DNA from: Coriobacteriales bacterium | GTDB taxonomy: Bacteria > Actinomycetota > Coriobacteriia > Coriobacteriales > UBA8131 | Direction: 5' to 3' | DNA length: 64,000 bases | NCBI GenBank assembly: GCA_031263025.1 | Contig: JAISGO010000038.1 | Location: 3,038 to 67,037 of the forward strand | Program-made: the position numbers and the translations under genes | Part shown: positions 1 through 64,000 of the stretch, piece by piece | Layout of the letters: the number at the start of each line of letters is the position of its first letter | Position numbering within the stretch: position 1 is the stretch's first letter | Notes under the pieces: generated by a model | The model's database searches: none | Told to the model about the DNA's origin: nothing | Seen by the model: only the letters and a program-made list of their open reading frames with translations

Positions 1-291
1 AAGGACAACGTGGTCGCCTGGATGGTGCCGATGGGAGTGGCCTATGTCACCGTAATCGGCGCCCTCATCATCGACTTCTCCAAGATCCGCCCGATCATGA
101 AGAAGGCCGCCCGCTCAAACGGCAGCCTTTCCCCCAAGCAGCTCAAGCACGAACAGGAAAAACAAGCCCAAGCCGCCGCCATCCAGGCCGAAAAGAAGGC
201 CCATCACCGCCGCCGCAGCAAGCAGGCGACCAAAGATCGGATGCGGGCCTTAGGTAAGGCAGCCGAGACGAAAGACAAGGCGGATCAATGA
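1..291 (+). CDS. partial CDS (5' end outside window): membrane protein C-terminus with Lys/Ala/Gln-rich tail
   Basis: frame open to position 1; hydrophobic helix VAWMVPMGVAYVTVIGALII; stop overlaps purS ATG (ATGA at 288). Confidence 0.4.
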   Translation, partial: KDNVVAWMVPMGVAYVTVIGALIIDFSKIRPIMKKAARSNGSLSPKQLKHEQEKQAQAAAIQAEKKAHHRRRSKQATKDRMRALGKAAETKDKADQ

Positions 292-530
292 AAGACTTCA
301 ACATCTACGTTACCGCCAAGGCCGGGATCTTCGACCCCGCCGGCGCCCAAGCCGAGGGCGCCTTGCACAACCTCGACCTGAAGATGATCGAACAAGTCAA
401 GATCGGTAAGTTCATCCAGTTGCGCTGCGACGATTCGACAAGCCTCGACAATGTCCGTCAAGCCTGCGACAAGCTGTTAGCCAATCCGGTGATCGAGGAC
501 TACCGGATCGAGCCTGTCTCCGAGGACTGA
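288..530 (+). CDS. purS: phosphoribosylformylglycinamidine synthase subunit PurS
   Basis: 80 aa, N-terminus MKDFNIYVTAKAGIFDPAG typical of PurS; directly upstream of purQ. Confidence 0.85.
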   Translation: MKDFNIYVTAKAGIFDPAGAQAEGALHNLDLKMIEQVKIGKFIQLRCDDSTSLDNVRQACDKLLANPVIEDYRIEPVSED

Positions 531-537
531 GCAAAGC

Positions 538-1185
538 ATGGCCACGCGCTACGGGATCCTCCGTTTTCCCGGCTCCAACTGTGAACAGGATGTGATGGGG
601 GCCCTCCAGGCCCTGGGCCGCAAAGCCGACTACGTCTGGCATGGTGAACTCGACATCAGCCGTTTCGATGCCCTCATCTTACCCGGCGGCTTCTCCTATG
701 GCGACTATCTACGCTGCGGCGCGATCGCCGCTTTCGCCCCGGTCATGCAGGCGGTCAAGGAATTCGCCGACCGTGGCGGCTATGTGATGGGGATCTGCAA
801 CGGTTTCCAGATCCTGACCGAGGCCCATCTCCTACCCGGCGCCCTGATCGCCAACCGCGCCCTCAAGTTCATTTGCGAAGACGTGCGCCTGCGCCTGGAC
901 AGCAATCGCTGTGCCTGGCTCAGCGATGAGGTGGGCAGCCTCTACACCATCCCCATCAACCACAACGAGGGCAATTTCATCTGTGACCCCCACACCCTCG
1001 CCGACCTCCAAGAACATGACCAGATCGTCTTACGTTACCTGGACAGCGCTCCCAATGGCGCCCTCGACGACATCGCCGGCATCTGCAATCGCGCCGGTAA
1101 CGTCTTCGGGTTGATGCCCCATCCGGAAAGGGTCAGCGAAGGTCTGGGGGGCAATGCTGACGGGGCGGCTTTTTTCAGGCTCTAG
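538..1185 (+). CDS. purQ: phosphoribosylformylglycinamidine synthase glutaminase subunit PurQ
   Basis: GATase1 motifs GFSYGDYLRCG, GICNGFQIL (Cys nucleophile), MPHPER. Confidence 0.9.
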   Translation: MATRYGILRFPGSNCEQDVMGALQALGRKADYVWHGELDISRFDALILPGGFSYGDYLRCGAIAAFAPVMQAVKEFADRGGYVMGICNGFQILTEAHLLPGALIANRALKFICEDVRLRLDSNRCAWLSDEVGSLYTIPINHNEGNFICDPHTLADLQEHDQIVLRYLDSAPNGALDDIAGICNRAGNVFGLMPHPERVSEGLGGNADGAAFFRL

Positions 1186-1227
1186 GCTTTTGTAGCCAGC
1201 TTAGGCCCAACGTTTGTCCACTCATGC

Positions 1228-1854
1228 ATGCTTCGGCTAAAAAATGAAGGGACGACTGTGACTAGGCAATCAGCCCAACTCACTTACTATGGCGATGGCG
1301 TGATCGGCCTTGACGAGGTCGGTCGCGGCCCCTTGGCCGGCCCCCTCTGCGTAGCTGCGGTGATGCTGCCCGACGGCGCATTAATCGAGGGCCTGAACGA
1401 CTCCAAGAAGGTTAGCCCAAAACGCCGTCTCGTCTTGGCTGAGCAAATCGCCGACCTCGCCACCGCGATTGGCTTAGCCTACGTCGCAGCTGGCGATATC
1501 GACCGCTACGGCATCGGGGCCTGCCTACGCAAATGCTTCAGGGGCGCACTCGACCAAGCCCTTGCCGGATATGGTGGAAGCTGCTCCCAGGTGCTCGTCG
1601 ACGGCCGGCCCCTTGGCATCGATTCCCGCGAGGAGGCCGTCGTCAAGGGCGACGCTACGATCGCCTGCATCGCTGCCGCCAGCATCTATGCCAAGGTCCA
1701 CCGTGACGCTCTGATGGTCAAATACGCCGAGGAGTATCCGGAATACGGTTTTGAACATAACAAAGGCTATGGCACCGCTGCCCACATCGCTGCCATCAAG
1801 GCCCATGGGCTTACCCCCATCCACCGGCGTAGTTTCTGCGGGCATTTTATATGA
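1228..1854 (+). CDS. rnhB: ribonuclease HII
   Basis: GLDEVGRGPLAGP and DSKK active-site motifs, ~200 aa. Confidence 0.9.
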   Translation: MLRLKNEGTTVTRQSAQLTYYGDGVIGLDEVGRGPLAGPLCVAAVMLPDGALIEGLNDSKKVSPKRRLVLAEQIADLATAIGLAYVAAGDIDRYGIGACLRKCFRGALDQALAGYGGSCSQVLVDGRPLGIDSREEAVVKGDATIACIAAASIYAKVHRDALMVKYAEEYPEYGFEHNKGYGTAAHIAAIKAHGLTPIHRRSFCGHFI

Positions 1855-1866
1855 TACAATAGCCCT

Positions 1867-2739
1867 ATGCCTGAGCAACAGACTCCTACAGCATCGCAAA
1901 GTAGCAACGACGAGTTCATCGACTTCCTCCTAAGCGACCAAAAGACCCCCGAGCACACCCTTAAGCAGCAGGCCCAGGCCGTCAAAGCAGCCAGGCATGC
2001 CGCTACCGGCAGACAGCAGGCAAGCTTTCGACCAGCCGCTAAACCGGCCATCGTCTTTGACCGGGTAACCAAGGTCTACCAAGCCCAACCGGGCAAACCC
2101 GCCCTCAACAAGGTGACCCTGCAGATTGCTTTCGGCGAGTTCGTTTTCCTGGTCGGCCACTCCGGCTCAGGTAAATCGACTTTCATCCGCCTGCTCAACC
2201 GCGAGCTTACCAGCACGCGCGGCACTATCTTGGTTGGTGGTGAGAACCTCTCTACCATTAAGAAATGGCGCATTCCCTACCTCCGTCGCAACGTCGGCTG
2301 CGTCTTCCAGGACTTCAAACTCCTGCCCAAGAAGACCGCTTTCGAAAACGTCGCTTTCGCCCTCCAGGTGATCGGCAAGTCCAAAGCAGTCATCCGCAAT
2401 CAAGTCCCTGAGGTGCTCCGCCTGGTCGGCCTTGGTGATAAGCAGCATAAGCGCCCTGACCAGCTTTCTGGCGGCGAACAGCAGCGGGTCAGCATCGCCC
2501 GTGCCATTGTCAACCGCCCGCCCATGCTGATCTGCGACGAGCCCACCGGCGACCTTGACCCCCAGACCTCGCTCGGCATCATGAAACTACTCGAACGCAT
2601 CAATCACACCGGCACCACCGTAGTGGTCGCCACCCACGATAAGCAGATGGTCAACGCCATGCGCAAACGGGTGATTACCCTCGAAGGCGGCTATCTGGTG
2701 CGCGATGAGGCCGAAGGAGAGTATTCGCTCAATGCGTAG
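1867..2739 (+). CDS. ftsE: cell division ATP-binding protein FtsE (with ~70-aa N-terminal extension)
   Basis: Walker [10 protein letters not shown], signature LSGGEQQR, Walker [10 protein letters not shown]; overlaps ftsX. Confidence 0.9.
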
Positions 2740-3646
2740 CATCGTCTACTTCATCAAAGAGGCCCTGGTCAACTCCCGGCGCAATATCGGCACTGCGATC
2801 GGCGCGATCATCACCATCTTCCTCTCCCTGCTCATCGTCGGGGTCTTCTCCATTACTTCCTTGATCATCAATAACGTGGTCAACGAAGTCGAACAAGAAG
2901 TCAACATCTCTTTCTACCTGAGTGACAACGCCGCTAACGCCAATGTCCAAGCTATGGAGGCCCAACTACGCTCCAACCCCCTGGTCTCCTCGGTGACCTA
3001 TCTGAGCAAAGACCAAGCCCTGCAGAAGTTCAAATCCATGCCTGGACAGGACAACCAGAACTTCGTCAATGAGCTCTCTGGCAACCCCCTACCGGCCTCC
3101 CTTGAGATCAACCTAGTCGATCCCGAGAACGTCCAGCAGGTCGTCGACAGTATCGAGCAAAACCCGCTCTTCACTAAGATCGCCCAAGAGCCGACCAAGC
3201 CAGACAACAGTCTGCTTTACGGCCAGGAGATCGTACCCAAGCTCTTCGCCGCCTCCAACATCATCCGGGTGGTCAGTGCGATCCTGGTGCTAATGATGGT
3301 GATCGTGGCCCTAATCTTCATCTACAACACCATCCGTCTGGCAATCACCGCGCGCAAGACCGAGATTGAGATCATGCGCCTAGTCGGCGCTTCCAACCGC
3401 TTCATCCGCGGCCCTTTCCTGATGGAGGGCGCCATCCAAGCCTTGGTCGCCGCTGTCTTGGCCATCCTAGCCATCCAGTTCTTGGTTGATTTCGGCCTCC
3501 CCCTGATCAGTAACATGATTCCCTGGCTGCCCGTCAGCATCGCTGGTGGCACGGTTACCCTGGTTTGTTTCGCCCTCTTAGTGGTCGGCCTCATCATCGG
3601 CGTGCTCGGGTCATGGTTAGCCATGCGCAAACACCTGCGAGTCTGA
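2732..3646 (+). CDS. ftsX: cell division permease FtsX
   Basis: N-terminal IKEALVNSRRN, extracellular loop, three C-terminal TM helices; ATG 2732 overlaps ftsE stop (ORF-track start 2705 less likely). Confidence 0.85.
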   Translation: MRSIVYFIKEALVNSRRNIGTAIGAIITIFLSLLIVGVFSITSLIINNVVNEVEQEVNISFYLSDNAANANVQAMEAQLRSNPLVSSVTYLSKDQALQKFKSMPGQDNQNFVNELSGNPLPASLEINLVDPENVQQVVDSIEQNPLFTKIAQEPTKPDNSLLYGQEIVPKLFAASNIIRVVSAILVLMMVIVALIFIYNTIRLAITARKTEIEIMRLVGASNRFIRGPFLMEGAIQALVAAVLAILAIQFLVDFGLPLISNMIPWLPVSIAGGTVTLVCFALLVVGLIIGVLGSWLAMRKHLRV

Positions 3647-3833
3647 TTTCCTCTTTATTCGGCACATTCGGGCTTTACCGTACCCCTCGATACCGCCAAG
3701 GTAACTTCGGCGCACGGCAAAGGCCCGACTGCACTCGAATAAAGAGGAAATCGCGCAATGGTTTATTCGGCACATTCGGGCTTTACCGTACCCCTCGATA
3801 CCGCCAAGGTAACTTCGGCGCAGGGCAAAGGCC
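3645..3833. repeat. 72-bp direct repeat (3654-3725 and 3762-3833, 1 mismatch). The first copy is enclosed by a perfect 17-bp inverted repeat (3645-3661 / 3736-3752).
   Basis: read directly: TTTATTCGGCACATTCGGGCTTTACCGTACCCCTCGATACCGCCAAGGTAACTTCGGCGCA(C/G)GGCAAAGGCC twice; GATTTCCTCTTTATTCG pairs with CGAATAAAGAGGAAATC. Confidence 0.9.
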
Positions 3834-3847
3834 TGGTAGCGACCCTG

Positions 3848-4678
3848 ATGATTGATTCTTCGCAACAAGCTCCACAGATCGAAGTCGCCGCCAAAGCCGG
3901 CGCTTGCTATGGCGTGCAACGCGCCCTTGATCTGACTGACCAAGCCCTCGCCGAAGCCGATGGCAGCAAGGTTTACAGCCTCGGCCCCCTCATTCATAAC
4001 CCCCAAGTCATCGCCGAGCTGGAGACCCGTGGCGTCAAGGTGATCGACCGGCTTGACGCAGCCGGCCCGGGCCGGCTAATCGTACGCACCCACGGCGTCC
4101 CCCCCGACCTCGCGCTCCCCCCTCACACCATTGATGCGACTTGCCCTTATGTCAAGATCGCCCAGCGCAAGACCGCCGAACTCGCCGCTTCCTGCGACCA
4201 AGTGGTAATCGTGGGTGATGACGGGCATCCCGAAGTCGAGGGGCTCAAGGGCTACGCCGGCGACAAGGGGGTAGTCGCCGCTGATACCAAGGCCGCCCGG
4301 CAGATCAAGCAGACCGGCAGCGTCGGCATCGTCGTCCAAACCACCCAAAGCCAAGCTGCCTTAAACGAAGTAGCGGCTTGCTTCGAGGCGCCTCGGATCG
4401 CCAACACTATCTGCCGGGCCACCGCCGAACGTCAACAAGCCGCAGTCGAACTTGCCCAGCGCGCCGACTCCATGCTCGTGGTCGGCGGACGCAACTCCGG
4501 CAACACCAAACGTCTGGCCGACCTCTGCGCTGCGGTCTGTCCCAACACTCATCTGATCGAAGGGGCCTCCGAGATCGACCCATCCTGGCTAGTAGGCTCC
4601 CAGCTCGTCGGCATCAGCGCTGGCGCCTCTACCCCACTCGCTCAAATCGAGGAGGTAAGGCATGCGCTTACCGACTGA
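3848..4678 (+). CDS. ispH: 4-hydroxy-3-methylbut-2-enyl diphosphate reductase
   Basis: LytB/IspH N-terminus GACYGVQRAL, HNP motif, conserved Cys positions. Start moved to ATG 3848 because 3758-3847 lies inside the 72-bp repeat. Confidence 0.88.
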   Translation: MIDSSQQAPQIEVAAKAGACYGVQRALDLTDQALAEADGSKVYSLGPLIHNPQVIAELETRGVKVIDRLDAAGPGRLIVRTHGVPPDLALPPHTIDATCPYVKIAQRKTAELAASCDQVVIVGDDGHPEVEGLKGYAGDKGVVAADTKAARQIKQTGSVGIVVQTTQSQAALNEVAACFEAPRIANTICRATAERQQAAVELAQRADSMLVVGGRNSGNTKRLADLCAAVCPNTHLIEGASEIDPSWLVGSQLVGISAGASTPLAQIEEVRHALTD

Positions 4679-5843
4679 AGTCGACGGACATCCCATCCGC
4701 GACCTAATCGACTGGCGTTGGTGGACCGACCAAGCGCGTTTCTGCGTAAGCTACGCTGACGGTAGCACCGAAGAAGTCGAGCGCGATCCCCAGACAGGTT
4801 TGTTACCCGCTCGTTTCGAGCAACTGCCGCCGATCTTCGACCAAGTAAGGCACTGCGTCAACGACTGCAACTTCTGTTTCGTCAAACAATTGCCCCCGGG
4901 GATGCGTGATTCGCTCTATGTCAAAGATGACGACTATCGGCTCTCTTTCTTGGAGGGCAACTTCGCTACCCTCTCCAATCTCTCAGAGGCCGACCTGGAG
5001 CGCATCGTAGAGATGAGCCTCTCGCCCCTCTACGTCTCCCTGCACAGCCTCGATCCGGATCTGCGCCAGACAATGCTAGGCCAAAACGCGGCTCGGGGCT
5101 TAGCCAACCTTAAGCGCTTGCTGGCAGCGGGGATCACCTTTCACCTTCAGGTGGTCTTAGTACCGGGTTATAACGATGGCGCAGACCTAGAGCAAACCAT
5201 GGCCTGGGCCGAGCAACAGACAGGGGCTTTAAGCCTGGGTGTAGTGCCTTTTGGCTATACCCGTTGGTCGAAACTGGCCAAAGAAGCTGGCGTCACCAGA
5301 CCGAAGCGGGTCAGTGGTTGTGGACTAGCAGAAAACGACCAGGTCAAAACAGCCTTACAGATCATCCGCCAGGCCCAACCCTTTGCCAAGACGATGCTGG
5401 CTGATGAGTTCTTCCTCAAGGCTTATGGCGCCGCTGCCACAGACAAACTGCCGCCAGCGGCCTACTACCATAACTACTGTCAGTACGAAAACGGCATCGG
5501 TATGCTGCGTTACTGGCTTGACCAACAGCAGCTGACAGATGATGACGGAGACTCGATCTTATACATCACCGGCGAAGCCTTTGCCGGGATCTTAAAGCGT
5601 TACCATAAGCGAGTCTTAGCGGTGCGCAACGATTTCTTCGGCGGCAACGTCAACGTGGCCGGCCTTTTGACCGGCCAGGACGTGATCGCTCAAGCCAGGC
5701 CGGTGCTTGCTGCAGAATCGGCCGATACGCTGGTCTTACCGGCCCAGATGTTCAATGACGATGGCCTGACCTTGGATGGCATGAGCTTAGCTGAGATCAG
5801 CCAAGCGCTGGCGGTGTCGGTTGAGTTAGCCAATGAAGGTTGA
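4662..5843 (+). CDS. DUF512 family (radical-SAM-like Fe-S) protein
   Basis: CVNDCNFCFV and KDDDYRLSFLEGNFATLSNL are characteristic of DUF512. Confidence 0.75.
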   Translation: MRLPTEVDGHPIRDLIDWRWWTDQARFCVSYADGSTEEVERDPQTGLLPARFEQLPPIFDQVRHCVNDCNFCFVKQLPPGMRDSLYVKDDDYRLSFLEGNFATLSNLSEADLERIVEMSLSPLYVSLHSLDPDLRQTMLGQNAARGLANLKRLLAAGITFHLQVVLVPGYNDGADLEQTMAWAEQQTGALSLGVVPFGYTRWSKLAKEAGVTRPKRVSGCGLAENDQVKTALQIIRQAQPFAKTMLADEFFLKAYGAAATDKLPPAAYYHNYCQYENGIGMLRYWLDQQQLTDDDGDSILYITGEAFAGILKRYHKRVLAVRNDFFGGNVNVAGLLTGQDVIAQARPVLAAESADTLVLPAQMFNDDGLTLDGMSLAEISQALAVSVELANEG

Positions 5844-5901
5844 TCAATCCTCATCGCTCGGGAAACGGACAGATGGGCACAGGAAGGAAAACATGTGAAC
5901 T

Positions 5902-6014
5902 TTCCATTCGACACTGCTTCGGATGCGAATTCTGCAGCCGCGCAAACGTTTGCGATAAGTTTGGATTCCATGCGGCGAAACCTGTCTGAGCAGGCGAAGC
6001 AGTGTCGAATGGAA
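5902..6014. repeat. perfect 20-bp inverted repeat enclosing 73 nt, upstream of obg
   Basis: TTCCATTCGACACTGCTTCG (5902-5921) / CGAAGCAGTGTCGAATGGAA (5995-6014); inner palindrome CGCAAACGTTTGCG. Confidence 0.85.
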
Positions 6015-6057
6015 CAGCCTGAACGACTTGGCAACGGCTTCCCTCTTACCCTTATAA

Positions 6058-7410
<1,353 letters not shown>

Positions 7411-7413
7411 GTT

Positions 7414-8013
7414 TTGCCCAGGAACAGAATCTATCGACGCTATCGCTTAGAGGCCTCTGGAATAAACGCAGAAGTGAGCGAGAAACCGGTGCGCAACCTC
7501 AACCTCAGGATCCTGCCTCCGGACGGGAGAGTGGTACTCTCCTGTCCGCCCGGCACCCCCGAAGCGCAAGTGGCCGAGATGATCGAAGGCCATCTCGCTT
7601 TGATCAAAAGGGCCAGAGACCGTTTGCAAGAAGCTGGCAGGCGCGAGTTCATCCCGCTCGACCAAGCCCGCCCTGTCCTGGCCGAGCTCCTCGAATCCAT
7701 CGCGCCGGCCCTGCTCACCCGCTGCCGCGAAACCTTTCCCAAACAAAAGGGTTATCGTCAAGCCCCACGCCTGCGCATCAAACAGATGTCATCACTTTGG
7801 GGCTCCTACAGTCGAACAAGCCATGCCATTTCCCTTAACTCCGAGCTCGCCGGGCTCGCACCTCGCTACAGTGAATATGTGTTGGCCCACGAGCTTGCCC
7901 ATGTGATGGCAAGCGGCCATGGAGCGCCTTTCCACGCCGCCCTGGATAAGATTTTGCCGCTCTGGCGCCCTGTCGAGAATGACCTTAGACATAAGCGCCT
8001 ACCTCTGCGATGA
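7414..8013 (+). CDS. DUF45/YgjP-like zinc metallopeptidase
   Basis: HELAHV zinc motif in DUF45-like context (FHAALDKILPLWR); TTG start. Confidence 0.65.
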   Translation: MPRNRIYRRYRLEASGINAEVSEKPVRNLNLRILPPDGRVVLSCPPGTPEAQVAEMIEGHLALIKRARDRLQEAGRREFIPLDQARPVLAELLESIAPALLTRCRETFPKQKGYRQAPRLRIKQMSSLWGSYSRTSHAISLNSELAGLAPRYSEYVLAHELAHVMASGHGAPFHAALDKILPLWRPVENDLRHKRLPLR

Positions 8014-10007
8014 GCACGCCAGCTACCCGATATGTCACGGTGCTGCCTGACGTCAACGCCCAGGCGCTCGATCATCCCTTCAGCTATAGTTGGCCGTCTG
8101 CGCTGGGCACGCCCCGAGTCGGCCAGGTGGTCAAGGTTGAGCTAGGCCGACGCCAGGTGACTGGCTTCCTCCTCGACGACGCCGCCGTAGTCGAAGCTGA
8201 CACGCGCGACAAGCTAAAAGCAGTGCTCTCCCTACGCGATGATGCCTGTTTGAGCGCGGGCAACATTGCCCTGGCAAAATGGATCGCCAGCGAATACCTC
8301 TGTCCTCTAGCGGCCGCCCTCCATCTCTTCCTGCCCATCACCGAAAAACCCAAACGCCCGCGTCGGGTCGAGCCTGCAACAGTCCCACCCGACCAGCCCA
8401 AGCTCCTCAACGACGAGCAGCAACAGGCATTAGAGACGATTTGCGCAGCCCTTGATGTCTCCTCCCGTCCCATCCTCCTTGACGGGGTCACCGGTAGCGG
8501 TAAGACCGAAGTCTACTTGCAGGCGATCGCGACGGTGTTGGCCCGCGGCGGTGGGGCGATCTGCCTGGTACCAGAGATCTCGCTCACGCCACAGACGGTG
8601 AGCCGCTTCCGGGCGCGTTTTGGCGACAAGGTGGCAGTGCTGCACTCCCGCATGTCCAAAGGCGCCCGCTACAGCGAATGGCAGCGCTTACGCTGCGGCC
8701 AGGCCCGCGTGGCAGTTGGTCCGCGCTCGGCCCTGTTCGCACCGGTGGCCGACTTAGGCCTTGTGATTATCGACGAAGAGCATGAATACTCCTATAAACA
8801 AGGCAACGCCCCACGCTATGTCAGCCGCGACGTCGCCGAACAGCTTTGCCGGATTGAAAGCGCTGGACTGGTCTTAGGCTCGGCCACACCATCGCTTGAG
8901 ACTCTCAGTCGCGCCGCCCAAGGCCACTACCAGCATCTTCGCCTGAGCAAACGTGCCACTGGAGCGACCGCCCCCCAGGTGCGTATAGTCGACCTCTCCC
9001 TAGAGTTCAAACAGGGCAACAAGACCATGATCTCAGTGGCCTTGGCCGAAGCCCTGCGCCAGACCATGGCCCGTCGACGCAAGGCCATCCTCCTGCTCAA
9101 CCGCCGTGGTTTTGCCTCTTTTCTGCTCTGCCGCGACTGTGGCTTCGTCCCTACCTGTGCCAACTGCTCAACCTCCCTCACCCTCCATCAAGCCACCGGA
9201 CACCTCGAATGCCATACCTGCGGCCTACAATACCCGATTCCACCACGCTGTCCTGAGTGCGGCTCGCGCTATATCGCCCGCTTCGGCAAGGGCACCGAGT
9301 TCGCTGAGGCCGACCTGCATCAACTACTCGGCCCCGACCTGCCGCTCATCCGCATGGACGCTGACTCGACCCGCCGGAGAGACGGTCACGAGCAACGCTT
9401 AAGGGAGTTCGCCGAGGCTCCCTACGGCATCCTGCTCGGCACCCAGATGATTGCCAAGGGACTGGACTTCCCCGAGGTGAGCCTGGTTGGGGTGTTGCTC
9501 GCGGACACCGGGCTGAAGATCCCGGACTTCCGAGCCGCCGAGCGCAGCTACGACCTCTTCGAGCAGGTGGCTGGGCGCAGCGGCCGCGCCGGCGACGTCC
9601 AGGGCCAAGTCATCATCCAAACCTACGAGGCCCAGCACATCGCCGTCAAGGCGGTCAAAGCCGGCAAACGCAGCCTTTTCACCGAGGGCGAGCTCACGCT
9701 GCGCCAAAGCTTGGGTTACCCTCCCTTCAGCCGTCTCTGCAACATTGTCTTCGACGGGCGTACGGAAGCAGAGGTGCAAGAACAGGCCCAAGCATTCTGT
9801 GCCAGCCTACACGCCGACGCCGCTTACGCCGATCAGGGGATTGCCGTCCTCGGCCCGGCAGCCTGCACCATTGCCCGTATCAAAGGACGCTATCGCTGGC
9901 ACGTTCTGCTCAAGGCACCACTGGGATATCATTTCAGGAGCTTCGGCTTCAAGCCGCCACGCACGGTGCGCATGACCGTCGATGTCGACCCCTATGACCT
10001 AATGTAG
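8010..10007 (+). CDS. priA: primosomal replication-restart helicase PriA
   Basis: Walker A GVTGSGKTE, DEEH box, Cys cluster CRDCG..CANCS..CHTCG..CPECGS. Confidence 0.9.
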   Translation: MSTPATRYVTVLPDVNAQALDHPFSYSWPSALGTPRVGQVVKVELGRRQVTGFLLDDAAVVEADTRDKLKAVLSLRDDACLSAGNIALAKWIASEYLCPLAAALHLFLPITEKPKRPRRVEPATVPPDQPKLLNDEQQQALETICAALDVSSRPILLDGVTGSGKTEVYLQAIATVLARGGGAICLVPEISLTPQTVSRFRARFGDKVAVLHSRMSKGARYSEWQRLRCGQARVAVGPRSALFAPVADLGLVIIDEEHEYSYKQGNAPRYVSRDVAEQLCRIESAGLVLGSATPSLETLSRAAQGHYQHLRLSKRATGATAPQVRIVDLSLEFKQGNKTMISVALAEALRQTMARRRKAILLLNRRGFASFLLCRDCGFVPTCANCSTSLTLHQATGHLECHTCGLQYPIPPRCPECGSRYIARFGKGTEFAEADLHQLLGPDLPLIRMDADSTRRRDGHEQRLREFAEAPYGILLGTQMIAKGLDFPEVSLVGVLLADTGLKIPDFRAAERSYDLFEQVAGRSGRAGDVQGQVIIQTYEAQHIAVKAVKAGKRSLFTEGELTLRQSLGYPPFSRLCNIVFDGRTEAEVQEQAQAFCASLHADAAYADQGIAVLGPAACTIARIKGRYRWHVLLKAPLGYHFRSFGFKPPRTVRMTVDVDPYDLM

Positions 10008-10020
10008 CAAAATCGCAAAA

Positions 10021-10046
10021 CGGGGACAGCTTATAAGCTGTCCCCG
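10021..10046. terminator. perfect 26-bp palindrome between convergent priA and clpX (bidirectional terminator candidate)
   Basis: CGGGGACAGCTTATAAGCTGTCCCCG, flanked by an A/T run (AAAA on plus = UUUU for clpX). Confidence 0.7.
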
Positions 10047-10068
10047 AACAATGCAGAGTTGCGGGATC

Positions 10069-11352
10069 CTAAGCGGCAGCCAGGCCTGAGCTGCCGTTTT
10101 TCACATAGGTGAGCTTGGCCTTGCCCTCCACCGCCTTGGCCGTGACGATGATCTTGTCAACCTCATGGGTACCCGGCAACTCGAACATCGCGTCCATCAA
10201 GAGCGCCTCGGTGATAGAGCGTAGGCCCCGTGCGCCCGTGCCGTGCTTAATCGCCTTCTGAGCAATCGCAGTCAGCGCCGTCGGTTTGAACTCGATTGCG
10301 ATCCTTTCATAGCCGAAGACCCTTTGATACTGTTTGACCAGGGCGTTCTTTGGCTGGGTCAGGATGTGCACGAGGTCGGACTGCTCGAGCTCATTGAGAG
10401 CGCTGATCACCGGAATGCGCCCGATCAACTCGGGGATCAGCCCGAAAGTATTCAGATCCTCTGGCTCCACCTGGGCAAACAGCTCACCGATGTTTCTATT
10501 ATCGCGCGACTTGACCTCAGAAGCGAAGCCAACGCCCTTATTACCCAGACGGCGGGCGATGATCTTGTCCAGGCCAACGAAAGCACCGCCTAGGATAAAG
10601 AGGATATTGGTGGTATCTATCTTCATCAGCTCCTGGTCGGGATGCTTGCGCCCACCCTTGGGCGGCACATTGGCCACCGTCCCCTCGATGATCTTAAGCA
10701 GGCCCTGCTGCACTCCTTCACCGGAGACGTCACGGGTAATGGAAACGTTTTCGCCCTTGCGGGTGATCTTGTCGATCTCATCGATATAGATGATTCCGAC
10801 CTGGGCCCGTTCGATGTCCTCGTCGGCAGCCAGATAGAGCTTGAGCAGGATACTCTCGACGTCTTCCCCGACATAACCAGCCTCGGTCAAAGAGGTAGCG
10901 TCTGCGATAGCGAAGGGCACGTCCAGAATGCGGGCCAGGGTCTCAGCCAAAAGGGTCTTACCCGAGCCGGAGGGCCCGAGCAACATGATGTTGCTCTTGG
11001 CGATCTCGACCTCGTTACCCTTCCAGGGTTGCTGCGCATCACCGGCGCTGGCATTGAGGAAGATCCGCTTGTAGTGGTTGTAGACTGCCACCGAAAGGGC
11101 TTTCTTGGCCTGGTCTTGACCGACTACATAATCTGAGAGCTGCTGGTAGATCTGCTTCGGCGAAGGTGGGTCGCGGAAAAGCTCGCGCCGCCTCGCTCCC
11201 TTTTTCTGCTCTACAGGGGCCTCCGGCTGGGATCCTGACACCATCTGCGCCGCCATCTGCTGCAGGAAAGCATTGAGGGTGTCATCGATCGAGCTGCCCT
11301 CTTTACCACCCTTGTCAGGAGTGTTGTTATGCGGAGTTTTACTTTCGCTCAT
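10069..11352 (-). CDS. clpX: ATP-dependent Clp protease ATP-binding subunit ClpX (no N-terminal zinc-binding domain)
   Basis: Walker A GPSGSGKT, Walker [19 protein letters not shown]; 4-nt overlap with clpP; no Cys in first ~100 aa. Confidence 0.9.
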
Positions 11353-11960
11353 TTTTTATTAGCTACGCGTTTGTAGAAAACATCATCAACCAGCCCATAG
11401 GCCTTAGCCTCTTCGGCGGTCATGTAGTTGTCGCGCTCAGTGTCGCGATTGATCACCTCAAGCGGCTGGCCGGTAGCGTCGGCCAGGATCTGGTTGATGC
11501 GCGCGCGGGTCTTCTTGATTTCCTCAGCTACGATCTCGATCTCGGTCTGCTGGCCCTGGGCACCACCAGAGGGCTGGTGGATCAGGATGCAGGAATTGGG
11601 CAGGGCATAGCGCTTGCCCTTGGTACCGCCGGCCAAAAGCACCGCCCCCATACTAGCGGAAAGCCCCATCGAGATGGTGGAGACGTCGCACTTGATGAAG
11701 TTCATGGTGTCGAGGATGGCGAGCCCGGCCGTGACCGAACCGCCGGGCGAGTTGATGTAAAGCGAGATGTCCTTGTCCGGATCCTCGCTCTCTAGGTGCA
11801 AGAGCTCCGCGACCACTACGTTGGCCACGTTGTCGTCGACCTGTTCACCCAAAAAGATGATGCGGTCGTTGAGCAGGCGGCTATAGATGTCATAGGAGCG
11901 CTCCCCCTTGGGCGATTGCTCGATGACATAAGGAATCAATGCAGCATGGGTACTTTCCAT
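11349..11960 (-). CDS. clpP: ATP-dependent Clp protease proteolytic subunit
   Basis: GLSASMGA (Ser) and ILIHQPSGG (His) motifs. ATG 11960 follows AAAGGGGA. The Arg-rich N-terminal extension in the ORF track overlaps tig and is rejected. Confidence 0.9.
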
Positions 11961-12048
11961 GATAAGGTGACGTCCCCTTTCTTTGGTCGTCCCCGTCCTC
12001 GCTTGAAAGGCTCGGGAAAGGGCGCTAGGATCCTTTCCGCCGGGGTGA

Positions 12049-13230
12049 TTATTTATCCGAGGCCTTACTCGCCGCTGCTTTCTTGGCAGCCGGTTTCTTG
12101 GCTGCGGTCTTCTTCGGCGCAGGCTCCTTGTCAGCTTTATTGTCGGACTTCTTGGCAGCCTTTTTCTTTTCCGGAAGTTTACCGATGTCAAACACCTCAG
12201 CGGTATCGACCACGTGTTTGGTCGCTTTCATGCGCAGGATGCCCTGTTTGATCTCAGCCAGGTTGCCGCGCTTCTCCCAGTTAGCATAGCTCTGCTCCGG
12301 ATCCTCTGCGCCGGCCTTCTTGAACTCTTCTACCACTTCGGACTTAGTGGCCTTGAGTTTGGCCTGGCGGGCCACTGCATCGAGCGCAAGCTCTTCTTTG
12401 ACCTGGCGCAGGGCGCTGTCATGGGTTTGTTCTTTGTACTCGTCGGCGGTCTTGCCCAACTGCTCGAGATAGGAGTCATAGGTGATCTGGTTCTGGTTGA
12501 GCATGCGGTAGAGGTCTTGGAAGATACTGACCTCTTTCTGCTCGACCAGGGCCTTGGGCGGCTCTTGCTCGACCCGCTCGCCCAGGGCGATCACGGCTAG
12601 GTTCTCCTTAAGCTGGGGCAGGGTCTGGGAATTCTGGGCCTTGATGCTGTCAGCGACCCGCTCGCGCAACTCGTCCACGCTCTCGAACTCCAAGGTGTCC
12701 TTGACCCATTGGTCAGTCAACTCAGGGAGCTTCTTCTCCTTTTGCTCGCCTTTGTCGTCTTTGTCATAGACCGCATAGAACTGACGCAGACGGTCGATCT
12801 CCTTGTCGATGTCGGCCGCGCTGGGCTCGTCTGGTGGCAACTCGATCTGGACCGGCCCATAGTCCGGTAGCTCGATCTGTGGTACCACCTCGACCTTGAA
12901 GCCGAAATTGTAATCCTTACCCTCTTCGACCATCCCAGAATCATCGAACTTGGCCTGGTCGATCGCGATGTAATCGGCCCCGTCGACTGCTTGGGGGGCG
13001 TTGCCGTTGACGACCTCGTCAGTGGCCTTAGCCAAAAAATAGTCCTTGCCGCCATAGACGCGGTTGAGGACGGGACGCGGGGCGCGACCGGGGCGGAAAC
13101 CCGGGATGCGCACCTGGGCGGCCTCTTTGTAGACGGACTTGATGGCAGCGTCGACTTCAGCGGCGGGAACAGTGATCTTGAAGACGATTAGGTTGGCCTG
13201 ATCCTTATCAGGCGTATGAGTGACTTTCAC
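12049..13230 (-). CDS. tig: trigger factor with Lys/Ala-rich C-terminal tail
   Basis: N-domain GFRPGRAPR ribosome-binding motif; tig-clpP-clpX order. Confidence 0.9.
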
Positions 13231-13503
13231 AGATAGGAACCCTTATCAGAAACGGGGATAATACCCTCTTAATATAGCATATCGCCCAGGCCGGCTCTCC
13301 CTCGCCGTACCCCATCTGATCCGGTACAGGAAGCGTTTGCATCAGGTGCTAGCTCGGCAGGGCAAAACGATAACCGCGTTGGGAAGCAGACAAAGTGACG
13401 GCGGCTGTTGTCTCGTTAAGATGTTCTTGAAAAAAACCTGAAACGCAACTGAAAAGAATGTTATAATCCCTGCTAACAGCAAAAGGACAATCCGAGGTTC
13501 GAA

Positions 13504-15081
13504 ATGTATGATGACGCTAAGAGCATAAGTCATTTCTCGCGAGCAGCCCAGTTCGGGATTTGTTTGATGTTATCTTTCTTATTAGCTGTGAGCTTGTTGC
13601 AGCTCAACCTGCGTCCTGTTTATGCCCAAACCGGGTCCCCAGTCCTGTATCAGCTCCGGCAAGCAGACGATGGGGCGACCCCGCAGGTTCATAGCAAGGC
13701 TGACATCACGAACTATATCACGGCAAACAACATACAGGTCAACACCCCGGTAAGCTACGCGGTTAGCCCCTCACTTACACCGCCCTACGCGCCGGGCAGC
13801 CTTTCGGACACGACACAGCAGCAGGCGCTCAAGACGCTTAACCTTATGCGCTACATCGCGGGCATCGACCCGGTCTCGCTCGACGACTCCTATGAGGAGA
13901 CGGCACAGGCGGGCGCCATGGTCAACGCCATCAACGGTGTCATCAGCCATTTTCCCACGCGCCCCACTCAGCTCACTGATGATGCGCTCTGGAACCTTGC
14001 CTATACTGGCACTTCCTCGTCCAACCTAGGCCAGGGTTATCCCACCCTTGGTTCTGCCATCATCGATGGCTGGGTCAATGATGGCGACCCCTCCAATATC
14101 ACCATGATCGGCCATCGACGCTGGGTGCTCAACCCGACGATGGCGGCCACCGGCTTCGGCTATGCGGGAGACCAGTCTGCCATGTATTCTTTTGACAGTA
14201 ACCATGCACTTGACTACGCCGATGTCGCATGGCCAGCACGCACCATGCCCTTGGAGTATTTCGGAAATGACTACCCCTGGAGCGTTTCAACGAACACACG
14301 GGAAGACCTGACGCAAGTTAAGGTAAGCCTGGTGCGGCTTTCCGACGGGAAGACCTGGCACTTCTCACAGGCGAGCGCGGACGGCTATTTCAATGTCGAT
14401 AACCAGGGTTATGGTCAGCCGGGCTGTATCATTTTCCGCCCAAGTGGGGTGGACTATAAGATAGGCGACAACTTCAACGTAACCATTTCCGGGCTTTCGG
14501 GCGGTACGCTCTCTTATACTGTCGATTTCGTAAAGCTGGGAATCGGCACCCTTGACGGTCATTCAGTTGGCGTCGATCTTCCGTCTAATACCAGAATTCC
14601 GAACCCGAATCTGACCTGGACGGGCACGCAGATACGGCCGACCACGCTAGAAGCAGGTTCGACAGTTCTCCGGGCTGGCGTCGATTTCACGGCAAGCTAC
14701 AGTGATAACACCGCTATCGGCCGCGCTCGCATGGAGATCACCGGCATCGGCAATTATTCAGGCAGCGGAACTATCTTCTTCAATATCCTTCCTGCGACGC
14801 CGAAGATCAAAAGCCTAAAATCGGGCAAAAAGAAGCTCAAAGTCTCTGTTGCGGGGCTTTACAAAGGAGAAAAGCTCAGCGTATACCAGCTGCGTTATCG
14901 CATCAAGGGCAAAAAAGCCTGGACGAGCAAGACGATTTCCGCAAAAAGTCCGACCTATTGGTTGAAGAAACTCAAATCCCGCAAAGAATACCAAGTCGCA
15001 GTTCGCTGCTGGAAAGCAGTTTCCGGCATCAACTATTACAGCGCCTGGAGCGGGATCAAGGCAAGCAAGCGGATAGGCTAA
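13504..15081 (+). CDS. secreted CAP/SCP-domain protein with C-terminal Ig/FN3-like domains
   Basis: signal-peptide-like N-terminus ending VYAQ; GHRRWVLNP CAP motif; C-terminal LKSGKKKLKVS..YQLRYRIKGKK domain. Confidence 0.7.
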   Translation: MYDDAKSISHFSRAAQFGICLMLSFLLAVSLLQLNLRPVYAQTGSPVLYQLRQADDGATPQVHSKADITNYITANNIQVNTPVSYAVSPSLTPPYAPGSLSDTTQQQALKTLNLMRYIAGIDPVSLDDSYEETAQAGAMVNAINGVISHFPTRPTQLTDDALWNLAYTGTSSSNLGQGYPTLGSAIIDGWVNDGDPSNITMIGHRRWVLNPTMAATGFGYAGDQSAMYSFDSNHALDYADVAWPARTMPLEYFGNDYPWSVSTNTREDLTQVKVSLVRLSDGKTWHFSQASADGYFNVDNQGYGQPGCIIFRPSGVDYKIGDNFNVTISGLSGGTLSYTVDFVKLGIGTLDGHSVGVDLPSNTRIPNPNLTWTGTQIRPTTLEAGSTVLRAGVDFTASYSDNTAIGRARMEITGIGNYSGSGTIFFNILPATPKIKSLKSGKKKLKVSVAGLYKGEKLSVYQLRYRIKGKKAWTSKTISAKSPTYWLKKLKSRKEYQVAVRCWKAVSGINYYSAWSGIKASKRIG

Positions 15082-15136
15082 GACGAAAAAGGGCAAAGCT
15101 TGTTGTCCGCTAGGACCTGGCTCGTTTCCGAAAAGT

Positions 15137-15215
15137 AACGGGGACACTCTAAATCGCTTCGGACAGGCTCAGGCCTAAGTGAGCTTAGCTGGGGCGATTT
15201 AGAGTGTCCCCCGTT
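15137..15215. repeat. long hairpin of the GGGGACACTCTAAAT family between the CAP gene and gltX
   Basis: AACGGGGACACTCTAAATCGC (15137-15157) pairs with GCGATTTAGAGTGTCCCCCGTT (15194-15215), 1-nt bulge. Confidence 0.85.
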
Positions 15216-16624
15216 TAGTCGACCAACTGCAAGGCCCGCTCGATCCGGGTCAGCACCAGGACGCGGTCGAGCAGCGCGATCGACTCGTTCAGCGGCGGCG
15301 AAACCATGTTGCCGCAGACCGCCACCCTGAGCGGTTGCCAAAAGAGCTTCGGCTTTAATGCCAACTTGGCCAATGCATCGTCGAGGGCGGCGGTGATAGG
15401 CTCCAGGGTCCAGTCCGCACTGCCGAGGGCGGCAAGGGCGGCTTTCTGCGCCTCGAGCGCGTTTTTGGCCGCAGCGGCATTGGCGGCGGCATTGTCTCCC
15501 CCGCCGCCGCGCAGTACCTTTTGCACCGACCTCTCATCCATCGCCAAGTGGTCGCCGCTAAAGAAGTAAGCGAGCTTGGGGGCGGCTTCGGCGAGGGTGT
15601 CGATGCGCTCGCAGACGAGCGCATACATCGCCTCGTACCACTCGCGCCGGGCGCTCGGGTCGGGTAGCTGCCAATCCTCAGCGTCGGCCGCCTTGATCAG
15701 ATAGGGCCACCAGGCGTCGACAAAGGCAGACGCCCCCATCTGCTTGATATATTGTTGGTTGACCCAATTCAGTTTCTTAGCGTCGAAAGTGGCTGGGTTC
15801 TTGGAGACATGGTCGAGCTTGAACTTCGCCGCTAAGGTCTCGCGCGCAAACAATGTGGTCTTCCCATCCGGGGCCCAGCCAAGCAGAGCCAGGTAGTTCA
15901 CCATCGCCTCCGGTAGGTAGCCCTCACCGCGGTAGGCCTCGACGCTGGTCGCACCGTGGCGCTTGGAAAGGCGCTTGCCGTCATCGCCTAAGATCATCGA
16001 GAGGTGGGCAAACTCTGGGATACGATAGCCGAGCGCACGGTATAACACGATCTGCTTGGGCGTGTTGGAGAGGTGATCATCGCCGCGGATGACGTGACTG
16101 ATTAACATATTAGCATCGTCGACCACCACCGCGAAATGATAAATCGGCGAGCCGTCGGAACGTTTGATGATGAAGTCCTCGACCTGGTCGCGTTCGACCA
16201 CGATGTGCCCGAAGACCAAGTCGTCGAACTCGATGGTGCGCTCCGGCCAGGCCCGGCGCACATCGAAGCGCCAAGCCGCGCTGTCGCCCTCGGGGTAGAC
16301 CAGGCCGGCATCTTGGAGTTTCTTGAACTCGCGCTCATAGAGCTCAGCCCGCTCGGTCTGGAGGTAAGGGCCAAAGTCCCCCCGGCTGCTACCATCCAAG
16401 GTCGGTCCCTCATCCCAGTCAAGGCCGAGCCAGGCCAGAGAGCGCAGGATCTGCTGGGTGTTCTCCGGGGTCGAGCGCTGCGCGTCGGTGTCCTCGATGC
16501 GCAGGAGAAATTTACCCCCGTGGGCACGGGCGAAAGCCCAGTTGTATATTGCGGTACGGGCCCCTCCTACGTGCAAATAGCCGGTCGGCGAGGGCGCAAA
16601 ACGCACCCGAATCTGATCAGACAT
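15215..16624 (-). CDS. gltX: glutamate--tRNA ligase
   Basis: HIGH-type PSPTGYLHVGGARTA, KMSKS-type RLSKR; ATG 16624 after GGAGGA. Confidence 0.9.
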   Translation of the reverse strand: MSDQIRVRFAPSPTGYLHVGGARTAIYNWAFARAHGGKFLLRIEDTDAQRSTPENTQQILRSLAWLGLDWDEGPTLDGSSRGDFGPYLQTERAELYEREFKKLQDAGLVYPEGDSAAWRFDVRRAWPERTIEFDDLVFGHIVVERDQVEDFIIKRSDGSPIYHFAVVVDDANMLISHVIRGDDHLSNTPKQIVLYRALGYRIPEFAHLSMILGDDGKRLSKRHGATSVEAYRGEGYLPEAMVNYLALLGWAPDGKTTLFARETLAAKFKLDHVSKNPATFDAKKLNWVNQQYIKQMGASAFVDAWWPYLIKAADAEDWQLPDPSARREWYEAMYALVCERIDTLAEAAPKLAYFFSGDHLAMDERSVQKVLRGGGGDNAAANAAAAKNALEAQKAALAALGSADWTLEPITAALDDALAKLALKPKLFWQPLRVAVCGNMVSPPLNESIALLDRVLVLTRIERALQLVD

Positions 16625-16695
16625 GGTTTCCTCCAATTCTCACCCGTTTATTCTAACCCGCTTTGCGAACCACCTCAAAGGAGGTCAAACTTTTT

Positions 16696-16719
16696 AGGGA
16701 CACCCTATAGAGTGTCCCT
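16696..16719. repeat. short hairpin version of the same repeat family
   Basis: AGGGACACCCTATAGAGTGTCCCT between gltX start and GNAT stop. Confidence 0.7.
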
Positions 16720-16726
16720 GCCCCAA

Positions 16727-17305
16727 CTAGGCTGCTAGGGCACGGCCCACGATCAGGACCTCGTCCGAGCTGATGCCAGCCATGGCATGAGCCCCCCACT
16801 CGACCCTTTTTCTGCCGATCAGGGAAAAACCCTGGGCCAGGTAATTACGATAACTCGCTTGGTTAGGCTCAAGCATGCTACTGATGGCGTAGTCATAACC
16901 ACGCCGGGCTAATTCATCCAGCCGATAGCGGATCATCAGTGCTTGCAGGCCACGCCGCCGAAATCGCGGATGCACCAAGTCGCCGCCCAAACTGGCCCAG
17001 CGCCTACCGCGCATGATCGAATCGGCCACCGCACCCGCGCCCAACCATTCCCCAAGGACAGGCTCGAGGTTGAGCAGGCTGCGCGCCGCCACTTCTGTCC
17101 CCACCAGGCACGCCAGGCTAAGGCGCTCCCCCATCCCATGCAGCGTCGCCGTCTCAGCGTCCAGGTCGCGGCGGAAGCTGACCATGATTGGATTGTCTTT
17201 TTCAAGACCGAAGATTACTTCCTGGTCGAAGAGCTCGACTGCCGCCGCGAGCGCGCTGTCGCTCCCATCCACTACCACCAAGCGTGGGTCAAACGTATCG
17301 TCCAT
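16727..17305 (-). CDS. GNAT family N-acetyltransferase
   Basis: acetyl-CoA motif A HPRFRRRGLQALM; ATG 17305 lies 4 nt after the KAP gene stop (ORF-track start 17344 alternative). Confidence 0.7.
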   Translation of the reverse strand: MDDTFDPRLVVVDGSDSALAAAVELFDQEVIFGLEKDNPIMVSFRRDLDAETATLHGMGERLSLACLVGTEVAARSLLNLEPVLGEWLGAGAVADSIMRGRRWASLGGDLVHPRFRRRGLQALMIRYRLDELARRGYDYAISSMLEPNQASYRNYLAQGFSLIGRKRVEWGAHAMAGISSDEVLIVGRALAA

Positions 17306-17309
17306 GACC

Positions 17310-19373
17310 TTATTTCTCGGCGTAGACATAAGCTGGATAAGCAATGGTTTGCGGGTGGAGTTGCTGGCAAAGCTCGAGGAAGCGTTCTTCGATCTGGGCG
17401 CGCAGGGGTTTGTCGATGGCGACGCCGAAAAGCTCGAGATAGCTCTGGGCGTTGGTCATGGCATAGTCTTGATAGAGCAGCTCCGGGGCAATCGTGTCGT
17501 CCTGCTCGATCTGCACTTTCAGGCTTGTACCCTTAAAACCACAATCAGCTAAAACCTGCTTTAAGCCCGCCTCGTCATAGAGATAGAAAGGCTCTGGTTT
17601 GCTTGCCAAGTCGAAGCCGAACTCCTCCATGACCTGGGCCAGCACCTGGCGCATGGCCTGATAGGTGCCCTTACTGCTCTGCTCGACCAAGAGTTTGCCA
17701 CCGGCCTTGAGCGCCGCATAGGCCTTCATATAGAAGACCTGCCCGGCCCAATGCGCCCCGGTGGTAGAGAAGACCGCGTCGAATTTTTGATCGTAGGCCA
17801 GCTGGTCGATACGCAGCTGCTCAAGTTTGACCCGTTTATCATCGATATCCGGCGCCTCATCGAGGGCTTTCTGGAAGGCCTGCAATAGATTGACCTCCGC
17901 GCTCACCGCCGTCACCTGGATCTTTGGATAGCGGCGCAAAAGCTCTAGGGTAAGCTGGCCATCGGCCGGTGTCAAATGCAGGATCCGGCCCTTTTCCGGT
18001 AACTCATATTTGTCGAGCAGCACCCGACCATAGGCCACCGTGGTCTGTACGTTCTCGGCGTAATCCTGGGCTTTCATACCGACGTTATTGCCATAGTTGG
18101 TGTTGACAAAACCGGACAGCCCGAGCACCTGGCTAAAGAGGATGTTGCGGTCGTTCTCGAGACCTTGGTTGATCTCCATCAGGGCTTGCATGATCTGGTC
18201 GACCTGGCCTTTGAAGGGCGAATGGGAAAGCGCCTGGCGGTACAGCTCGGCCCAGTTGCGGCGCAGGTCAAGGGCAGCACTTTTCTTCTCCGGCGTCTGG
18301 GCCAGAGCGTCCAAGACCAGCTGGGTCGGATGCCAGAACTCCGGAAAACGGCAGAGTTGGAGCACGAAATCAGGGCAGACCACCTTGAGGGCGATCACCA
18401 ATGCATTGACCAGTTTCTGTTCCTCTGAGCCTTGGGCCAGGAAATCATGGTTGTAGTGATCTTGCAGGACGCAGAAGCGCAGCGAGGTCAAGAAGCGCTT
18501 GAGCTTACGTGGGTTGGAGCCCACGATCCCTGCGACCGCGTCGCAGAGCCGCTCCAGCAAGGTCGGGTCGGCCTTGTCCAGGTACCCGATATCGGCCAAG
18601 CCCCGGGTCAGCATCTGTTTGCTGCGTTCCACCTGCACTGGCACGATGTAGGAGAACTGGAACAGCTTGTCGAAGTAATCACGGTAGATATGTTCGTCGC
18701 CCAGCGCCCCCGCGCCGTACTTTTGGGCCAGGCCGCGCGCAACCACGTTGAAGTCGATCGCGATCACGAAGACACAGTGCTCGATGAAGAAGACGTTCTT
18801 GAGGATCTCCAGGATATCCACCGCCACCTTTGGTTCGAGCCGGTCGAGGTCGTCGACGAAGAAGACGAAGGTCTTGCCCCCACCGCGTTTGACCAGGTCG
18901 GCGACCGCCTGGCGCAGTTGCTCGGCGGTATTGGCGGAGCTAGCCAGCGAAGCAGTCACGTTCTCCCCGTCACCACCCTGGAGACTGGCCATCACCCCCG
19001 CCCCTTTGGCGAGGAAGTCGCGCAGGTTGTGGCTAATCTTGTCCTTCAACTTGTCCTGCAGGCCGCATTTCTGCATAATCGACTGTACCAGGGAGGCGAT
19101 GATCCTTTGGGTGCCCTGTTCGCTGTCGCCGCTTACAAAATACTCCCAGGAATCGAGGTCGATCTCTTGGATGTCAGGCTCTGCCGCCAGTTTCTCGGCG
19201 ACCAGGCGCATCAGCGAGGTCTTACCGGATCCCCACTCGCCCTGGATAGAGAGGGTGAAAGGGGTGTCGACCGAGACGATCAGGTCGGCCAAAGCCTGGG
19301 CGTCGGCAGCGATGCCCAGATTGTCGTCGGCGCTGTCACAGATTGGGATATCATGGGTATAAAGGCTGCTCAT
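17310..19373 (-). CDS. KAP-family P-loop NTPase fused to a class-I-methyltransferase-like C-terminal domain
   Basis: Walker A GEWGSGKTS and Walker B FVFFVDDLDR. C-terminal ~220 aa carries FDAVFSTTGAHW and LKAGGKLLVEQ, but motif I reads ILHLTPADGQ instead of GxGxG. Confidence 0.75.
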   Translation of the reverse strand: MSSLYTHDIPICDSADDNLGIAADAQALADLIVSVDTPFTLSIQGEWGSGKTSLMRLVAEKLAAEPDIQEIDLDSWEYFVSGDSEQGTQRIIASLVQSIMQKCGLQDKLKDKISHNLRDFLAKGAGVMASLQGGDGENVTASLASSANTAEQLRQAVADLVKRGGGKTFVFFVDDLDRLEPKVAVDILEILKNVFFIEHCVFVIAIDFNVVARGLAQKYGAGALGDEHIYRDYFDKLFQFSYIVPVQVERSKQMLTRGLADIGYLDKADPTLLERLCDAVAGIVGSNPRKLKRFLTSLRFCVLQDHYNHDFLAQGSEEQKLVNALVIALKVVCPDFVLQLCRFPEFWHPTQLVLDALAQTPEKKSAALDLRRNWAELYRQALSHSPFKGQVDQIMQALMEINQGLENDRNILFSQVLGLSGFVNTNYGNNVGMKAQDYAENVQTTVAYGRVLLDKYELPEKGRILHLTPADGQLTLELLRRYPKIQVTAVSAEVNLLQAFQKALDEAPDIDDKRVKLEQLRIDQLAYDQKFDAVFSTTGAHWAGQVFYMKAYAALKAGGKLLVEQSSKGTYQAMRQVLAQVMEEFGFDLASKPEPFYLYDEAGLKQVLADCGFKGTSLKVQIEQDDTIAPELLYQDYAMTNAQSYLELFGVAIDKPLRAQIEERFLELCQQLHPQTIAYPAYVYAEK

Positions 19374-19384
19374 GGCCTGCCTCC

Positions 19385-20926
19385 TTAGGCTTGCCCCTCG
19401 AAAGCGGCCGCCTCGGCGGTGATCATACTAGCTAGGCAGACCCCGTCGTGATAACCGCTGAAGACACTTTGTCCGCTGGCCCGCACGTGGCTGCCCACGA
19501 ACTCACCCCTCACACAGAAAAGCCCGGTCAGGGTGTTAAAACTACTGAGATGATCCTGTTGGTCGGCCGCGAAGGGCGGACGCAGGGCGAGGTTTTCGGT
19601 CTGGGGCTGTCTCACGAAACGCTGCGCCAGGTAGTCGGTGTCCGCGCATTCGCGTAGGAGCTGCTCCCATTCGCTTGCCCCATAGTCACGCCCGGCATAG
19701 ACCCCGGCCGAGGCGTAGCCCTCGCAGGGCTTGATGATCCAGCGCTCCCGATGTTCAGTCAAACGCTCCAAGCTGAGCTCGTCTTCGGACAGGCGCGCGG
19801 TCAGGGGCACGTGGCGGTGCACGAAGCGGCGCTCCGAGGGGGTCAAAAGCTCGAATGTCTCAGGCAGATGCAGAACCCTGAACATCATCTTGCTGTGCGC
19901 TACTTGACTGGCGAAATGGCCGACCAGGCAGACCCGGCGGGCCCTGACCGCCTCGACCAGGGCTTGCTCACCTTTGCCAGCGCTCGCGAGCCCGTCGGCG
20001 AACTCGCTAGTCACGCAGCGCCGATAGACCAGATCGAGCGGTCGCTCGATCGCCAGGGGATCTGCCGCTAGCGCCTCGGCGCTCGGCGCCACCCAGAGCT
20101 GTTCATCGTGATAGCGCAGCTGGCCGACATCAGCTACCAGACAGGGATAGCCAGCTTCCTCGAAGCGCTGGCGGAATTGCTCGAACTCGGCCACGGTGCC
20201 GCGCTCCAGGTAGTCGATGATGGCGATGCGCGGCTTAGCGGGATGGTCGTGGACGGAATGGTCGCAGGCCCCACCATCAGCGTCTACTCCCTGCTCAGCT
20301 CGGGCCTCATCGTGGCCATGGTCTGGGCTTAGTAGCTTTGACTCCAGGTAGCAGCGCAGGATACCCGCGATGAAAGGCTGGAAGAGCTCCTGGGCACAAA
20401 GTGGGGTCTCGCCGACGAAACGCCGGTAGGCCGCGCTCTCCACCAGAGCGGCCGCACACTCGCGGTCCTCGTTCATCGCGCTGGCCCCGTCGGTATTGAT
20501 CTCACAAAAACGGAAATCACGTTTGCGGTCGTCGTAGAAGATATCAAAACGTCCGACCGGGATAGTACAGTTGTAGGTCACCGGCAGACAGATCAGCTGC
20601 TCGATGGTATCGGAGAAACCGAATAGCTTGCGGTAGTCGGGATTATCAAGATACTCCCTGGTACACTTGTCCAGGATCTGCCACATCTGGTCGATGACCT
20701 GGGCAAAGTAGAGTCGGTCGGTCAGGTCGTAAATCTTGGGCAAAAAGCCCATCTCCACCGGCTCACCGTGATAGATCGCAGTGGAATGTTGGATCTGCTG
20801 GTAAAAACGCCGTTGCGAGGTCAAATCGCCGTCCAGCTGGTAGAAGATCTCCTGATAACGTTGTTCGAGAGTATACATGGCAAAATTGTAGCTGACTTGG
20901 GACTTAGCCTTAGCGGGGACACTCAA
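19385..20926 (-). CDS. glutathionylspermidine-synthase-like ATP-grasp amide ligase
   Basis: VGRFDIFYDD..DFRFCEINTDGASAMNED pattern recalled from GspS-type ATP-grasp proteins; start uncertain (TTG 20926 or ATG 20878). Confidence 0.6.
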   Translation of the reverse strand: MSVPAKAKSQVSYNFAMYTLEQRYQEIFYQLDGDLTSQRRFYQQIQHSTAIYHGEPVEMGFLPKIYDLTDRLYFAQVIDQMWQILDKCTREYLDNPDYRKLFGFSDTIEQLICLPVTYNCTIPVGRFDIFYDDRKRDFRFCEINTDGASAMNEDRECAAALVESAAYRRFVGETPLCAQELFQPFIAGILRCYLESKLLSPDHGHDEARAEQGVDADGGACDHSVHDHPAKPRIAIIDYLERGTVAEFEQFRQRFEEAGYPCLVADVGQLRYHDEQLWVAPSAEALAADPLAIERPLDLVYRRCVTSEFADGLASAGKGEQALVEAVRARRVCLVGHFASQVAHSKMMFRVLHLPETFELLTPSERRFVHRHVPLTARLSEDELSLERLTEHRERWIIKPCEGYASAGVYAGRDYGASEWEQLLRECADTDYLAQRFVRQPQTENLALRPPFAADQQDHLSSFNTLTGLFCVRGEFVGSHVRASGQSVFSGYHDGVCLASMITAEAAAFEGQA

Positions 20927-20932
20927 AATTGC

Positions 20933-22227
20933 CTAACCCCCGACCTGATAGGGCAGGTACGTATCCTGCAAAAGCAGCGGCACCCGCAGGCTCATCAGGA
21001 TACCATCCTCGCGGTAGGTCTTGGCCAGCACCTTGCATTGTTCATAGGCGAGATGCTCAAGCTGACCTTGGGCATAAGGGATACATACTGTCAGGAGTTT
21101 GCTCAAACGGTCGGCCTCCTCCTCTAGGGCCCGAAGCAGGAGCTCCATCCCCTGGCCGCTCTCCGCCGAGATCAAGACCGCCTCGGGATAGGCCACTTGC
21201 AGGTCGGCCCGCTCCGCCGCCGCAAGCAAGTCGCATTTATTGAAGGCCAAAAGAATAGGAATGTCCTTAGCCCCGATCTGGGCCAAGGTGGCATCGACCG
21301 CCTTGATCTGACCTTCGCGCAATGACGAGGAAGCGTCCACTAGATGCAGGACCAAATCGGCCTGGGTGATTTCCTCCAAGGTGGAGTTGAAAGCTTGGAT
21401 CAGGGTAGTGGGGAGCTTCTGGATGAAGCCGACCGTGTCGCTTAGGGTAAAACGCCGCCCATCGGGGAAAGCGGCCTTACGAGTGGTCGAGTCAAGGGTG
21501 GCGAAAAGCTTGTCATCAGCATAAGCCACGCCTTTGGTCAAGGTGTTGAGCAAGGTAGACTTGCCGGCGTTGGTATAGCCAGCCAGCGCCACCTTAAAGA
21601 CCCCCGAGGCCAGGCGGCCTCGACGCTGCTGGGCACGTTCTGCCGCCACCCGGGCAAGTTCTATCTTGGTGCGGTCGATACGCCGGTGCACCATCCGCCG
21701 GTCAACCTCGAGCTGGCTCTCACCCTCGCCGAAGCGCCCGCCTACACCGCCGCCCATGTGGCCAGAGGCCAAGTGGCTCCACATTCCGCGCAGCCGGGGT
21801 AGCAGGTATTGGTCTTGGGCCAAACGCACCTGCAGGCGCCCCTCGCGGTCTGGGCCCGCATCCCAAAGATATCTAGGATCAGGGCGGTGCGGTCAAGCAC
21901 TTTGGGAGCGCCGAGCTCGCGCTCGAGGTTGTCCTGTTGGGTCGGCGACAGCTCGTCGTCGAAGATCACCAGATCGGCATCGTGGCGCAGGACTGCCGCC
22001 GCCACTTCGCGCACCTTACCGGAGCCGATGAAAGTGGCGCCATTGGGGCGTTCCAGAGCCTGGCTGAACTCCCCCACCACCTCAGCGCCGGCGGTCTCAG
22101 TCAAACGGGCCAGCTCGGCCAGGGAATCCTCTACCGGCAGCAGCTGTCCACGCTGCTTCACCCCGACCAAGATCGCACGCTCGCGCGGCGCCGCCGTCTC
22201 CTGCAGCCTTGTCCTACTTTTTGCCAT
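20933..22227 (-). pseudogene. hflX: GTPase HflX, interrupted by a 1-nt frameshift (or sequencing error)
   Basis: The N-domain ORF (21742..22290) and the GTPase ORF (20933..21829: GYTNAGKSTL, DTVGF, NKCD) overlap. Restoring one C in CAGACC^GCGAGGGG (plus 21847-21848) gives the canonical RAQTREGRLQVRLAQ. Confidence 0.8.
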
Positions 22228-22249
22228 ACCGCTATAGTAGACTAAAAAC

Positions 22250-22828
22250 ATGCGTGAATTGCTTTTCGAGACTTCTACGCCCATGGCCAACGTAATCCCG
22301 CCCTACCAGGGTCTACAGGCAGAAGAGCTAAAAGGCCATCTCGCTCCCCAGCGCTCACCCTTGCTCAACCTCTGCATGAACCTGACCTCGGATTTCAACA
22401 AGGCCCAGCTGATCCGAGCCAGCAACGCTTTCCTAGCCCGGGCGGTCTGGCTGATCGGCACACGCAAGCTCGATTGCCGGGGGGCGGTCGGGATGCAATT
22501 TCTAGAGAAGGTCTGGGAATGTTCTAGCCTCGACGAAGCCGCAGCCGTGCTTGAGGCCGAAGACTATGTCCTCTTTGCCATCGACAACCAGCCCGAGCAA
22601 CACCCACGCTCGATTCACCAAGTCGAGCTGCCCCTACGCAGCGCCTTCCTTTACGGTGAGGAACGCCTCGGCCTTAGCGCCGGAGCGGTCGCCCGTTGCG
22701 GCGGCGGTATGCTCTGCATCCCCCAGCGCGGTGCCATCGCCAGCTTAAACGTCGCCCAAGCCGCCGCCGTGGCCATGGCCGAATACAACCGCCAACACCC
22801 ACTCAAGCAATCCAACGGGGACACTTAA
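22250..22828 (+). CDS. SpoU/TrmH-family RNA 2'-O-methyltransferase
   Basis: LYGEERLGLS and IPQRGAIASLNVAQAAAVAMAEY C-terminal knot motifs. Confidence 0.7.
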   Translation: MRELLFETSTPMANVIPPYQGLQAEELKGHLAPQRSPLLNLCMNLTSDFNKAQLIRASNAFLARAVWLIGTRKLDCRGAVGMQFLEKVWECSSLDEAAAVLEAEDYVLFAIDNQPEQHPRSIHQVELPLRSAFLYGEERLGLSAGAVARCGGGMLCIPQRGAIASLNVAQAAAVAMAEYNRQHPLKQSNGDT

Positions 22829-22908
22829 AATTGCCTGGCTAAAGCTGGCACAAATGCTACAATCTGTATCAGTTGCCCAAAAGCCAGAAGAAAAGTGAGG
22901 AAAACCCT

Positions 22909-23355
22909 ATGGCCAAGATCATCAATGTCACTGCTGACACCGTCTCGATCGGACTCGACGACGGCAGCCTTAAAGACGTGCCGCGCAATGTCTTTAACTT
23001 CGAGCCCGTGATCGGCGACCAAGTCGACTATTTCGAGAGCGCCGACCATGTGGTCATCAACAAGGTCAACAACGTCCAGGCCCAGGTCATCAACAACCCT
23101 GACGCCAAGTCAAAGCTGGCCGCTGGCCTGCTCGGCATTTTCTTAGGCGAGCTCGGCATCCACAATTTCTATCTCGGCTTCACCACCAAGGCTTTGATCC
23201 AGCTCTTGGTCACCATCATCGGCGGCGTTTTCACCTTGGGCCTGGCTTCTTTCGGCATGTGGGTCTGGGGCTTGGTCGAGGGCATCATGATCTTGTCCAG
23301 CAAACCCGGCAACAAGTGGCACCAAGACGCCACCGGTCTTGAGCTCAACGACTAG
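22909..23355 (+). CDS. TM2-domain membrane protein
   Basis: GIFLGELGIHNFYLG.. two-helix TM2 pattern; ATG 22909 after GAGGA. Confidence 0.7.
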   Translation: MAKIINVTADTVSIGLDDGSLKDVPRNVFNFEPVIGDQVDYFESADHVVINKVNNVQAQVINNPDAKSKLAAGLLGIFLGELGIHNFYLGFTTKALIQLLVTIIGGVFTLGLASFGMWVWGLVEGIMILSSKPGNKWHQDATGLELND

Positions 23356-23360
23356 AAGAG

Positions 23361-23831
23361 CTAAGCCAGCGGGTCAATCCGCAGAACCTGACCAGCCAAA
23401 GCCGCCTGAGCGATCTCTGCGAGGGCGGCTTTTTTCGTGCAGAGTTCTAGATAGAAATAATCCTCCTGGTTCGCCGCCCGGCAAAGCGCTGCGTCCTCTG
23501 CCACGAAAAGCGCTCCCGAGCGCGAGATCAGGAAAACCTCTCCGCCTGGCACCTCGAGCAGCCGCCAAGCGAGGCAGCGCTCTTCTGCCACTTCGCATAC
23601 CCGTGTAAAACGCAAACCCAAGCCCTCCCCGCCATAGGCTGGCTGGTAGTCACGCACCCGGTACTCGAGGCCAGCGATTCCCTGGTTCTGCGCGGATTTG
23701 GCAAAATCCCGGCCGAACTCGGCCAGGCCCAAGCGGAAGTCACGCCGCTGCGCCTCGGCCTCAAGCTGGTTGGCTTTGGCGATGATCTCGGCCTCGGTTG
23801 GGTTGGGGCTGTCGAAGGGCGGTTTGGGCAT
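23361..23831 (-). CDS. hypothetical protein
   Basis: 156-aa ORF with normal composition; TACAAT 7 nt upstream of the ATG (possible leaderless transcript). Confidence 0.45.
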   Translation of the reverse strand: MPKPPFDSPNPTEAEIIAKANQLEAEAQRRDFRLGLAEFGRDFAKSAQNQGIAGLEYRVRDYQPAYGGEGLGLRFTRVCEVAEERCLAWRLLEVPGGEVFLISRSGALFVAEDAALCRAANQEDYFYLELCTKKAALAEIAQAALAGQVLRIDPLA

Positions 23832-23942
23832 GACCTGATTGTAGCAGAGGGGTTGCCTTAGAAACTATCGGAGACGCTTAAAACGCCCACAATCATAAAC
23901 TTCTTCTGCCCTGTATGCATTTGTTTTGTCTAGGATAGGTTT

Positions 23943-25205
23943 ATGACAAGACAACATCTGCTTCCCCTCACGGTCGCCATGCGCCGGCGCTGGCTTTACC
24001 TCGTCCTGGCCATGCTGGCCCTGCTCTTCCTCGGTTTTATCTATGGTTGGTCTATCCTCTCCGAACCGCTCGCTGGCGAGTTCGGCTGGAACGCCACCCA
24101 GCTCTCCGTCCCTTTCACCATCTGCACCAGTTGTTACTGCATCAGCGGCGTGGTCGGGGCCTACTTGACCCGGGCGACCTCGCTGCGCGTGACCATGTTA
24201 GCTGCCGCCGTACTCGGCCTAGCCGGTTATGGCCTCTGTAGCGGGCTCAATGCGAACGGCCTGCCGCTGCTCTATGTCGCCTACGGGGTGGGGGTCGGCT
24301 TTTGTTCCGGTATGGCTTATAACGCCATCCTGGGCTCTGTTAACCGTTGGTTTCCTGACCACGTGGGTTTGTCCTCCGGCCTCTTGATGATGGGCTTTGG
24401 GCTATCCAACTTGGTCCTCGGCTCACTAGTAGGTTGGCTGATCGAGGTGCTCGGCTGGCGTCCCAGTTTCCTTGCCCTCGGCATCGTCACCGCAGTGGTG
24501 CTTTTCTTGGTCTCACTGGTCTTGCGTGCCCCCGATGAAGGCCAGGAGCTCCCCCCGGTGATCAAGAGCGACGACGCGGAGGGACAGGCGAAAGCCCGCA
24601 AATGGGGTTACAGCGGCCTTGAGATCGACAGCCGCGGGATGCTCAAACGCCTACAATTCTGGCTGATCTTCATCTTCGCCACTTTCTGCGCACTTTGTTA
24701 TCTGGCCGTGGTCGGCCATGCTTCGCAGATCTCGGTGGACTCCGGTACGCCCTTTGCCTGGGCGGCCTTTACCGTGGGGATCTTGGCTTTGGCGGACAGC
24801 GTCACCCGGATCGTGGGCGGCATCGTCTTTGACCGTTTCGGCTACCGGGTGAGCCTCTTGATCAGCCCGATCGGTTTTGGGGTTGCCGCGCTCTGCCTCT
24901 TCGGCGCGCTGGTCTTACACTCCCCTGCCCTCACTATCATCGGCTTTATCGGCACCGGGGTCGGCTTTGGCAACTGGTCGACCATCTACTCGGCGATCCT
25001 GATCCGTTTCTTCGGTGGACGCTACTACGGCACCAATGTCTCCATCGCCTATCTGGACTTCGTCCCGGCATCGATCGCTGGGCCGCTTCTGCTTGGCGCC
25101 GTCGACACTGCCAGCGGCAGTTTTGCCTGGGCTTTCCCGGCGCTTTTCCTGCTTTGCGTGGCAGCTTTGATCTTTAGCCGTTTCGTGCACCCACCTAAGC
25201 GGTAG
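23943..25205 (+). CDS. MFS transporter (oxalate/formate-antiporter-like)
   Basis: ~12 hydrophobic helices with a central loop, MFS-like. Confidence 0.8.
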   Translation: MTRQHLLPLTVAMRRRWLYLVLAMLALLFLGFIYGWSILSEPLAGEFGWNATQLSVPFTICTSCYCISGVVGAYLTRATSLRVTMLAAAVLGLAGYGLCSGLNANGLPLLYVAYGVGVGFCSGMAYNAILGSVNRWFPDHVGLSSGLLMMGFGLSNLVLGSLVGWLIEVLGWRPSFLALGIVTAVVLFLVSLVLRAPDEGQELPPVIKSDDAEGQAKARKWGYSGLEIDSRGMLKRLQFWLIFIFATFCALCYLAVVGHASQISVDSGTPFAWAAFTVGILALADSVTRIVGGIVFDRFGYRVSLLISPIGFGVAALCLFGALVLHSPALTIIGFIGTGVGFGNWSTIYSAILIRFFGGRYYGTNVSIAYLDFVPASIAGPLLLGAVDTASGSFAWAFPALFLLCVAALIFSRFVHPPKR

Positions 25206-25212
25206 GAAGAGA

Positions 25213-25239
25213 AAGGGGACGCCTTATAAGGTGCCCCCC
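25213..25239. terminator. imperfect palindrome between convergent MFS and adenylation genes
   Basis: AAGGGGACGCCTTATAAGGTGCCCCCC. Confidence 0.55.
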
Positions 25240-25247
25240 GATGGTTT

Positions 25248-26801
25248 CTAGATCTGGGGTTCGCGGAGGACGAGGGGGAGGGCTTTGAGGTCGACTTTGC
25301 CGGAGGAGCCCTTGGGGAGTTCGGCGAGCTGGACGAAGAACTCGGGGACCATGAAGGCGGCCAGGTAGCTCGCGGCGTGGCTGCGCAGCGCGACCACGTC
25401 GAGCGGGGTGTCGGCGTCTTCTGCCACCACGTAGGCGGTCAGATAAGCCAGGTTGGCGGCGTCGAAATGGGCGCAGACCACCGCCTCGCGCACGGCCGGA
25501 TGGCGCTCGATCACGGCCGCCACCTCGCCGGGCTCGACCCGGCGGCCGAGGATCATCACCTGGGCGTCAGCCCGGCGCAGGAAAGCCAGGTTACCGTCAG
25601 GTAGGAGGTAGCCGAGGTCGCCGGAGGTGTAGAAGCGGCTGCCGTCCGCCGCCTCCTTGAAGGCCGTCGCGCTGGCAGGGTTGCCGACGTAGCCGAGTCC
25701 GACACCGCCGCCGTAGATGTAGATCTCGCCGGCGTCGCCCGCGGGGACCTCATGCCCGGCATTATCCATCACCTTGATCTCAGTGCCGAGGATCGGGCGA
25801 CCGACCGGGTAGCTGCCGTCTTCGAGCTCGGTGTCAGGGCGACAGTGGAAGTAACTGCAGCAGACCGTGGTCTCGGAGGGGCCGTAGGTGTTGTAGACGG
25901 CGATGCGGCCGACCAGGCGGTCGACGTAGGAGGCGCGCACGACATCGCCGCCGCTGATCAGCAAACGCAGGGAGCGGGGCAGGTCGGTGGCGACCTCGGA
26001 GGCGTTGAACTCGCGGATGAAATAGGGGAAGCCGGTGACGATGGTCACGCCATAGGCGGTGATGAAGTCGAGCAGGCGGGCGAAGTCGGCTTTGCTTTGC
26101 GGGCCCGGGATGGCGAGGCTGCCGCCGTGCAGGAGCACCGGGAAGACCTCCTCGGTGAAGATGTCGAAGCTGCAGACGGAGTATTGCAGCATCACGTCCG
26201 CTGGTCCCGGCGCGAACTCGTGGGCGAAAGCATTGACATAATGGAGCACGTTGCCCTGGCTGATCTGCACGCCCTTGGGGGCGCCGGTCGAGCCGGAGGT
26301 GTAGAGGATGTAGGCGCGGTCTGCGGCGGAGGCGTCGGCCGGGGCGGCGGTCAGCTCGAGCTCGGAGGCGGCGTCTGCATCTGAACCGTCCGCGATCCGG
26401 CGCATCTTGGCGAGCAGCTTCTCCGGCCCCAGGAAATAGAGCGGGCCGCTCTCGAAAAGGTCGGCGTACTCGTGCTGAGTGATTGAGAGGGTGCTGTCGC
26501 TTTGCGCCATCATGTTGCGGATGCGCTCGGCGGGGAAGCTCGGCTCGGCCGGGACGTAGGCGGCGCCGGTCTTGAGGACGGCGAGGATCGCGGCGATCAG
26601 CATGACCGTGTGGTCGAGCACCAACCCGATGCACTCGCCGCGGTGCTCCCAGCCGATCTCGGCGGCAATCAGGTCGCTGAGTAGGTCAAGTTCTTTGAAA
26701 GTCAACTGGCAGCGCTCATCGCTGAGCGCGATGGCCTCAGGCGTAGCCTGGGCCTGGGCCCTATAGGCGCCTGCGATACTCTGAAAATCCGAACTCTGCA
26801 T
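25248..26801 (-). CDS. stand-alone AMP-dependent adenylation enzyme (NRPS A-domain / DltA-like)
   Basis: YTSGSTGAPKG, YGPSETT, YTSGDLGY, SSGKVD core motifs; ATG 26801 after GGGGAAG; no carrier or condensation domain nearby. Confidence 0.8.
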   Translation of the reverse strand: MQSSDFQSIAGAYRAQAQATPEAIALSDERCQLTFKELDLLSDLIAAEIGWEHRGECIGLVLDHTVMLIAAILAVLKTGAAYVPAEPSFPAERIRNMMAQSDSTLSITQHEYADLFESGPLYFLGPEKLLAKMRRIADGSDADAASELELTAAPADASAADRAYILYTSGSTGAPKGVQISQGNVLHYVNAFAHEFAPGPADVMLQYSVCSFDIFTEEVFPVLLHGGSLAIPGPQSKADFARLLDFITAYGVTIVTGFPYFIREFNASEVATDLPRSLRLLISGGDVVRASYVDRLVGRIAVYNTYGPSETTVCCSYFHCRPDTELEDGSYPVGRPILGTEIKVMDNAGHEVPAGDAGEIYIYGGGVGLGYVGNPASATAFKEAADGSRFYTSGDLGYLLPDGNLAFLRRADAQVMILGRRVEPGEVAAVIERHPAVREAVVCAHFDAANLAYLTAYVVAEDADTPLDVVALRSHAASYLAAFMVPEFFVQLAELPKGSSGKVDLKALPLVLREPQI

Positions 26802-26887
26802 CTTCCCCTGCTTTCCACTTTTTTCGCAACGCAACATAGTGTAGTGCAAGGATGCTCCACCATAGTGGGGACTGGTACTCTTCTCAC

Positions 26888-26943
26888 TTGACAGCATAAC
26901 ATTGTTGCGATATTATTGTAAAACATTGTTTCGTAACATTGTT
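26888..26943 (+). promoter_or_regulatory. promoter (TTGACA-17-TATTAT) plus three copies of the 9-bp palindrome AACATTGTT
   Basis: TTGACA 26888-26893, TATTAT 26911-26916; AACATTGTT at 26898, 26922 and 26935. Confidence 0.55.
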
Positions 26944-26972
26944 TTGTCGAATGCTGGAAGAAAGGAGAAGCA

Positions 26973-27356
26973 ATGGTCAAAAAGCGAGACGCCGGCGGAG
27001 ACGAGCCTTGGATCTCGAAGAAGCAGCTGCTGGCCGAGACCGGCATCTCCTACGGGCAACTCTATCGCTGGAAACGCGAGGGGTTGTTGCCCGAGGCGTG
27101 GTTTCACAAACGGTCGGCGCCGACCGGGCAGGAGACTTATTTTCCGCGGGAGGCGGTGCTCGCGCGCATCAAGCGCATCAAGGAGCTGAAGAACGACAAG
27201 TCCCTGGAAGAGATCGCCGAGGTGCTACCCACTCCCCTCTCATACGAGGCCGAGAAGGTGGCGACGGAGCTCGCGCAGAACCAGGATTTCATCAAGCGGG
27301 TGGCCACAGCCGTCGCGGCGTTAAGGGTCCCAGCGGACCCGGACAAGGAGGCGTGA
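26973..27356 (+). CDS. MerR-like HTH protein (YhbD/DUF4004-like)
   Basis: ISKKQLLAETGISYGQLYRWKREGLLP HTH; RBS AAAGGAG. Confidence 0.65.
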   Translation: MVKKRDAGGDEPWISKKQLLAETGISYGQLYRWKREGLLPEAWFHKRSAPTGQETYFPREAVLARIKRIKELKNDKSLEEIAEVLPTPLSYEAEKVATELAQNQDFIKRVATAVAALRVPADPDKEA

Positions 27357-27358
27357 GC

Positions 27359-28108
27359 ATGTTCGAGAACGAACAACAGAAGGCCAGCTGGAAGGCGGCC
27401 AAAGCCAAGATCAAGGCCGACAAGAAGGCCTTCAAACAGGGACTGCACGTCGAGACCGGCTACGAGGGCGGCGTCGGCAACATCAACGACCAGGGCGCAG
27501 ACCGCCTGGTCGAAGGCGTCATTAACATGGCTGGCGGCGATTTCCGGCGTGTCTTCGTCGAAGGCGTCCTGAACACGAGCGGCGCGCTCACCGCCGAGCT
27601 GCTCGACGTCTCCGGCGTGGCCAATTTCAACGGCGACCTCAAGGTCGGCGATTTCGCCTGCGAGGGCACCATCAACATCCGAGGCGACGTCAAGGCCGAG
27701 CAAGTCGGCATCGAGGGCGTGGTGAATGTGAATAGTGGCAAGCTCGAGGCCACCGAAATCAACTGCGACGGCGTACTGCGCGTCAAGCAGGGCGAGGTCT
27801 CGGCGGACCGGATCGACGCCGAAGGCAGCATCTGGGCGAGCCAGATCGTGGGCGACCAGGTGCGGATCTGCAATAAGTACAAGTCCAGCTTCTGGACGAG
27901 CCTGCTCAACTCTTTCGGCCCGACCAAGGTCGACCTGATCGAGGCCACCGATATCCACCTGGAGAAGGTGGTCGCGAACCAGGTCAACGGCGAGCACATC
28001 GAAATCGGCCCGAAATGCGAAATCGACCACGTCGACTGCTCCGGCACCCTCCACGTCGACCCCTCCGCCACCGTCGGGAGCATCACTGGTGACTGCCGGA
28101 CGGTGTGA
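27359..28108 (+). CDS. bactofilin-like (polymer-forming beta-helix) protein
   Basis: repeated V.G.(I/V)...G beta-helix rungs. ATG 27359 lies 3 nt after the upstream stop. The first 140 codons of ORF-track 26939..28108 are an out-of-frame overlap. Confidence 0.7.
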   Translation: MFENEQQKASWKAAKAKIKADKKAFKQGLHVETGYEGGVGNINDQGADRLVEGVINMAGGDFRRVFVEGVLNTSGALTAELLDVSGVANFNGDLKVGDFACEGTINIRGDVKAEQVGIEGVVNVNSGKLEATEINCDGVLRVKQGEVSADRIDAEGSIWASQIVGDQVRICNKYKSSFWTSLLNSFGPTKVDLIEATDIHLEKVVANQVNGEHIEIGPKCEIDHVDCSGTLHVDPSATVGSITGDCRTV

Positions 28109-28159
28109 GCTGAGTTTTGCTAAGATGGGGCGAGTAGCCCGCAAGAGAAAGTGTGTGCC

Positions 28160-28489
28160 ATGAGTGAGAAAGTCACGGCCGGACACGACCAGCTGGGTGC
28201 CTTCGCGCCGAAATTCGCCGAGCTCAACGACGACGTCCTGTTCGGGGAGGTGTGGAGCCGCGAGAGCGAACTGGGCGCGCGCGACCGCAGCTTCGTCACG
28301 ATCAGCGCGCTGATCGCCCAGGGCGCCTTCGAGCAGCTGCCCTTCCACATGGCCAAGGCCAAGGCGAACGGCCTCACGGCGACGGAGGTCAGCGAGGCCA
28401 TCACCCATCTGGCCTTCTACGTGGGCTGGCCCAAGGCCTGGAGCGCCTTCACGATCGCCCAAGACGTCTACGGCGAGGAGGCGAAGTGA
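28160..28489 (+). CDS. carboxymuconolactone decarboxylase (AhpD-like) family protein
   Basis: RDRSFVTISALIAQG, ITHLAFYVGWP. Confidence 0.8.
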   Translation: MSEKVTAGHDQLGAFAPKFAELNDDVLFGEVWSRESELGARDRSFVTISALIAQGAFEQLPFHMAKAKANGLTATEVSEAITHLAFYVGWPKAWSAFTIAQDVYGEEAK

Positions 28490-28490
28490 G

Positions 28491-28931
28491 ATGACCGATC
28501 TTAAGACCCTACAATGCGCACAGCCATCCGGACGGTCCACCGAGAGCGGCGGCCTCTTCGGACTAGGTGAGCCGAACAGCGCCTTCGGGCAGTACTTCAT
28601 CGGCCAGAGCTATCTGAAACCGCTGGCCTCGAGCCTGGGCGTCTCCAACGTCACCTTCGAGCCCGGTTGCCGCAACAACTGGCACATCCACCACGGCGGC
28701 GGTCAGATCCTGCTGGTCACCGACGGACGCGGCTGGTACCAGGAATGGGGCAAACCCGCCCGCGAGCTCAAGCCCGGCGACACGGTCGACATCCCGCCCG
28801 AGGTCAAACACTGGCACGGCGCCGCCAAGGACAGCTGGTTCTGCCACGTCGCCATCGCCGTCCCCGGCCCAGACGCCTCGAACGAATGGCTCGAAGCGGT
28901 CAGTGACGCAGAGTACGACAAGCTGGACTGA
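28491..28931 (+). CDS. cupin-domain protein
   Basis: NNWHIHHGGGQILLVTDG..PPEVKHWHGA cupin barrel motifs. Confidence 0.8.
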   Translation: MTDLKTLQCAQPSGRSTESGGLFGLGEPNSAFGQYFIGQSYLKPLASSLGVSNVTFEPGCRNNWHIHHGGGQILLVTDGRGWYQEWGKPARELKPGDTVDIPPEVKHWHGAAKDSWFCHVAIAVPGPDASNEWLEAVSDAEYDKLD

Positions 28932-28942
28932 ACTTGCGGAGT

Positions 28943-29024
28943 CAAACGGGGACACTCTAAATAGCCTCGCCACCGTTTACTCGCTTGTGGCCATATCCAA
29001 GGCTATTTAGAGTGTCCCCGTTTG
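28943..29024. repeat. perfect 24-bp-stem hairpin of the GGGGACACTCTAAAT family
   Basis: CAAACGGGGACACTCTAAATAGCC (28943-28966) / GGCTATTTAGAGTGTCCCCGTTTG (29001-29024). Confidence 0.9.
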
Positions 29025-29027
29025 TTA

Positions 29028-29066
29028 GAACCGATCAGTGACGAAGAGTACGCCAAACTAGACTAA
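29028..29066 (+). pseudogene. 39-bp remnant of a second cupin-gene 3' end
   Basis: [12 protein letters not shown] versus the intact gene end EAVSDAEYDKLD* (28893-28931), 32/39 nt identical. Confidence 0.6.
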
Positions 29067-30394
29067 TCCAACTCCGCGAACTTAGCCTTCATGGTCTTGT
29101 TGCCACGGGTGAGCTTCTTCACGGTCAGGTCCTCGGCCTTGTTATTAGCTAAGCGCAGGTTGTTCTCCGATTTGGTCAGGGCATCCTTAATCTTCTGCAG
29201 GTGGTCGATGGACTTGTCGATCTCGAGGATCGCGGTGTCGAACTGGTTGCTGGCCAGCTCGAAGTTACGCGCGAAGCCGGTCTTGAACTTCTCTATTTTG
29301 TCCTCGAAGTTCGTCACGTCGATGTTCTGCTGACGAACCAGGGCCAGTTCCTGTTTGGCGCCAAAGGAGTTCTTGGCAACGTTCCGCAGGATGCCGATCA
29401 GCGGGATGAAGAACTGCGGCCGGATGAAATACATCTTGCCATATTCGTAGGACAGGTCCAGGATGCCCTGATTATAAAGGTCGCTCTCCTGCTCGAGCAT
29501 CGACACCAGCACCGCGTACTCGCATTTCTTCGCCCGTCTGTCCTTGTCCAGTTTGGCCAGGAAATCCTCGTTCCTATGCTTAGTGGCCGTCGTGTCGTTC
29601 TCGTTCTTCATCTCGAACATGATGGAGATCAGCTCGACCCCGTCCTCGTCGCACTCGCGGAAGATGAAATCGCCTTTGCTCCCCTCCGAGGCGTCATTAT
29701 CCTTACCGAACTCCGCCCGCGGGAAGGCCGTCGCCCGGATCTTGTTGAACTCGTCCTGGCAATAACGCTCCAGGCTCTCCCCCACCATCTTGGTCGAGAG
29801 GCTCTGCCGGTATTCCTTCAGCTGCTCGATCTGCTCGTCCTTGAGTTTGAGCGCGCCCTCGTACTTGTCGCGCTGCGCCCGCTGCGCCAGCTCGGCCTCG
29901 CTCTGCTGGGCCTTGATCTGCGCCTCCGTCGTCGCCGCCTGCTTGTCGAGCTCAGCCCGCGCCTGGTCGCGCTCTTTCTCGACGTCTTTGATGGCCTCCG
30001 CCACCGCCAACTTCTGCGCGCTCGCCCCCTCCTTCACCTGCGAGCGCAACTCTGCCAGCTCCGCCTCCCGCCGACTGATCTGTTCCTGCAATTCCTGTTT
30101 GGTTTGAATAGTGGCGAGTTCGACCTGGGCGGCTTGCCTCTTCTGATTCTCCTCCAAGGTGGTCTGGAGCTTCGACAACTCGGCCTGAAGTTGGGCATTC
30201 TCCTTTTGTGCAGCCGCCTTGGCCTCGGCTACCGCCGTCTCCTGCTGGCTTGCGGCGACTTTCGCCAGCTCAGCCTCGCGGTCTTTGACCGCCTGCTGGA
30301 ATTCCTTGTCATGCACCTGCTTGACGATGTCGGCGTAGCCGCTCTCGTCTACCGTGAACACCGTCCCGCACTTCGGACATCTTATCTCGCTCAT
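29063..30394 (-). CDS. DUF2130 family protein (Zn-ribbon, coiled coil, nuclease-like C-terminus)
   Basis: [12 protein letters not shown] zinc ribbon, ~200-aa Gln/Glu/Ala coiled coil, C-terminal [10 protein letters not shown].. region. Confidence 0.7.
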
Positions 30395-30490
30395 CTGCGC
30401 ACTCCTTTGTCTTGCTTCATGCTTTTGTACCTGTTAGTCTAGCAGTGTCTGTGTCCCATTATTAGCGCGCAGAACGGGGACAATCCTTAC

Positions 30491-30530
30491 TTGACATAGA
30501 GAAGAATCGTGTATATACTATAGTATATAC
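30491..30530 (+). promoter_or_regulatory. mazEF promoter TTGACA-17-TATACT overlapped by a perfect 20-bp palindrome
   Basis: TTGACA 30491-30496, TATACT 30514-30519, GTATATACTATAGTATATAC 30511-30530. Confidence 0.6.
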
Positions 30531-30539
30531 ACTAGGAAA

Positions 30540-30836
30540 GTGAGCACCGTTATGACCACTGCCACATTGACCCGTTGGGGCAACAGCCAAGGCATCCGTC
30601 TCCCCAAAGAACTCTGCCGCGCATGCGGGCTCCGTGTCGGCGCTAAGATCGCGATTAGCCGGGAACGCGATGACAGCATCGTGCTCAAAGCAGTCAAGGA
30701 TCCCGCGCGACCTCACTATCAGCGCAGAAGGATCATGACTACAGAAGAACTGTTCAAAGATTGGCATCCTAGCTCTGCCTCCAAGATCAAGGAAATGGAT
30801 TGGGGCGAAGACGTCGGCAGCGAGGTGGTCGAATGA
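30540..30836 (+). CDS. mazE: MazE/AbrB-type antitoxin
   Basis: LTRWGNSQGIRLPKEL swapped-hairpin motif; GTG 30540 (ATG 30552 alternative). Confidence 0.8.
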   Translation: MSTVMTTATLTRWGNSQGIRLPKELCRACGLRVGAKIAISRERDDSIVLKAVKDPARPHYQRRRIMTTEELFKDWHPSSASKIKEMDWGEDVGSEVVE

Positions 30837-31168
30837 GCGGTTATCGCCAAGGGGAGCTGATCGAGGTGAACTTCTCCCCCAGCCGGGGCCACGAGCCGCT
30901 CAAGACCCGGCCGGCCGTGGTCGTGAGCGCCGATGCCCACAACGCCATGTCCAGCCTCGTCTGCGTCTGCCCGATCACCAGCCTGGATAACGGCTACCCC
31001 CTCCATGTGAAATTGCCCAAAGGTAGCTACGCTCATGGGGCGATTTGCGTCGAACAGCTCCGTTCCGTCGACCTCGTCGCCAGGGGGGCCATCTCTTCTG
31101 GCGAGTTCCTTGACGAAGACACGATGGATCAAATCCTCGAGCGCGTTGGTGCTATCTTTAGCATCTAG
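30833..31168 (+). CDS. mazF: MazF/PemK endoribonuclease toxin
   Basis: GELIEVNFSPSRGHE, TRPAVVVS, VCPITS; ATGA overlap with mazE. Confidence 0.85.
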   Translation: MSGYRQGELIEVNFSPSRGHEPLKTRPAVVVSADAHNAMSSLVCVCPITSLDNGYPLHVKLPKGSYAHGAICVEQLRSVDLVARGAISSGEFLDEDTMDQILERVGAIFSI

Positions 31169-31332
31169 CCGCTAAGAGCGAAGCGGAGGGGTATTACAAG
31201 TTGGCAACCTACGGAAACACATCATGACAGCAGGCGCACCGCCATCCCGCGCCGTATTGCCACTTTTCGTAGAGGCGGCATGCTGCTGTATAATGGGCAC
31301 GATTTGAACGGACGATATGCGAAGGACGCACC

Positions 31333-31755
31333 ATGAAACGACAGATCATTTGCCCGAATTGTAAGACGAAGCTCGAGGTGGAACTCCAAGACGATGCGGC
31401 GACCGGCGCCACTTGCGCCACGACCTGCCCCGAATGCCAGCATGATTTCGCCTTCACGATCGACGACACGACCGAGGACCCAACAGAGCAAGCCTCCGCG
31501 TCCGATTCAACGCCCCAGGCCGCTTCCAGGAATTCCGCAAACAGCGCTTATTATTACTGCGATGACGACGATGACGATTTCGGCTACGACACGGACGAAG
31601 ATGATACAGGCGGCGCCGACTCATTCGGCTACGGCTCCTCCCAACCGGACCAACTCGACCCCAACTCCGTCAATACCACGCTGAACGCCGCCACCCTGAA
31701 CACCCTCGCCGGCAGCCCCATCCCACCCGGCGCCCCCACCTGGTCGGCGGCGTGA
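31333..31755 (+). CDS. zinc-ribbon protein with Asp-rich acidic tail
   Basis: CPNC..(22)..CPEC then DDDDDDFGYDTDEDD low-complexity region. Confidence 0.5.
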   Translation: MKRQIICPNCKTKLEVELQDDAATGATCATTCPECQHDFAFTIDDTTEDPTEQASASDSTPQAASRNSANSAYYYCDDDDDDFGYDTDEDDTGGADSFGYGSSQPDQLDPNSVNTTLNAATLNTLAGSPIPPGAPTWSAA

Positions 31756-31904
31756 GCATGGGCGAATGCAACAATGTACCAAGTACCTCGTTACATGCGA
31801 AACTTAGCGTGAGTAGCGTCTGACAAGTTTGGGAATTTTTCACAGATTATTTGCGAAGCAGCTCGGGGAGTAGAAACGGATGTTGCTTGCTGTAAAATCC
31901 AGTC

Positions 31905-32156
31905 ATGGGACCTAATGATATTCAGATATTGAAAGCACGAAGATCGGATGATTCGCCCGATTCCAGCGTGTTAGTGGTATCAGACAACCTGCTAAAGCTA
32001 AATGACGGACAGGAAGTTTATGCCTTTACTAATAGGCACGGCGGTATAACTATTATCACGGACGCAAACCAAGCAGCTGAGGCAAAGTTCTATGACAGGA
32101 ATCCAGTTGACGCGTGGCCCCCTGATGCGGCAGCGATGGCTAGGGCGGCGTGGTAA
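31905..32156 (+). CDS. hypothetical 83-aa protein, first gene of the Mrr-like operon
   Basis: stop lies 3 nt before the Mrr-like ATG; lower GC than core. Confidence 0.4.
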   Translation: MGPNDIQILKARRSDDSPDSSVLVVSDNLLKLNDGQEVYAFTNRHGGITIITDANQAAEAKFYDRNPVDAWPPDAAAMARAAW

Positions 32157-32159
32157 TTT

Positions 32160-33605
32160 ATGTATTACTATAGGCTGCCAAATCCATTTATTCAGCATTG
32201 CTACAAATGCGGCAAGAAGATCAACACTGAACATGGCCATGGTGAAAAATTTGTTTTCATGGCTGAGCTTGCAGATTATTTTAGCGATTGGGATGACTTT
32301 TTAAAGGCCAATCCAAAGGCAGCTACAAAAGAAGGACGGCATTATATCTTTTGCAAATCTTGTGCAAACCTGCTTGGCTGGCGCAGCGAAACCCAGATAG
32401 CTAAAGCACAAGAGAAAGAAAGATTGAGGGCCGTTAAGCAAGCCGAAAAGGTTGCTGTCAAAGAGGAAAAAGAACGACTGGCACAAGAAAAAATTGAGCA
32501 AGCTACTAAAGACCACAAAGCATACATTCAAGAAAACGCACCGAATTTTGAAGTTTTAGATCACTATCCAAAATTATTTGAACGGATTGAAGCAGAATGG
32601 CGGAATCCGGAATTAGCTACTTTTCTGGCGTTGAAAAATCACGGCAGAGCAACCGCAGATGAAGATAGTAAATTGTTCCCAGATATTTGCGTTATTCCAC
32701 AGGGAATTAGTTATAAGTGCGACTGCAACGATGAAAATAATATTGCAGTTATTGACATAGATTTACCTGATAGGGACTCAGTACCAAATATTCTTGGATT
32801 CCGATCGGCTGGGAACCACTTACCATTAAAAATGAATAAGTCTGAAACGAGAAAATTCTACGATGAAACCGTCTCGTGCCAAATATTGCTTGGAACAAAG
32901 ATTGCAATCGAACAAAATCTTAGTTCCAAAACAGTCGTTGCAAATGGCATAGTCAATTATGTTGACGGGGCAACTGGCCAAGATAAGCGCACATGTATTT
33001 TGTCCGTCGAAATTCCGCGTGAAAAATTTGAACGGATTAATTTCGATCGCATTGATCCTTATGAGTGCGTAAAGAGCTTTAAACCGATAATGGCAGGAGT
33101 ACTGCAAAATCTAACGCCTGTAAAACCGATTTTGACTTTTGACAAAAATGATCATCGTTTTATTGAATCTTCTGAAATCGTTGATAATTTAAGTGAAAAT
33201 CAAAACCTCGCGACTATGCTTTGGGAAGATTTTGAGCACTTGGTACGCGAGCTCTTCGAGCGTTATTTTGAGGGTGATGGAACCGAAGTAAGGGTTACGC
33301 AAGCCAGCCGCGACGGCGGAGTTGACGCGATAGCTTTTGATCCGGATCCGATCAGGGGCGGCAAGTTTGTGATACAGGCTAAGCGTTACAACAACGTGGT
33401 TCCGGTTTCTGCTGTGCGTGATTTATACGGCACAATGATTAATGAAGGCGCAACAAAAGGCATTCTTGTTACGACGGCCTATTACGGACCCGAAACCTAC
33501 GATTTTGCCAAAGATAAACCTATTTCGCTAATTGCCGGCTCCAATCTGGTTTATATGCTGGAACAGTATGGATATCACTTTCGAGTGGATTTAAAGGAAG
33601 AATAA
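32160..33605 (+). CDS. Mrr-like restriction endonuclease domain protein with ~340-aa N-terminal region of unknown function
   Basis: C-terminal WEDFEHLVRELF, DGGVDAIAF, FVIQAKRY, GILVTT (PD-(D/E)xK Mrr_cat). N-terminal CYKCG..CKSC pairs and a Lys/Glu coiled coil. Confidence 0.75.
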   Translation: MYYYRLPNPFIQHCYKCGKKINTEHGHGEKFVFMAELADYFSDWDDFLKANPKAATKEGRHYIFCKSCANLLGWRSETQIAKAQEKERLRAVKQAEKVAVKEEKERLAQEKIEQATKDHKAYIQENAPNFEVLDHYPKLFERIEAEWRNPELATFLALKNHGRATADEDSKLFPDICVIPQGISYKCDCNDENNIAVIDIDLPDRDSVPNILGFRSAGNHLPLKMNKSETRKFYDETVSCQILLGTKIAIEQNLSSKTVVANGIVNYVDGATGQDKRTCILSVEIPREKFERINFDRIDPYECVKSFKPIMAGVLQNLTPVKPILTFDKNDHRFIESSEIVDNLSENQNLATMLWEDFEHLVRELFERYFEGDGTEVRVTQASRDGGVDAIAFDPDPIRGGKFVIQAKRYNNVVPVSAVRDLYGTMINEGATKGILVTTAYYGPETYDFAKDKPISLIAGSNLVYMLEQYGYHFRVDLKEE

Positions 33606-33607
33606 AA

Positions 33608-33670
33608 ATGAAACTTTATCATTATACCTCTGCCGATGCAGCTTTAAATATTCTTGAGCACGGATTGTAA
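33608..33670 (+). pseudogene. 5' fragment (17 codons + 3 foreign codons) of the DUF2971 gene split by the 29.3-kb insertion
   Basis: MKLYHYTSADAALNILE|HGL*; continues in frame at 62955 (see findings). Confidence 0.65.
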
Positions 33671-33871
33671 AACGAACTGTCACATCCCTCCTCAACGCCC
33701 TCATGCGACTATTCCGTTGTAAATTCGAGGCATTTTGCCGCCTCGTTGCGTTAAGTATAGCGCTTATTTTTGATTTGTCAAGGCACGTATTATTTTCCGT
33801 TATGAATAACGGTGTAGTGTGGCGGTTGTTTGTATAAAGCGCCAGGTTTCGCATAATCGAAAGTCGTTTAT

Positions 33872-33920
33872 GAAGCATATTTTATACTAGCATAGTATAA
33901 GCTAGTATAAAATATGCTTC
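33872..33920. repeat. perfect 20-bp inverted repeat spanning the 3' end of the left transposase gene
   Basis: GAAGCATATTTTATACTAGC (33872-33891) / GCTAGTATAAAATATGCTTC (33901-33920). Confidence 0.8.
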
Positions 33921-35053
33921 AACTCTTCTAAGAACTTCTCCTTAGCGCTTCGATAACCAAGAGACTTGCGCCATTTGTTGTTGACCTTTTCGGTAGCCCG
34001 CGCCACGCCTTCGGCCCCGTATTCTGCGATGTTGTGGCCCTTCCTTATCCCCGCCTGGCGCAGTAGTCCGTTGCAGTTCTCGTTCGACCCTCTCTCCCAA
34101 GAATGATAAGCATGCGCATAGTAACAGCGCGTCCGGCACATGTGGATAAAGCCGAGTAGCTCGTACACGGAGGTCTCAAAGTCGTCTGGCCTCGTGAACT
34201 CGGTTCCGTTATCCCAAGTGATGCTCTTGAATATCGCCTGGAATAGCTTACTTCCGATGGTAAGCTCTAAATCATCGAACCATGCGACGACATTCTCATG
34301 GTCTTTTGATTCCAGGTAGGCAGTCAGGTATATGCGGGTCTTGCGCTCAAGTAGGGTCAAGACGACCTCTTTCCTGCCGCCGCGCTTACCGACCACTAGA
34401 TCTCCCTCCCAATGACCGAACTCCTCTCGCGCTTCTACCTCGGCCGGCCGCTCGTCGATGGATTCGCCTCGGGTATACACCTGCTTGTAGGTGTACTTCT
34501 TATGCTTCGCCTTGCGCCTCATCTCGGCCATCGGCAATTTGTCTGCCGAGTAGCCGAGCTTACCATTGTTGGCGTAGTTGTAGATGGTCTTCGTGCAGAC
34601 CGTCTCCGGCAGCTTCCCTTCCATCCTGGCCCGGCCGCAAGCCTCATCAGGCGAGCGCCTGTTCTCGATTATCTCTTGCGCGTACCAAAGCATCGCCTTT
34701 CGGTGCTGCGGTCTTTCGAGTTTGAGCTTCGGTCCCTTTCTCGCCCAACGCGCTTCTGCTCTTCTTTGCGCCACGTCCTCATGATAATAAGGAACCTCCT
34801 CCAACGCTTCACCATCTGACCGGCGTACCCGCCGCACTTCGAGGATTGAACCGCGTTCTATCTCGCGATAGATGGTCTTGCGGCACCTACCTAAGATCTT
34901 GGCGATCCTTGCCACCGGAAGATGAAGCCGGTTCAGAAACAAGTCCAGCGCGTTACGTTCCTTGTCGTTGAAGTACTTACCTTTTCGCTTTCGAACGCCT
35001 TCTTCATCGAGTCCGTCAAGGTACTCCTCCGCAAGTCCGTATATCTTGGGCAA
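33902..35053 (-). CDS. IS30-family DDE transposase (left)
   Basis: HWEGDL, TWDNGTEF, WERGSNENCNGLLR catalytic motifs; N-terminal HTH; TTG start. Confidence 0.85.
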   Translation of the reverse strand: MPKIYGLAEEYLDGLDEEGVRKRKGKYFNDKERNALDLFLNRLHLPVARIAKILGRCRKTIYREIERGSILEVRRVRRSDGEALEEVPYYHEDVAQRRAEARWARKGPKLKLERPQHRKAMLWYAQEIIENRRSPDEACGRARMEGKLPETVCTKTIYNYANNGKLGYSADKLPMAEMRRKAKHKKYTYKQVYTRGESIDERPAEVEAREEFGHWEGDLVVGKRGGRKEVVLTLLERKTRIYLTAYLESKDHENVVAWFDDLELTIGSKLFQAIFKSITWDNGTEFTRPDDFETSVYELLGFIHMCRTRCYYAHAYHSWERGSNENCNGLLRQAGIRKGHNIAEYGAEGVARATEKVNNKWRKSLGYRSAKEKFLEELKHILY

Positions 35054-35173
35054 ATCAGTTCGTTCCTTTCAATGCATAGTATATGCTTTGCTATACTATG
35101 CGGCTATCCGTTTCTTCTATCAGTTTGTCGATAAGATTTTACCCCTGCGGCGCACACCTTTAGCGTTTTCCGC

Positions 35174-35208
35174 TTGACAATAGTATAGTATATGCTATAC
35201 TATACTAT
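35174..35208 (+). promoter_or_regulatory. parA(L) promoter TTGACA-16-TATACT overlapped by the palindrome ATAGTATAGTATA-TGC-TATACTATACTAT
   Basis: TTGACA 35174-35179; IR 35180-35192 / 35196-35208; related IR GCATAGTATA/TATACTATGC at 35074-35101. Confidence 0.6.
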
Positions 35209-35269
35209 GTTAGGCTACTATAGAATAGTCTTCAATGTACTATGCTATGCGTGAGAAAGAGAGGTATGT

Positions 35270-35818
35270 ATGAAAACCGTTTTGTTGGTGAACCAAAAGG
35301 GAGGAAGCGGCAAGACCACCATCGCTGATGAGTTGGTCTTCAACCTGGAGCGAAAAGGCCACAAGGTGACCTTCCAATCGCTTGACGCCCAAGGCGGTTC
35401 TATACACTATGGCAGTATGCCAGACGAGGACACCGAGTACCGCGTGATCGACTCGCCCGGCGCCATGCCGAAAGAGTTCAAGAACTGGTGTTCGGCGGCT
35501 GACATCATCATCATCCCGACCAAACCCGGGATTCCCGACCTTGCGCCTTTCAATCGTACCTACTCCGCCGCCCGGCAGGCCGCGCCGAAAGCGCACATCG
35601 GCATCGTCGTCAATTTCTACGACGCCAGGCGGGTGGTCGATCGCAACTTCGTGGAGGAGTTCGTTAAGCCGCTCATGTTAGACGTCTTTGCCTATATCCC
35701 TTCCACCACCCAGGTGGCCCGCGCCCAGGCTGAACAGATCTCCGTCTTTGACTATGACCGCAACTCGGAAGTGGCTAAGGCGTTTGACGCTCTCGCAGAC
35801 AAGGTGTTGTCTCTATAG
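35270..35818 (+). CDS. parA: ParA/Soj-type partition ATPase (left)
   Basis: deviant Walker A NQKGGSGKTT; ~45% identical to 60782..61333. Confidence 0.85.
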   Translation: MKTVLLVNQKGGSGKTTIADELVFNLERKGHKVTFQSLDAQGGSIHYGSMPDEDTEYRVIDSPGAMPKEFKNWCSAADIIIIPTKPGIPDLAPFNRTYSAARQAAPKAHIGIVVNFYDARRVVDRNFVEEFVKPLMLDVFAYIPSTTQVARAQAEQISVFDYDRNSEVAKAFDALADKVLSL

Positions 35819-35879
35819 CAAATACTATACTTTGCTATACTATGCTATTATATAATATGCTAAGAAAGGAATATGCTAA

Positions 35880-36224
35880 ATGAGTACAGACATTTTCGCA
35901 GAGTCGGCGCAAGCTGCTTTAGACGCACAAGACGAAGCGATGTACGCACCGGTCCCTATGGATAAGCCCGATACGAGCAAGCGCCCGAAACGTGCCTCCC
36001 ACAAGACCTCAAAGCCGACGACTTCCGCCAGGAAAGCGGACACCGCACCCGGCGAGTATCACGTCAAGCCTGCGAACGAGCGACGCGACTGTAAGGTGCT
36101 CGTTGGGTTCACTCCGTCCGAGCGCGAGCTACTCGAGCTCATTAAGACCGCCGAGGAACGTCCGCTCACACAGGTGATCGTCCGGGCGGTCAAGGAATAC
36201 TATAAGAACCACTACCAAGCCTAG
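35880..36224 (+). CDS. ribbon-helix-helix (CopG-like) protein
   Basis: C-terminal RRDCKVLVGFTPSERELLELIK..VIVRAVKEYYKNHY; ~50% identical to 60170..60385. Confidence 0.6.
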   Translation: MSTDIFAESAQAALDAQDEAMYAPVPMDKPDTSKRPKRASHKTSKPTTSARKADTAPGEYHVKPANERRDCKVLVGFTPSERELLELIKTAEERPLTQVIVRAVKEYYKNHYQA

Positions 36225-36240
36225 TTGAAGGAGGGGCAGC

Positions 36241-37644
36241 ATGAGACATAAGTCTCGCGAGAAGATAACCACCTATACCCTCATGAACAAGAACACCCCT
36301 GTTCTTGAGTTCGAGTATGCTCTTGCTTCCTCCACTATAACTGCTATCACCGCTCTGATTAACCCGGCGTATGCGCCTCTCGACGCATCACGCGCTTATA
36401 GCGATGGCGTGATAACCGAGGAATCCCTCAACGAGTGGTGGAGGAAGCGGGGCATCCCCTCTTCCCGTCAACATTTAGCAAACGCAGAAGACGTACTGCC
36501 GGCTTCGATGATGGAGCTACTTGAACACAACTATGGTCTATCGCTTTCCGATCAGTATTGGCTCAACGATTCGCGCTCGCCCAAGAGATGGGCCGAAGTG
36601 AACTTCTTCACCAATCCTTTTAGTGTCGACATCGGCCGTGCGCTTTTCGGCGGGGTGTCTTCGGAGGAGGCATTAAGCAACGACTTTTCCCTTATCTCAC
36701 CCGACGTTACCACCGGCGGGGTCTTACAAAAGAAGTGGATTATCGACGAAGGCCAACGCGTTCTCGTCAAAGGCGCCGAGGGCCAAGATCGCCAACAGGT
36801 CTTTAACGAGGTGATTGCCACCGAGCTGTATAGCAGATTGCTACCGCCAGATGAATACGTTACTTATAAGCTTATCAAAGAGGGCCATAAAGTCTATTGC
36901 GCATGCGGGGACATGATAGACATTGACGAAGAACTTGTAAGCGCAAAAGCGATTCGGCTGCATTTCGCCCGAGAGGAGAAAACGAGCGACTACGAACATC
37001 TCGTAAATTCTTACGAAAAGCTCGGCGTCAGCCATGCGGTTACAGCTACTGCCTTTTCCAAAATGCTTGTCTGCGACGCGCTTATGGCAAACGAGGATAG
37101 GCATACGGGTAACTTCGGCGTCATTAGGGACGTGAACAGTCTGGAGATCAAACGCATCGCCCCCCTTTGGGATACCGGTAACTCTCTCTTCTTCGACAAT
37201 GCCAGTCTTCTTTTGACACCTGGCTACGAATGGGAGTTCCGTTCAAAACCGTTTGCGGCGCGTATGAAGACCCAACTGGAATATGTGGACGATTATTCTT
37301 GGTATGACCCCAAATCCCTCAAAGGGTTCAGAGATTACGTGGCAGAGAAACTTTCGGAGATCGCACTTTATAAATCGTCTGGCCTAGACGTAGCGATTGC
37401 CGCTAGTGTCGATTGCCGCCGCGACTATATAGACAAGCAAGCTCGCGAATGGCAACTGAATCACAGCCGGAATCATATGTACAACGAAGCCCAAATCGCT
37501 AAACCCAGCGACGGGAAAAATCAAGTTCAACCGAACCTCGGTCCGCACCACATGGAGGACCTTGTTGCCCAAACGACAAGGGTTTCCGAAGCCCGCGAAG
37601 AGACGCGCGGAGGGCATGGCGGGCACGAAGAACCTAAACGCTAG
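36241..37644 (+). CDS. HipA-like Ser/Thr kinase toxin homolog with portable C-terminal tail
   Basis: HipA_C catalytic loop MANEDRHTGNFGVI; RBS GGAGGGG; tail NLGPHHMEDLVAQTTRVSEA. Confidence 0.7.
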   Translation: MRHKSREKITTYTLMNKNTPVLEFEYALASSTITAITALINPAYAPLDASRAYSDGVITEESLNEWWRKRGIPSSRQHLANAEDVLPASMMELLEHNYGLSLSDQYWLNDSRSPKRWAEVNFFTNPFSVDIGRALFGGVSSEEALSNDFSLISPDVTTGGVLQKKWIIDEGQRVLVKGAEGQDRQQVFNEVIATELYSRLLPPDEYVTYKLIKEGHKVYCACGDMIDIDEELVSAKAIRLHFAREEKTSDYEHLVNSYEKLGVSHAVTATAFSKMLVCDALMANEDRHTGNFGVIRDVNSLEIKRIAPLWDTGNSLFFDNASLLLTPGYEWEFRSKPFAARMKTQLEYVDDYSWYDPKSLKGFRDYVAEKLSEIALYKSSGLDVAIAASVDCRRDYIDKQAREWQLNHSRNHMYNEAQIAKPSDGKNQVQPNLGPHHMEDLVAQTTRVSEAREETRGGHGGHEEPKR

Positions 37645-37656
37645 AAGGAAACGGTG

Positions 37657-38460
37657 ATGACGACCCAAGACCTCATAAACGCGCTACTGGAGCAACGCAG
37701 GTTGCAGATAAACGGTAACGTCTACTGGCAGACCCAGATCGACCTGGCCTATAACTCGAATAGGATCGAGGGTTCCCAACTCACCCACGAACAGACCCGC
37801 TACATCTTCGAGACACAGACGATCTCCGGCGAAAACGTTCCCGTAGACGACGTGGTGGAGATGAAGAATCACTTCCGCATGTTCTATTACATGCTGGACC
37901 ATTTCAAGGAACCCGTGAGCGTCGAGACCATCCAAAGCTATCAGGCAATCCTCAAGGCCGGCACCTTTATGTCGGAGGACCCGAAGATGAACGTGGGGGG
38001 ATGGAAGCTCATCCCGAACGCGGTCGGCAACACCACTACGTCGCTACCGGGACAAGTCGATAACGACGTGAGGGCGCTCCTCGCCGCCTATAACAGGCAC
38101 GTCGAATCCGGCCACGAGGTGACGCTCACGCAGATCGCCGCCTTCCATGCACAGTTCGAGGCGATCCACCCCTTCCTCGACGGCAACGGGCGTACCGGTC
38201 GCATCATCATGTTCCACCAATGTCTCCAGGCGGGACTTATCCCGCCCATCGTCATGGACAAGACCAAGGCGGCCTACTACGCCGGCCTCGACCGCTGGCA
38301 GAACCATAACGACAGCAAACCGCTTCTGGACTATCTCGAAGAATGTCAGGCTGATTATCGCTCAGAATGCGAGTTCCTCCTTGAGGGCAAAGGCAAAGAT
38401 TTGAGTGGCCGCAAACCAGCCGATGTTGGCTACGAGGACATCTTCAAGGCGGACGAATAA
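37657..38460 (+). CDS. Fic-domain AMPylase, class II (N-terminal inhibitory motif)
   Basis: HPFLDGNGRTGR canonical Fic motif; SNRIEG matches (S/T)xxxE(G/N); starts 9-12 nt after the HipA-like stop. Confidence 0.85.
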   Translation: MTTQDLINALLEQRRLQINGNVYWQTQIDLAYNSNRIEGSQLTHEQTRYIFETQTISGENVPVDDVVEMKNHFRMFYYMLDHFKEPVSVETIQSYQAILKAGTFMSEDPKMNVGGWKLIPNAVGNTTTSLPGQVDNDVRALLAAYNRHVESGHEVTLTQIAAFHAQFEAIHPFLDGNGRTGRIIMFHQCLQAGLIPPIVMDKTKAAYYAGLDRWQNHNDSKPLLDYLEECQADYRSECEFLLEGKGKDLSGRKPADVGYEDIFKADE

Positions 38461-38477
38461 GCTTTAGAAACTCCTTG

Positions 38478-38497
38478 ACGCCGCCTGCGGGCGGCGT
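38478..38497 (+). terminator. rho-independent terminator candidate after fic
   Basis: ACGCCGCC-TGCG-GGCGGCGT followed by TTCCTTT. Confidence 0.6.
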
Positions 38498-38537
38498 TTC
38501 CTTTGGCGGCTTTAGCCGCCTCATGACGTTCTTTCCA

Positions 38538-38590
38538 TTACCGTCTCAAGGTTGTATAATCACATTTAACGGTAACGCTGAATAGCCCGT
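38538..38590 (+). other. oriT candidate (left module): 7-bp IR with 24-nt loop followed by GGTAACGC
   Basis: TTACCGT (38538-38544) / ACGGTAA (38569-38575) then CGCTGAATAGCCC; same layout as the right module; upstream of mobC. Confidence 0.4.
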
Positions 38591-38810
38591 TGGTGACAAA
38601 TTAACTCCGCTAATTTTCTCCAACGGCATTCACTCCGAGTCCTGCCAGACTCGGAGAGGCAAACCGCCCGAGGCTTCGCCACCCGGTCGGTTTCGCACAA
38701 AAGACGCAGACTTTGTGCGGGCGTGTCGGCCTGAGCCGCCAACGTCAGGGGGAGACCCCTGAGACCCCTGGTAATGGAGTCCGCAACGACCGAAAGGAGT
38801 TGCGGACATA

Positions 38811-39242
38811 ATGGCAAGACCTCACTTGAAAGATAACGGCAGAAGCCGGAGGGTTCACTTCGCTGTCACTCCAAAGGAGTATTCGAAGATAAAGGTTCAG
38901 GCTAAAAGTCTGAACCTTACCATCTCCGCCTATATTCGTCAGCGTGCCCTCTCAGATGTTACTGTCTTTTACGCCGGTGACGACGAAGGTCTCGCTAAGA
39001 TCCGTTCACAGCTACTCCGCGCTTTCGCAAGGAACAATCAAGCGGTAAAGGCAATCAACTACATTAGTAACGGTCTTCGCGAAAACTACTTTCCAGATTC
39101 GATTAGGGAAGACCTCAAGAATTTCGCAAACGAGAACGCTCCTTATTTCTCCGATACCGCGAATCAAATCAGCGATTGCCTTGCCGGTATTTCTGACTTC
39201 TATCATTCATTCAACAAGCTTCTTAAAGAAGGGAGAATCTAA
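38811..39242 (+). CDS. mobC: MobC-type relaxosome accessory protein (left)
   Basis: RRVHFAVTPKEYSKIK..ISAYIRQRAL RHH; TAATG overlap with next gene. Confidence 0.65.
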   Translation: MARPHLKDNGRSRRVHFAVTPKEYSKIKVQAKSLNLTISAYIRQRALSDVTVFYAGDDEGLAKIRSQLLRAFARNNQAVKAINYISNGLRENYFPDSIREDLKNFANENAPYFSDTANQISDCLAGISDFYHSFNKLLKEGRI

Positions 39243-39742
39243 TGCTAGACATTTGCGCTAAAAGGGATACGCCTTACGTGTATCCAAGCCTGCGTAGTCT
39301 CATTTCCGAGGACTGTCGTTTCAGTCTCTTCAAGGCGGATAGTCTGCTTAAAGGAGACATAATCGGCGAGTATCATGCTAAACTTTGCGGTCTATTCTGG
39401 GGGAGGCAACCTCGTAGCGGTCGAGCTACGCCTCTAGTCGCCTGTCTCTTCCTTATCTATACGGCAGACGAAAATAACAAAATCGTTGAACTTGAAAATA
39501 AGTTCATTACCGCTTCCGCTTGGGATAATAACCTTCATAAACCTCTTTTCGACTCGCCTTCGGCACCGCCACCAGACGACACTCTAGCTTATTCTGATTG
39601 GCTCGCTTCATTGCATATTGACGAATCCGCAGAACCGCAAAAATATCTTGCACTTAGGAGCATCCCCATCGGTAGTTATATCACTTGCACATTCGCCCTC
39701 AACCGTAACGGGCATGGGGTACTTCGCGACTGGATCGTCTGA
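39242..39742 (+). CDS. hypothetical protein (left module only)
   Basis: translationally coupled on both sides (TAATG, TGATG); no counterpart between mobC and relaxase on the right. Confidence 0.5.
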   Translation: MLDICAKRDTPYVYPSLRSLISEDCRFSLFKADSLLKGDIIGEYHAKLCGLFWGRQPRSGRATPLVACLFLIYTADENNKIVELENKFITASAWDNNLHKPLFDSPSAPPPDDTLAYSDWLASLHIDESAEPQKYLALRSIPIGSYITCTFALNRNGHGVLRDWIV

Positions 39743-41244
39743 TGCCTGAACTCCGTCTTCAAGCCGCACACCGTAAATGCTTTGGCGTTGCTGAGTATCT
39801 ACGTTACGGGAAAGGCGAAAGCTACTTTACGAACAAACGTGAAGGAAAGACTCGTGTTCGCGCCTTCGGTGGTTTTAACCTTGCCGGCGACATCTTCGAC
39901 TGGGATCAGCAGATGGACGAAACTCGAGAGATGGCCGGAAACGACCTCCCGTATCGTGGGCGCCGGGCACGGACTTACAATCACTTCGTCCTCTCGCCCG
40001 ATCCTGCGGACGGGCTTTCCTATGAAGATGTCCTAGCCCTCGCGGAAGAATACGCCGCGCACTTCTTCGGCGACGGTGAAGTCCGTGGTACCATTGGCCA
40101 GTTTGAGAGCGCCATTATCATACATGACGACGGAACGAACAATGTGGTACATGCGCATGTGATTGTGAACAATACCGATCTCGATACCCTCAAGCGTATT
40201 CATCGTGACCGCAGAGACATCAAGGAAATGTATGACTTCGCGGAAGAGCTTGCGAAATCGCATGGGTATCATTCTTTTACGGAGACACATGAGTCTGTTC
40301 CTGCTAAGGTCGGCGAGTTCGAGATGGGAACAAGGATATTCTCCAAGCCTAGACCGATTAGTTTTGCCGAGCGTCACGCGATGGAAGCGCATGAAGGCTA
40401 CTCCTGGAAGGAGGATCTCGCCCAGCGTGTCCGGGTCGCCTATGAATGCGCGAGCGACATGAAGGGTTTCGTCCTTGCCTGCAAGGACCTCGGGGTGACG
40501 GTGGAGAAGTCGAAGGCGAAAAACTACGCCGGCGACTTCCTCTACCGTATGGCCGACGAGCCCACGCATTGCTGTCGTGCCAACAAGCTCGGCACAGACT
40601 ACCGCTCCGGCAACCTCACCCGCCACTTCGCCCGAAACGAGAAGCGTGGCCTCTGGAAGCCACGCGATGGCCAGGCGGCCGAAGTCGCGAAGGTGTTCTG
40701 GCCGAAGGGTATCCGCCGGGTCGGCAACATCGAGAAGGGAAGCGGTATCAGCCTCCACGAGGCCTTCCAGGTGATTGACTTCATGCGCGAAGTGCATGTG
40801 AGCGACTACACGCAGATAAAGCGGATTAGACCCTCTTCCGAGGACATGCGCGAGCGTCTGGAACGTTTCGCCTACGTCGCCGAACACGCCCACCTCAAGG
40901 TCAGGGACACCACGAAACCGGCCGCGAAGCCGCAGGCAAAGCAAAGCGCACCTATCGTCGAGGACGGCAAGATCGTCGGCACGGCGGACGCGAAGACCAA
41001 GGCGCTGTTCGCCACCGTGAACAAACAAGCGGCCGCAAGAAAGAAACAGATTGCAGCTATGACACCATCGGAGCGTGCTGCCGCAGCAGTCGCAGCACAA
41101 CGAAACGCACAACGAAGCCGGCCACAGCAAGCACAGCGCCGCGCCGCGCCTCAGCCACAACGTCCCGCGCCGCGACCCCAAGCGAGACCGCAACCGCAGC
41201 CACAGCGCAGCCGTCCGCCTACCCGCCACTCTCCGCAACGCTAA
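39742..41244 (+). CDS. MOBQ/MobA-VirD2-type relaxase (left)
   Basis: IHDDGTNNVVHAHVIVNNTD (HxDx..HxH), N-terminal Tyr region AEYLRYGKG; Pro/Gln/Arg-rich tail. Confidence 0.8.
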   Translation: MPELRLQAAHRKCFGVAEYLRYGKGESYFTNKREGKTRVRAFGGFNLAGDIFDWDQQMDETREMAGNDLPYRGRRARTYNHFVLSPDPADGLSYEDVLALAEEYAAHFFGDGEVRGTIGQFESAIIIHDDGTNNVVHAHVIVNNTDLDTLKRIHRDRRDIKEMYDFAEELAKSHGYHSFTETHESVPAKVGEFEMGTRIFSKPRPISFAERHAMEAHEGYSWKEDLAQRVRVAYECASDMKGFVLACKDLGVTVEKSKAKNYAGDFLYRMADEPTHCCRANKLGTDYRSGNLTRHFARNEKRGLWKPRDGQAAEVAKVFWPKGIRRVGNIEKGSGISLHEAFQVIDFMREVHVSDYTQIKRIRPSSEDMRERLERFAYVAEHAHLKVRDTTKPAAKPQAKQSAPIVEDGKIVGTADAKTKALFATVNKQAAARKKQIAAMTPSERAAAAVAAQRNAQRSRPQQAQRRAAPQPQRPAPRPQARPQPQPQRSRPPTRHSPQR

Positions 41245-41270
41245 TCGCAAAAGACAGAAAGGAACCTACC

Positions 41271-42014
41271 ATGCAAGTCAAGATCTACTACCAATCCGGT
41301 CGGGTCGCCGTCTTCGATACGGCGAACTTCACCATGCCCGAGCCTTTCGGTCCCAAGGACAAGAACATCCTCACCAACTTCGAGCTGAACCTCGACAGCT
41401 GCCAGAACGAGGATTCGCTCGGCCTTTACATCGACGTCTATTACTACGACATCGACCCTGGTGTCGGTAAACGACCGGAAACCGCCACAGCCCTCCGGGC
41501 CGGGAGGAAGGAATCGAAACTCACCTTTCCGAGCATCCGATCCGGCTACCGCTTGCTTTTAACTGACAAGGAGGGACTTGCGGACGTCGGTTATATCGAA
41601 GTCGATGGAAAGATAGTAATGTGGCGCCAAGGCGACGACCTCATCAACGCCAACAAGTTCGAGATCCAGCAGTTCATCTGCTACAACTCCACAACGGCGG
41701 AATCTTATAACACTAAGGTCTTAGACCTCTTCCGCTACGTCAGGAACGCCGAGGGCGGACGCGAAGAACACGGACCGACCGATAAGCAGATCGCCGAACG
41801 TCTCGGTTACACCGAGGCGGCGCTTTACAAGGCCATGCGCGACGAGGCCGCGAACGTCGATACTATCGAAGACGAGGACATGGCAGGAGTAGGGGAGGAA
41901 GATGAGAGCGAAAGCGATACTCCCGAGCCACCAAGTCCGCAAGAACAGCCCCAGGAAGCCCCCTCAGAGGCCATTGAGGGCCTTGCAGACGAATACCTAG
42001 CCAATCTCTCGTAG
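41271..42014 (+). CDS. conserved hypothetical protein with HTH-like segment and acidic tail (paralog of 56026..56742)
   Basis: MQVKIYYQSGRVAVFDT vs MKVNVYFENGRVNIFDT; TDKQIAERLGYTEAALYKAMRDE; follows the relaxase in both modules. Confidence 0.6.
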   Translation: MQVKIYYQSGRVAVFDTANFTMPEPFGPKDKNILTNFELNLDSCQNEDSLGLYIDVYYYDIDPGVGKRPETATALRAGRKESKLTFPSIRSGYRLLLTDKEGLADVGYIEVDGKIVMWRQGDDLINANKFEIQQFICYNSTTAESYNTKVLDLFRYVRNAEGGREEHGPTDKQIAERLGYTEAALYKAMRDEAANVDTIEDEDMAGVGEEDESESDTPEPPSPQEQPQEAPSEAIEGLADEYLANLS

Positions 42015-42053
42015 AACCCGTCAGGACGCCCCGAGAAGCCCTCTGGGCGTCCT

Positions 42054-42339
42054 CCTGCCCTCTTCTCTCGTTACCCTTCCCCAATTTTCCAGTCAACTTT
42101 TACCTCTCCGCTTTTCCCGCTACCTCCTCCACACCGCATTTCCTAACCCGTCACCTGCACCACCTCCTCCTTCGGACTTCCCCTCTGCCTACTCCTCCAT
42201 CTAGCCACAGGACCCGCCTACGGTCAAGGGCCGCTCGGGGCCATCACGGTTACCGCTGGACGCGCGCATACGCCCGCGCCTCAGCTCCCTAAGACGTGAT
42301 CGCCCCTGCGCTTGAACCCTTGACCGTAGGCGGGTCCTG
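42054..42339 (+). other. non-coding module: ~150-nt polypyrimidine tract plus 132-nt long-stem hairpin (left)
   Basis: perfect 23-bp stem CAGGACCCGCCTACGGTCAAGGG (42208-42230) / its complement (42317-42339); conserved loop GGTTACCGCTGGACG...CCTCAGCTCCCTAAG. Confidence 0.7.
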
Positions 42340-42397
42340 CGGCGTCATGCCGGCGTAGACAAAGGGACGAAGTCCCAAGATCAGAAAGGAGCCTCAC

Positions 42398-42817
42398 ATG
42401 CAGGCGACACAGGAAAAGCGGATGGTGAATCTGGAGGACAAGCGGACAATCGAGCAGGCAAAAGTCATTGCCATCAAATACCTGGAGAAAGGTAACTTCA
42501 AGATCGTCGCGCAGGATTACACCTCGACGGCGGGCGTCGCTGATTACGTCTTCTACGAGAAAGACGATTTGGTATTCGCAAGCGTCGGCCTCGGGGACAA
42601 CGAGGGGAACTTCCCGGAGCATGATTGCTCTAGCGAACGCAAGGCGGCCGAGAGGATCGCCCTCGACTATTTCACCTCCCACCCCCACATCAACTCCTGC
42701 CGCGTCCGCTTCGATAACATCGACGTCTGCTTCGCAGGCCCCTCCGGCCAGCAGGCGATGGTGAAGCACCACCGTGACGCCTACTCCACAGACGACGACT
42801 ACTCGCCCATCGGGTAG
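42398..42817 (+). CDS. YraN/UPF0102-like (endonuclease fold) protein, catalytic residues apparently lost
   Basis: layout AKVIAIKYLEKGNFKIVAQ..GVADYVF..LVFASVG..RFDNIDV parallels YraN; paralog of 55250..55660. Confidence 0.55.
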   Translation: MQATQEKRMVNLEDKRTIEQAKVIAIKYLEKGNFKIVAQDYTSTAGVADYVFYEKDDLVFASVGLGDNEGNFPEHDCSSERKAAERIALDYFTSHPHINSCRVRFDNIDVCFAGPSGQQAMVKHHRDAYSTDDDYSPIG

Positions 42818-42882
42818 CGCCGCCGGTGAGGGGGCGTTTCGCCCCCTCACCTTTCCTGCGCGTTTGTCGACGCTCGCTTCCA

Positions 42883-43145
42883 GGTAGAATAGGGGAGCGA
42901 GTTAGCGTTTCGCCGGGTGCGCCTAATCTTCCCGTGGGGAGAGGAGGTGATGCCCTTATGGATGTCTTACAGCTGATAACCGCAGCGATCCGGCTTTTAC
43001 TGGTCGTGGCGAAACTGCCGAAAGCGTTCAGGCGTTTACGCCAGGAAAGGAAGAAGCGTCCATAAAGGACGCTTCCTAATCTTAATCGGCGCACCCGGCG
43101 TCAGTCACAACCACGGGGCGCTAACTCGCTTGATTATACCACGGC
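42883..43145. repeat. 263-bp direct repeat, copy 1 (copy 2 = 53466-53728)
   Basis: read directly, ~93% identical, same orientation in both copies. Confidence 0.9.
42958..43065 (+). CDS. 35-aa hydrophobic/basic peptide (type-I-toxin-like candidate), copy 1
   Basis: MDVLQLITAAIRLLLVVAKLPKAFRRLRQERKKRP; SD GGAGAGGAGGTG; identical peptide in copy 2 despite 6 nt changes. Confidence 0.5.
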   Translation: MDVLQLITAAIRLLLVVAKLPKAFRRLRQERKKRP

Positions 43146-43157
43146 TTGAATAAGGAA

Positions 43158-43379
43158 AAGGCCGGGCACACTACGGCCCGGTCTTATTCGGTTGATGAAA
43201 CGTTTCAATCCACGTGCCTACTGAGGATAGACACGACGAGGCTATTATACGTCGTCTTCTCTGCCTACACCGCGCTGATTATTCCTATTCTGCTTTTGAA
43301 GGGTTCGGCCTGCTTGCGCGGCGCTCGCCCTTGTCGCTCCGGCGACTGTATCATCCATCTTTCGAGGACCGAGGTGAGG
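43158..43379. repeat. ~220-bp direct repeat, copy 1 (copy 2 = 43858-44077): tail-coding segment plus terminator
   Basis: read directly; contains hairpin CCGGGC..GCCCGG followed on the minus strand by a U-rich run. Confidence 0.85.
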
Positions 43380-43409
43380 ATAGCCTTTTTGGCTTTTTTG
43401 CTCGACACG

Positions 43410-43832
43410 CTACATCCTCGTTAAGACGTTATTTGACACATAGAGGTTGCGGCGTCTGAACTCCGGAGGACTGTCGTCTCGCATGACTTTCACGAGTTCT
43501 GGCCTCAGCTCCCCTATAGGCCTTCCAGCGAGCAAAGGCCGATCAAGGAAATACTGCGGCTTCTCGGTCCAAGTGGGTACGCGCAGGTTAAAATCATGTG
43601 CGAGCTTTTCGGCCTCTGCGGCATATTCCGCCATGTCGTCGCATGAAACGTCATAGCCATCTTGCGGGATAGGTTCATACTCGATGAACGACTGTCGCTG
43701 TCTCGGTTTGGCCGCGTAAAAAGCATCGAGGAAATTGCCGTTTGCAGTTGCCGGATCCACGCCTAATGCGCGTTGTGCCATCACTTCACGGAAGTTCAGC
43801 GGTCGCCTATGTAGCAAATCCCTCATTCGCAT
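43410..43832 (-). CDS. hypothetical 140-aa protein ending at a TAG that is in frame with a 54-codon shared tail
   Basis: ORF ..NNVLTRM-TAG-RVEQKSQKGYPHLGPRKMDDTVAGATRASAAQAGR..REDDV* (43409-43245). Confidence 0.5.
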   Translation of the reverse strand: MRMRDLLHRRPLNFREVMAQRALGVDPATANGNFLDAFYAAKPRQRQSFIEYEPIPQDGYDVSCDDMAEYAAEAEKLAHDFNLRVPTWTEKPQYFLDRPLLAGRPIGELRPELVKVMRDDSPPEFRRRNLYVSNNVLTRM

Positions 43833-43942
43833 ATTTTACCACGGCATCAAGAAAGACAAGGCCGGGCACTACGGCCCGGTCTTATTCGGTTGATGAAACG
43901 TTTCAATCCACGTGTCTACTGAGGATAGACACGACGAGGCTA

Positions 43943-44788
43943 TTATACATCGTCTTCTCTGCCTACACCGCGCTGAGGGTTCCTGTTTTGTCCTTGGAAG
44001 TCCCTTCCTGCTTGCGCGGCGCTCGCCCTTGTCGCTCCGGCGACTATATCATCCATCTTCCGAGGACCGAGGTGAGGTACAGCCGGCTTAGATTTATCCT
44101 CGTTAATTTTCTGTCCCGTTCTCTCTTTCGAGAAGTCAGTACCGACAAGGCAATCCTCATAAAGGAATAGCTTCAAGGGGGTCGGTTCGTTCGTTTCGTA
44201 GAAGTCCGTGAGCGCTTTCCTGAACCGGCTTAACTTGTTCTCCGCGATAGCGAGGATGCCGAACCCCTGAGAAATGAGGTAATGATTCGCTGCGAGTTGC
44301 GCCGTCCGTTTATTGCCGTCGAAGAAAAGCTGCTTACGACAGACCCAGCACATTATGTCGAGGCCCTTCTCGGGGCCTTCGGGTCCACGTAACATGCTCT
44401 CGAACCCTTCCTTATCCATCTGTTCGTTTGGAATGTCGGGTCGCCATGTCGTGCCGCCGATCCTCACGTCCACCGTCCTGACTTTCCCAGGTTCCCTCGT
44501 AACCCCGGCCTCGCCGATAAGCTGGTTGAACTCTTTCAGCATCCGGAAATCAAGTGGCACCTCGATTTCCTGCAAGCAATACTCCCAAGCGTGTTTGAGG
44601 TTGTTGATGGCGATGGTCTCGTTTACGGAGAGACCTGACACGGTTCTCCCCTCGAAGATCTCGGCGGTGTCCGGAAAAGTTACGTTGATTCCCTCTAGCC
44701 TGGCCTCTTTCCATATACTATCGACCACAAGACGCTTGGCGTACCAAACGTTCTCCTCTTGCGTCATATCGAACTTGTTCTCGAACAT
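43943..44788 (-). CDS. Fic/Doc-family protein with non-canonical motif (Gln in place of catalytic His) and portable C-terminal tail
   Basis: CRKQLFFDGNKRTAQLAANHYL aligns to HxFx(D/N)(A/G)NKR; N-terminal ARLEGINVTF. Confidence 0.7.
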   Translation of the reverse strand: MFENKFDMTQEENVWYAKRLVVDSIWKEARLEGINVTFPDTAEIFEGRTVSGLSVNETIAINNLKHAWEYCLQEIEVPLDFRMLKEFNQLIGEAGVTREPGKVRTVDVRIGGTTWRPDIPNEQMDKEGFESMLRGPEGPEKGLDIMCWVCRKQLFFDGNKRTAQLAANHYLISQGFGILAIAENKLSRFRKALTDFYETNEPTPLKLFLYEDCLVGTDFSKERTGQKINEDKSKPAVPHLGPRKMDDIVAGATRASAAQAGRDFQGQNRNPQRGVGREDDV

Positions 44789-44814
44789 TATCTTTCCTAG
44801 CTTATTCTAACAGC

Positions 44815-46497
44815 TCATTTAGTCTTGGCCGACTTGGTGGCCGAGGTCGCCGAGAGGGCGGCTTTGACGCCATCGGGTCCGCTATGGTAGACGACGACCT
44901 TCACGGCGTACTTCTTCTTGTTCGCGAGCTTCAGGGTCGCCTTGTGGGTGGAGTTTGCCTGGTAGGTCTTGTGAGACCATTTGGAGGAGCCGGACTTCTT
45001 GTAGCAGACCTGGTAGTAGGAGACGTTGCCTCCGCTGGTGGAGTAGTCTTTCCAGGAGACGGAGAGCTTGTTGTTACCGGCTTTGAGCTTCAAGGAAGAG
45101 ACCTTATGCGGGTAGACCACGAAGACACCGATGGCGAGCTTCGTTACCGGCTTGTAGATGCTGCTACCGGCGCAACTCACGGAGAGGGTGTAGCGGCCGA
45201 CCTTGGTGGGCGTTGTGGCAGAGCCGTTGTAATAGACGGTGAGCTTACCGACGGGAGCGACAAGGGCGGACACGTTCGCCGAGAGCGCCTTCTTGTCAAA
45301 GGTCGCTTTATGGCTGTAGCCGAAGCAAGAGGGCGTGAGGGCCTTCTTGGCCACCGTCGGCGTAGGCGTAGGGGTTGGCTCGGGCGTCGGATCCGGAGTC
45401 GGGCCAGGCGTCGGCGTAGGGTCGGGAGTAGGGGTCGGGGTCGGGTCGACGTCTGACGAGGAAACCGGCTTGTAGTAAGCGCAGAGCGCGAGGCTGCCGT
45501 CGCTTGCGACGGTGCCGGAGAGCTTGTTTGCGGCATTCGCCGCGTCGAAGGTGTAACCGCTGAAGGACGCGCTCGGGTTCCCGCTCGTGTCCTCGGGGAC
45601 GCTCACGGTCGCACCGACCGTGCCGCTAAGGGTGCCGCCGTTGCCTAAGATGGTGCCGTCGTCCGCATAGTAGGTGACGCTATAGGCGGCGGTCGCCGCT
45701 GGTGTCGGGGTGGGAGTGGGATCGGGTGTAGGGGTAGGCGTAGAATCGTCTGCTGGATCCTTCGAGATCCAGGCGTGGAGATCTGCGGGTTGGTCGGCAT
45801 AGGGCGCAGAACTCCAGGCTTCGCCATCGGGTTGGCATTGACCGGCGGCTACCTCGTCGGCCACGAAGTCGTAATAGCCGTCCGCCGTATCGGTCGGGGT
45901 AGCGGTTGTGCCACCGCACAGGCTTTGAAGCGAGCATGAACCAAAAGGAACGTCCGACCCCTTAATTACGTACCCGTCCGGGTCGGCTTTCGCCGCCAGG
46001 GCGTCCTTCTCGGAGATGGTGGCTGATCCAGCGGTTTGGTCTACCTCGTCGATTTCAGGGATAATTTCGCCGTTCTGGTCATGTAGACCAGAGATGGGGC
46101 AGTTCCAGTTATTGGGGCGCTGATCACCCAGGAAACCCATAGAGGGGTCTGCGACGTCTGCTTCTGTCGACCATGTTCCAACGTCTTCGCCTGGATGTGC
46201 TTGTATCTCAGGCAGATGTTCTTTGATGTACTTGATGGTGACCTCTGACATGTACGCCCAAGGATAAGGAGGATTCCAGATATTAGGGTCGTTTGTACCT
46301 TTATAGTAAAGGCCTATTATGGGATACCAATCATGTACATCTTGCCAATGCAAGGTATAAACCCAGTGACCTGATTCCGACCCGCTGTCATCTGCGAAAG
46401 CCGGCTGGCTCGGTTTGCCGAGAAGCGAAGCGGCGAGGAGGAATGTCAAAGCGACTGCTAGGGCGATTCCTGCGATATGTAAGAGTTTCCTTGTCAT
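44815..46497 (-). CDS. secreted surface protein with Pro/Thr linkers and C-terminal Ig/FN3-like domains (paralog of 53728..54993)
   Basis: signal peptide MTRKLLHIAGIALAVALTFLLAASLL..AFA; PTPTPDPTPTP linkers; ATG 46497 lies 2 nt after the upstream stop. Confidence 0.7.
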   Translation of the reverse strand: MTRKLLHIAGIALAVALTFLLAASLLGKPSQPAFADDSGSESGHWVYTLHWQDVHDWYPIIGLYYKGTNDPNIWNPPYPWAYMSEVTIKYIKEHLPEIQAHPGEDVGTWSTEADVADPSMGFLGDQRPNNWNCPISGLHDQNGEIIPEIDEVDQTAGSATISEKDALAAKADPDGYVIKGSDVPFGSCSLQSLCGGTTATPTDTADGYYDFVADEVAAGQCQPDGEAWSSAPYADQPADLHAWISKDPADDSTPTPTPDPTPTPTPAATAAYSVTYYADDGTILGNGGTLSGTVGATVSVPEDTSGNPSASFSGYTFDAANAANKLSGTVASDGSLALCAYYKPVSSSDVDPTPTPTPDPTPTPGPTPDPTPEPTPTPTPTVAKKALTPSCFGYSHKATFDKKALSANVSALVAPVGKLTVYYNGSATTPTKVGRYTLSVSCAGSSIYKPVTKLAIGVFVVYPHKVSSLKLKAGNNKLSVSWKDYSTSGGNVSYYQVCYKKSGSSKWSHKTYQANSTHKATLKLANKKKYAVKVVVYHSGPDGVKAALSATSATKSAKTK

Positions 46498-46499
46498 AG

Positions 46500-46892
46500 C
46501 TAGGCCCACCCTTCCGGAGCGATTACGGTGGCGATTTCCTCGCCGCTCTGGTAGATGTTCCACATGCCGCCCGGCGTTCCCGGCAGGTCTTTCAGGTCGT
46601 CGTTCCTATCGTAGATGAGGTTGATGCCGCCGGGCAGCTTCCCGTTTTCCATTGCGAGCCAGGCGCCGATGTCTTGTAGCCAGGGAGATTCGGTCGCGGT
46701 GAAGGTCTCATGAAGTCCAATGAGGGTAATGCCGAGCGGGTCAAGTCTCGGGAGGCCGTCTATAGACGACCAATTGCCGATAATCGCCTCGGCACCGTCC
46801 ATACTGCCCCCGAGACTCGTGACGCCATAGACGATGATTCCGCTCTCCTGCCCGGTGAGTTCCTGTAATGAGCTGTACTCCGTCATGTTCAT
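46500..46892 (-). CDS. hypothetical 130-aa protein
   Basis: ATG 46892 after GGAGAT; ATGA overlap with upstream ORF. Confidence 0.5.
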   Translation of the reverse strand: MNMTEYSSLQELTGQESGIIVYGVTSLGGSMDGAEAIIGNWSSIDGLPRLDPLGITLIGLHETFTATESPWLQDIGAWLAMENGKLPGGINLIYDRNDDLKDLPGTPGGMWNIYQSGEEIATVIAPEGWA

Positions 46893-47110
46893 ATCTCCTT
46901 TTCTTTGCCAGTATAGTCCTTGTTTCCGTTTTGCGCTACATATGCGGCATACGCCGCCCGCCATTCCTTCTGAGTGCAACGCTCGAGGTTTTTGCGGTAC
47001 TCGCCACGTTCGTAGTACTTCATACCGCGACGGACGAAGGTGTTGAAGCAGTCGTAACTGTCACCTTCATAGATGAAGTGACTATCCTTTGTTCTCTCTA
47101 GCCGTTCCAC
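46889..47110 (-). CDS. hypothetical 73-aa protein (first gene of operon)
   Basis: GTG 47110 preceded by AAAGGAG; promoter directly upstream. Confidence 0.45.
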   Translation of the reverse strand: MERLERTKDSHFIYEGDSYDCFNTFVRRGMKYYERGEYRKNLERCTQKEWRAAYAAYVAQNGNKDYTGKEKEI

Positions 47111-47132
47111 AGTCTGCTCCTTTCTTTAATAT

Positions 47133-47161
47133 AGTATAGTATATACTATGCTATATGTCAA
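47133..47161 (-). promoter_or_regulatory. promoter TTGACA-17-TATACT with left-module operator motif
   Basis: minus strand TTGACA (47161-47156), TATACT (47138-47133); spacer CATAGTATATAC resembles the parA(L) operator. Confidence 0.55.
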
Positions 47162-47191
47162 GTGAGAAATGCGGATTCTTACGATAAAGTG

Positions 47192-47215
47192 GGGGCCGGA
47201 CTTGCGTCCGGCCCC
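47192..47215 (-). terminator. terminator candidate after 47241..48326
   Basis: GGGGCCGGAC-TTGC-GTCCGGCCCC. Confidence 0.6.
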
Positions 47216-47240
47216 GTCTGCTTCGGCACTCCTCGCGAGG

Positions 47241-48326
47241 TCACTTCCTCGACCCCAGCTTCTTCATGCCGATGCTGGCGTAGTAGTTGTAGGCCGGCGT
47301 GAACTTGTAGTAGAGCTTCTTGTACTTCGAGCCTGAGCGGTACTTGCTCGGCACCTTGTAGTACTTATAGACGTAGCCCGCCGTCAAGGTCTTCACCTTC
47401 TTGCTCTTGTAGTATAGGGTGAGCTTTCCTTTGGGGCAGTTGTCCGTGTAGTAGATCACCTCGTGCATGGAGCGGTCGTACTTCGCGTAGAGCGCCGCCG
47501 AGTACTTCGGCGGGTTCGAGGTGAAGCTGTAGGTGAAACCTTCGTTCCAAGTCGAGGGGTTGACCACGACCTTTACGCTATAAGTTTGCGTAAGGTCACT
47601 CGCGTAAGCGTCATAGACAACCCCGTCCTGGTCCGAGAAAGGCTTCGCGTTCACGCTACTCTTCTTGTGCCAGGCACCGCCGTAGTAGAGATAGAGGTCG
47701 ATGGCGGAACCATAGATACCTGAGATGTCGATGGTCTTATCGAAGTCGTAGAAGCTGGAATAACGGGTGTAGGTGGTAGCCTTCGCCGAATAGGTCGGCG
47801 TTCCCCGGTAGAAGGTGACGTTAAACAGGATACTTTCGTATCCTCTAAGACTGGGCACCGCATCATTATCGGCGATCCCGTAGTTCACCTCGTTATCCCA
47901 GAACTCGTTATCGTTCACGTAGGCGAGCTTGATGACCGTCCCCGGCGTCCAAGCGGGATTGAAGTCGAAGGGTACGACTTTTTGCGAGGTGGCGTCGGCG
48001 GTGATGTCGGTATCGCTTCCGCTGAAGTAGTCCCCGTTCTGATAGCTCGGCGCTTCGTTCGGCAGATACCAGGCCCCGCCGTCGTAGACGACCAGGTCGT
48101 ACTCCTTTCCCACCGTAAAGCCGGATATGTTGAGGGCCGTGCCTGCCGCCTTTGCGCTAGGCACCTGAAGCTCTTGTGCTGTAAGTGACCCGGAAGCGGC
48201 ATAAGCCTCCTTGTTCCCTCTCGTCAGGCCGGCCAGATTGAGGAGACCCGCCGCCAGCGCTACCGCGAGTAGGCAGGCGACGACCCATCTCCCTGTTTTC
48301 CTTGTAAAACCCTTGCTTTCCATCAT
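47241..48326 (-). CDS. secreted protein of unknown function (Tyr/Lys-rich C-terminus)
   Basis: ATGATG 48326 after AAGGAG; signal/TM segment WVVACLLAVALAAGLL. Confidence 0.6.
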   Translation of the reverse strand: MMESKGFTRKTGRWVVACLLAVALAAGLLNLAGLTRGNKEAYAASGSLTAQELQVPSAKAAGTALNISGFTVGKEYDLVVYDGGAWYLPNEAPSYQNGDYFSGSDTDITADATSQKVVPFDFNPAWTPGTVIKLAYVNDNEFWDNEVNYGIADNDAVPSLRGYESILFNVTFYRGTPTYSAKATTYTRYSSFYDFDKTIDISGIYGSAIDLYLYYGGAWHKKSSVNAKPFSDQDGVVYDAYASDLTQTYSVKVVVNPSTWNEGFTYSFTSNPPKYSAALYAKYDRSMHEVIYYTDNCPKGKLTLYYKSKKVKTLTAGYVYKYYKVPSKYRSGSKYKKLYYKFTPAYNYYASIGMKKLGSRK

Positions 48327-48391
48327 GTACTCCTTAGTCGTTAAACCGTTTGCGTAAAACCTTCGTGTCGTCCATAGGCTCCTTTCTTTCT

Positions 48392-51358
48392 TCACCGTCT
48401 CCCCGTATTGCCCTTTGCCGGCATCTTGCGCTTTTTGCGTGATACGCGGATAAGCGCGGCCCCCGCGCAGAGCGCTGCTAAGACGGCGGCGATGAGCAGG
48501 GTGGCGAGCCGCTCTCCGGTCTGCGGCAGGTTGCCGTAAGTGCCTTCCGCCGAGCCGTCCTCGCCGAAGCTCACCTGGCGGTTCGACTGGGTGAGGTTCA
48601 GGTTGAAGGTGTCCATGAAGGCGGTCGGCGAAGTCGCGGTCGCCTGTTTGGTGAGCGCGGGATCGCCGTTCTTGGAGACCTCGGCGTGTACGGTCTGTAT
48701 CGGCGTATTGACGTTACCGGCGGCGTCGTGTGTCCAGAAACCTTTCGTGCCATACATCTCGACGTAGTTGGTGTAATTCTCGGTGTAAAGGCCACCGTCG
48801 ACCTGTACGCCGTTGGTGTGGTCGCCGTCCACGTAGGGAGCCTTCTCGTAAGGAGAGTGGTTCTGCGGCTGTTCGCTGTAGCTCTTATAGGTGCCATAGT
48901 CGTGCGACGGGTTCACGCCGTAAGGGGTGACCCCACTAGAGGTGTCCTTGAACTCACCCGGGATCATGCCGGCCGGGTTCGCGATTGTCCCCGGGTTCGT
49001 ACCTGTGAGTGTCTGATAGTGGCCGATGTAGAAACCCTCCGCGACTGCGCCGAACACGTACTTGATGGAGGTGATGTACTCCCCGGGTTGTAGGTTGAGG
49101 TCGCTCGCGTAAAGCTCGTGCGGCACCAGGGTGGAAAGCCCGTCCTCCCATACCCGGTAGCCCGCTGGGTAGGAGATCTGGCTGGTCTTCGCCGCGGGTG
49201 TGGCGATGTCGGGGTTCGCCGGATTGTCGGCGAGCGGATCGACCTTGTAGTCCGGTTTCACGTCGGGGTTTCCGGCGGTGAGATTCGTCGCATAAAGCAC
49301 CGCGAAGGTATTGTCGAAGTCAAGGCCGGGTTCCACGGTGTAGGTACGCAGCATTTTCACGCGCAGACCCCATTCGGCGCCGAAGAGGTCGTTCGTGAGC
49401 GTGAACTCGTCGACCGCCGCGTTCGTCTCGTTCCTGCCGGCGAAGAAGGTCTGGAGGTACTGGCTTCCGACCTGATTCGGCTCCCCGTAGGCGCGACCGT
49501 CGAAGGCGACGTTCGAGTTGTCTACCGTGTCCGAAAAACAGGCCACGGCATCTGATACCGCCTTATCCTGGTAAGCCGCGATCACGGTATCGGCGGTCGG
49601 TGCGGTGACCGCGTTCGCGGTCTGGGAGTCGACGATGTAGTAAGTGGCGTCCTTTCTGCCGCACTCATGCGGCAGCAGGTACGCCGGGTTCGACTTCACC
49701 TCCACGACTTTATAGATGCCAAAGGGCAGGTCGGTGAAGGTGCAGGTGCCGTCCGCACCGGTGGTGAGGTCGTCAGTCAGGGGAGTAAGCCCTGCGCTGC
49801 CGTCGTTTGCGACCACGTTTCCGGCCGCGTTATAGGCAAGCGCGGCGGAAACCCGCTCCCAGCTCGCGTTCTCCTTCATCGCGGACGAGATCCTCGTAGT
49901 CACCCGGCCCTCTGCGACTTGCGCATGGACGTCGGTGTAGAGCTGGAACTCGGTATCGGGCACCGCCGCCTTGGTGTCGGCGTCGGTCTTTTGCACCTTG
50001 ATGGACTTCAGGGTGTAATCCTGGTAAGGCGCCGCCACGGTGTCCTTCACGGTCGAACTTGAGTTCGCGGTCTTGTCGACCACGTAATAATGCGCCGACG
50101 GGAAGCCGGCTTGCTCCTGGGACTGGTAGGAGGTGTTCGGCGTCACCTCCAAGGCCATGTAATAGCCGAAGGGCAAGTCCTCAAAAGTGCAAGTTCCGTC
50201 CGGGCCGGTTTCGAGGTCGTCGGTAAGCGGCTTCAAGTTACCTTTGCTACCGATGAGCGCGACGTTTCCGTTCTTGTCGTAGCCGTAATATGCGGAAACC
50301 CTTACCCAGTTGCCGCCGGTAGAGCTATCGACTTCCCCATCTTTAACGGTAACGCCGCTCTTGACGTAGAGCTGGAAACGGGTATCGGGCACCGCAACTC
50401 CCGTGTCGGCGTCGGACTTCTCGACCCGCACCTGCTTTAGGGTGTAGTCGGCGAAGGGAACCTCCACGGTGTCCTTGTAGGCAGAAGCCGAGTTCGCGGT
50501 CTTATCGACCACGAAGAAGTGTCCGCCGGGGTTTCCGGCTTGCGCCTGCGACTGGTAGCCTTTGGTAGGCGTCACCTCGATGGCCTCGTAAAGCCCGAAG
50601 GGCAGATCCTTGAAGGTGGCCGAGCCGTCCGGCAGCGTGGTGGTGTCGTCGGATAAGGGGGTAAGACCCGCCGAGCCGTCGTTTGTAACGACGTTTCCGG
50701 CCGTGTCATAGGCGTATGCCTTCGAGACCTTGACCCAACCCGCGCTATCCGCCTGGGCGGTGGCCAGCTCGGTGGTAACGGAGCCGTCTGCTACCTTAGC
50801 CGCGGGGTAGACCATGAGCTTAAACTCGGTGCCGGCGATCGCTACCTTGGTGTCGGCGTCTGACTTCTCGACCCGCACCTGCTTTAGGGTGTAGTCGGCG
50901 TATTGTTTGGTGATTATGTTCGTGGTCTTATCCACGGTAAAGTACTGCGCTGCCTCCTGGCCTTCCTGGGCACGGGACTGATAGGCTACGTTCGGGGTCG
51001 TCTCCACGATCTTGTAAGCGCCGACGGCGACCGGCGAGAAGAGGCATTTACCGGTAGACAAGGTGGCGTGGGTAGTGGTAAGCTTCCAGTCGCCTGCCAC
51101 AGTCGCTTCCAGGTCGGTTTCTGTCGGGTTCTCGATCTGACCGGTGTATTTGTAAAGCGTGTAGGTAGTGTTCGCGACCATGACGCTAGTGTCGATGTCG
51201 GACTTCTGCACCACTAGCTCGTGCGGCGGTTCGTCATAGGTGATGGTGACGTTATCGACATCATGGTTTCCTGGCGTTACCTGCATCACCGTCGGGGTGT
51301 TATCTTTCGGGAGCTGATAGCCGACGGGTGGGTTCGTTTCCTGGATTACCAAGGTACC
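48392..51358 (-). CDS. LPXTG-anchored adhesin with >=4 tandem SpaA/Cna-B-like domains, 5'-truncated (no signal peptide)
   Basis: LPQTG (48529-48515) + hydrophobic helix + RKKRK tail; ~130-aa repeats ending DLPFG.Y..(I/V)EV.P..(G/S)YQSQ; homology stops at 51358. Confidence 0.7.
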   Translation of the reverse strand, partial: GTLVIQETNPPVGYQLPKDNTPTVMQVTPGNHDVDNVTITYDEPPHELVVQKSDIDTSVMVANTTYTLYKYTGQIENPTETDLEATVAGDWKLTTTHATLSTGKCLFSPVAVGAYKIVETTPNVAYQSRAQEGQEAAQYFTVDKTTNIITKQYADYTLKQVRVEKSDADTKVAIAGTEFKLMVYPAAKVADGSVTTELATAQADSAGWVKVSKAYAYDTAGNVVTNDGSAGLTPLSDDTTTLPDGSATFKDLPFGLYEAIEVTPTKGYQSQAQAGNPGGHFFVVDKTANSASAYKDTVEVPFADYTLKQVRVEKSDADTGVAVPDTRFQLYVKSGVTVKDGEVDSSTGGNWVRVSAYYGYDKNGNVALIGSKGNLKPLTDDLETGPDGTCTFEDLPFGYYMALEVTPNTSYQSQEQAGFPSAHYYVVDKTANSSSTVKDTVAAPYQDYTLKSIKVQKTDADTKAAVPDTEFQLYTDVHAQVAEGRVTTRISSAMKENASWERVSAALAYNAAGNVVANDGSAGLTPLTDDLTTGADGTCTFTDLPFGIYKVVEVKSNPAYLLPHECGRKDATYYIVDSQTANAVTAPTADTVIAAYQDKAVSDAVACFSDTVDNSNVAFDGRAYGEPNQVGSQYLQTFFAGRNETNAAVDEFTLTNDLFGAEWGLRVKMLRTYTVEPGLDFDNTFAVLYATNLTAGNPDVKPDYKVDPLADNPANPDIATPAAKTSQISYPAGYRVWEDGLSTLVPHELYASDLNLQPGEYITSIKYVFGAVAEGFYIGHYQTLTGTNPGTIANPAGMIPGEFKDTSSGVTPYGVNPSHDYGTYKSYSEQPQNHSPYEKAPYVDGDHTNGVQVDGGLYTENYTNYVEMYGTKGFWTHDAAGNVNTPIQTVHAEVSKNGDPALTKQATATSPTAFMDTFNLNLTQSNRQVSFGEDGSAEGTYGNLPQTGERLATLLIAAVLAALCAGAALIRVSRKKRKMPAKGNTGRR

Positions 51359-52533
51359 CCTACGAGACTGTCGTGGCTTTCGACGGGAGGCAGTGGGGCG
51401 ATGAAGACTTACGCGGCAAAGAGGAGCTGCCACTTTGGTTTGCTGGGCGAAATGAATCAAACTCAGGAGTAGACGAGTTCAGCCTGACAGAAGACTTGAA
51501 TACGCTGGCTGATACTTGGGGTATGCGGCTAGAACGTTTCAAGACTTATCCAGTTGAACCAGGTCTTGACCTGGATGGCAAGTTCGCAGTTATCTATGAG
51601 ACGAACCTCACCCGTGGCAATGTCGATATAAGACCACAATATACGACTGCACCTCTAGCCGGTAATCCCGAGAACCCCACGAACCCAGATAAGCAGAGTC
51701 TGATTTCGTACCCTGTCGGCTACAGGGTATGGCAGGACGGTTTAGATACTAGCAAAGTATATGATCTCAAGGCGAGCGCGCTGGCTTTGCAAGCAGGTGA
51801 GTACATCACCGGCGTGAAAGTTGTATATGGTGCAGTCGCCGAGGGTTTCTATGTGGGGCACTACCAGCCGCTTACTGGTCAAAATCCTGGAACCCTGGAT
51901 AATCCTGGGGGTATGGCGCCAGGACAGTTTAAAGATACTAGCGACGGCACTAAGAGCAGTGGGCTAAACCCAAGCCATAATTGGAGGGACTATGACGAAC
52001 TGCCGAATGAGGTCTTCGGTGATAAGGTATTCCCTTTCCAGGCTTATACCCACAAAGTCGATCCGATATATAACGGGCAAGTATACAATCCTGACATCTA
52101 CACGACCCGGGAAAGCCTGACCATGCGCGGCACCACAGACGGAGGTCTGCACAACGAACAATATAATCCAACGCTTTTCTTGACTTGCGTCAAGTCCTGG
52201 AACAATATCGACGACGCGGGTAATCACCAGGTGGCAACGCAGACGGTTCATGCGGAAGTGTCGAAGAACGCCTCTGAGAGTTTGACCAAACACGCAGACG
52301 CCACTTCCGATACTACGTTTTTCTCAGGCTTTAGGATTTGGACGAAGAATTATGAGGATGACGTAGCTGACACCTCCATTTATGGGAGCGAGGACGGCGC
52401 CGTACAAACAGCGGCAAACGCGAAAAGTCCTCTTTATAGCCTAATCACGATGGCGGTGATAATGATGGCGCTTGCAGCCGCGACCGGCGCGGTCGCATAC
52501 ACCAAGAAGCGAAAAGGTGGCAGTAAGAAGTAG
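51328..52533 (+). CDS. C-terminal fragment of a paralogous adhesin (no signal peptide, non-LPXTG tail); likely gene remnant
   Basis: ~55% identical to the last ~400 aa of 48392..51358 (VAFDGR..FAGRNE(S/T)N..VDEF(S/T)LT..); ends in TM helix + KKRKGGSKK. Confidence 0.55.
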   Translation: MGSFPGLPRYPYETVVAFDGRQWGDEDLRGKEELPLWFAGRNESNSGVDEFSLTEDLNTLADTWGMRLERFKTYPVEPGLDLDGKFAVIYETNLTRGNVDIRPQYTTAPLAGNPENPTNPDKQSLISYPVGYRVWQDGLDTSKVYDLKASALALQAGEYITGVKVVYGAVAEGFYVGHYQPLTGQNPGTLDNPGGMAPGQFKDTSDGTKSSGLNPSHNWRDYDELPNEVFGDKVFPFQAYTHKVDPIYNGQVYNPDIYTTRESLTMRGTTDGGLHNEQYNPTLFLTCVKSWNNIDDAGNHQVATQTVHAEVSKNASESLTKHADATSDTTFFSGFRIWTKNYEDDVADTSIYGSEDGAVQTAANAKSPLYSLITMAVIMMALAAATGAVAYTKKRKGGSKK

Positions 52534-52534
52534 C

Positions 52535-53305
52535 GTGGTTAGAGAGAGCGCCAAAAATAGAAGTACCGCAATAAAGATGGCGTTAATAGCTGCGAGCGTA
52601 TTGTTTGCGCTCGCAGCTATTCTGCTTCTATATAAGGTATGGGCGTACTGGAAGCAAACACCAGAAGGTGTGTATGCGCCTTATCAAGAGGACACTGTTG
52701 GAAACACTGAGGACACAGATAAGATGCCAAACCCAGACTGGGTGAAGTTGAAGCAGGCGAACTCTGCATGTATCGGCTGGATCTGCATACCCGGAACGAA
52801 AATCAACTATCCCATTGTCAAAGGTGGAAATGCAAACAAAGGAGAGCGGGAGTGGTGGCTACATCATGATTTCGAGGGACATCAATCAAGTTATGGGGCA
52901 ATCGCCACTGACCTTGACGGAGGCCTCGATGAAGCGAACAATTTCATATACGGTCATAACATGGCCGATGGCTCGATGTTCCACGACCTCAATAAGTACT
53001 TGGAGGGCTCTTATCTGAAAGACCACGCATACGCATATATTGTTACACCTGACAGGAGCATGAGGCTTGTAATAACCAGCGTGAGTTTAGTGCCGGGGAA
53101 TAAATCGCGGTTCTGGCTGCGTAACGACTTCGGCGATAAAGCAGAGCTAAGGCGTTATCTCGAGGAGTTCTACAAAAACTCTGAGGTGAAGTCTGCGGAT
53201 GGGAAAAACGTGATCAGGGGCAAAGGACAGAACTTCTGCTTGTACACATGTTACGGGGCAGATGATAGATACCGCGTCCTCGTGATGGCACAGCAAGAGC
53301 ACTAG
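52535..53305 (+). CDS. srtB: class-B-like sortase
   Basis: IPGTKINYPIV, IYGHNMADGSMFHDL, Cys in LYTCY, N-terminal TM anchor; start GTG 52535 or ATG 52577. Confidence 0.75.
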   Translation: MVRESAKNRSTAIKMALIAASVLFALAAILLLYKVWAYWKQTPEGVYAPYQEDTVGNTEDTDKMPNPDWVKLKQANSACIGWICIPGTKINYPIVKGGNANKGEREWWLHHDFEGHQSSYGAIATDLDGGLDEANNFIYGHNMADGSMFHDLNKYLEGSYLKDHAYAYIVTPDRSMRLVITSVSLVPGNKSRFWLRNDFGDKAELRRYLEEFYKNSEVKSADGKNVIRGKGQNFCLYTCYGADDRYRVLVMAQQEH

Positions 53306-53312
53306 AAAAGAA

Positions 53313-53334
53313 CTAGCCGCCCGAAGGCGGCTAG
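53313..53334 (+). terminator. terminator candidate after the sortase gene
   Basis: CTAGCCGCC-CGAA-GGCGGCTAG. Confidence 0.55.
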
Positions 53335-53540
53335 AAGATGAGCGCCAGAAATCAATAGTGAGTTGAGTTTGGCAGGCTCAAAATTAAAAGGTGATATAAA
53401 TATAGCACTAATTCAGAAAAAGTCAAACGAGAAGGATTAAGTCCTAGAGCCGCCGGGGACTACCAAGTAGAATAGATAAACGAGTTAGCGTTTCGCCGGG
53501 TGCGCCTAATCTTCCCGTGGGGAGAGGAGGTGATGCCCTC

Positions 53541-53648
53541 ATGGATGTCTTACAGCTGATAACCGCAGCGATCCGGCTTTTGCTGGTCGTGGCGAAGCTG
53601 CCGAAAGCGTTCAGACGTTTGCGCCAGGAAAGGAAGAAGCGCCCGTAA
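53541..53648 (+). CDS. 35-aa hydrophobic/basic peptide, copy 2
   Basis: identical peptide to 42958..43065; same SD; lies in the 263-bp repeat 53466-53728. Confidence 0.5.
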   Translation: MDVLQLITAAIRLLLVVAKLPKAFRRLRQERKKRP

Positions 53649-53727
53649 AGGACGCTTCCTAATCTTAATCGGCGCACCCGACACCAGTTACAACCACGGG
53701 GCGCTAACTCATTTGATTATACCACGG

Positions 53728-54993
53728 CTATTTGGTTTTGGCCGTTTTAGTGGCACTAGTGGAGCTTACGCCAGCGCGGACGACAGAGACCTTGACTGTG
53801 TACTTCTTCTTGTCCCTAAGCTTCAAAGTTACCTTGTGTGCAGAGCTTGATTTGAGCGATTTGGTCTTCCAAGTTGTCCCTTTGGTCTTATAGGAGACCT
53901 TATAGGAGGAGGCGTTGGCTTTACTTGACGAGAAGTTCTTCCAGGAGACAATCAGCTTGTTGTTACCTGATTTGACTTTGAGAGCGGAGACCTTATGCGG
54001 GTAAATGGTGTATGTACCAAGCTCCAGCATCATAGCCGCGTTATAAGCGTCGGATCCCGTACAAGAGACCGAGACGGTGTACTTTCCGGCCTTGGTCGGA
54101 CGTTTCGTTGACTGGTTGTAGTAGACCTTTATCTTGCCAGCTGCGACCGATGATTTGACGTCAGAGGATTGAGTTTTCTTGTTGTACGTGTCAGAGGTCT
54201 CGAAGGTGAAATCTGAAGCGCTGAGGTCGGCTTTAGTGATACCGGCAGGTTCTTCGGGAACGACTGGGACGATTGGGGCAACTGGAGTGTTCGGAGAAGG
54301 CTCAGGCTCTGGTTGTGGATTAGGATTAGGGACGGGATTAGCCGGTGTAGGCTTAGGATTAGGGGTCGGCTGAGGGTTAGCGACCCATTCACTTGTAATG
54401 TAACCGCCTTTGTCGCCGCAAGTATTAAGGCAGTTCCAACCAAGTGGATCGGGGAACATGAAAAGCTCATCGGGGTTAGCTTCAGCTTGCAGGGCTAGGT
54501 CTTCGGGTATCACAACTTCGCCGGCAGTTTGGTAAACCTGGACAATTTCGGGGATGATGTCGCCGTTCTGATCCGGAAGACCAGAGATTCTAGCGTCTAC
54601 ATTTGAGTGTTCATTAAGCTCCGATAGCAAACCCATCGAGGGGTCATTTATGTCTTCTTCAGTTGACCAACAAAGAACATCAGTAGACGTGTCTTTAAGG
54701 ATTTCGTCCATGTGTTTGTTGATGTATTTTACGGTAACTACCGACATACGCTTCCAGGGATAAGGTGGGTCGAATTGATAAGGGTCATTTGCAGCCGAAA
54801 AGTATGTTCCCCGCAGAGGAGTCGATGTTGACGCTTCCGAGTAGTGCAGGGTATAGACATAATGACCAGATTCGCTTTCGTTTGCAAAAGCAGAATGGGC
54901 GGTTTTACCAAGAAGAGCGAGAGAAAGGACAAGGGAAAGGGCGATGCAAAAGGCGGCTTTAATCGCCGTTGTACGAGCGGTGTTCTTGTTCAT
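53728..54993 (-). CDS. secreted surface protein (paralog of 44815..46497)
   Basis: signal peptide ..LLGKTAHSAFA; shared ESGH(W/Y)VYTLH, DPSMG, QNG(E/D)IIPEI; RBS AAGGAGG. Confidence 0.7.
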   Translation of the reverse strand: MNKNTARTTAIKAAFCIALSLVLSLALLGKTAHSAFANESESGHYVYTLHYSEASTSTPLRGTYFSAANDPYQFDPPYPWKRMSVVTVKYINKHMDEILKDTSTDVLCWSTEEDINDPSMGLLSELNEHSNVDARISGLPDQNGDIIPEIVQVYQTAGEVVIPEDLALQAEANPDELFMFPDPLGWNCLNTCGDKGGYITSEWVANPQPTPNPKPTPANPVPNPNPQPEPEPSPNTPVAPIVPVVPEEPAGITKADLSASDFTFETSDTYNKKTQSSDVKSSVAAGKIKVYYNQSTKRPTKAGKYTVSVSCTGSDAYNAAMMLELGTYTIYPHKVSALKVKSGNNKLIVSWKNFSSSKANASSYKVSYKTKGTTWKTKSLKSSSAHKVTLKLRDKKKYTVKVSVVRAGVSSTSATKTAKTK

Positions 54994-55038
54994 AGTAGCC
55001 TCCTTAAAGCTTTATAGATTTTATATAAGAAAGTACGG

Positions 55039-55078
55039 TATATACAAGCTATAAATATTTATTTATAGCTTGTATATA
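55039..55078. promoter_or_regulatory. perfect 19-bp inverted repeat (right-module operator type) upstream of 53728..54993
   Basis: TATATACAAGCTATAAATA-TT-TATTTATAGCTTGTATATA. Confidence 0.6.
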
Positions 55079-55249
55079 ATTATAGCATTTATATCACTTC
55101 GCGTCAACTACACTACGCTTCCAAGATTACTCGCGTCCGGGCGCTCTTCGCTGGGGGCCGTCCCCGGCACCCACGCAACATTCAGTTGGTGGCAGGCTTT
55201 CAGTTGTCAAGGTGCAAATACCCAAGTCCTGGAAAGGACGGCGGGAGAT

Positions 55250-55660
55250 TTAATCTCCCGCCGAGTAGGCATCTCGGTGATGACGAAGAAAGGCCTTACT
55301 TTTACCTAAGAGGCCAACGGCGATGATGTCGAAACGGATACGGCAGGATTCGTAGTTATGAGTGGAGAGGTAGTCGATGACGAGCTTCTCAGCGGCTTTG
55401 CGTCCTGCCCTGATCTCCTCGTTAGTCTCCTCCGGTAGCTCTCCGGTAGTGGAGGCTCTCACATCCGCGAAAACGAGTTCGTTGTCTTCTTTGTAGATGA
55501 GGTCGGCTTGACCCGATCCTGAACGCCAGTCTTTCTCTAAGACTTCGATTCCCTGCCTTTTAAGGTAAATGGTAGCTACCTCTTCTGCCTTGTTCAATTG
55601 CTCTTCAAACTCTTCTTTCCTTGCCACCCTGCTGTCAATCTGGTTTGCTACTGCCTGCAT
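55250..55660 (-). CDS. YraN/UPF0102-like protein (right)
   Basis: GQADLIYKEDNELVFADVR retains D..(D)xR positions; paralog of 42398..42817. Confidence 0.6.
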   Translation of the reverse strand: MQAVANQIDSRVARKEEFEEQLNKAEEVATIYLKRQGIEVLEKDWRSGSGQADLIYKEDNELVFADVRASTTGELPEETNEEIRAGRKAAEKLVIDYLSTHNYESCRIRFDIIAVGLLGKSKAFLRHHRDAYSAGD

Positions 55661-55715
55661 TTCAGGCTCCTTTCCTTTGGGGTCTTCCTGGCCCCGTTGT
55701 CAATGCCGATGTGAA

Positions 55716-55835
55716 GCCACGGCGCAAGTGGTTGCGTCAAGGGGACAAGGCCTCGCTTTAAGGAGCTGAGGCGATGGCCAGCCATCGTCCAGCGGTAATC
55801 GAGGTCGGCCCTTGCGCGGCCGCTCGCGCCGTGGC
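55716..55835 (-). other. 120-nt long-stem hairpin (right-module counterpart of 42208-42339), followed toward 56025 by a polypyrimidine (minus-strand) tract
   Basis: GCCACGGCGC (55716-55725) / GCGCCGTGGC (55826-55835); minus-strand loop ATTACCGCTGGACG..CCTCAGCTCCTTAAAG. Confidence 0.65.
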
Positions 55836-56025
55836 AAAACGTGAGGCTTGACAGCGGAGGCAGGAAAAGAGGGAAAGGTCTAAAAGATTGCAGGCGAACA
55901 AGATTATCGGTTCATGCAGCGGGTGTAAGAGGTTTGAAGCTGGGCGGGGAAAAGGGAGAGAGAGAGATTTGAAACCTCCCTCCCAACAGGGCAAAGTGAA
56001 GACAATGGTAATGCGTTCAGGTGGC

Positions 56026-56742
56026 TTAAAGCTGACTCTCCAGGAAGGAAGTCACGCCATCCTCGTCGGTGGAGGTCTCATCTACTGGGGCTTCAGGAGA
56101 AAGATCATCGGGGGACTTGGCCAAGATGTAGTTCTCAGGAAGGACGGGCCCGTCCTCGGCATCTGCTTCTTCCGTTGCGAGGTTTGCCTCTTCGTCGGCT
56201 AAGGCTTTCTGCAGGGCTTTCGGAGTGTAGCCGAGCTTGTCGGCGATCTCCTCGTCGCTTATGCCAAGATTGGCTTGTTGTAGATAGCGGAAGAGCTCCG
56301 CCACTTTCGCGTTGTAGGAGGCGACTGCCGGGCTCGAGTAACAGAGAAGCTCCTGGGCCTTGAATTTATTGGCGTTGATAAGCTCTCCACCTTGTTTCCA
56401 CAAGACGAGTTCGTCGTCTACGGTTACTTGTGTGATGTAGTCAACCTCGTCTTTACCGACAAGTGCGGTACGGCAGCAGAGCAGGTTGTTCGAGTAGGGG
56501 ATTTTGGTAAAGCGTCCTGGGGTGTGCTCCACTTCCGCATAATGGGGAGACTCACCTCCGCTACCGCCAGGGGCGTCGTGGAAGTAGACGTCGAGGCAAA
56601 GCCCGGTCTCGTGAATGGTGTCGAGGGTTAGCTGAAACTCAGTCACAACGTTCTGCTCGCCCTTGATCGGGTCTTTAGTCGTATAACAGTCTGTGTCGAA
56701 GATATTGACACGACCGTTCTCGAAATAGACATTGACTTTCAT
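56026..56742 (-). CDS. conserved hypothetical protein (paralog of 41271..42014)
   Basis: same position after the relaxase; SDEEIADKLGYTPKALQKALADE. Confidence 0.6.
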   Translation of the reverse strand: MKVNVYFENGRVNIFDTDCYTTKDPIKGEQNVVTEFQLTLDTIHETGLCLDVYFHDAPGGSGGESPHYAEVEHTPGRFTKIPYSNNLLCCRTALVGKDEVDYITQVTVDDELVLWKQGGELINANKFKAQELLCYSSPAVASYNAKVAELFRYLQQANLGISDEEIADKLGYTPKALQKALADEEANLATEEADAEDGPVLPENYILAKSPDDLSPEAPVDETSTDEDGVTSFLESQL

Positions 56743-56763
56743 GGTCGTTCCTTTCTCTTTGGA

Positions 56764-58185
56764 TTAACGGGCACCTCGAGAAGGCGAGCTGCGGCCTCTC
56801 GATTGCGGACTATGTTGCTGCGGCCGAGAACCGGAGGAGCTGTGGTGCCTTCCACTACCGCTTCCAAACATCTCGCGTTCCCTGTCCCGAGCCGTGCCTT
56901 TCTCATATTTGCCGACCCCTCTAGCCTTATTGCGGGCTGCAATGTCCCGAGCCTGTTCTCCAAGAGGCGATAACGGACGCTGGCTAACAGAGCGCGCCGG
57001 TAGCATCTTCGCTTCACTCGCGACTTTCTGGATGTTGGCAAGTTCGGCTTTCGCCGCCGGGTTCCGCACTTCGAGCTTGTCGAAGCCGGCAAGCGAGCAG
57101 ATACCGAAAGTGTTTATGAAGGATAGTGCTCGGGAGATGTCTTTAAGGCTGTAATTCGCACCAGGAGCGACTGTCGCGACCTTTCTTGCACCTCTAGGCC
57201 AAAGTTGTCCCGCGATGGCCGCAGCGGCGCTCTCAGGGCTCTTCTGACGCTTTATCTGGGCGTCGCGAGAGAAGTATCGTTTGATATTGCCCGAGCGAAA
57301 GTCATTGCCGAGTTTCCAGGCGCCGACCTGGCGGCTCGGCTGGTCGGTCAAGCGATAGATGAAGTCTCCCGCGTGTGCTTTCGAGGTTGAATAGTCGAGG
57401 CTTATGCCCATCACGTTCAAGGAGCGGACGTAGCCGGACATATCCTTGGCCGTCTCGTAGGCGATCCGTACCCGGTCAGCGATGTCCGACTTCCAGGAGT
57501 AGGTTCCGGTGCCTTCTGCACGTATCTCCGCGAAGCTGCGGTTACGCGGTGTCGTGAAGGCTTCCCGCTCGGGCTCCGGCACCTGGTAGTGTTCATCTCT
57601 TTCCTCCTCGGTACGTGAGAGCGTGCTCGCATAATCGTTGTTGAAATAGTGCAAGTGATGTGCGCGGGCGAGGTCGTTTAGGCTATGCCGGAGACTGCGG
57701 TTCGAGGCGTCGGAGATCTGTAGCCTCTTGCCGTTTGTGAGGTCTGTGTTGTTCACGATAACGTGGGCGTGGGCAACACCGTGGCTGCCGTCGTCATGGA
57801 CTATCACCACCCATTCGTAAAGCCCGAGGCTACCAGTATGTCCATCTGAGCCGAACCAAACCCGGCAATACTCATTCGCAAGCTCCAGCACATCATGGGT
57901 AGACAGCTTGTCGGCGGGATCAGGCGAGAGCAGGAGATGATTCGCCCTTACGCACTTACGTCCCCGCCATCCGGTATCGTTTCCGGCGGCCTTGCGGCTT
58001 GCGTCCATCTCTTTGTCCCAGCTGTCAAGGGGGTTGAGTGAGACCATGTTCTCCGCGTGAAAGGCACGGACGCGGTTACGGCCGAGGGCGAGGTTCTTGC
58101 GGTAGGCTTCCCCTTTGCCGAAGAGCAGGTAGTTGCGCACTCCAACGATAGAGCGATGCACCCTTCTTGCCCCGAACTTCGGCAT
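56764..58185 (-). CDS. MOBQ/MobA-VirD2-type relaxase (right)
   Basis: VHDDGSHGVAHAHVIVNNTD; N-terminal VRNYLLFGKGEAY. Confidence 0.8.
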   Translation of the reverse strand: MPKFGARRVHRSIVGVRNYLLFGKGEAYRKNLALGRNRVRAFHAENMVSLNPLDSWDKEMDASRKAAGNDTGWRGRKCVRANHLLLSPDPADKLSTHDVLELANEYCRVWFGSDGHTGSLGLYEWVVIVHDDGSHGVAHAHVIVNNTDLTNGKRLQISDASNRSLRHSLNDLARAHHLHYFNNDYASTLSRTEEERDEHYQVPEPEREAFTTPRNRSFAEIRAEGTGTYSWKSDIADRVRIAYETAKDMSGYVRSLNVMGISLDYSTSKAHAGDFIYRLTDQPSRQVGAWKLGNDFRSGNIKRYFSRDAQIKRQKSPESAAAAIAGQLWPRGARKVATVAPGANYSLKDISRALSFINTFGICSLAGFDKLEVRNPAAKAELANIQKVASEAKMLPARSVSQRPLSPLGEQARDIAARNKARGVGKYEKGTARDREREMFGSGSGRHHSSSGSRPQQHSPQSRGRSSPSRGAR

Positions 58186-58187
58186 GG

Positions 58188-58628
58188 CTAAAATCCTGCC
58201 TTCCGAAGCTTCGCGTCAACCGCGAACTGGAGAGCGACGACCCTCTGTTTCGCTTCCTTGATCTCTTGTTGGGTGGCGATGATCAGAGGCTTGGTGTCGC
58301 TTACGAAGTGGGCGAGGTCTTCGCTGATGGTTTCTACGGAGAAGCCCTCTTCGAGTCCGTAGGCGATCCGGTTGAGTGCTTTGATCCCTTGGGAGTTACG
58401 ATTGCCGGCAAGGGTGATGGCGTTTGACAGCTCCCTCATCGCCGCGATTAGCTGTCCCGATCCGAGTGGGTAATAATCGCCAGCGACATCGAGCGCGGAG
58501 GAACGCAGGAACTCGGAAAGAGACACGCCAGAAGCCGCTGCCGCAGCCTTTATCGCCTGGCGCTCAGCGACCGTCAAGCGAACAGCGAGGGGTGCCGTCT
58601 TAGGGGTGACTGTCTTGGGTCTCGCCAT
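58188..58628 (-). CDS. mobC: MobC-type relaxosome accessory protein (right)
   Basis: MARPKTV..LAVRLTVAERQAIK..LSEFLRSSAL; start set to ATG 58628 (both MobC copies start MARP). Confidence 0.65.
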   Translation of the reverse strand: MARPKTVTPKTAPLAVRLTVAERQAIKAAAAASGVSLSEFLRSSALDVAGDYYPLGSGQLIAAMRELSNAITLAGNRNSQGIKALNRIAYGLEEGFSVETISEDLAHFVSDTKPLIIATQQEIKEAKQRVVALQFAVDAKLRKAGF

Positions 58629-58920
58629 ATGTCTTGAAGCGACCTTTCCGTATCGTTTGCTACAAACGAACGGTCGGTCGCCAACTGGCGAGAGCTGGGC
58701 CGAATGTCTTTTGAGGGGTGTGGGGTCTCCCCCACGAAGCGCTAGGCGCTTTCCTCGGGGCGGCAAACCCGGCAGGGTTTTCAAAGCCCCCACGGCAGGA
58801 CTGCCGTGGAACCGGTCAGGGTTGCGTAGGCCCTCTCCGGTTCGCCTCCCGAGCTTTAAGCTCGAGCCAGTGGTATAAGCCGAGACGAAAACGCAGTTTT
58901 CGTATTCGGTTTATACGGTG

Positions 58921-58969
58921 CTGGGCGCGTTACCGCATAAGGGATTTTAACATAGAAATAGCGGTAACG
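58921..58969 (-). other. oriT candidate (right module): 9-bp IR + GCGGTAACGCGCCCAG
   Basis: CGTTACCGC (58928-58936) / GCGGTAACG (58961-58969). On the minus strand the IR is followed by TAACGCGCCCAG, which resembles the RSF1010/R1162 nick region GGTAAGTGCGCCCT (from memory). Confidence 0.5.
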
Positions 58970-58981
58970 TTGGTCAAGAGA

Positions 58982-59011
58982 AGAAAAAATAAACCGCCCA
59001 AAGGGGCGGTT
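58982..59011 (-). terminator. rho-independent terminator after abiEii
   Basis: minus strand AACCGCCC-CTTT-GGGCGGTT followed by TATTTTTTCTT. Confidence 0.7.
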
Positions 59012-59023
59012 CTAAGATGCTTT

Positions 59024-59779
59024 TTATATCTCTGGTGGGTCTTGAATCGGTGGGTCTACAAAGAACCCGTCGTCATCGCGGTCAGGTTGATAGTGCGCTA
59101 CGATTCTGACTTCATCTGCTCTGGCGCTAAGGCGCGAGGGCTGCATTAAGCCGACCTTATCGTAGGCGGAAAGAAAGCGTGTCTCGAGAAGGGAATTGTC
59201 GATTAGTGGGTCGTCCTGGGTTCTCACTAGATAGTCGAACTCGTTTAGGCCCTTGTATTCAAAGGCGTTGCGGACGACCTCAACAGAGGCCTTCTCGAGG
59301 TCATCAAAATACTTTGCACAAATGAACGTCAGGTCGTAGAGGTCGCGGATACGGTCGCGGTGCAGATAGGCCGAGGCCTTCATCTTGCAAAGCTCGTCAA
59401 TAGAGTAGACGAGTATCCCGTTTATGGTTCTCGTATCGGTATCAAAGTCAATATCGCGGCGGCGATAGGAAAGCTCGACTTTAAGGGGGGTCGAAGGATC
59501 GCCATAGTTGATGAGTGCGCGCTTGACAGTATTGGTGTCCTTTCCGATGCGGTAATCATAGCTACTCTTCTCGCAGAATGTTGAAACAATCTTAAAAAGG
59601 GCGTCAGAGGACTTTTCATATCTCTCCCCCTCTCCGTCCAGGTCTATGTCAACGGAGTTGCGGTCGAGATCGTAGCAGAACATCAAAGCCGTGCCGCCCT
59701 TCAAAACGAAGCGGCTTGGATCGGCGTTGATGGCCGCGACAAGTTCCCTCATCACCGAAACATGTTTATCGAAGTCCAT
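59024..59779 (-). CDS. AbiEii/DUF1814-type nucleotidyltransferase toxin
   Basis: FVLKGGTALMFCY..RNSVDIDLD motifs. Confidence 0.75.
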   Translation of the reverse strand: MDFDKHVSVMRELVAAINADPSRFVLKGGTALMFCYDLDRNSVDIDLDGEGERYEKSSDALFKIVSTFCEKSSYDYRIGKDTNTVKRALINYGDPSTPLKVELSYRRRDIDFDTDTRTINGILVYSIDELCKMKASAYLHRDRIRDLYDLTFICAKYFDDLEKASVEVVRNAFEYKGLNEFDYLVRTQDDPLIDNSLLETRFLSAYDKVGLMQPSRLSARADEVRIVAHYQPDRDDDGFFVDPPIQDPPEI

Positions 59780-60167
59780 GATTCCCCTTGAAGTCTAGCC
59801 AAGTGCAGCCATATTCCTTGCCGACGGCACGGTCTATCTTGTCCCAGTTCGGCGACTGCCTGAGCGAAGTGAGCTTGTCGAAGAAAAGCGGCGTGTACCT
59901 CTCATTGCCGATGAAGTATTCACGGGTACCCTGGAAGGAGGAATAATAGCCCTCCTGTAAGAGGTCGATCGCGGCGCGGACGTGGTTGGCGACGGGAAGT
60001 CCGCAGGGGTTGTCGATTCCGTAGTTGATTCCCCATTTGCCGAGCGGAGACTCCGTGGTGTCGAAGACGTTAGGCTTGTCCCAATGCAGGGCTGGATAAT
60101 GCCAGTCTTGGAAGGTGTCCAAGGTATCCGGCAGGTTGAAGGCGAATGTCCCGGTGAGGTACTTCAT
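59766..60167 (-). CDS. hypothetical 133-aa protein overlapping abiEii by 14 nt (not AbiEi-like)
   Basis: coupled to abiEii; no recognisable wHTH; Trp/Tyr/Gly-rich. Confidence 0.5.
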   Translation of the reverse strand: MKYLTGTFAFNLPDTLDTFQDWHYPALHWDKPNVFDTTESPLGKWGINYGIDNPCGLPVANHVRAAIDLLQEGYYSSFQGTREYFIGNERYTPLFFDKLTSLRQSPNWDKIDRAVGKEYGCTWLDFKGNHGLR

Positions 60168-60169
60168 CT

Positions 60170-60385
60170 CTAATCGGCTATATCCTGCTCATGATGATTT
60201 TGATAATACTCACGAAGCGAACGCACGATGATACGCGTCATGGGTCTATCTTCCTCCGCACTTAGGGTGTCAAGCATATCGCGTTCCTCCGGAGTGAATC
60301 CCATCGTGATCTTCGAGTCACGCCGCTCGCTCGCAGGCTTCTTGCGATGATCGCGGGGTTTGTCCTGGCTTGCAACTTGCGACAT
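60170..60385 (-). CDS. ribbon-helix-helix protein (homolog of 35880..36224)
   Basis: RRDSKITMGFTPEERDMLDTL..IIVRSLREYYQNHH. Confidence 0.6.
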   Translation of the reverse strand: MSQVASQDKPRDHRKKPASERRDSKITMGFTPEERDMLDTLSAEEDRPMTRIIVRSLREYYQNHHEQDIAD

Positions 60386-60525
60386 TACCGGCCTTTCAGT
60401 TAATAGCTTCTATTCAATCATAGTCTATCATAGAATAGTAGCTAATTTTATAGCAAGCTATAAAAGATATGTTTATTGCAAAGATATAAAAGCAATAATT
60501 ATATAAATATAGCTAAGGAGTCTTA

Positions 60526-60789
60526 CTAATCTTTCCTTATCAGGTCAGCGATGATTAGGTCGCGGACATAAGCCGAGAAAGAAGAATGGAGTTTCGCTGC
60601 CTTTGCCTTCGCCTGCCATTTGAGCTTATCAGGCATCCTTAGAATGACCGAGACATTCTCCTCTTTCGTGCCGTCCGGGGGCAGGGGCAGGCGTACCCGA
60701 CTCCCTTCCACTTTCTGATACTTGCGTTTCTGCTCTGTGGCGGCTTTCGTGAATATCTCAGCAGATTTCTTCTCAGCCATTTCAACCAA
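60526..60789 (-). CDS. ParG-like RHH partition protein
   Basis: overlaps the parA(R) stop by 8 nt; VSVILRMPDKLKWQAKAKAAKLHSSFSAYVRDLI. Confidence 0.55.
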   Translation of the reverse strand: MVEMAEKKSAEIFTKAATEQKRKYQKVEGSRVRLPLPPDGTKEENVSVILRMPDKLKWQAKAKAAKLHSSFSAYVRDLIIADLIRKD

Positions 60790-61333
60790 CCTCCTTGATT
60801 ATCCTGTCGCAAAGCTCCTCGAAAGCAGCTGCGGCCTTATTCTTCTTGTTGAACTCATATATTGACATCTGAGCGGCCTGTGCCTGGACGATAGCTGTCG
60901 TGGTAGGAATAGTCGTCCATACCGGCATCTCGCAGTTAGCGAGGTAACGGAGGAAGTCGCTATCAGCGAGGCGCCGTTTATCGTAGAAGTTCACGGCTAT
61001 GCCAAGGTGGGCTTTAGTCTTGGACTTCACTGCCTTGTCCCAGCAGCGCATAAGCGGAATCTGGTCTAAGGTGGACGCCCGTGTCGGCATCACGATGAGA
61101 TCAGCCGCGCGGCACCACTCAGCAAAGTCTTTGTGGAGTGTAGGCGGAGTATCTACGATCAAAAAATCATCGTCGTCTTTGGGGAGGGTTGGCGCATGTA
61201 GGACGCCACCTTGCGGGTCGAGGTTTTGGAAGCTCACCTTGTAGCCCCGGCGTTCCAGGGCAAACGCGATCTCATCAGAGACTGTGGTTTTCCCTACCCC
61301 ACCTTTTTGATTGGCTACAAGAACCGTCTTCAT
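60782..61333 (-). CDS. parA: ParA/Soj-type partition ATPase (right)
   Basis: NQKGGVGKTT deviant Walker A. Confidence 0.85.
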   Translation of the reverse strand: MKTVLVANQKGGVGKTTVSDEIAFALERRGYKVSFQNLDPQGGVLHAPTLPKDDDDFLIVDTPPTLHKDFAEWCRAADLIVMPTRASTLDQIPLMRCWDKAVKSKTKAHLGIAVNFYDKRRLADSDFLRYLANCEMPVWTTIPTTTAIVQAQAAQMSIYEFNKKNKAAAAFEELCDRIIKEVG

Positions 61334-61526
61334 GTCCGCTCCTCACGTGCAGATATGTATAAAAGAATAATTATATCATTTATAGAATTATAAAGAAGAT
61401 ATACATGAGTGTCAAACATGCAGGAAAAGACAAAATAATTTCAAAAATTATATAATTGCAATAAATATAGAATTATTACAATTATATAAAGCTAATAAAA
61501 TCCACTACGAACAGAGGAGGCGAACA

Positions 61527-62672
61527 TTGGCCGGACTTACCATAGAACTTGAGCAATATCTTGACGAAGGAAGCTGCAATCGTCCAGGTAAATACCTTAA
61601 CGCGCTCGACCGGCATTTCATAGACATAGCCCTAAATGAATTGAAAATGCCGGTTTCCAAAATCGCGAAGACCTTGGAACGCAGCCGACGGACAATCCAG
61701 AGGGAGATTAGGAGAGGTTCCACTTGGGAAGCGGCCGAAAAAAATACTTATGCTATTGGCAGAAAAAGTAAACAAGATAGGGTGCTGAAGTACCACTGGG
61801 AGGCAGCGGAACGCCTTTTTCGTAAAAGGCAGAAAAATAAAGGATATGGTCTGAAACTAGCCGACGAGAAGTACATGGACGCTGCCGTTTGGTATCACAA
61901 GATGATAGTCGTTGAAGGCCGGTCGCCTGATGAAGTGTGCGGTCGGGCCCGAATTGAAGGGAAGTTGTCGGCGTATGTGTGTTTTAAGACGCTTTACAAC
62001 TACTCGCATAACGGCGTACTTGGGTACAGCGATAAGAACCTGCCGATGGCAGAAATCGAGCGGAAAGCTCAAAAGAAAAGATATACCTATAAGCAGAAGT
62101 ATGTCCGAGGGGAGTCGATTGAGTTCAGGTCGGATGCGGTAAACAAAAGACAGGAGTTCGGGCACTGGGAAGGTGATTTGATTGTAGGTAAGCGTGGCGG
62201 GAAGAAGGAGGTAATCTTAACCTTGGTCGAAAGGAAGACCCGCTATCTTATCGCGGTAGTCCTCGCTTCAAAGGAACATGAGAATGTAGCCGCGTGGTTT
62301 GATCAAGTGGAGCTTATCATCGGGGAAGAGCGCTTCGCCAATATTTTCCGCTCTGTCACCTGGGACAATGGATCGGAGTTCGCCCGTCCGATTGACTTTG
62401 AGACGTCGATATTCGAGCTCCTCGGCATAAGCGGTTCATATCGCACTAGATGTTTCTATGCTCATGCCTACACGTCCTGGGAAAGAGGCTCTAACGAGAA
62501 CTGCAATGGTCTTATTCGCAGGAACGGCATTAAGAAAGGCCATGACATAGAAGAATATGGACAAGAAGTTGTAAGACAGGTTGCTGAGAAGATTAACAAC
62601 AAATGGCGCAAGATCCTAGGGTATCATTCAGCAAAGGAGTATTTCGCAAGAGAAATGAAACTTATAGAATGA
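61527..62672 (+). CDS. IS30-family DDE transposase (right)
   Basis: HWEGDL, TWDNGSEF, WERGSNENCNGLIR; TTG start after AGAGGAGG; ~60% identical to the left copy. Confidence 0.85.
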   Translation: MAGLTIELEQYLDEGSCNRPGKYLNALDRHFIDIALNELKMPVSKIAKTLERSRRTIQREIRRGSTWEAAEKNTYAIGRKSKQDRVLKYHWEAAERLFRKRQKNKGYGLKLADEKYMDAAVWYHKMIVVEGRSPDEVCGRARIEGKLSAYVCFKTLYNYSHNGVLGYSDKNLPMAEIERKAQKKRYTYKQKYVRGESIEFRSDAVNKRQEFGHWEGDLIVGKRGGKKEVILTLVERKTRYLIAVVLASKEHENVAAWFDQVELIIGEERFANIFRSVTWDNGSEFARPIDFETSIFELLGISGSYRTRCFYAHAYTSWERGSNENCNGLIRRNGIKKGHDIEEYGQEVVRQVAEKINNKWRKILGYHSAKEYFAREMKLIE

Positions 62673-62963
62673 TTGGAAATATAGCTTTATTTCTTTTCAT
62701 AAAAGTAATAATTATATAATTATAAAGAATATATACTTGCGATAAGTATATACAATCTCGCAGTAACTGCTACCTATATTGTCGTTTTTTCTTTACCAGA
62801 AAATTTTACAAAAAACCGTCTAAACGGTTGACATGTTTTCAAAAATCAGGTAAAGTACTCCGTAAATAGTGAGTTTTAATGAGCTTGGCAAAGGTATTTG
62901 AAAATTAAAGGGTAAGGTTCCGGCTGCGCCAGTTTCTTTTACAATATTCTTGAGAAACAAGAA

Positions 62964-63920
62964 ATGTGGATGACAGATACCCAATTTATGAGCGACAAGT
63001 CAGAATTTCTATACGGTAGAAGATTGGCTTTTAATCATTTTAAACCGAAACTTGAAAATTTCAGGAATCGCAAAGGAAACTGGGACGATGATTTCATATA
63101 TTTTTTAGACCGCGATTATTGCTTATATAAAAGTATTGATGAAATAGTTGATGATTTTAACTCTCAGGCAGATGTGGCCCGGCGCAGATATTTCGTAATT
63201 AGTTTTTGTGAACGCCCCGATTTACTTTCCATGTGGCGTGGATATTCGAATGATGGTGTCTGTTTAGAATTTGAGATAAACGATAGTATAGTTTCACAGC
63301 TTTGGCGGTCTAAAGATTTTATAAAAAACTATAAAGATATATATCCACAAAAGAGCTGCTTTGGCTGCTTTTTAGCTGACGCTAATTTTTGGTTATCGAA
63401 GGTAGTTTATTCGTTGAACGAGCAGAAGGCAAAGTTGGATAATTTTGCAAATAGCTTTACAAATGACTTAGATTACCCTAGCAATAAAAGAACTCCTCAG
63501 TTTGAGGTTTTTAAAGAGTATTATGAATTATTACTTTCGTTCAAAGATCATCACTTTGCTGAAGAAAAAGAATATAGATTAATCTTTGCCACGGGAAATT
63601 CAGAGTTCGGTAAAGCTCCAGCAACTGAAATAAATGAAGAAACAGTTAATAGTCATAGCTTCAATCTAGAAGTACGCTCAACTAATCATGGGGTTAAGCC
63701 ATATTTTCCAATGCCAATCGAAACTTTTGGCAAAATTACGGGAATCTTCATTGGGCCCGGACAAAATCAAGAAAATAATTTTGCAGCAATGAGACTGGCT
63801 AAAATCACTAATCATCTTGACATTCAAATTTCATCAATTCCCCTAAACGGCAGCATGAAACATGTCAGTGGCCTGCACAATCTGAAGAACCAAAGCTTCG
63901 CGACTATTGAATCATTTTAA
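62964..63920 (+). CDS. DUF2971 family protein, 3' portion of the interrupted gene (frame open back to 62916)
   Basis: FVISFCERPDLLSMWRGYSNDGVCLEF DUF2971 signature; upstream in-frame codons YNILEKQE match the fragment at 33608. Confidence 0.7.
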   Translation: MWMTDTQFMSDKSEFLYGRRLAFNHFKPKLENFRNRKGNWDDDFIYFLDRDYCLYKSIDEIVDDFNSQADVARRRYFVISFCERPDLLSMWRGYSNDGVCLEFEINDSIVSQLWRSKDFIKNYKDIYPQKSCFGCFLADANFWLSKVVYSLNEQKAKLDNFANSFTNDLDYPSNKRTPQFEVFKEYYELLLSFKDHHFAEEKEYRLIFATGNSEFGKAPATEINEETVNSHSFNLEVRSTNHGVKPYFPMPIETFGKITGIFIGPGQNQENNFAAMRLAKITNHLDIQISSIPLNGSMKHVSGLHNLKNQSFATIESF

Positions 63921-64000
63921 GCTGCCGAACCTGCTGAATTCCCCAGTTTCTTAAACCCGCACCGATCCGCTCCATTTCCGAACCAGCGGAACGGCCACAG

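Follow-up and report, generated by a model that had tools for sequence, protein, structure and literature searches.

Rod-shaped hairpins upstream of yraN-like genes in two mobilizable elements of a Coriobacteriales genome, candidate initiation elements on single-stranded DNA

Two unrelated-looking copies of a mobilizable element in one gut Coriobacteriales genome each carry a rod-shaped hairpin located 5' of a small nuclease-like gene. Both copies lie within the 64,000-nucleotide stretch of DNA analysed here, hereafter the window. The analysis shows the structure of the rods, their covariation and their exceptional stability, and the pairing kept between the copies indicates a fold under selection. 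As the best explanation, held tentatively and at somewhat less than an even chance, we propose that the rod is an initiation element that works on the ssDNA of the transferred strand, as a promoter and/or as a priming site.

Each rod is embedded in an integrative mobilizable element in which an IS30-like integrase, ParA, toxin genes, a NikA-like protein, a MobA/VirD2 relaxase, a conserved orf, the rod and the YraN-like gene follow one another in this order. The proteins flanking the rods are 36-38% identical between the left and right copies. The genes around the rods are as follows.

38811-41244, plus strand: left mob operon, with the NikA-like gene (38811-39242), orf166 and the MobA/VirD2 relaxase gene (39742-41244).
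41271-42014, plus strand: left conserved orf, 247 aa, with a C-terminal part that looks HTH-like.
42398-42817, plus strand: left yraN-like gene, 139 aa, weak UPF0102 match, catalytic E and K replaced by S and G.
55250-55660, minus strand: right yraN-like gene, 136 aa, UPF0102 match with E = 2.5e-11.
56026-56742, minus strand: right copy of the conserved orf, 238 aa.
56764-58793, minus strand: right mob operon, with the NikA-like gene (58188-58793) and the relaxase gene (56764-58185).

The conserved orf is invariably found 3' of the relaxase gene in this lineage. Its AlphaFold2 model has a mean pLDDT of 46, a low confidence that is too poor for a fold search, and a protein word-index search with it returned only the self-match. 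Among the YraN-like proteins, P0004 has a glutamine in place of the catalytic glutamate. All rods are in the same orientation as the relaxase operon, and 15-45 nt separate the end of every rod from the next start codon. In the window, the rods stop about 20 nt 5' of the yraN-like ribosome binding site (RBS), with which they do not pair and which they do not occlude. Read-through is possible, such that the yraN-like gene could be transcribed simply from the mob operon.

The region between the conserved orf and the yraN-like gene contains the following features.

42024-42060, plus strand: terminator-like GC hairpin with a pyrimidine/T-rich tail, just past the stop codon of the conserved orf (sequence reading and consensus scan).
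42054-42200, plus strand: left G-poor, pyrimidine-rich tract, 11 G in 147 nt, the last ~30 nt being the 5' arm of the lower stem.
42170-42375, minus strand (the better-folding strand, antisense to the genes): left rod, an imperfect hairpin of ~206 nt with inverted-repeat arms 42181-42230 and 42317-42366.
42208-42339: left core hairpin, with a perfect 23-bp stem (42208-42230 / 42317-42339).
42225-42230: left CAAGGG box, paired with CCCTTG at 42317-42322; TTGACC on the 3' arm is a -35-like hexamer.
42250-42292: left apical conserved motif, TTACCGCTGGACG, a variable mini-hairpin and CCTCAGCTCCCTAA (exact pattern match).
55675-55880, plus strand (the better-folding strand, the genes being on the minus strand): right rod, ~206 nt, with inverted-repeat arms 55685-55736 and 55815-55866.
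55758-55798: right apical conserved motif, read on the minus strand, TTACCGCTGGACG, a mini-hairpin and CCTCAGCTCCTTAA.
55860-56025, minus strand: right pyrimidine-rich tract, 25 G in 166 nt, 68% pyrimidine.
55984-55958, minus strand: terminator-like hairpin within the right pyrimidine-rich tract.

In an initial annotation of this DNA, the hairpins had been described as 120-132 nt long. Such hairpins are indeed present, and they fold far better than shuffled sequences. This length is too short, since the whole rod extends over about 200 nt with arms of 50-52 nt. The perfect 23-bp stem of the left copy is exactly as claimed, and the right stem, GCCACGGCGC / GCGCCGTGGC, was also located where it had been placed, on the minus strand at 55835-55826 / 55725-55716. 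With DNA parameters, the left 206-nt rod has a folding energy of -79.6 kcal/mol on the antisense strand (z = -10.7) and of -63.6 kcal/mol on the sense strand (z = -8.75); the values for the 241-nt stretch 42160-42400 are -84.6 and -65.9 kcal/mol, respectively. The right 206-nt rod reaches -58.9 kcal/mol on the antisense strand (z = -6.8) and -51.1 on the sense strand (z = -4.75), and the 233-nt stretch 55658-55890 reaches -64.1 and -54.9 kcal/mol. Folded as RNA, the two hairpin regions give z-scores of -9.5 (left) and -5.2 (right), and none of 200 shuffles equals them. A fold scan of the whole window with 2126 sliding windows of 240 nt ranks the left rod first and the right rod second.

Comparison of the two copies reveals strong covariation. 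All 66 aligned base pairs are kept in both copies, and 15 of them carry changes on both sides. When the register is shifted by 1-3 columns as a control, 35-45% of the positions pair, with 0-3 compensatory pairs. Both copies carry an exact match to the apical motif TTACCGCTGGACG...CCTCAGCTCC, which is found at no other place in the window (0 occurrences expected), and the mini-hairpin that it encloses shows compensatory changes between the copies. The earlier proposal, in which a conserved loop supported by covarying stems was taken as the sign of a functional single-stranded element, holds. A small-peptide reading of the antisense apex was considered and ruled out, because the conserved motif is in different reading frames in the two copies.

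The polypyrimidine tract that precedes the rod had been presented as a separate element of about 150 nt almost devoid of G in both modules. On the left, the bias is extreme. No other 147-nt stretch of the window has so low a G count, and the only stretches that are nearly as G-poor are found at ~61.3-62.8 kb, where the G+C content is the lowest in the window. On the right, it is modest. The tract is also less distinct from the hairpin than described, its proximal part being the 5' arm of the lower stem of the rod. On the folding strand, the G-poor tract would be made of purines only and would not pair with itself, and it may act as an unstructured spacer that lets the rod fold independently. 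It is restricted to the two window copies and is missing from the related rods described below.

Three related rods were identified in two metagenomic contigs (one in L035, and L043a and L043b in L043). The comparison loci were eight relatives obtained by a word-index search with the relaxase alignment, and two useful ones came from the YraN-like alignment. One further contig, L057, stops 165 nt past the conserved orf and is outside the rod comparison. The sample therefore comprises five or six rods from three or four elements. The related rods are located 5' of YraN-like, HTH and SSB operons and rank among the most foldable windows of their own loci. L043 contains two paralogous rod types, one of which is duplicated exactly; its rods precede orf126-yraN, orf38-HTH_3 and orf126-orf48-SSB. 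A global MAFFT alignment was unusable across the two rod subfamilies, and an arm comparison anchored on the stem box was used instead. A CAAGGG/CCCTTG stem box is common to all five related rods, and the arms around it are 18-50% identical. Four of the five rods have a 5' arm whose best partner is the 3' arm of the same rod; the exception is L035, for which some cross-pairings are at least as good as the own-arm duplex. The apical motif is entirely missing from the L035 and L043 rods.

Pattern scans of GTDB genomes, JGI metagenomes, IMG/VR and PLSDB returned no further copy of the rod. In GTDB genomes, the exact apical motif had no match, and none of the 42 pattern matches from a search with the conserved-orf alignment was confirmed. 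The 34 matches to a relaxed apical motif in JGI metagenomes were judged to be due to chance, none of them having the mini-hairpin, the full CCTCAGCTCCYTAA or the extended stem. Three pattern scans of IMG/VR gave only chance matches (0 of 64 with the partner box, and no strong hairpin among 120 others). In PLSDB (72,556 plasmids), sensitive blastn with the left intergenic region and its flanking genes, and with the L043a rod, gave no match, nor did tblastn with the conserved orf; tblastn with YraN retrieved only chromosomal-type yraN of Acinetobacter. As the initial annotation had suggested, the window was compared with Rfam. The scan of the whole window against Rfam 15 at gathering threshold gave no family match, and permissive scans of both regions gave chance-level matches only (E = 0.5-4.8, 14-16 bits as compared to thresholds of 40-79). 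Neither rod is an intrinsic terminator, as a T-run 3' of the rod is absent in both copies; the only terminator-like hairpins are small, separate ones after the upstream orf.

Several observations bear on which strand folds. Transition mismatches in the five rods appear as G.T on the antisense strand and as C.A on the sense strand in a ratio of 25:8. With DNA parameters, all five rods have their more negative z-score on the antisense strand. With RNA parameters, the antisense strand is preferred in two of five rods only, the sense z-score being slightly better in the other three; in the two window copies, folding is better on the antisense strand with either set. The two window copies are in opposite chromosomal orientations, and in both the difference between antisense and sense exceeds the expectation from GC skew (residual z = -4.3 and +2.1). 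The mismatch asymmetry and the DNA z-scores favour folding of the antisense (template) strand. This in turn favours an ssDNA promoter, because such a promoter needs a folded template strand. The molecule that folds would be DNA rather than RNA, and the antisense strand would be the transferred one. The relaxase gene is mostly found in the lagging region, so that genes in the same orientation have the transferred strand as their template (PMC11541004). A search for the nick site by shared motifs gave several conserved blocks but no assignment to a strand. The nic-like motifs are all on the sense strand, 3' of inverted repeats (GGTAACGCGCCC, RSF1010-like; ACCCTGCC, RP4-like; ATCCTCGCC in L049). 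If these motifs are real, the sense strand would be the transferred one and our strand assignment would be wrong.

No sigma-70-type promoter was found on either strand of either rod intergenic region. Promoters matching 9-12 of 12 positions were found for ParA, for the mob operon and for the gene after the right yraN. In all five rods, a -35-like TTG(A/C)NN hexamer lies within the conserved CCCTTG box. The best -10 candidates on the correct arm, TTGACC-18-TAGATG in the left copy and TTGCAA-19-TAGGCT in L043a and L043b, match at most three of six positions, and the right copy and L035 have no -10 candidate at the analogous position.

On this basis, the following mechanism can be proposed. The element would be nicked at oriT, and one strand would be transferred, or displaced by rolling-circle replication. 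The template strand of the mob and yraN genes could then fold into the hairpin of ~200 nt. In its duplex stem, the conserved CCCTTG(A/C)NN box resembles a -35 hexamer, with a helix of 18-22 bp and then a small conserved 3x3 internal loop below it. Host RNA polymerase or primase may initiate at the rod, beginning an RNA on this pseudo-duplex and reading towards the adjacent gene. From such an RNA, the YraN-like homologue of an ssDNA nuclease could be expressed early and transiently, while the element is still single-stranded, and the RNA may also prime synthesis of the complementary strand. YraN itself is an ssDNA endonuclease acting on recombination intermediates of incoming ssDNA (bioRxiv 10.1101/2024.02.06.579203), and functions of this kind are found in genes of early establishment, of which ssb and psiB are examples. 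Once the DNA is double-stranded, the hairpin would be lost and no promoter would be left. Among the possibilities raised initially, a single-strand initiation site or ssDNA promoter similar to Frpo fits best because of the mobilization modules, the co-orientation with the relaxase, the absence of any recognisable double-stranded promoter in front of the next gene, the related rods in front of other operons, one of them with SSB, and the antisense fold; a convincing -10 box and, as judged from PLSDB, any sequence similarity to Frpo/ssi are missing.

Alternatively, the sense strand could act as RNA. The rod would then form a structured leader at the 5' end of the yraN-like mRNA, or an intercistronic mob-yraN structure involved in stability, processing (e.g. 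an RNase III site) or read-through, and the C-rich, G-poor tract would be a Rho loading site insulating yraN from the mob operon. The constant position of the rod immediately 5' of the RBS would agree with this view, as would the succession of a terminator-like hairpin and a C-rich, G-poor tract after the upstream orf in both window copies, a TATAGT hexamer located just 5' of the L035 rod, and the slightly better sense z-scores with RNA parameters in three of five rods. However, mismatches that are G.T on the antisense strand become C.A in the mRNA sense, and their excess makes the mRNA-sense fold the poorer one. The rod leaves the RBS free and does not pair with it, so that no obvious switch is seen. 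There is no sigma-70 promoter 5' of the rod in the window copies, the G-poor tract is lacking in L035 and L043, and no Rfam family matches even at permissive thresholds. The cis-regulatory leader considered initially is thus disfavoured, and we regard a role as sense RNA as unlikely, though not negligible. Transcription of the opposite strand into a structured antisense or regulatory RNA directed at the mob-yraN transcript would agree with the better antisense folding of the two window copies with DNA and RNA parameters alike. We consider it very improbable: the antisense strand has no promoter-like site in or downstream of the rod and no terminator past it, a purine tract being found there instead, and Rfam again gives no match.

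Two other explanations assign the rod to a protein. The palindrome, as an extruded cruciform or as an ssDNA hairpin, could be the substrate or binding site of the adjacent YraN-like PD-(D/E)xK protein, which would process, protect or regulate at the rod, an enzyme-site pair comparable to oriT with its relaxase or attP with its integrase. A rod directly, or almost directly, precedes each of the four yraN-like genes that were found on mobile elements (the two window copies, L035 and L043), the chromosomal yraN beside rnhB (L036) is without a rod, and YraN is a structure- or ssDNA-directed endonuclease. On the other hand, there are rods without yraN (L043b, before orf38-HTH_3; the second L043a copy, before the SSB operon; L038), the catalytic E and K are lost from the left protein, P0004 has its Q for E, and we found no known precedent for such a pair, which makes this explanation doubtful at best. 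The second is a secondary relaxosome site, in which the NikA-like protein or the relaxase would bind the apical TTACCGC, making it a pseudo-oriT or a site of termination or regulation. The oriT-like regions of the two modules are as follows.

38530-38800: left oriT-like region, with the mob promoter TTTCCA-17-TATAAT flanked by a TTACCG / CGGTAA repeat (38538-38543 / 38570-38575); several hairpins, conserved blocks GCGTGTCGGC and GGGGGAGACCCC; rank 6 in the fold scan.
58730-58990: right oriT-like region, with the promoter TTGACC-17-TATGTT and the repeat CGTTACCGC / GCGGTAACG (58928-58969); several hairpins, block GGGGGAGACCCC; rank 4 in the fold scan.

In both modules, a TTACCG...CGGTAA inverted repeat flanks the -10 box of the mob promoter, and the right repeat arm CGTTACCGC can be compared with GATTACCGCTGG in the rod. 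The core shared with the rod is only 6-9 nt long, and 6 nt in the left module. The GCGGTAA core, which had been put forward as a link between the rod and oriT, is not enriched in the window (10 observed, 7 expected) and gains no support as a meaningful link. No nic-like sequence adjoins the motif in the rod, and the motif is entirely absent from the L035 and L043 rods. We therefore view the secondary relaxase site as most improbable.

To place the preferred reading, initiation on ssDNA, among known systems, we compared the rods with Frpo1/2 and ssi1-3 (class 1) and with the sequence-unrelated classes 2 and 3 of pESBL and F. Large stem-loops located 5' of operons serve as ssDNA promoters, and several sequence-unrelated classes of them exist (PMC9849209; PMC12672017). 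Like Frpo/ssi of IncF and IncI1 plasmids, the rod is a large imperfect stem-loop in a non-coding region of a conjugatively transferred element, directly 5' of an operon co-oriented with the transfer genes. Diverged paralogues occur within one element (L043a and L043b, as compared to Frpo1 and Frpo2), the downstream genes handle ssDNA (here SSB and the YraN-like nuclease, there ssb and psiB), and no promoter is recognisable in the double-stranded form. The DNA folding energies are in the range used for mining such elements, reaching -80 to -89 kcal/mol in three of five rods. Differences are also observed. There is no sequence similarity, as judged from blastn of the left region and the L043a rod against PLSDB, a set presumed to include F-like and IncI1 plasmids. 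No canonical -10 element is reconstituted in the rods, where only the -35-like TTG box is conserved. The host belongs to the actinobacterial Coriobacteriales and not to the enterobacteria, and the rods are carried not by a large conjugative plasmid but by a small integrative mobilizable element that has an IS30-like integrase. The window rods lie on the relaxase side of oriT, 3' of the relaxase gene, and not in a classical leading region.

Single-strand origins were represented by ssoA, ssoT, ssoU and ssoW of rolling-circle plasmids and by sso1 of ICEBs1. The rods share with them a non-coding, strand-specific folded element of ~150-300 nt and a structure conserved beyond sequence. The expected role, conversion of incoming ssDNA to dsDNA, would also suit an element that must be double-stranded before integrating. 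The ssoA type is characterized by a conserved CS-6 hexamer (TAGCGT/A) in its terminal loop and by an RSB element. A scan of six regions for TAGCG[TA] found none in five of them and a single TAGCGA in L043b, in the stem and not in the loop; thus, the rods have no CS-6 in the loop, and no similarity to known sso types was found. Unlike sso, the rods are tightly coupled to the start of the downstream gene and number up to three per locus, which would not be anticipated if they served replication only. The sso1 of ICEBs1 fills the intergenic region that directly follows nicK, its relaxase gene (PMC4595007). The window rods also follow the relaxase gene, after one further orf; ICEBs1 transfers its coding strand, whereas in the rods the better-folding strand is the antisense one. 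As for the oriT repeats of MOBQ/MOBP systems (RSF1010, RP4, R64), hairpin-forming repeats are found in the same modules and the short TTACCGC motif is common to the rod apex and the mob-promoter repeat. In contrast, the rods are ten times longer, lie 3.5 kb away from the oriT-like region and have no adjoining nic-like sequence, and the motif is absent from the related rods.

A more specific proposal would treat the rod and the YraN-like gene as the two parts of one module dedicated to establishment. The hairpin would fire only on incoming ssDNA, making a mobile-element version of YraN, the transformation D-loop nuclease, catalytically dead in some copies, which would act on the element's own ssDNA or hairpin, or block host ComM/YraN and RecA from it. 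We consider this proposal speculative and improbable. If true, it would define, in Gram-positive mobilizable elements, a new class of switch that is triggered by ssDNA and directed against recombination or defence, and the first ssDNA promoter family outside enterobacterial-type plasmids.

If the rod is only an mRNA leader, it would be an ordinary lineage-restricted regulatory structure. If it is an initiation element, the consequences are broader, since ssDNA promoters and priming sites decide the establishment of a transferred element in its new host. A published survey by homology reported none in a Gram-positive island. Searches for further rods may use the CAAGGG/CCCTTG box on covarying arms as a model. 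To our knowledge, ssDNA promoters and priming sites have been demonstrated almost only in F-like and IncI1-like enterobacterial plasmids. A structure-defined family in Coriobacteriales, if true, would bring Actinomycetota and small integrative mobilizable elements under the same principle. It would also connect the entry of ssDNA with a copy of YraN carried by a mobile element, YraN having recently been shown to resolve the D-loops of incoming ssDNA.

The first 31 kb of the window (1-31 kb) are chromosomal (Obg, PriA, GltX and similar genes) in this Coriobacteriales metagenome-assembled genome. Long palindromes with a common core, GGGGACACTCTAAAT, are found in this part at 15140-15211 and 28943-29024, one of them with 25-nt arms that pair perfectly; in appearance they resemble a repeated palindromic element or a shared terminator/operator. 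From ~34 kb on, the window is occupied by two mobile elements in tail-to-tail arrangement.

Left element: 33902-43900.
Right element: about 43400-62672.
Left IS30-like HTH_38 + rve integrase, divergent, bounding the ParA side: 33902-35053, minus strand.
Right IS30-like HTH_38 + rve integrase, divergent, bounding the ParA side: 61527-62672, plus strand.
Conserved orf copies (222-247 aa): 41271-42014 and 56026-56742 in the window, 6431-7099 in comparison locus L038 and 2644-3321 in comparison locus L057.

Both elements show the same gene order: divergent integrase, ParA, toxin genes (HipA-like and Fic on the left, AbiEii on the right), a structured oriT-like region, NikA-like protein, MobA/VirD2 relaxase, the conserved orf, a long hairpin hereafter called rod, and a YraN-like (UPF0102) gene. 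The right element continues with sortase and SpaA-type/LPXTG adhesin genes. Protein identity between the two modules is 36-38%. The ORFs scanned included no type IV secretion genes, and the elements are therefore integrative mobilizable elements. The pairing of integrase and mob module is also seen in L038, L043 and L049. AT-rich iterated ATAGTATAG-type repeats with palindromes (35065-35250, 47129-47156, 60404-60515) are located 5' of both parA genes and at one site within the right element; these resemble partition (centromere-like) sites. The conserved orf (247 aa left, 238 aa right) has no Pfam match and its AlphaFold model is too poor for classification. It follows the relaxase in every case in this lineage, with copies 31-37% identical, and is composed of a mostly beta N-terminal part, a conserved WRQGxDLINAxKF motif, an acidic tail and an HTH-like C-terminal segment (IAxxLGYT).

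The two hairpins reported by the initial annotation are both present, at the positions given there. The left one has a perfect 23-bp stem (42208-42230 / 42317-42339) and the right one the stem GCCACGGCGC / GCGCCGTGGC (minus strand, 55835-55826 / 55725-55716). Their extent had been underestimated: the inverted-repeat arms actually measure 50-52 nt, so that each element is a rod of ~200 nt.

Left inverted-repeat arms: 42181-42230 / 42317-42366.
Right inverted-repeat arms: 55685-55736 / 55815-55866.

Each rod starts inside the tract described as polypyrimidine and ends ~20 nt 5' of the ribosome-binding site of the yraN-like gene. RNA folding energies are -95.4 (left) and -68.4 kcal/mol (right), with z-scores of -9.5 and -5.2 against dinucleotide shuffles. 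When the whole window was scanned with DNA parameters in sliding 240-nt windows (2126 positions), the rods ranked first and second and the oriT-like regions fourth and sixth. The tract itself, said to be almost devoid of G in both modules, is extreme on the left (11 G/147 nt, the lowest count among all 147-nt stretches of the window) and only moderately G-poor on the right (25 G/166 nt). Stretches nearly as G-poor as the left tract occur only at ~61.3-62.8 kb, the region of lowest G+C. Among the rods compared, only the window copies have such a tract. On the folding strand it is purine-only and unable to self-pair, and could serve as a spacer allowing the rod to fold; in the sense RNA, the tract would just as well make a Rho loading site.

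Alignment of the two window rods on the antisense strand bears out the proposed covariation of the stems. All 66 predicted pairs are standard in both copies, with changes on both sides in 15 and on one side in six. Sliding the 3' partners by 1-3 columns gave 35-45% pairing and 0-3 compensatory pairs. The apical stem and internal loop, a CAAGGG/CCCTTG box and parts of the lower stem are invariant. Both copies carry the apical motif TTACCGCTGGACG(N)CCTCAGCTCC without a mismatch, and it is found nowhere else in the window (0 expected); searches for the exact motif in GTDB genomes, JGI metagenomes and IMG/VR, and BLAST against PLSDB, gave no further copy.

Protein-guided retrieval of related loci showed that conservation extends past the two window copies, in a small sample. 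In the metagenomic contig L035, a rod lies directly upstream of the gene for a YraN-like protein (P0004), and ParA, ParB, sortase and SpaA come after that gene. In a second contig, L043, an integrase is followed by a rod, orf126, YraN, ParA, NikA, relaxase and other genes; the identical rod recurs within a 775-bp exact repeat, 5' of orf126, orf48 and SSB, and a paralogous rod, 67-78% identical, is located 5' of orf38 and an HTH_3 gene. L038 has the order relaxase, conserved-orf homologue (31% identity) and a shorter hairpin, which has the 9-mer CGTCCAGCG in common with the window apex. The CAAGGG/CCCTTG box is common to the five full rods (left, right, L035 and the two types L043a and L043b), and the 22-nt arms beside it are 18-50% identical between rods. 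Pairing with the own arm is best in four of the five (-17.7 to -28.6 versus -4.7 to -14.4 kcal/mol with foreign arms); the L035 arms, at -9.3 with each other, do no better than some cross-pairings.

The 775-bp direct repeat of L043 (rod + orf126) is at 1384-2158 and 9348-10122, a spacing of 7,964 bp, and several independent contigs of 7.2-7.95 kb end at it. The repeat and contig breaks suggest an ~8 kb circular or tandem unit, or else that rod copies recombine with each other. The window of this locus that folds best is an intergenic region of 81% G+C directly 5' of the SSB gene (10515-10761; -95 kcal/mol on the sense strand), with a T-run and long-range complementary arms, which may be a further rod or a terminator.

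In a palindrome, the strand complementary to a G.T wobble carries a C.A mismatch, so that every transition mismatch is a wobble on one strand only. In the five rods together, wobbles on the antisense versus the sense strand (relative to the mob and yraN-like genes) number 25:8 (left 7:1, right 8:3, L035 5:0, L043a 4:3, L043b 1:1). The antisense z-score is the more negative in all five rods with DNA parameters and in two of the five with RNA parameters. Strand folding difference generally correlates with GC skew (r = 0.76); after regression on GC skew, both window rods still deviate toward the antisense strand (residual z = -4.3 and +2.1), the former being the greatest strand difference among the 2126 windows. 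Because the modules are opposite in chromosomal orientation, replication-associated bias cannot explain both. The asymmetry argues against a sense-mRNA structure and favours the template strand as ssDNA or, alternatively, an antisense RNA.

A consensus scan of both strands of the two intergenic regions revealed no sigma-70-type promoter. Good promoters do occur elsewhere in these elements, as follows.

ParA promoters: TTGACA-16-TATACT and TTGACA-17-TATAAT.
Mob operon promoters: TTTCCA-17-TATAAT and TTGACC-17-TATGTT.
Near-consensus promoter of the gene after the right yraN: 55107-55079, TTGACG-17-TATAAT.

Directly 3' of this last promoter is a perfect 19-bp palindrome, TATATACAAGCTATAAATA / TATTTATAGCTTGTATATA (55039-55078), probably an operator; both are 5' of a 421-aa surface protein gene. 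In the folded rod, the CCCTTG box gives a -35-like hexamer on either arm (TTGACC; TTGACG or TTGCGC; TTGCAC or TTGCAG; TTGCAA), followed by an 18-22-bp helix; beyond the helix, the two window copies have a conserved 3x3 internal loop. The antisense 3' arm offers only weak -10 candidates (TAGATG, left; TAGGCT, L043a and L043b), and none is found at the corresponding site in the right copy or L035; promoter reconstitution in the rod is therefore only putative.

As a rule, the relaxase operon enters last and the transferred strand is the template for co-oriented genes (PMC11541004). This predicts that the antisense strand would be the one transferred, in agreement with the fold asymmetry. The RP4 traJ/oriT sequence is in line with the rule. 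However, every nic-like motif found is a sense-strand sequence located 3' to an inverted repeat.

GGTAACGCGCCC: right module, beside the promoter repeat, sense.
ACCCTGCC: further downstream, sense.
ATCCTCGCC: L048, L049 and L055 (comparison loci), sense.

These resemblances are short; taken at face value, they would imply, against the rule, transfer of the sense strand, and this is the weakest point of the model. A TTACCG / CGGTAA inverted repeat, likely an operator, surrounds the -10 box of the mob-operon promoter (38538-38575 left, 58928-58969 right). In the right module its distal arm runs on into GGTAACGCGCCC, which resembles the RSF1010-type nic region. At 38715-38775, the blocks GCGTGTCGGC ... 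GGGGGAG(A/C)CCCC ... CCCCTGG are common to the left module, L048, L049 and L055, in the last three 5' of the NikA-like gene. The elements sharing them have distant relaxases (28-36% identity across the relatives found). The blocks are candidate oriT core or nic sequences.

The best-supported reading, held tentatively at somewhat under an even chance, is that the rod serves as an ssDNA initiation element on the strand that is transferred or displaced. Its role would be that of an ssDNA promoter driving the adjacent gene, of a complementary-strand primer site, or both. Both promoter and priming roles have been shown in vitro for Frpo. A promoter-type role is favoured over a pure sso because the downstream start codon is closely coupled in every case, because one locus has three rods of two sequence types, and because a double-stranded promoter is absent. 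The systems nearest in function are ssDNA promoters of the Frpo/ssi type, among them classes 2 and 3, which were defined recently and are unrelated in sequence (PMC9849209; PMC12672017). In position, the rods come closest to the sso1 origin of ICEBs1, which is flanked by the relaxase gene nicK and ydcS (PMC4595007). The rods have no sequence similarity to PLSDB plasmids, no CS-6 hexamer in a loop and no Rfam family match.

A sense-RNA leader or insulator would fit the position of the rod and is disfavoured by the strand asymmetry, which makes it unlikely. That asymmetry could also reflect an antisense RNA, yet neither promoter nor terminator was found on the antisense strand and we consider this very improbable. 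An enzyme-and-site pair with the YraN-like protein would account for the rod at all four mobile-element yraN genes; rods without yraN exist too, and this explanation appears improbable. The least probable is a secondary relaxosome site. It was proposed from a GCGGTAA core linking the apex to the oriT-like repeats, but this heptamer occurs 10 times in the window versus 7 expected, which counts against such a site, and the motif is missing from related rods.

YraN has recently been shown to be an ssDNA endonuclease that acts together with ComM on D-loops from incoming ssDNA (bioRxiv 10.1101/2024.02.06.579203). The VEVK motif, with its catalytic E and K, is canonical in the L043 protein; these two positions are occupied by S and G in the left YraN-like protein (42398-42817) and by D and R in the right copy, and in P0004 the E is replaced by Q. 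From these substitutions, some mobile-element copies may bind DNA without cutting. The rods form a structure-defined family in Coriobacteriales mobilizable elements, with a predicted role in ssDNA initiation. The downstream SSB and YraN-like genes fit an "establishment" theme.

What the first reader, a model, noticed from the sequence alone, without database searches (positions are those of the whole stretch)
42883..43145. Duplicated 35-codon hydrophobic/basic mini-ORF inside a 5'-3' pairing structure: type-I-toxin-like module (second copy 53466-53728)
Two 263-bp direct repeats (~93% identical) each carry, after a strong SD (GGAGAGGAGGTG), the ORF MDVLQLITAAIRLLLVVAKLPKAFRRLRQERKKRP (42958-43065 and 53541-53648).

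Six nucleotide differences fall inside the ORF and all are synonymous (tta/ttg, aaa/aag, agg/aga, tta/ttg, cgt/cgc, cca/ccg).

The unit starts with CGCCGGGTGCGCC (42911-42923) and ends with its perfect complement GGCGCACCCGGCG (43088-43100). Copy 2 keeps 10 bp of this pairing. The stop codon sits in a hairpin, GAAGCGTCC-ATAAA-GGACGCTTC.

Three features recall hok/AapA-type type I toxin mRNAs: a short hydrophobic helix, a basic tail, and long-distance 5'-3' pairing.

Caveat: the six changes are also third positions of an antisense ORF (42690..43094 / 53444..53677). The substitution pattern alone therefore does not say which strand is under selection.

Both copies are in the same orientation, unlike the mirrored modules around them.
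Basis: partly seen in the sequence, partly recalled or inferred. Interest (0 to 1): 0.7.

Follow-up and report, generated by a model that had tools for sequence, protein, structure and literature searches.

The report
Duplicated small-peptide cassette with antisense promoter
A 270-base cassette present twice in a mobile-element-rich region of an uncultured Coriobacteriales genome encodes a conserved 35-residue membrane-type peptide on one strand and probably a structured antisense RNA on the other; it looks like a toxin/RNA-antitoxin addiction module from a phylum where none is known, but this rests on sequence analysis of only two copies.

Summary
Two copies, 42877-43146 and 53460-53729, are 93% identical, while the flanking genes are only 37-57% identical at protein level. 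Each copy has a 10-nt perfect Shine-Dalgarno (SD) sequence and the same 35-codon ORF. All six ORF differences are synonymous third-position transitions (P about 0.002).

New findings:
- There is a second, outer 12-bp terminal helix (42896-42907 with 43119-43130).
- The minus strand carries a perfect extended -10 promoter, TGGTATAAT (43141-43133), at the right edge, pointing inward. The motif is 8-fold over-represented in the window, and its three other matches all lie upstream of genes.
- The five changes in the three helices all keep pairing on the minus-strand RNA (68/68 cells; four G.U, one compensatory). Four of them give C.A mismatches on the plus strand.

No homologue was found in Rfam, Pfam, NCBIfam, 5.8 billion proteins, or the plasmid, phage, viral, genome and metagenome collections. 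Transcription, toxicity and antitoxin action remain untested. Confidence is about 0.45.

The parts
42877..43146 (+). Cassette copy 1 (whole conserved unit)
   Evidence: Gap-free 270-nt repeat, 93% identical to copy 2. Homology stops 8 nt upstream of the plus-strand -10 box and 5 nt upstream of the minus-strand extended -10 box.
53460..53729 (+). Cassette copy 2. Every feature listed for copy 1 recurs here at +10583.
   Evidence: An independent Logan assembly contig (L004, SRR14710920) breaks inside it, as expected for a true genomic repeat.
42885..42890 (+). Candidate -10 box TAGAAT for the peptide mRNA; predicted start about 42897
   Evidence: Read from the sequence and conserved in both copies. 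No conserved -35, and not called by the two-hexamer scan. Inferred.
42896..42907 (.). Outer inverted repeat, left arm AGCGAGTTAGCG (helix H1)
   Evidence: Perfect complement of 43119-43130. Copy 2 has one compensatory G-C to A-U change (42897/43129).
42911..42923 (.). Inner inverted repeat, left arm CGCCGGGTGCGCC (helix H2)
   Evidence: Perfect complement of 43088-43100.
42942..42951 (+). Shine-Dalgarno sequence AGGAGGTGAT
   Evidence: Read from the sequence; identical in both copies. 6 nt from its end to the ATG.
42958..43065 (+). 35-codon ORF plus stop: amphipathic hydrophobic helix with a +7 basic tail
   Evidence: 0 of 72 first/second-position changes, 6 of 36 third-position changes. AlphaFold gives a single helix, residues 3-32, pLDDT 77. 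JGI annotates the identical 35-aa product (P0001).
43051..43077 (-). Central hairpin (H3) around the stop codon: 9 bp on the plus strand, 11 bp on the minus strand, where UUCCUUUCC follows. Candidate terminator of a short antisense RNA, possibly bidirectional.
   Evidence: The 43059 change is U.G on the minus strand and C.A on the plus strand. Not called by the terminator scan.
43088..43100 (.). Inner inverted repeat, right arm GGCGCACCCGGCG (H2)
   Evidence: Changes at 43098 and 43100 give G.U on the minus strand and C.A on the plus strand.
43119..43130 (.). Outer inverted repeat, right arm CGCTAACTCGCT (H1)
43133..43141 (-). Perfect extended -10 promoter box TGGTATAAT for the antisense RNA; predicted start about 43126
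   Evidence: 5 matches in 64 kb against 0.64 expected. The three matches outside the cassette each lie 37-86 nt upstream of a gene start in the correct orientation. Identical in both copies.
42922..42930 (+). CCTAATCTT, repeated directly at 43075-43083. It would let the antisense RNA (AAGAUUAGG) also pair with the 5' UTR.
   Evidence: Read from the sequence. Weak: about 0.14 such 9-mers are expected by chance in 270 nt, and the duplex energy is not better than shuffles.

Best explanation
The 270-bp cassette is a self-contained pair of convergent transcription units that works like a type I toxin-antitoxin module.

Plus strand: a weak promoter (TAGAAT) gives an mRNA with a 60-nt leader, a very strong ribosome-binding site, and a 35-codon ORF. 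The product is a single amphipathic helix with a +7 basic tail, the build of pore-forming or membrane-perturbing type I toxins.

Minus strand: a strong extended -10 promoter at the opposite edge gives an antisense RNA starting near 43126. This RNA is perfectly complementary to the 3' UTR, the stop codon and at least the last codons of the ORF if it ends at the 11-bp hairpin (about 80 nt long). If it reads through it is complementary to the whole mRNA (about 230 nt), and its own ends then close into a 12 + 13 bp panhandle.

Proposed action: pairing of the two RNAs blocks translation and/or triggers duplex cleavage, so the peptide is made only when antisense supply fails. This would stabilise the mobile-element island that carries the cassette.

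Shown here: the repeat, the ORF and its synonymous-only divergence, the promoter motif, and the helices with their strand-specific conservation.

Inferred, not shown: that either strand is transcribed, where the RNAs end, that the peptide is toxic, and that the antisense RNA neutralises it.
For: 1. Coding constraint. 0 of 72 changes fall at codon positions 1-2 and 6 of 36 at position 3; all six are synonymous (P = 2.4e-3). The 5' UTR (1/60) and the 3' part (6/81) are also far less diverged than the wobble sites (17%), so the whole unit is constrained.

2. The unit is discrete and much better conserved than its surroundings: 93% nt identity, against 37-38% aa for the UPF0102, relaxase and X proteins, about 50% for the MBG proteins and 57% for the transposases. 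Its flanks are unrelated. It sits between gene ends with terminators on both sides.

3. TGGTATAAT lies on the minus strand at the right edge in both copies. The motif is enriched 5 against 0.64 expected, and its other three matches look like genuine promoters.

4. All five substitutions in H1, H2 and H3 keep pairing on the minus strand (100% of 68 cells). Four are C.A mismatches on the plus strand (94.1%). The minus-strand RNA loses 1.7 kcal/mol between copies; the plus-strand RNA loses 12.3. RNAalifold on the minus strand has no broken pair among 73.

5. Peptide properties. 12 of 15 hydrophobic residues in the best window, which passes the rule for short type I toxins in PMC2887945. Kyte-Doolittle mean hydropathy is 2.07 over 18 residues. 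The polar residues D2, Q5, T8, R12 and K19 lie on one helix face. The tail has net charge +7. It is predicted as a single helix.

6. Context. The region is plasmid-like or mobilisable-element DNA, with ParA, HipA/Fic, AbiEii and NikA/MobA genes. This is where addiction modules are usually found.

7. The layout matches par of pAD1: convergent promoters, a roughly 230-nt mRNA for a 33-aa toxin, and a shared central terminator hairpin (PMC7472228). Ibs/Sib and Ldr/Rdl were likewise first found as intergenic repeats (PMC5367252, PMC2887945).
Against: - There is no expression or toxicity data.
- Only two sequences exist, so every statistic is small. The G.U asymmetry is 4 of 4 (P about 0.06), and only 3 of 3 if the minus-strand RNA starts at 43126 and so excludes 43128/43129.
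- No homologue exists anywhere, so nothing can be tested by deeper comparison.
- Codon usage does not separate the sense frame from the wobble-sharing antisense frame.
- SD sequestration is unremarkable.
- Complementarity between the antisense RNA and the 5' UTR is no better than shuffles.
- The plus-strand promoter is only a -10-like hexamer without a -35, and the generic scans call neither promoter nor the central hairpin.
- The hydrophobic stretch is interrupted by R12 and K19.
- A small membrane or nucleic-acid-binding protein need not be a toxin.
Confidence: 0.45

Rival explanations
1. It is a genuine small-protein gene whose product is not a toxin. The product could be a membrane-associated or RNA/DNA-binding accessory peptide of the mobile elements or of the adjacent surface-protein operons. 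The minus-strand features would then be an ordinary cis-antisense regulator, or incidental.
For: The coding constraint, strong SD and helix prediction support a translated peptide but say nothing about toxicity. Both copies lie at the 3' end of a minus-strand operon that encodes a paralogous MBG/FN3 surface protein. The very basic tail (RRLRQERKKRP) would also suit nucleic-acid binding.
Against: The cassette is conserved as a discrete unit that excludes the neighbouring genes (93% nt against about 50% aa). This argues against a function tied to them. The stand-alone convergent-promoter layout, the duplication and the mobile-element context are typical of addiction modules.
Confidence: 0.25
2. 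The functional product is a structured non-coding RNA of about 230 nt from the minus strand, for example a regulator of the mobile elements. The plus-strand ORF is fortuitous.
For: Strong extended -10 box. All helix substitutions are compatible with the minus-strand fold only. Minus-strand z-score is -4.8. In the minus-strand consensus fold, four of the six ORF wobble changes are pair-preserving and two are in loops.
Against: An RNA fold does not predict strict 3-nt periodicity. All six changes are spaced by multiples of 3 and fall within an ORF that has a perfect 10-nt SD and an ATG (P about 1e-3). There is no Rfam match on either strand. No terminator lies at the far end of the unit on the minus strand.
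Confidence: 0.15
3. It is a DNA-level element: a miniature transposable element with terminal inverted repeats, or a recombination or boundary site of the integrated mobilisable elements. RNA and peptide would play no role.
For: The ends are imperfect inverted repeats, GGTAGAAT..AGCGAGTTAGCG..CGCCGGGTGCGCC on the left against the reverse complement of the right end. The unit occurs in two unrelated flanking contexts inside an IS30-transposase-rich island.
Against: No target-site duplication is present at either copy, and homology extends 5-8 nt beyond the inverted repeats. No further or partial copies occur in 64 kb. No similarity was found to sequences next to the two IS30-like genes. No integrase or tRNA lies in the 10.3 kb between the copies that would make them attL/attR. 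A protein-binding site does not explain synonymous-only divergence.
Confidence: 0.1
4. The antisense ORF (43094-42690, 134 aa; 53677-53444, 77 aa) is the real gene.
For: It is open across the repeat, and the six wobble changes are synonymous in it too.
Against: It has only a GTG start, buried in the H2 helix, with no SD. The C-termini of the two copies differ completely beyond the repeat, and in copy 1 it runs antisense through a terminator and the neighbouring gene. Four of its 12 differences are non-synonymous, all outside the span of the sense ORF. Its composition is Arg/Ser/Gly/Pro-rich, it has no family match, and codon usage gives it no support.
Confidence: 0.03

Closest known systems
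par (Fst / RNA I - RNA II) of Enterococcus faecalis pAD1 and the Fst/Ldr superfamily
   Same: Convergent promoters bound a cassette of about 250 bp. The toxin is about 33-35 aa, with a hydrophobic helix and a charged tail. A central hairpin at the end of the ORF is shared by both transcripts. The module is carried on mobile DNA (PMC7472228).
   Different: No sequence similarity (no Pfam or NCBIfam hit). No PXXXG motif and no conserved Trp. The tail is basic rather than acidic. The DRa/DRb equivalent is a single 9-nt repeat without statistical support. The 12 + 13 bp terminal inverted repeats are not a par feature. The host is Actinomycetota.
Ibs/Sib (QUAD repeats) and Ldr/Rdl (LDR repeats) of E. 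coli
   Same: They were recognised as conserved intergenic repeats, each carrying a tiny hydrophobic ORF on one strand and a structured antisense RNA on the other. Sib fully overlaps ibs, as the read-through model proposes here (own knowledge; PMC2887945 and PMC5367252 for the repeat-based discovery).
   Different: Ibs is 18-19 aa. No Rfam hit to Sib, Rdl or other antitoxin RNAs. The copies here are 10.6 kb apart, not tandem.
hok/sok and aapA1/isoA1
   Same: Long-distance 5'-3' pairing can be drawn in the peptide mRNA (z = -5.8).
   Different: That pairing carries four mismatches in copy 2 on the mRNA strand and is kept only on the antisense strand. The antisense promoter is at the 3' end, not the 5' end. 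No Hok/Gef homology. SD occlusion is ordinary.
bsrG/SR4 and txpA/RatA of Bacillus subtilis
   Same: A convergent antisense RNA overlaps the 3' end of the toxin mRNA, and the module lies on prophage-like or mobile DNA (own knowledge).
   Different: No homology, different peptide lengths, nothing tested here.
TisB
   Same: A short amphipathic transmembrane-type helix with charged or polar residues aligned on one face (PMC11449926 title and abstract only).
   Different: TisB is SOS-regulated and controlled by the trans-acting IstR-1 RNA. No sequence similarity.

Membership tests
Type I toxin-antitoxin systems (generic definition) | ORF under 70 aa with a transmembrane-like stretch (at least 10 of 15 residues from I, V, L, F, C, M, A) and a polar or charged C-terminus (PMC2887945) | tested here: met
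   12 of 15 in LITAAIRLLLVVAKL; Kyte-Doolittle 2.07 over 18 residues; C-terminal 14 aa net +7; single helix 3-32.
Type I toxin-antitoxin systems (generic definition) | An antisense or partly complementary small RNA gene with its own promoter | tested here: inconclusive
   Perfect extended -10 box on the minus strand, conserved in both copies and enriched in the window. Helices are conserved on the minus strand. No transcript data.
Type I toxin-antitoxin systems (generic definition) | The peptide is toxic when over-produced, and the RNA prevents its synthesis | not testable with these tools
   Requires expression experiments.
Type I toxin-antitoxin systems (generic definition) | Toxin mRNA folded so that the ribosome-binding site is occluded | tested here: inconclusive
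   SD P(unpaired) is 0.24-0.43 depending on transcript end and copy, against 0.53 +/- 0.23 in 32 control genes.
Fst/Ldr, Hok/Gef, TisB, Ibs, ShoB, TxpA and other named toxin families | Sequence match to the family profile | tested here: not met
   No Pfam or NCBIfam hit at E up to 10. phmmer against 1.84 billion representatives finds only itself.
Known antitoxin or other RNA families (Rfam 15) | Covariance-model match | tested here: not met
   No hit at gathering thresholds in the window. Only noise (E >= 0.7) in 42700-43300.
par-type architecture | Direct repeats that give a second region of RNA I / RNA II complementarity over the translation start | tested here: inconclusive
   One 9-nt repeat (42922-42930 / 43075-43083) lies upstream of the SD. 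Duplex energy is within the shuffle distribution.
MITE / small non-autonomous transposon | Terminal inverted repeats at the very ends, flanked by a target-site duplication, in many copies | tested here: not met
   Inverted repeats are present, but homology extends beyond them. No duplication at either copy, and only two copies in 64 kb.
attL/attR of an integrated element | Direct repeats flanking an element with an integrase, usually at a tRNA or gene 3' end | tested here: not met
   No tRNA or tmRNA. The 10.3 kb between the copies encodes Fic, surface proteins, pilin and sortase, but no recombinase.

The most novel reading that the evidence does not exclude
[quoted passage not shown] It would be an orphan 35-aa toxin with a fully overlapping antisense RNA whose own ends close into a panhandle. 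The whole module would be packaged as a 270-bp unit bounded exactly by its two promoters, and would have spread between sites independently of its neighbours. A 2025 paper states that type I systems have so far been found only in Proteobacteria, Firmicutes and Tenericutes (PMC12390103 abstract).
Probability: 0.35. Interest if true: 0.65.

Novelty: new variant of a known kind. Interest (0 to 1): 0.5.

Why it matters
[quoted passage not shown] They are hard to find because both the toxins and the RNAs are short and diverge quickly. A validated module in Coriobacteriales would add a phylum. It would also add an unrelated toxin sequence and an unusual antitoxin design: a panhandle RNA encoded between terminal inverted repeats that include the promoters. 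In addition, it would be a concrete case of a TA cassette moving as a minimal unit. The cassette is only 270 bp, so the proposal can be tested directly by synthesis and expression.

Tried and rejected
- **Known RNA families.** Rfam at gathering thresholds on the whole window, and at permissive thresholds on 42700-43300, gave nothing. No tRNA or tmRNA.
- **Homologue searches, all empty except self.** These were:
  - blastn against plasmids and phages.
  - tblastn of the peptide against plasmids and phages (one Borrelia hit at E = 4, which is noise).
  - The 5.8-billion-protein search (only the identical JGI entry).
  - The 1.84-billion-representative phmmer search.
  - Viral contigs with four patterns. 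The three hits of the stem pattern were chance matches in GC-rich coding DNA.
  - Genome contigs twice and metagenome contigs twice.
- **Neighbour-based route.** The UPF0102-like and MBG proteins have no relatives other than themselves. The only contig recovered is the same organism, 99.99% identical. The relaxase has no PLSDB match.
- **Codon-usage likelihood** did not discriminate between the two frames.
- **SD-occlusion test:** unremarkable.
- **par-like trans pairing** of the antisense RNA with the 5' UTR is no better than shuffles.
- **Inverted repeats shared with the IS30-like element ends:** none found.
- **Rejected readings:** the antisense ORF as a gene, attL/attR and MITE. Reasons are given under the rival explanations.

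Full report
**1. The observation**

The two stretches 42877-43146 and 53460-53729 align without a gap over 270 nt at 93% identity. There are 19 differences, of which 17 are transitions. Each copy carries AGGAGGTGAT followed 6 nt later by ATG and the same 35-codon ORF, MDVLQLITAAIRLLLVVAKLPKAFRRLRQERKKRP.

An independent Logan assembly of the same organism breaks its contig inside copy 2. This is what a real genomic repeat does to an assembler.

**2. What surrounds it**

The window comes from an uncultured Coriobacteriales bacterium. This follows from the names attached to the identical neighbouring proteins.

The region 33.9-62.7 kb holds two related plasmid-like or mobilisable modules facing each other. 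Each has an IS30-like DDE transposase, ParA, a toxin-antitoxin pair (HipA/Fic or AbiEii), NikA, a MobA relaxase, an unknown protein and a UPF0102 nuclease-like protein. The modules are only 37-57% identical at protein level.

Between them lie a Fic protein, two paralogous MBG/FN3 surface proteins (about 50% identical), a SpaA-type pilin and a sortase.

Both cassette copies are on the plus strand. Each sits between converging gene ends:
- Copy 1 follows the terminator of the UPF0102-like gene and precedes a terminator hairpin.
- Copy 2 follows the sortase terminator and abuts the stop codon of the 421-aa MBG gene.

The sequences outside the 270 nt are unrelated. The cassette is therefore a discrete unit, far better conserved than anything around it. 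It was copied, or converted, more recently than its neighbours diverged.

**3. Constraint pattern**

| Region | Differences |
|---|---|
| Left-edge 21 nt | 6 |
| 5' UTR, 60 nt | 1 |
| ORF codon positions 1-2, 72 sites | 0 |
| ORF codon position 3, 36 sites | 6 |
| 3' part, 81 nt | 6 |

All six ORF changes are synonymous. For six random transitions, P = 2.4e-3 that all are synonymous and about 1e-3 that all hit one codon position.

If wobble sites (17% diverged) approximate neutrality, then the UTRs as well as the peptide sequence are under purifying selection.

The same six changes are also silent in the one antisense frame that shares wobble positions. That frame is a poor gene candidate for several reasons:
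- It has no ATG or SD. Its only start is a GTG inside a helix.
- Its C-termini differ completely between the copies.
- It runs antisense through a terminator and the neighbouring gene in copy 1.
- It takes four non-synonymous changes, all outside the span of the sense ORF.

Codon usage cannot separate the two frames, and I record that as a weakness.

**4. New structural findings**

(a) There is a second, outer inverted repeat, AGCGAGTTAGCG / CGCTAACTCGCT (42896-42907 / 43119-43130). With the adjacent -10-like boxes, the two ends of the unit are imperfect inverted repeats of each other.

(b) The right edge carries TGGTATAAT on the minus strand (43141-43133). This is a perfect extended -10 box pointing into the cassette. 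The motif occurs 5 times in the window against 0.64 expected. The three occurrences outside the cassette each lie 37-86 nt upstream of a gene start in the right orientation. It is therefore evidently a working promoter type in this genome. The left edge has TAGAAT (42885-42890) on the plus strand. Homology between the copies begins 8 nt upstream of one box and ends 5 nt upstream of the other, so the conserved unit is bounded by two convergent promoters.

(c) I scored the three helices on both strands.
- On the plus strand, copy 2 has four C.A mismatches (94.1% of cells paired).
- On the minus strand, the same four changes are G.U pairs, and with one compensatory G-C to A-U change all 68 cells pair.
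- The central hairpin is 11 bp on the minus strand, followed by UUCCUUUCC, against 9 bp on the plus strand.
- Between copies the minus-strand RNA loses 1.7 kcal/mol and the plus-strand RNA 12.3.

The asymmetry is 4 of 4 (about P = 0.06). It is only 3 of 3 if the antisense RNA starts at 43126 and so does not contain 43128/43129. It is suggestive, not proof.

**5. Tests of specific type I features**

- The peptide passes the published rule for short type I toxins: 12 of 15 hydrophobic residues and a polar C-terminus (PMC2887945).
- Its polar residues lie on one helix face, and it is predicted as one helix, residues 3-32, pLDDT 77.
- SD occlusion is ordinary.
- A 9-nt direct repeat (CCTAATCTT at 42922-30 and 43075-83) would let the antisense RNA also touch the 5' UTR, as DRa/DRb do in par (PMC7472228). 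However, the predicted duplex is no better than shuffles.
- No Rfam, Pfam or NCBIfam family matches.

**6. Search for relatives**

Every route failed:
- DNA and peptide searches against plasmids and phages.
- Four viral scans.
- Two scans each of species-representative genomes and of metagenomes.
- The 5.8-billion and 1.84-billion protein libraries.
- The neighbours' own homologues.

The lineage is simply unsampled. Covariation and frame conservation therefore cannot be tested beyond the two copies.

**7. Interpretation**

The best-supported reading is a convergent sense/antisense cassette that works like a type I toxin-antitoxin module. A weakly promoted mRNA encodes a small amphipathic membrane-type peptide. 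A strongly promoted, structured antisense RNA overlaps at least its 3' end and possibly all of it. The layout is closest to par/Fst (convergent promoters, central shared hairpin) and to Ibs/Sib (an intergenic repeat with a fully overlapping antisense RNA). There is no sequence membership in any known family. I put this reading at 0.45.

The main rivals are:
- a non-toxic small protein gene (0.25);
- a minus-strand non-coding RNA with a fortuitous ORF (0.15);
- a DNA-level repeat (0.10);
- the antisense ORF as the real gene (0.03).

**8. Novelty and score**

Type I systems are reported so far only from Proteobacteria, Firmicutes and Tenericutes, with a recent cyanobacterial candidate (PMC12390103). 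A validated actinobacterial family with a panhandle antisense RNA, packaged between promoter-containing inverted repeats, would be a new variant of a known kind.

The evidence is entirely in silico and rests on two copies in one metagenome-assembled genome. I score interest at 0.5.

Noticed in passing
33902-42817 (+ module) and 62672-55250 (- module): Two related mobilisable or plasmid-like modules face each other as mirror images. Each has an IS30-like DDE transposase, ParA, a TA pair, NikA, a MobA relaxase, an unknown protein and a UPF0102-like protein. They are 37-57% identical at protein level and enclose pilin, sortase and surface-protein cargo. The relaxase has no tblastn match in PLSDB at 1e-10.
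   Followed up: partly
43169-43379 and 43867-44077: A 211-nt direct repeat (91%) brackets the 140-aa ORF 43410-43832, which has no family match. The second copy is the 3' end of the Fic gene 43943-44788. The 140-aa gene therefore looks like an insertion that duplicated the Fic 3' end and terminator, next to cassette copy 1.
   Followed up: no
42181-42230 / 42317-42366: A 50-nt inverted repeat, 82% complementary with an 86-nt spacer, lies between the unknown gene 41271-42014 and the UPF0102-like gene. It could be an oriT-like or regulatory structure.
   Followed up: no
3654-3725 / 3762-3833: A 72-nt direct repeat, 99% identical and 108 nt apart, lies at the junction of two plus-strand genes in the chromosomal part of the window.
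   Followed up: no
13459-13467 (+), 55079-55087 (-), 61370-61378 (-): TGNTATAAT is 8-fold over-represented in the window. Every match outside the cassette lies 37-86 nt upstream of a gene start (the 525-aa CAP-domain protein, the 421-aa MBG protein and ParA). Extended -10 promoters therefore seem to be the norm in this organism.
   Followed up: partly
48392-51460 (-), with internal repeats 49937-50900: A 1022-aa SpaA-type LPXTG pilin has internal repeats of about 430-447 nt. A sortase gene lies at 52472-53305. This pilus locus is carried between the two cassette copies.
   Followed up: no
32001-34000 and 62001-64000: GC content drops to about 0.40-0.42, against 0.55-0.63 elsewhere. This marks the outer borders of the island. 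An Mrr-type restriction endonuclease gene lies at 32160-33605.
   Followed up: no
42950-42976 (+): An 8-codon ORF (MPLWMSYS) starts 2 nt after the SD core and overlaps the start of the 35-codon ORF in another frame. Copy 2 changes it to MPSWMSYS. It may be irrelevant, or it may be a coupling or decoy ORF.
   Followed up: no

What the first reader, a model, noticed from the sequence alone, without database searches (positions are those of the whole stretch)
43245..43412. Single in-frame TAG separates the 140-aa ORF from its copy of the shared tail
Reading the minus strand gives ..AAT AAC GTC TTA ACG AGG ATG TAG CGT GTC GAG CAA AAA AGC CAA AAA GGC TAT CCT CAC CTC GGT CCT... This translates as ..NNVLTRM * RVEQKSQKGYPHLGPRKMDD...

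The stop (43412-43410) lies three codons before homology to the Doc-like tail begins (EQKSQKGYPHLGP versus EDKSKPAVPHLGP). No further stop occurs until the tail's own TAA (43247-43245).

Three readings are possible: a recent nonsense mutation detached the tail, the TAG is read through to give tailed and untailed isoforms, or the frame match is chance (1 in 3).
Basis: seen in the sequence. Interest (0 to 1): 0.55.

Follow-up and report, generated by a model that had tools for sequence, protein, structure and literature searches.

The report
Ordinary stop before a duplicated DNA module
The TAG is the normal stop codon of a small gene, and the "tail" after it is one of two copies of a 247-base DNA repeat that also carries a lone CRISPR-like repeat, possibly an RNA decoy against CRISPR immunity.

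Summary
The 140-aa ORF (43410-43832, minus strand) ends in TAG, and the same frame stays open for 54 more codons to TAA at 43245-43247.

The TAG is not a recent nonsense mutation. All five full-length homologues end at the same alignment column. The three whose DNA I read have a stop codon there, followed by a nucleotidyltransferase gene.

The "shared tail" is a DNA repeat (43133-43379 and 43833-44077, 89% identical). It continues about 110 nt past the TAA and flanks the ORF exactly. Fic homologues do not conserve the tail, and no other representative among 1.84 billion proteins carries it.

TAG is the commonest stop in the window (17 of 39 family-supported ORFs). Chance alone would put the ORF in frame about one time in four.

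One complication remains: the two tail copies differ mostly by synonymous changes (pN/pS 0.25), so the tail probably evolved as coding sequence.

Each repeat copy also holds a solitary type I-C-like CRISPR repeat. It starts 7 nt after the TAA, lies behind a TATAAT box and is followed by a terminator. This is the architecture of RNA anti-CRISPRs (Racr/Cracr), here on an integrated mobilizable element.

Readthrough is unsupported but not excluded.

The parts
43410..43832 (-). 140-aa ORF. NCBI annotates 138 aa from the ATG at 43826 (MDR1016663.1). It is an orphan member of a small family that elsewhere sits directly upstream of an AbiEii/DUF6036-like nucleotidyltransferase gene.
   Evidence: AlphaFold model pLDDT 84 with no fold match
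43410..43412 (-). TAG, the native stop codon of the ORF. All five full-length homologues end at the same alignment column.
43380..43409 (-). 30-nt unique linker between the TAG and the start of the repeat (10 in-frame sense codons, RVEQKSQKGY)
43133..43379 (-). Repeat copy 1 (247 nt): tail frame + TATAAT + CRISPR-like repeat + terminator + extended -10 box
43245..43379 (-). Tail-frame part of copy 1 (PHLGPRKMDDTV...GREDDV + TAA). It is in frame with the 140-aa ORF and differs from copy 2 mostly by synonymous changes.
43244..43249 (-). TATAAT box that contains the tail's TAA. It would place a transcription start at the first base of the CRISPR-like repeat. This is an inference; there is no -35 box.
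43202..43237 (-). Solitary type I-C-like CRISPR repeat GTCGTGTCTATCCTCAGTAGGCACGTGGATTGAAAC (copy 1)
   Evidence: 28.5 bits, E 2e-5, full length; predicted hairpin
43184..43201 (-). 18-nt spacer-like stretch GTTTCATCAACCGAATAA between the repeat and the terminator hairpin. No target was found in the window.
43160..43183 (-). Intrinsic-terminator-like hairpin GACCGGGC-CGTAGTGT-GCCCGGCC followed by a T-rich run
43133..43141 (-). TGGTATAAT extended -10 box at the 3' end of copy 1. It faces the antisense side of the small-toxin module. The same box follows the 421-aa surface-protein gene at 53716-53724.
43833..44077 (-). Repeat copy 2 (245 nt). Its first 135 nt form the last 44 codons and stop of the Fic gene. 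It ends at the base before the ORF's ATG.
43900..43935 (-). Solitary type I-C-like CRISPR repeat, copy 2. It has one A/G difference that turns a U-G pair into U-A in the stem.
   Evidence: (27.2 bits, E 4.5e-5)
43860..43881 (-). Terminator-like hairpin of copy 2
43833..43841 (-). TGGTAAAAT box. It would start transcription at the ATG at 43826, giving a leaderless mRNA for the 138-aa protein (inference).
   Evidence: NCBI start
43943..44788 (-). Fic/Doc-like gene (281 aa, MDR1016664.1). The conserved family core ends near residue 222, and the last 44 residues are read from repeat copy 2.

Best explanation
The TAG at 43412-43410 is the ordinary, ancestral stop codon of a 138/140-aa gene. In other genomes this gene family sits directly upstream of an AbiEii/DUF6036-like nucleotidyltransferase gene. 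Here the partner is missing.

The gene sits between two diverged direct copies of a 247-nt DNA module. Read on the minus strand, each copy contains:
- a 44-codon open frame ending in TAA;
- a TATAAT box that overlaps that TAA;
- a solitary type I-C-like CRISPR repeat starting 7 nt after the TAA;
- an 18-nt spacer-like stretch;
- an intrinsic terminator;
- an extended -10 box for whatever lies downstream.

The upstream copy supplies the C-terminus of the Fic gene and, by inference, the promoter of the 140-aa gene. The downstream copy follows the 140-aa gene's stop and happens to lie in the same frame.

The most likely history (inferred) is recombination between related mobile elements within this module, which placed the gene between two copies. 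The tail after the TAG is then a displaced copy of a gene's 3' end and is not translated from this ORF.

For: Native stop: all five full-length homologues (42-48% identity) end at the same alignment column as the window protein. In the three loci whose DNA I read, TGA sits there and a nucleotidyltransferase gene starts 5-60 nt later.

DNA repeat rather than protein tail:
- The 247/245-nt repeat is 89% identical and runs about 110 nt past the TAA, where it is about 98% identical.
- Copy 2 ends at 43833, the base before the ORF's ATG.
- Of 318 Fic homologues at E <= 0.001, most of the 120 listed cover only 76-80% of the query, and their C-termini are unrelated to each other.
- An exhaustive profile search of 1.84 billion representatives finds the tail only in the Fic protein itself.
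- The closest related element, L008, lacks the repeat.

No TAG recoding: TAG ends 17 of 39 Pfam-supported ORFs, including Obg, PriA, ClpX and HflX. The window contains no tRNA.

CRISPR-like repeat:
- A covariance model built only from five outside type I-C repeats and solitary repeats hits 43202-43237 and 43900-43935 full length, at 28.5 and 27.2 bits (E 2e-5 and 4.5e-5). The next best hit scores 11 bits.
- The 13 nt CGTGGATTGAAAC, the leading GTCG and the hairpin position all match canonical I-C repeats.
- The only stem difference between the copies is U-G versus U-A.
- Terminator-like hairpins follow in both copies.
- A related element has its own solitary I-C-like repeat at L008:11563-11590 (24.5 bits, E 6e-5), while the 13 other loci searched gave nothing below E = 0.8.

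Mobile-element setting: integrases, ParA, relaxases, NikA, HipA/Fic and pilin/sortase genes occupy 32-64 kb, and no ORF screened in the window matched a Cas family.

Known precedents:
- RacrIC1 lies 11 nt after an acrIC5 homologue in a Bifidobacterium prophage (PMC10651486).
- Cracr elements consist of a single repeat-like sequence, a spacer-like sequence and a terminator (bioRxiv 10.1101/2024.10.29.618823).
Against: The two tail copies differ by 10 synonymous and 8 non-synonymous changes. That gives pN/pS 0.25, the lowest of the six frames, with p about 0.01 by random placement and 0.0007 within the variable patch. A long-untranslated remnant should not look like that. Either the copy was detached recently or it is still translated.

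Only two copies exist, both on one contig, so the population history cannot be checked.

No -35 box accompanies either -10 box, and the promoter scan reports no promoter.

The host's CRISPR type is unknown, and no target of the spacer-like stretch occurs in the window.

The CRISPR resemblance was noticed after the fact, through chance database hits, although the model used to test it is independent of the window.
Confidence: 0.68

Rival explanations
1. Programmed TAG readthrough. A fraction of ribosomes read through the TAG and produce a 140 + 54-aa isoform carrying the same C-terminal tail as the Fic protein.
For: The frame is open for 54 codons after the TAG. The tail shows a coding-like substitution pattern between the two copies, pN/pS 0.25. 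The base after the stop is C; from general knowledge of E. coli termination this is a weak context, but I did not test it here.
Against: None of the five full-length homologues carries an extension; each ends at this column, and in the three loci examined a separate gene follows. The tail occurs in no other protein representative. TAG is the commonest normal stop, including in housekeeping genes. The window holds no tRNA. Chance gives the frame match with probability about 0.23. The 10 linker codons have no counterpart in the other copy.
Confidence: 0.1
2. The repeat carries its own small gene (ATG at 43358, 37 aa MDDTVAGATRAS...GREDDV) that is co-transcribed with the CRISPR-like repeat, like an acr-racr operon. 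The tail is then translated independently of both upstream ORFs.
For: The ATG is conserved in both copies, and selection in this frame would explain pN/pS 0.25 in both copies. The stop lies 7 nt before the solitary repeat, close to the 11-nt spacing of acrIC5-RacrIC1.
Against: No Shine-Dalgarno-like sequence precedes the ATG (TCCTCGAAAGATG), whereas the neighbouring small toxin gene has a strong one. The peptide has no Pfam, PHROG or NCBIfam match and no relatives. This reading needs two independent frame coincidences, with the Fic gene and with the 140-aa ORF, or about 1 in 9.
Confidence: 0.12
3. Recent nonsense mutation. The 140-aa ORF and the tail were one gene until a sense codon mutated to TAG.
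For: Only the in-frame arrangement itself.
Against: All five full-length homologues end at this exact column. The three loci whose DNA I read have a stop there, followed by a different gene. The tail is part of a DNA repeat whose boundary lies 30 nt downstream of the TAG. The tail shows no significant similarity to the partner nucleotidyltransferase either.
Confidence: 0.02
4. The CRISPR-like repeat is a chance resemblance, or a relic used only as recombination homology. On this view the 247-nt module is just a duplicated terminator-promoter intergenic block with no RNA function.
For: No ORF screened in the window matched a Cas family, no target was found, no -35 box is present, and only two non-independent copies exist. 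No family in Rfam reaches significance.
Against: An independent I-C model scores 28.5 and 27.2 bits against a background maximum of 11 bits in 128 kb. A second, different solitary I-C-like repeat sits in a related element. The layout of repeat, short spacer-like stretch and terminator matches published Racr/Cracr layouts.
Confidence: 0.2

Closest known systems
Solitary repeat units / RNA anti-CRISPRs (Racr; Camara-Wilpert et al. 2023, PMC10651486), especially RacrIC1
   Same: A single CRISPR-repeat mimic of type I-C form (GTCG, a 7-8 bp hairpin, then GTGGATTGAAAC), with no neighbouring array and no cas genes among the ORFs screened. It lies on a mobile element in an actinobacterial host and starts a few nucleotides after a stop codon (7 nt here, 11 nt for RacrIC1). 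A predicted -10 box lies just upstream.
   Different: Untested. The carrier is an integrated mobilizable element rather than a prophage. The loop is longer (36-nt repeat versus 32-33 nt). The element is present twice, inside a 247-nt repeat that also overlaps coding sequence. The host CRISPR type is unknown, and the upstream ORFs are not known anti-CRISPR proteins.
Cracr / viral crRNA-like regulatory RNAs (bioRxiv 10.1101/2024.10.29.618823) and CreA/CreR
   Same: The architecture is a single repeat-like sequence, a spacer-like stretch and a rho-independent terminator. Such elements are reported on phages and plasmids, including for type I-C and for Actinomycetota.
   Different: The defining partial match of the spacer-like stretch to a cas or creT promoter next to a PAM could not be tested, because the host cas locus is not in the window. 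Only 18 nt separate the repeat from the terminator hairpin.
Programmed stop-codon readthrough / pyrrolysine (UAG) decoding
   Same: An in-frame UAG followed by a long open frame with coding-like conservation.
   Different: Homologues do not conserve the extension. UAG is the most used ordinary stop here. No Pyl or suppressor components were seen. The frame match is within chance.
AbiEi/AbiEii-type (type IV) toxin-antitoxin gene pairs
   Same: Homologues of the 140-aa protein occupy the upstream position of a two-gene cassette whose second gene is an AbiEii/DUF6036-like nucleotidyltransferase.
   Different: The window copy has no nucleotidyltransferase partner. The 140-aa protein matches no AbiEi or other Pfam family and no solved fold.

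Membership tests
Solitary repeat unit / Racr | Sequence and hairpin resemble a CRISPR repeat of a defined subtype | tested here: met
   A type I-C model built from five outside repeats hits both copies full length at 28.5 and 27.2 bits (E 2e-5 and 4.5e-5; next best 11 bits). A hairpin is predicted in both copies.
Solitary repeat unit / Racr | Solitary: no further repeat at spacer distance (about 30-40 nt) | tested here: met
   The window has only two hits, 698 nt apart, each inside a copy of the larger repeat.
Solitary repeat unit / Racr | Carried by a mobile genetic element and not next to cas genes | tested here: met
   Integrase, ParA, relaxase, NikA and pilin genes surround it. None of the 39 larger ORFs screened matches a Cas family.
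Solitary repeat unit / Racr | Host carries a CRISPR-Cas system of the matching subtype | not testable with these tools
   Only 64 kb of the MAG is available. The collection scans did not return the source genome.
Solitary repeat unit / Racr | Expressed as a small RNA that inhibits CRISPR interference | not testable with these tools
   I have only a consensus TATAAT 6 nt upstream and a terminator-like hairpin. The promoter scan, which requires a -35 box, found nothing.
Cracr / CreA-like regulatory crRNA mimic | Spacer-like stretch with a PAM-proximal match of about 10 nt to a cas or toxin promoter | tested here: inconclusive
   The window has no match apart from the two copies themselves. The host cas locus is unavailable.
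Programmed stop-codon readthrough | The extension is conserved downstream of the stop in homologues | tested here: not met
   All five full-length homologues end at the same column. In the three loci examined a separate nucleotidyltransferase gene follows.
Programmed stop-codon readthrough | Coding signature in the extension | tested here: inconclusive
   pN/pS is 0.25 between the two tail copies. The other copy is part of the Fic ORF, so the signal need not come from this locus.
Programmed stop-codon readthrough | Decoding machinery (suppressor or Pyl tRNA) or rarity of the codon as a stop | tested here: not met
   The window has no tRNA. TAG ends 17 of 39 supported ORFs. The rest of the genome was not available.
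Pseudogene by nonsense mutation | Homologues have a sense codon at the position of the stop | tested here: not met
   All five full-length homologues end at that column. TGA sits there in the three loci whose DNA I read.
Fic/Doc family (for the 281-aa neighbour that owns the other tail copy) | Fic core motif HxFx(D/E)GNGRxxR or Doc-type HxFxDxNKRT | tested here: inconclusive
   The Pfam Fic match is just above cutoff (24.7 versus 24 bits). The motif is QLFFDGNKRTA, with Gln invariant in place of His across the 13 aligned family members.

The most novel reading that the evidence does not exclude
The 247-nt module is a portable unit made of a small protein and an RNA anti-CRISPR. On this reading the tail peptide is functional and translated at both copies, which at this locus would need TAG readthrough or internal initiation. 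It would be co-expressed with a type I-C crRNA mimic, and the module would double as the recombination site through which Coriobacteriales mobilizable elements swap gene cassettes.
Probability: 0.1. Interest if true: 0.6.

Novelty: new member of a known kind. Interest (0 to 1): 0.3.

Why it matters
The feature that was flagged, the in-frame TAG, does not matter. It is a normal stop, and genome annotation should leave it as it is.

The part worth keeping is the module behind the "shared tail". It is a candidate RNA anti-CRISPR (a solitary type I-C repeat) on an integrated mobilizable element of an uncultured Coriobacteriales bacterium, and a related element carries a second, different example. 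Published surveys found about 2,100 such units on viruses but only 90 on plasmids. Examples on integrative mobilizable elements of gut Actinomycetota would modestly extend where this counter-defence is known to occur.

The case also shows how a non-coding module that overlaps a gene's 3' end can look like a shared protein domain.

Tried and rejected
- Repeat in other collections: I searched for it by megablast and blastn in plasmids and phages and by exact patterns in IMG/VR, JGI metagenomes and GTDB genomes. Only chance hits came back. Two of them were real CRISPR arrays sharing ...GGATTGAAAC, which is what exposed the CRISPR resemblance.
- Rfam: nothing reaches the gathering thresholds. At permissive E-values there is only CRISPR-DR9 (17 bits, E 1.7) and a non-significant "hya" hit on the GCGCCGCGC hairpin (E 6.2).
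- Tail as a protein: no Pfam, NCBIfam or PHROG family. No word-sharing candidate. The exhaustive search found only the Fic protein itself plus two repetitive false positives.
- Tail as a decayed N-terminus of the missing nucleotidyltransferase partner: rejected. DNA and protein alignments score no better than shuffles.
- Tail as a native C-terminus of this Fic subfamily: not significant against the closest homologue's tail (p 0.05-0.18).
- An 11-mer, TTAACGAGGAT, is shared by the end of the ORF and the Fic tail region. It is marginal (p about 0.02) and remains unexplained.
- RNA-structure explanation for the variable patch: a 9-bp helix encloses it, but two sequences cannot test covariation.
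- Function of the 140-aa protein: the AlphaFold model is confident (pLDDT 84), but it has no PDB or BFVD fold match and no PADLOC match.
- Reaching beyond the window on the source contig: the exact-protein look-ups did not return it.

Full report
**1. The observation**

On the minus strand a 140-aa ORF runs from 43832 to 43410. It ends ...AAT AAC GTC TTA ACG AGG ATG TAG. The same frame then continues without a stop for 54 codons (RVEQKSQKGYPHLGPRKMDD...GREDDV) to TAA at 43247-43245.

The 281-aa Fic/Doc-like ORF immediately upstream (43943-44788, minus strand) ends with a very similar 44 residues. NCBI annotates the two genes as consecutive proteins of a Coriobacteriales MAG, MDR1016663.1 (138 aa) and MDR1016664.1, on an 86-kb contig.

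**2. The TAG is the native stop**

A search of 5.8 billion proteins found six relatives of the 140-aa protein at 42-48% identity. The five that are complete at the C-terminus all end at the same alignment column as the window protein: NVLTRM, NILERR, NALTRY, NALVRY, NVLERY and NALARY.

In the three loci whose DNA I read, a TGA stop sits at that position. A second gene starts 5-60 nt later. That gene is an AbiEii/DUF6036-like nucleotidyltransferase.

So the family is the upstream member of a two-gene cassette, and the window copy is an orphan that has kept its own stop. This refutes the "recent nonsense mutation" reading. The tail is not a decayed piece of the missing partner either, because DNA and protein alignments to the partner's N-terminus score no better than shuffles.

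**3. The "shared tail" is a DNA repeat, not a protein module**

The similarity is a 247/245-nt direct repeat, 43133-43379 versus 43833-44077, at 89% identity.
- It begins at CCT CAC, ten codons after the TAG.
- It contains a 30-nt patch that is about 50% diverged.
- It then continues about 110 nt beyond the TAA at roughly 98% identity.
- Copy 2 ends at 43833, the base before the ORF's ATG.

The unique segment between the copies (43380-43832, 453 nt) is therefore exactly the ORF plus a 30-nt linker.

The tail is not a feature of the Fic family. Of 318 Fic homologues at E <= 0.001, most of the 120 listed cover only 76-80% of the query. The conserved core ends near residue 222, and the C-termini beyond it are unrelated to one another.

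The tail of the closest homologue (P0009, 59% identity) is not significantly similar, and its locus lacks the repeat. An exhaustive profile search of 1.84 billion representatives found the tail only in the Fic protein itself. The repeat was not found in plasmid, phage, IMG/VR, JGI metagenome or GTDB collections.

**4. Is the frame match more than chance?**

No. The tail frame is open because it copies a sequence that is read as part of the Fic ORF. An unrelated upstream ORF lands in that frame one time in three. Ten stop-free linker codons at this base composition add a factor of about 0.7 (my estimate).

TAG is not a special codon here. It ends 17 of 39 Pfam-supported ORFs in the window, including Obg, PriA, ClpX and HflX. 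ARAGORN finds no tRNA in the window.

**5. A complication: the tail looks like coding sequence**

The two tail copies differ at 18 positions. In the tail frame, 10 of these changes are synonymous and 8 are not. That gives pN/pS 0.25, the lowest of the six frames.

Random placement of the same number of changes reaches 10 synonymous in 0.9% of trials. Randomising only inside the variable patch reaches it in 0.07%. This is moderate evidence that the tail evolved as translated sequence for most of the time since the copies diverged.

Three explanations are compatible with this:
- (a) The copy after the ORF was detached from a coding context recently. This is my preferred reading.
- (b) The repeat has its own small ORF (ATG at 43358, 37 aa). 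However, no ribosome-binding site precedes it, and two separate frame coincidences are needed.
- (c) The TAG is read through.

A predicted 9-bp helix (GCGCCGCGC/GCGCGGUGU) encloses the variable patch. An RNA constraint is therefore also conceivable, but two sequences cannot test it.

**6. What the repeat contains**

The CRISPR resemblance came to light by accident. Exact-match scans with a 20-mer from the best-conserved block returned real CRISPR arrays that share ...GGATTGAAAC.

The block starting 7 nt after the TAA reads GTCGTGTCTATCCTCAGTAG[G/A]CACGTGGATTGAAAC. It has the same leading GTCG as canonical type I-C repeats. It has a hairpin in the same place and the same 13-nt 3' end, CGTGGATTGAAAC.

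I tested this with a covariance model built only from five outside sequences. One came from a metagenomic array and four from the supplement of the Racr paper. Scored over the whole window with filters off, the results were:

| Hit | Score | E-value |
|---|---|---|
| 43202-43237 (-) | 28.5 bits | 2e-5 |
| 43900-43935 (-) | 27.2 bits | 4.5e-5 |
| Next best in the window | 11.4 bits | 1.4 |

Both top hits are full length. The one stem difference between the copies changes U-G to U-A, so pairing is kept on this strand.

The features around the repeat are as follows:
- A consensus TATAAT (43244-49 and 43942-47) contains the tail's TAA. It would place a transcription start at the first base of the repeat. 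This is an inference; there is no -35 box, and the promoter scan finds nothing.
- Eighteen nucleotides after the repeat comes a terminator-like hairpin with a T-rich run, in both copies.
- The module ends in an extended -10 box. TGGTAAAAT in copy 2 would start a leaderless mRNA at the NCBI-annotated ATG of the ORF. TGGTATAAT in copy 1 faces the antisense side of a small-toxin module.

**7. Setting**

Positions 1-31 kb are chromosomal housekeeping genes. Positions 32-64 kb hold two integrated mobilizable elements, with rve-type integrases, ParA, MobA/VirD2 relaxases, NikA, HipA/Fic, AbiEii and pilin/sortase genes. None of the 39 larger ORFs I screened against Pfam matched a Cas family.

The same I-C model also finds a different solitary repeat, GTCGCGGCCTAGCCGCGTGGATTAAAAC (24.5 bits, E 6e-5). 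It lies in an intergenic region of L008, the related element that carries the closest Fic homologue. The 13 other loci searched gave nothing below E = 0.8.

**8. Comparison with what is known**

Solitary repeat units on phages and plasmids act as RNA anti-CRISPRs (Racrs). RacrIC1 lies 11 nt downstream of an acrIC5 homologue in a Bifidobacterium prophage and is co-transcribed with it (PMC10651486).

Cracr elements consist of one repeat-like sequence, a spacer-like sequence and a terminator. They redirect Cas complexes to cas or toxin promoters, and they are reported for type I-C and for Actinomycetota (bioRxiv 10.1101/2024.10.29.618823).

The module here has that anatomy. Three things could not be tested: whether the host has a type I-C system, whether the RNA is made, and whether the 18-nt stretch has a target. 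There is no target in the window.

I therefore call it a candidate, a new member of a known kind, and not a demonstrated Racr or Cracr.

**9. Verdict**

The flagged TAG is an ordinary stop codon. Its in-frame relation to the tail is best explained by chance, after recombination placed an orphan gene between two copies of a 3'-end/intergenic module (confidence about 0.68).

Readthrough (about 0.1) and an independent small ORF (about 0.12) remain possible because of the coding-like divergence of the tail. The interesting content is the pair of solitary type I-C-like repeats, not the stop codon.

Noticed in passing
42958-43065 (+) and 53541-53648 (+); repeat 42877-43146 / 53460-53729: A 35-aa hydrophobic-then-basic peptide gene (MDVLQLITAAIRLLLVVAKLPKAFRRLRQERKKRP) with a strong Shine-Dalgarno sequence, present in two copies. 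All 6 nucleotide differences between the copies are synonymous. A convergent TGGTATAAT box lies on the opposite strand. It looks like a type I toxin-antitoxin module and has no Pfam match.
   Followed up: partly
L008:11563-11590 (+): A related mobilizable element (JGI 3300042599, carrying the closest Fic homologue) has its own, different solitary type I-C-like repeat, GTCGCGGCCTAGCCGCGTGGATTAAAAC (24.5 bits, E 6e-5). It sits in an intergenic region.
   Followed up: partly
43943-44788 (-), motif near residues 151-163: In the 13 aligned members of this Fic/Doc-like family, Gln is invariant where Fic and Doc proteins have the catalytic His (RxQxFxDGNKRT). The enzymatic activity may therefore differ from that of canonical Fic or Doc.
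   Followed up: no
43414-43424 and 44096-44106 (-): The 11-mer TTAACGAGGAT occurs both in the last codons of the 140-aa ORF and in the Fic gene just upstream of repeat copy 2, in different frames. It is marginal by shuffling (p about 0.02) and remains unexplained.
   Followed up: partly
43267-43324 and 43965-44022 (-): A predicted 9-bp helix (GCGCCGCGC/GCGCGGUGU) encloses the 30-nt hypervariable patch of the repeat. The 5' arm and loop start of copy 1 resemble the Rfam hya motif, but not significantly (17 bits, E 6.2).
   Followed up: partly
32000-64000: Two neighbouring integrated mobilizable elements have parallel gene sets: an HTH_38/rve integrase, ParA, a relaxase, surface or pilin proteins, and HipA/Fic or AbiEii genes. 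AT-rich 17-nt-spaced repeats lie at 55033-55095 and 60443-62769, near the second element's ParA and integrase genes.
   Followed up: no
3654-3725 and 3762-3833 (+): A 72-nt tandem duplication (99% identical) lies just upstream of, and runs into the start of, the LytB/IspH gene.
   Followed up: no
L006:1091-1575: In one homologous locus the nucleotidyltransferase partner gene is split into 65-aa and 96-aa ORFs, which suggests a frameshifted or decaying partner.
   Followed up: no
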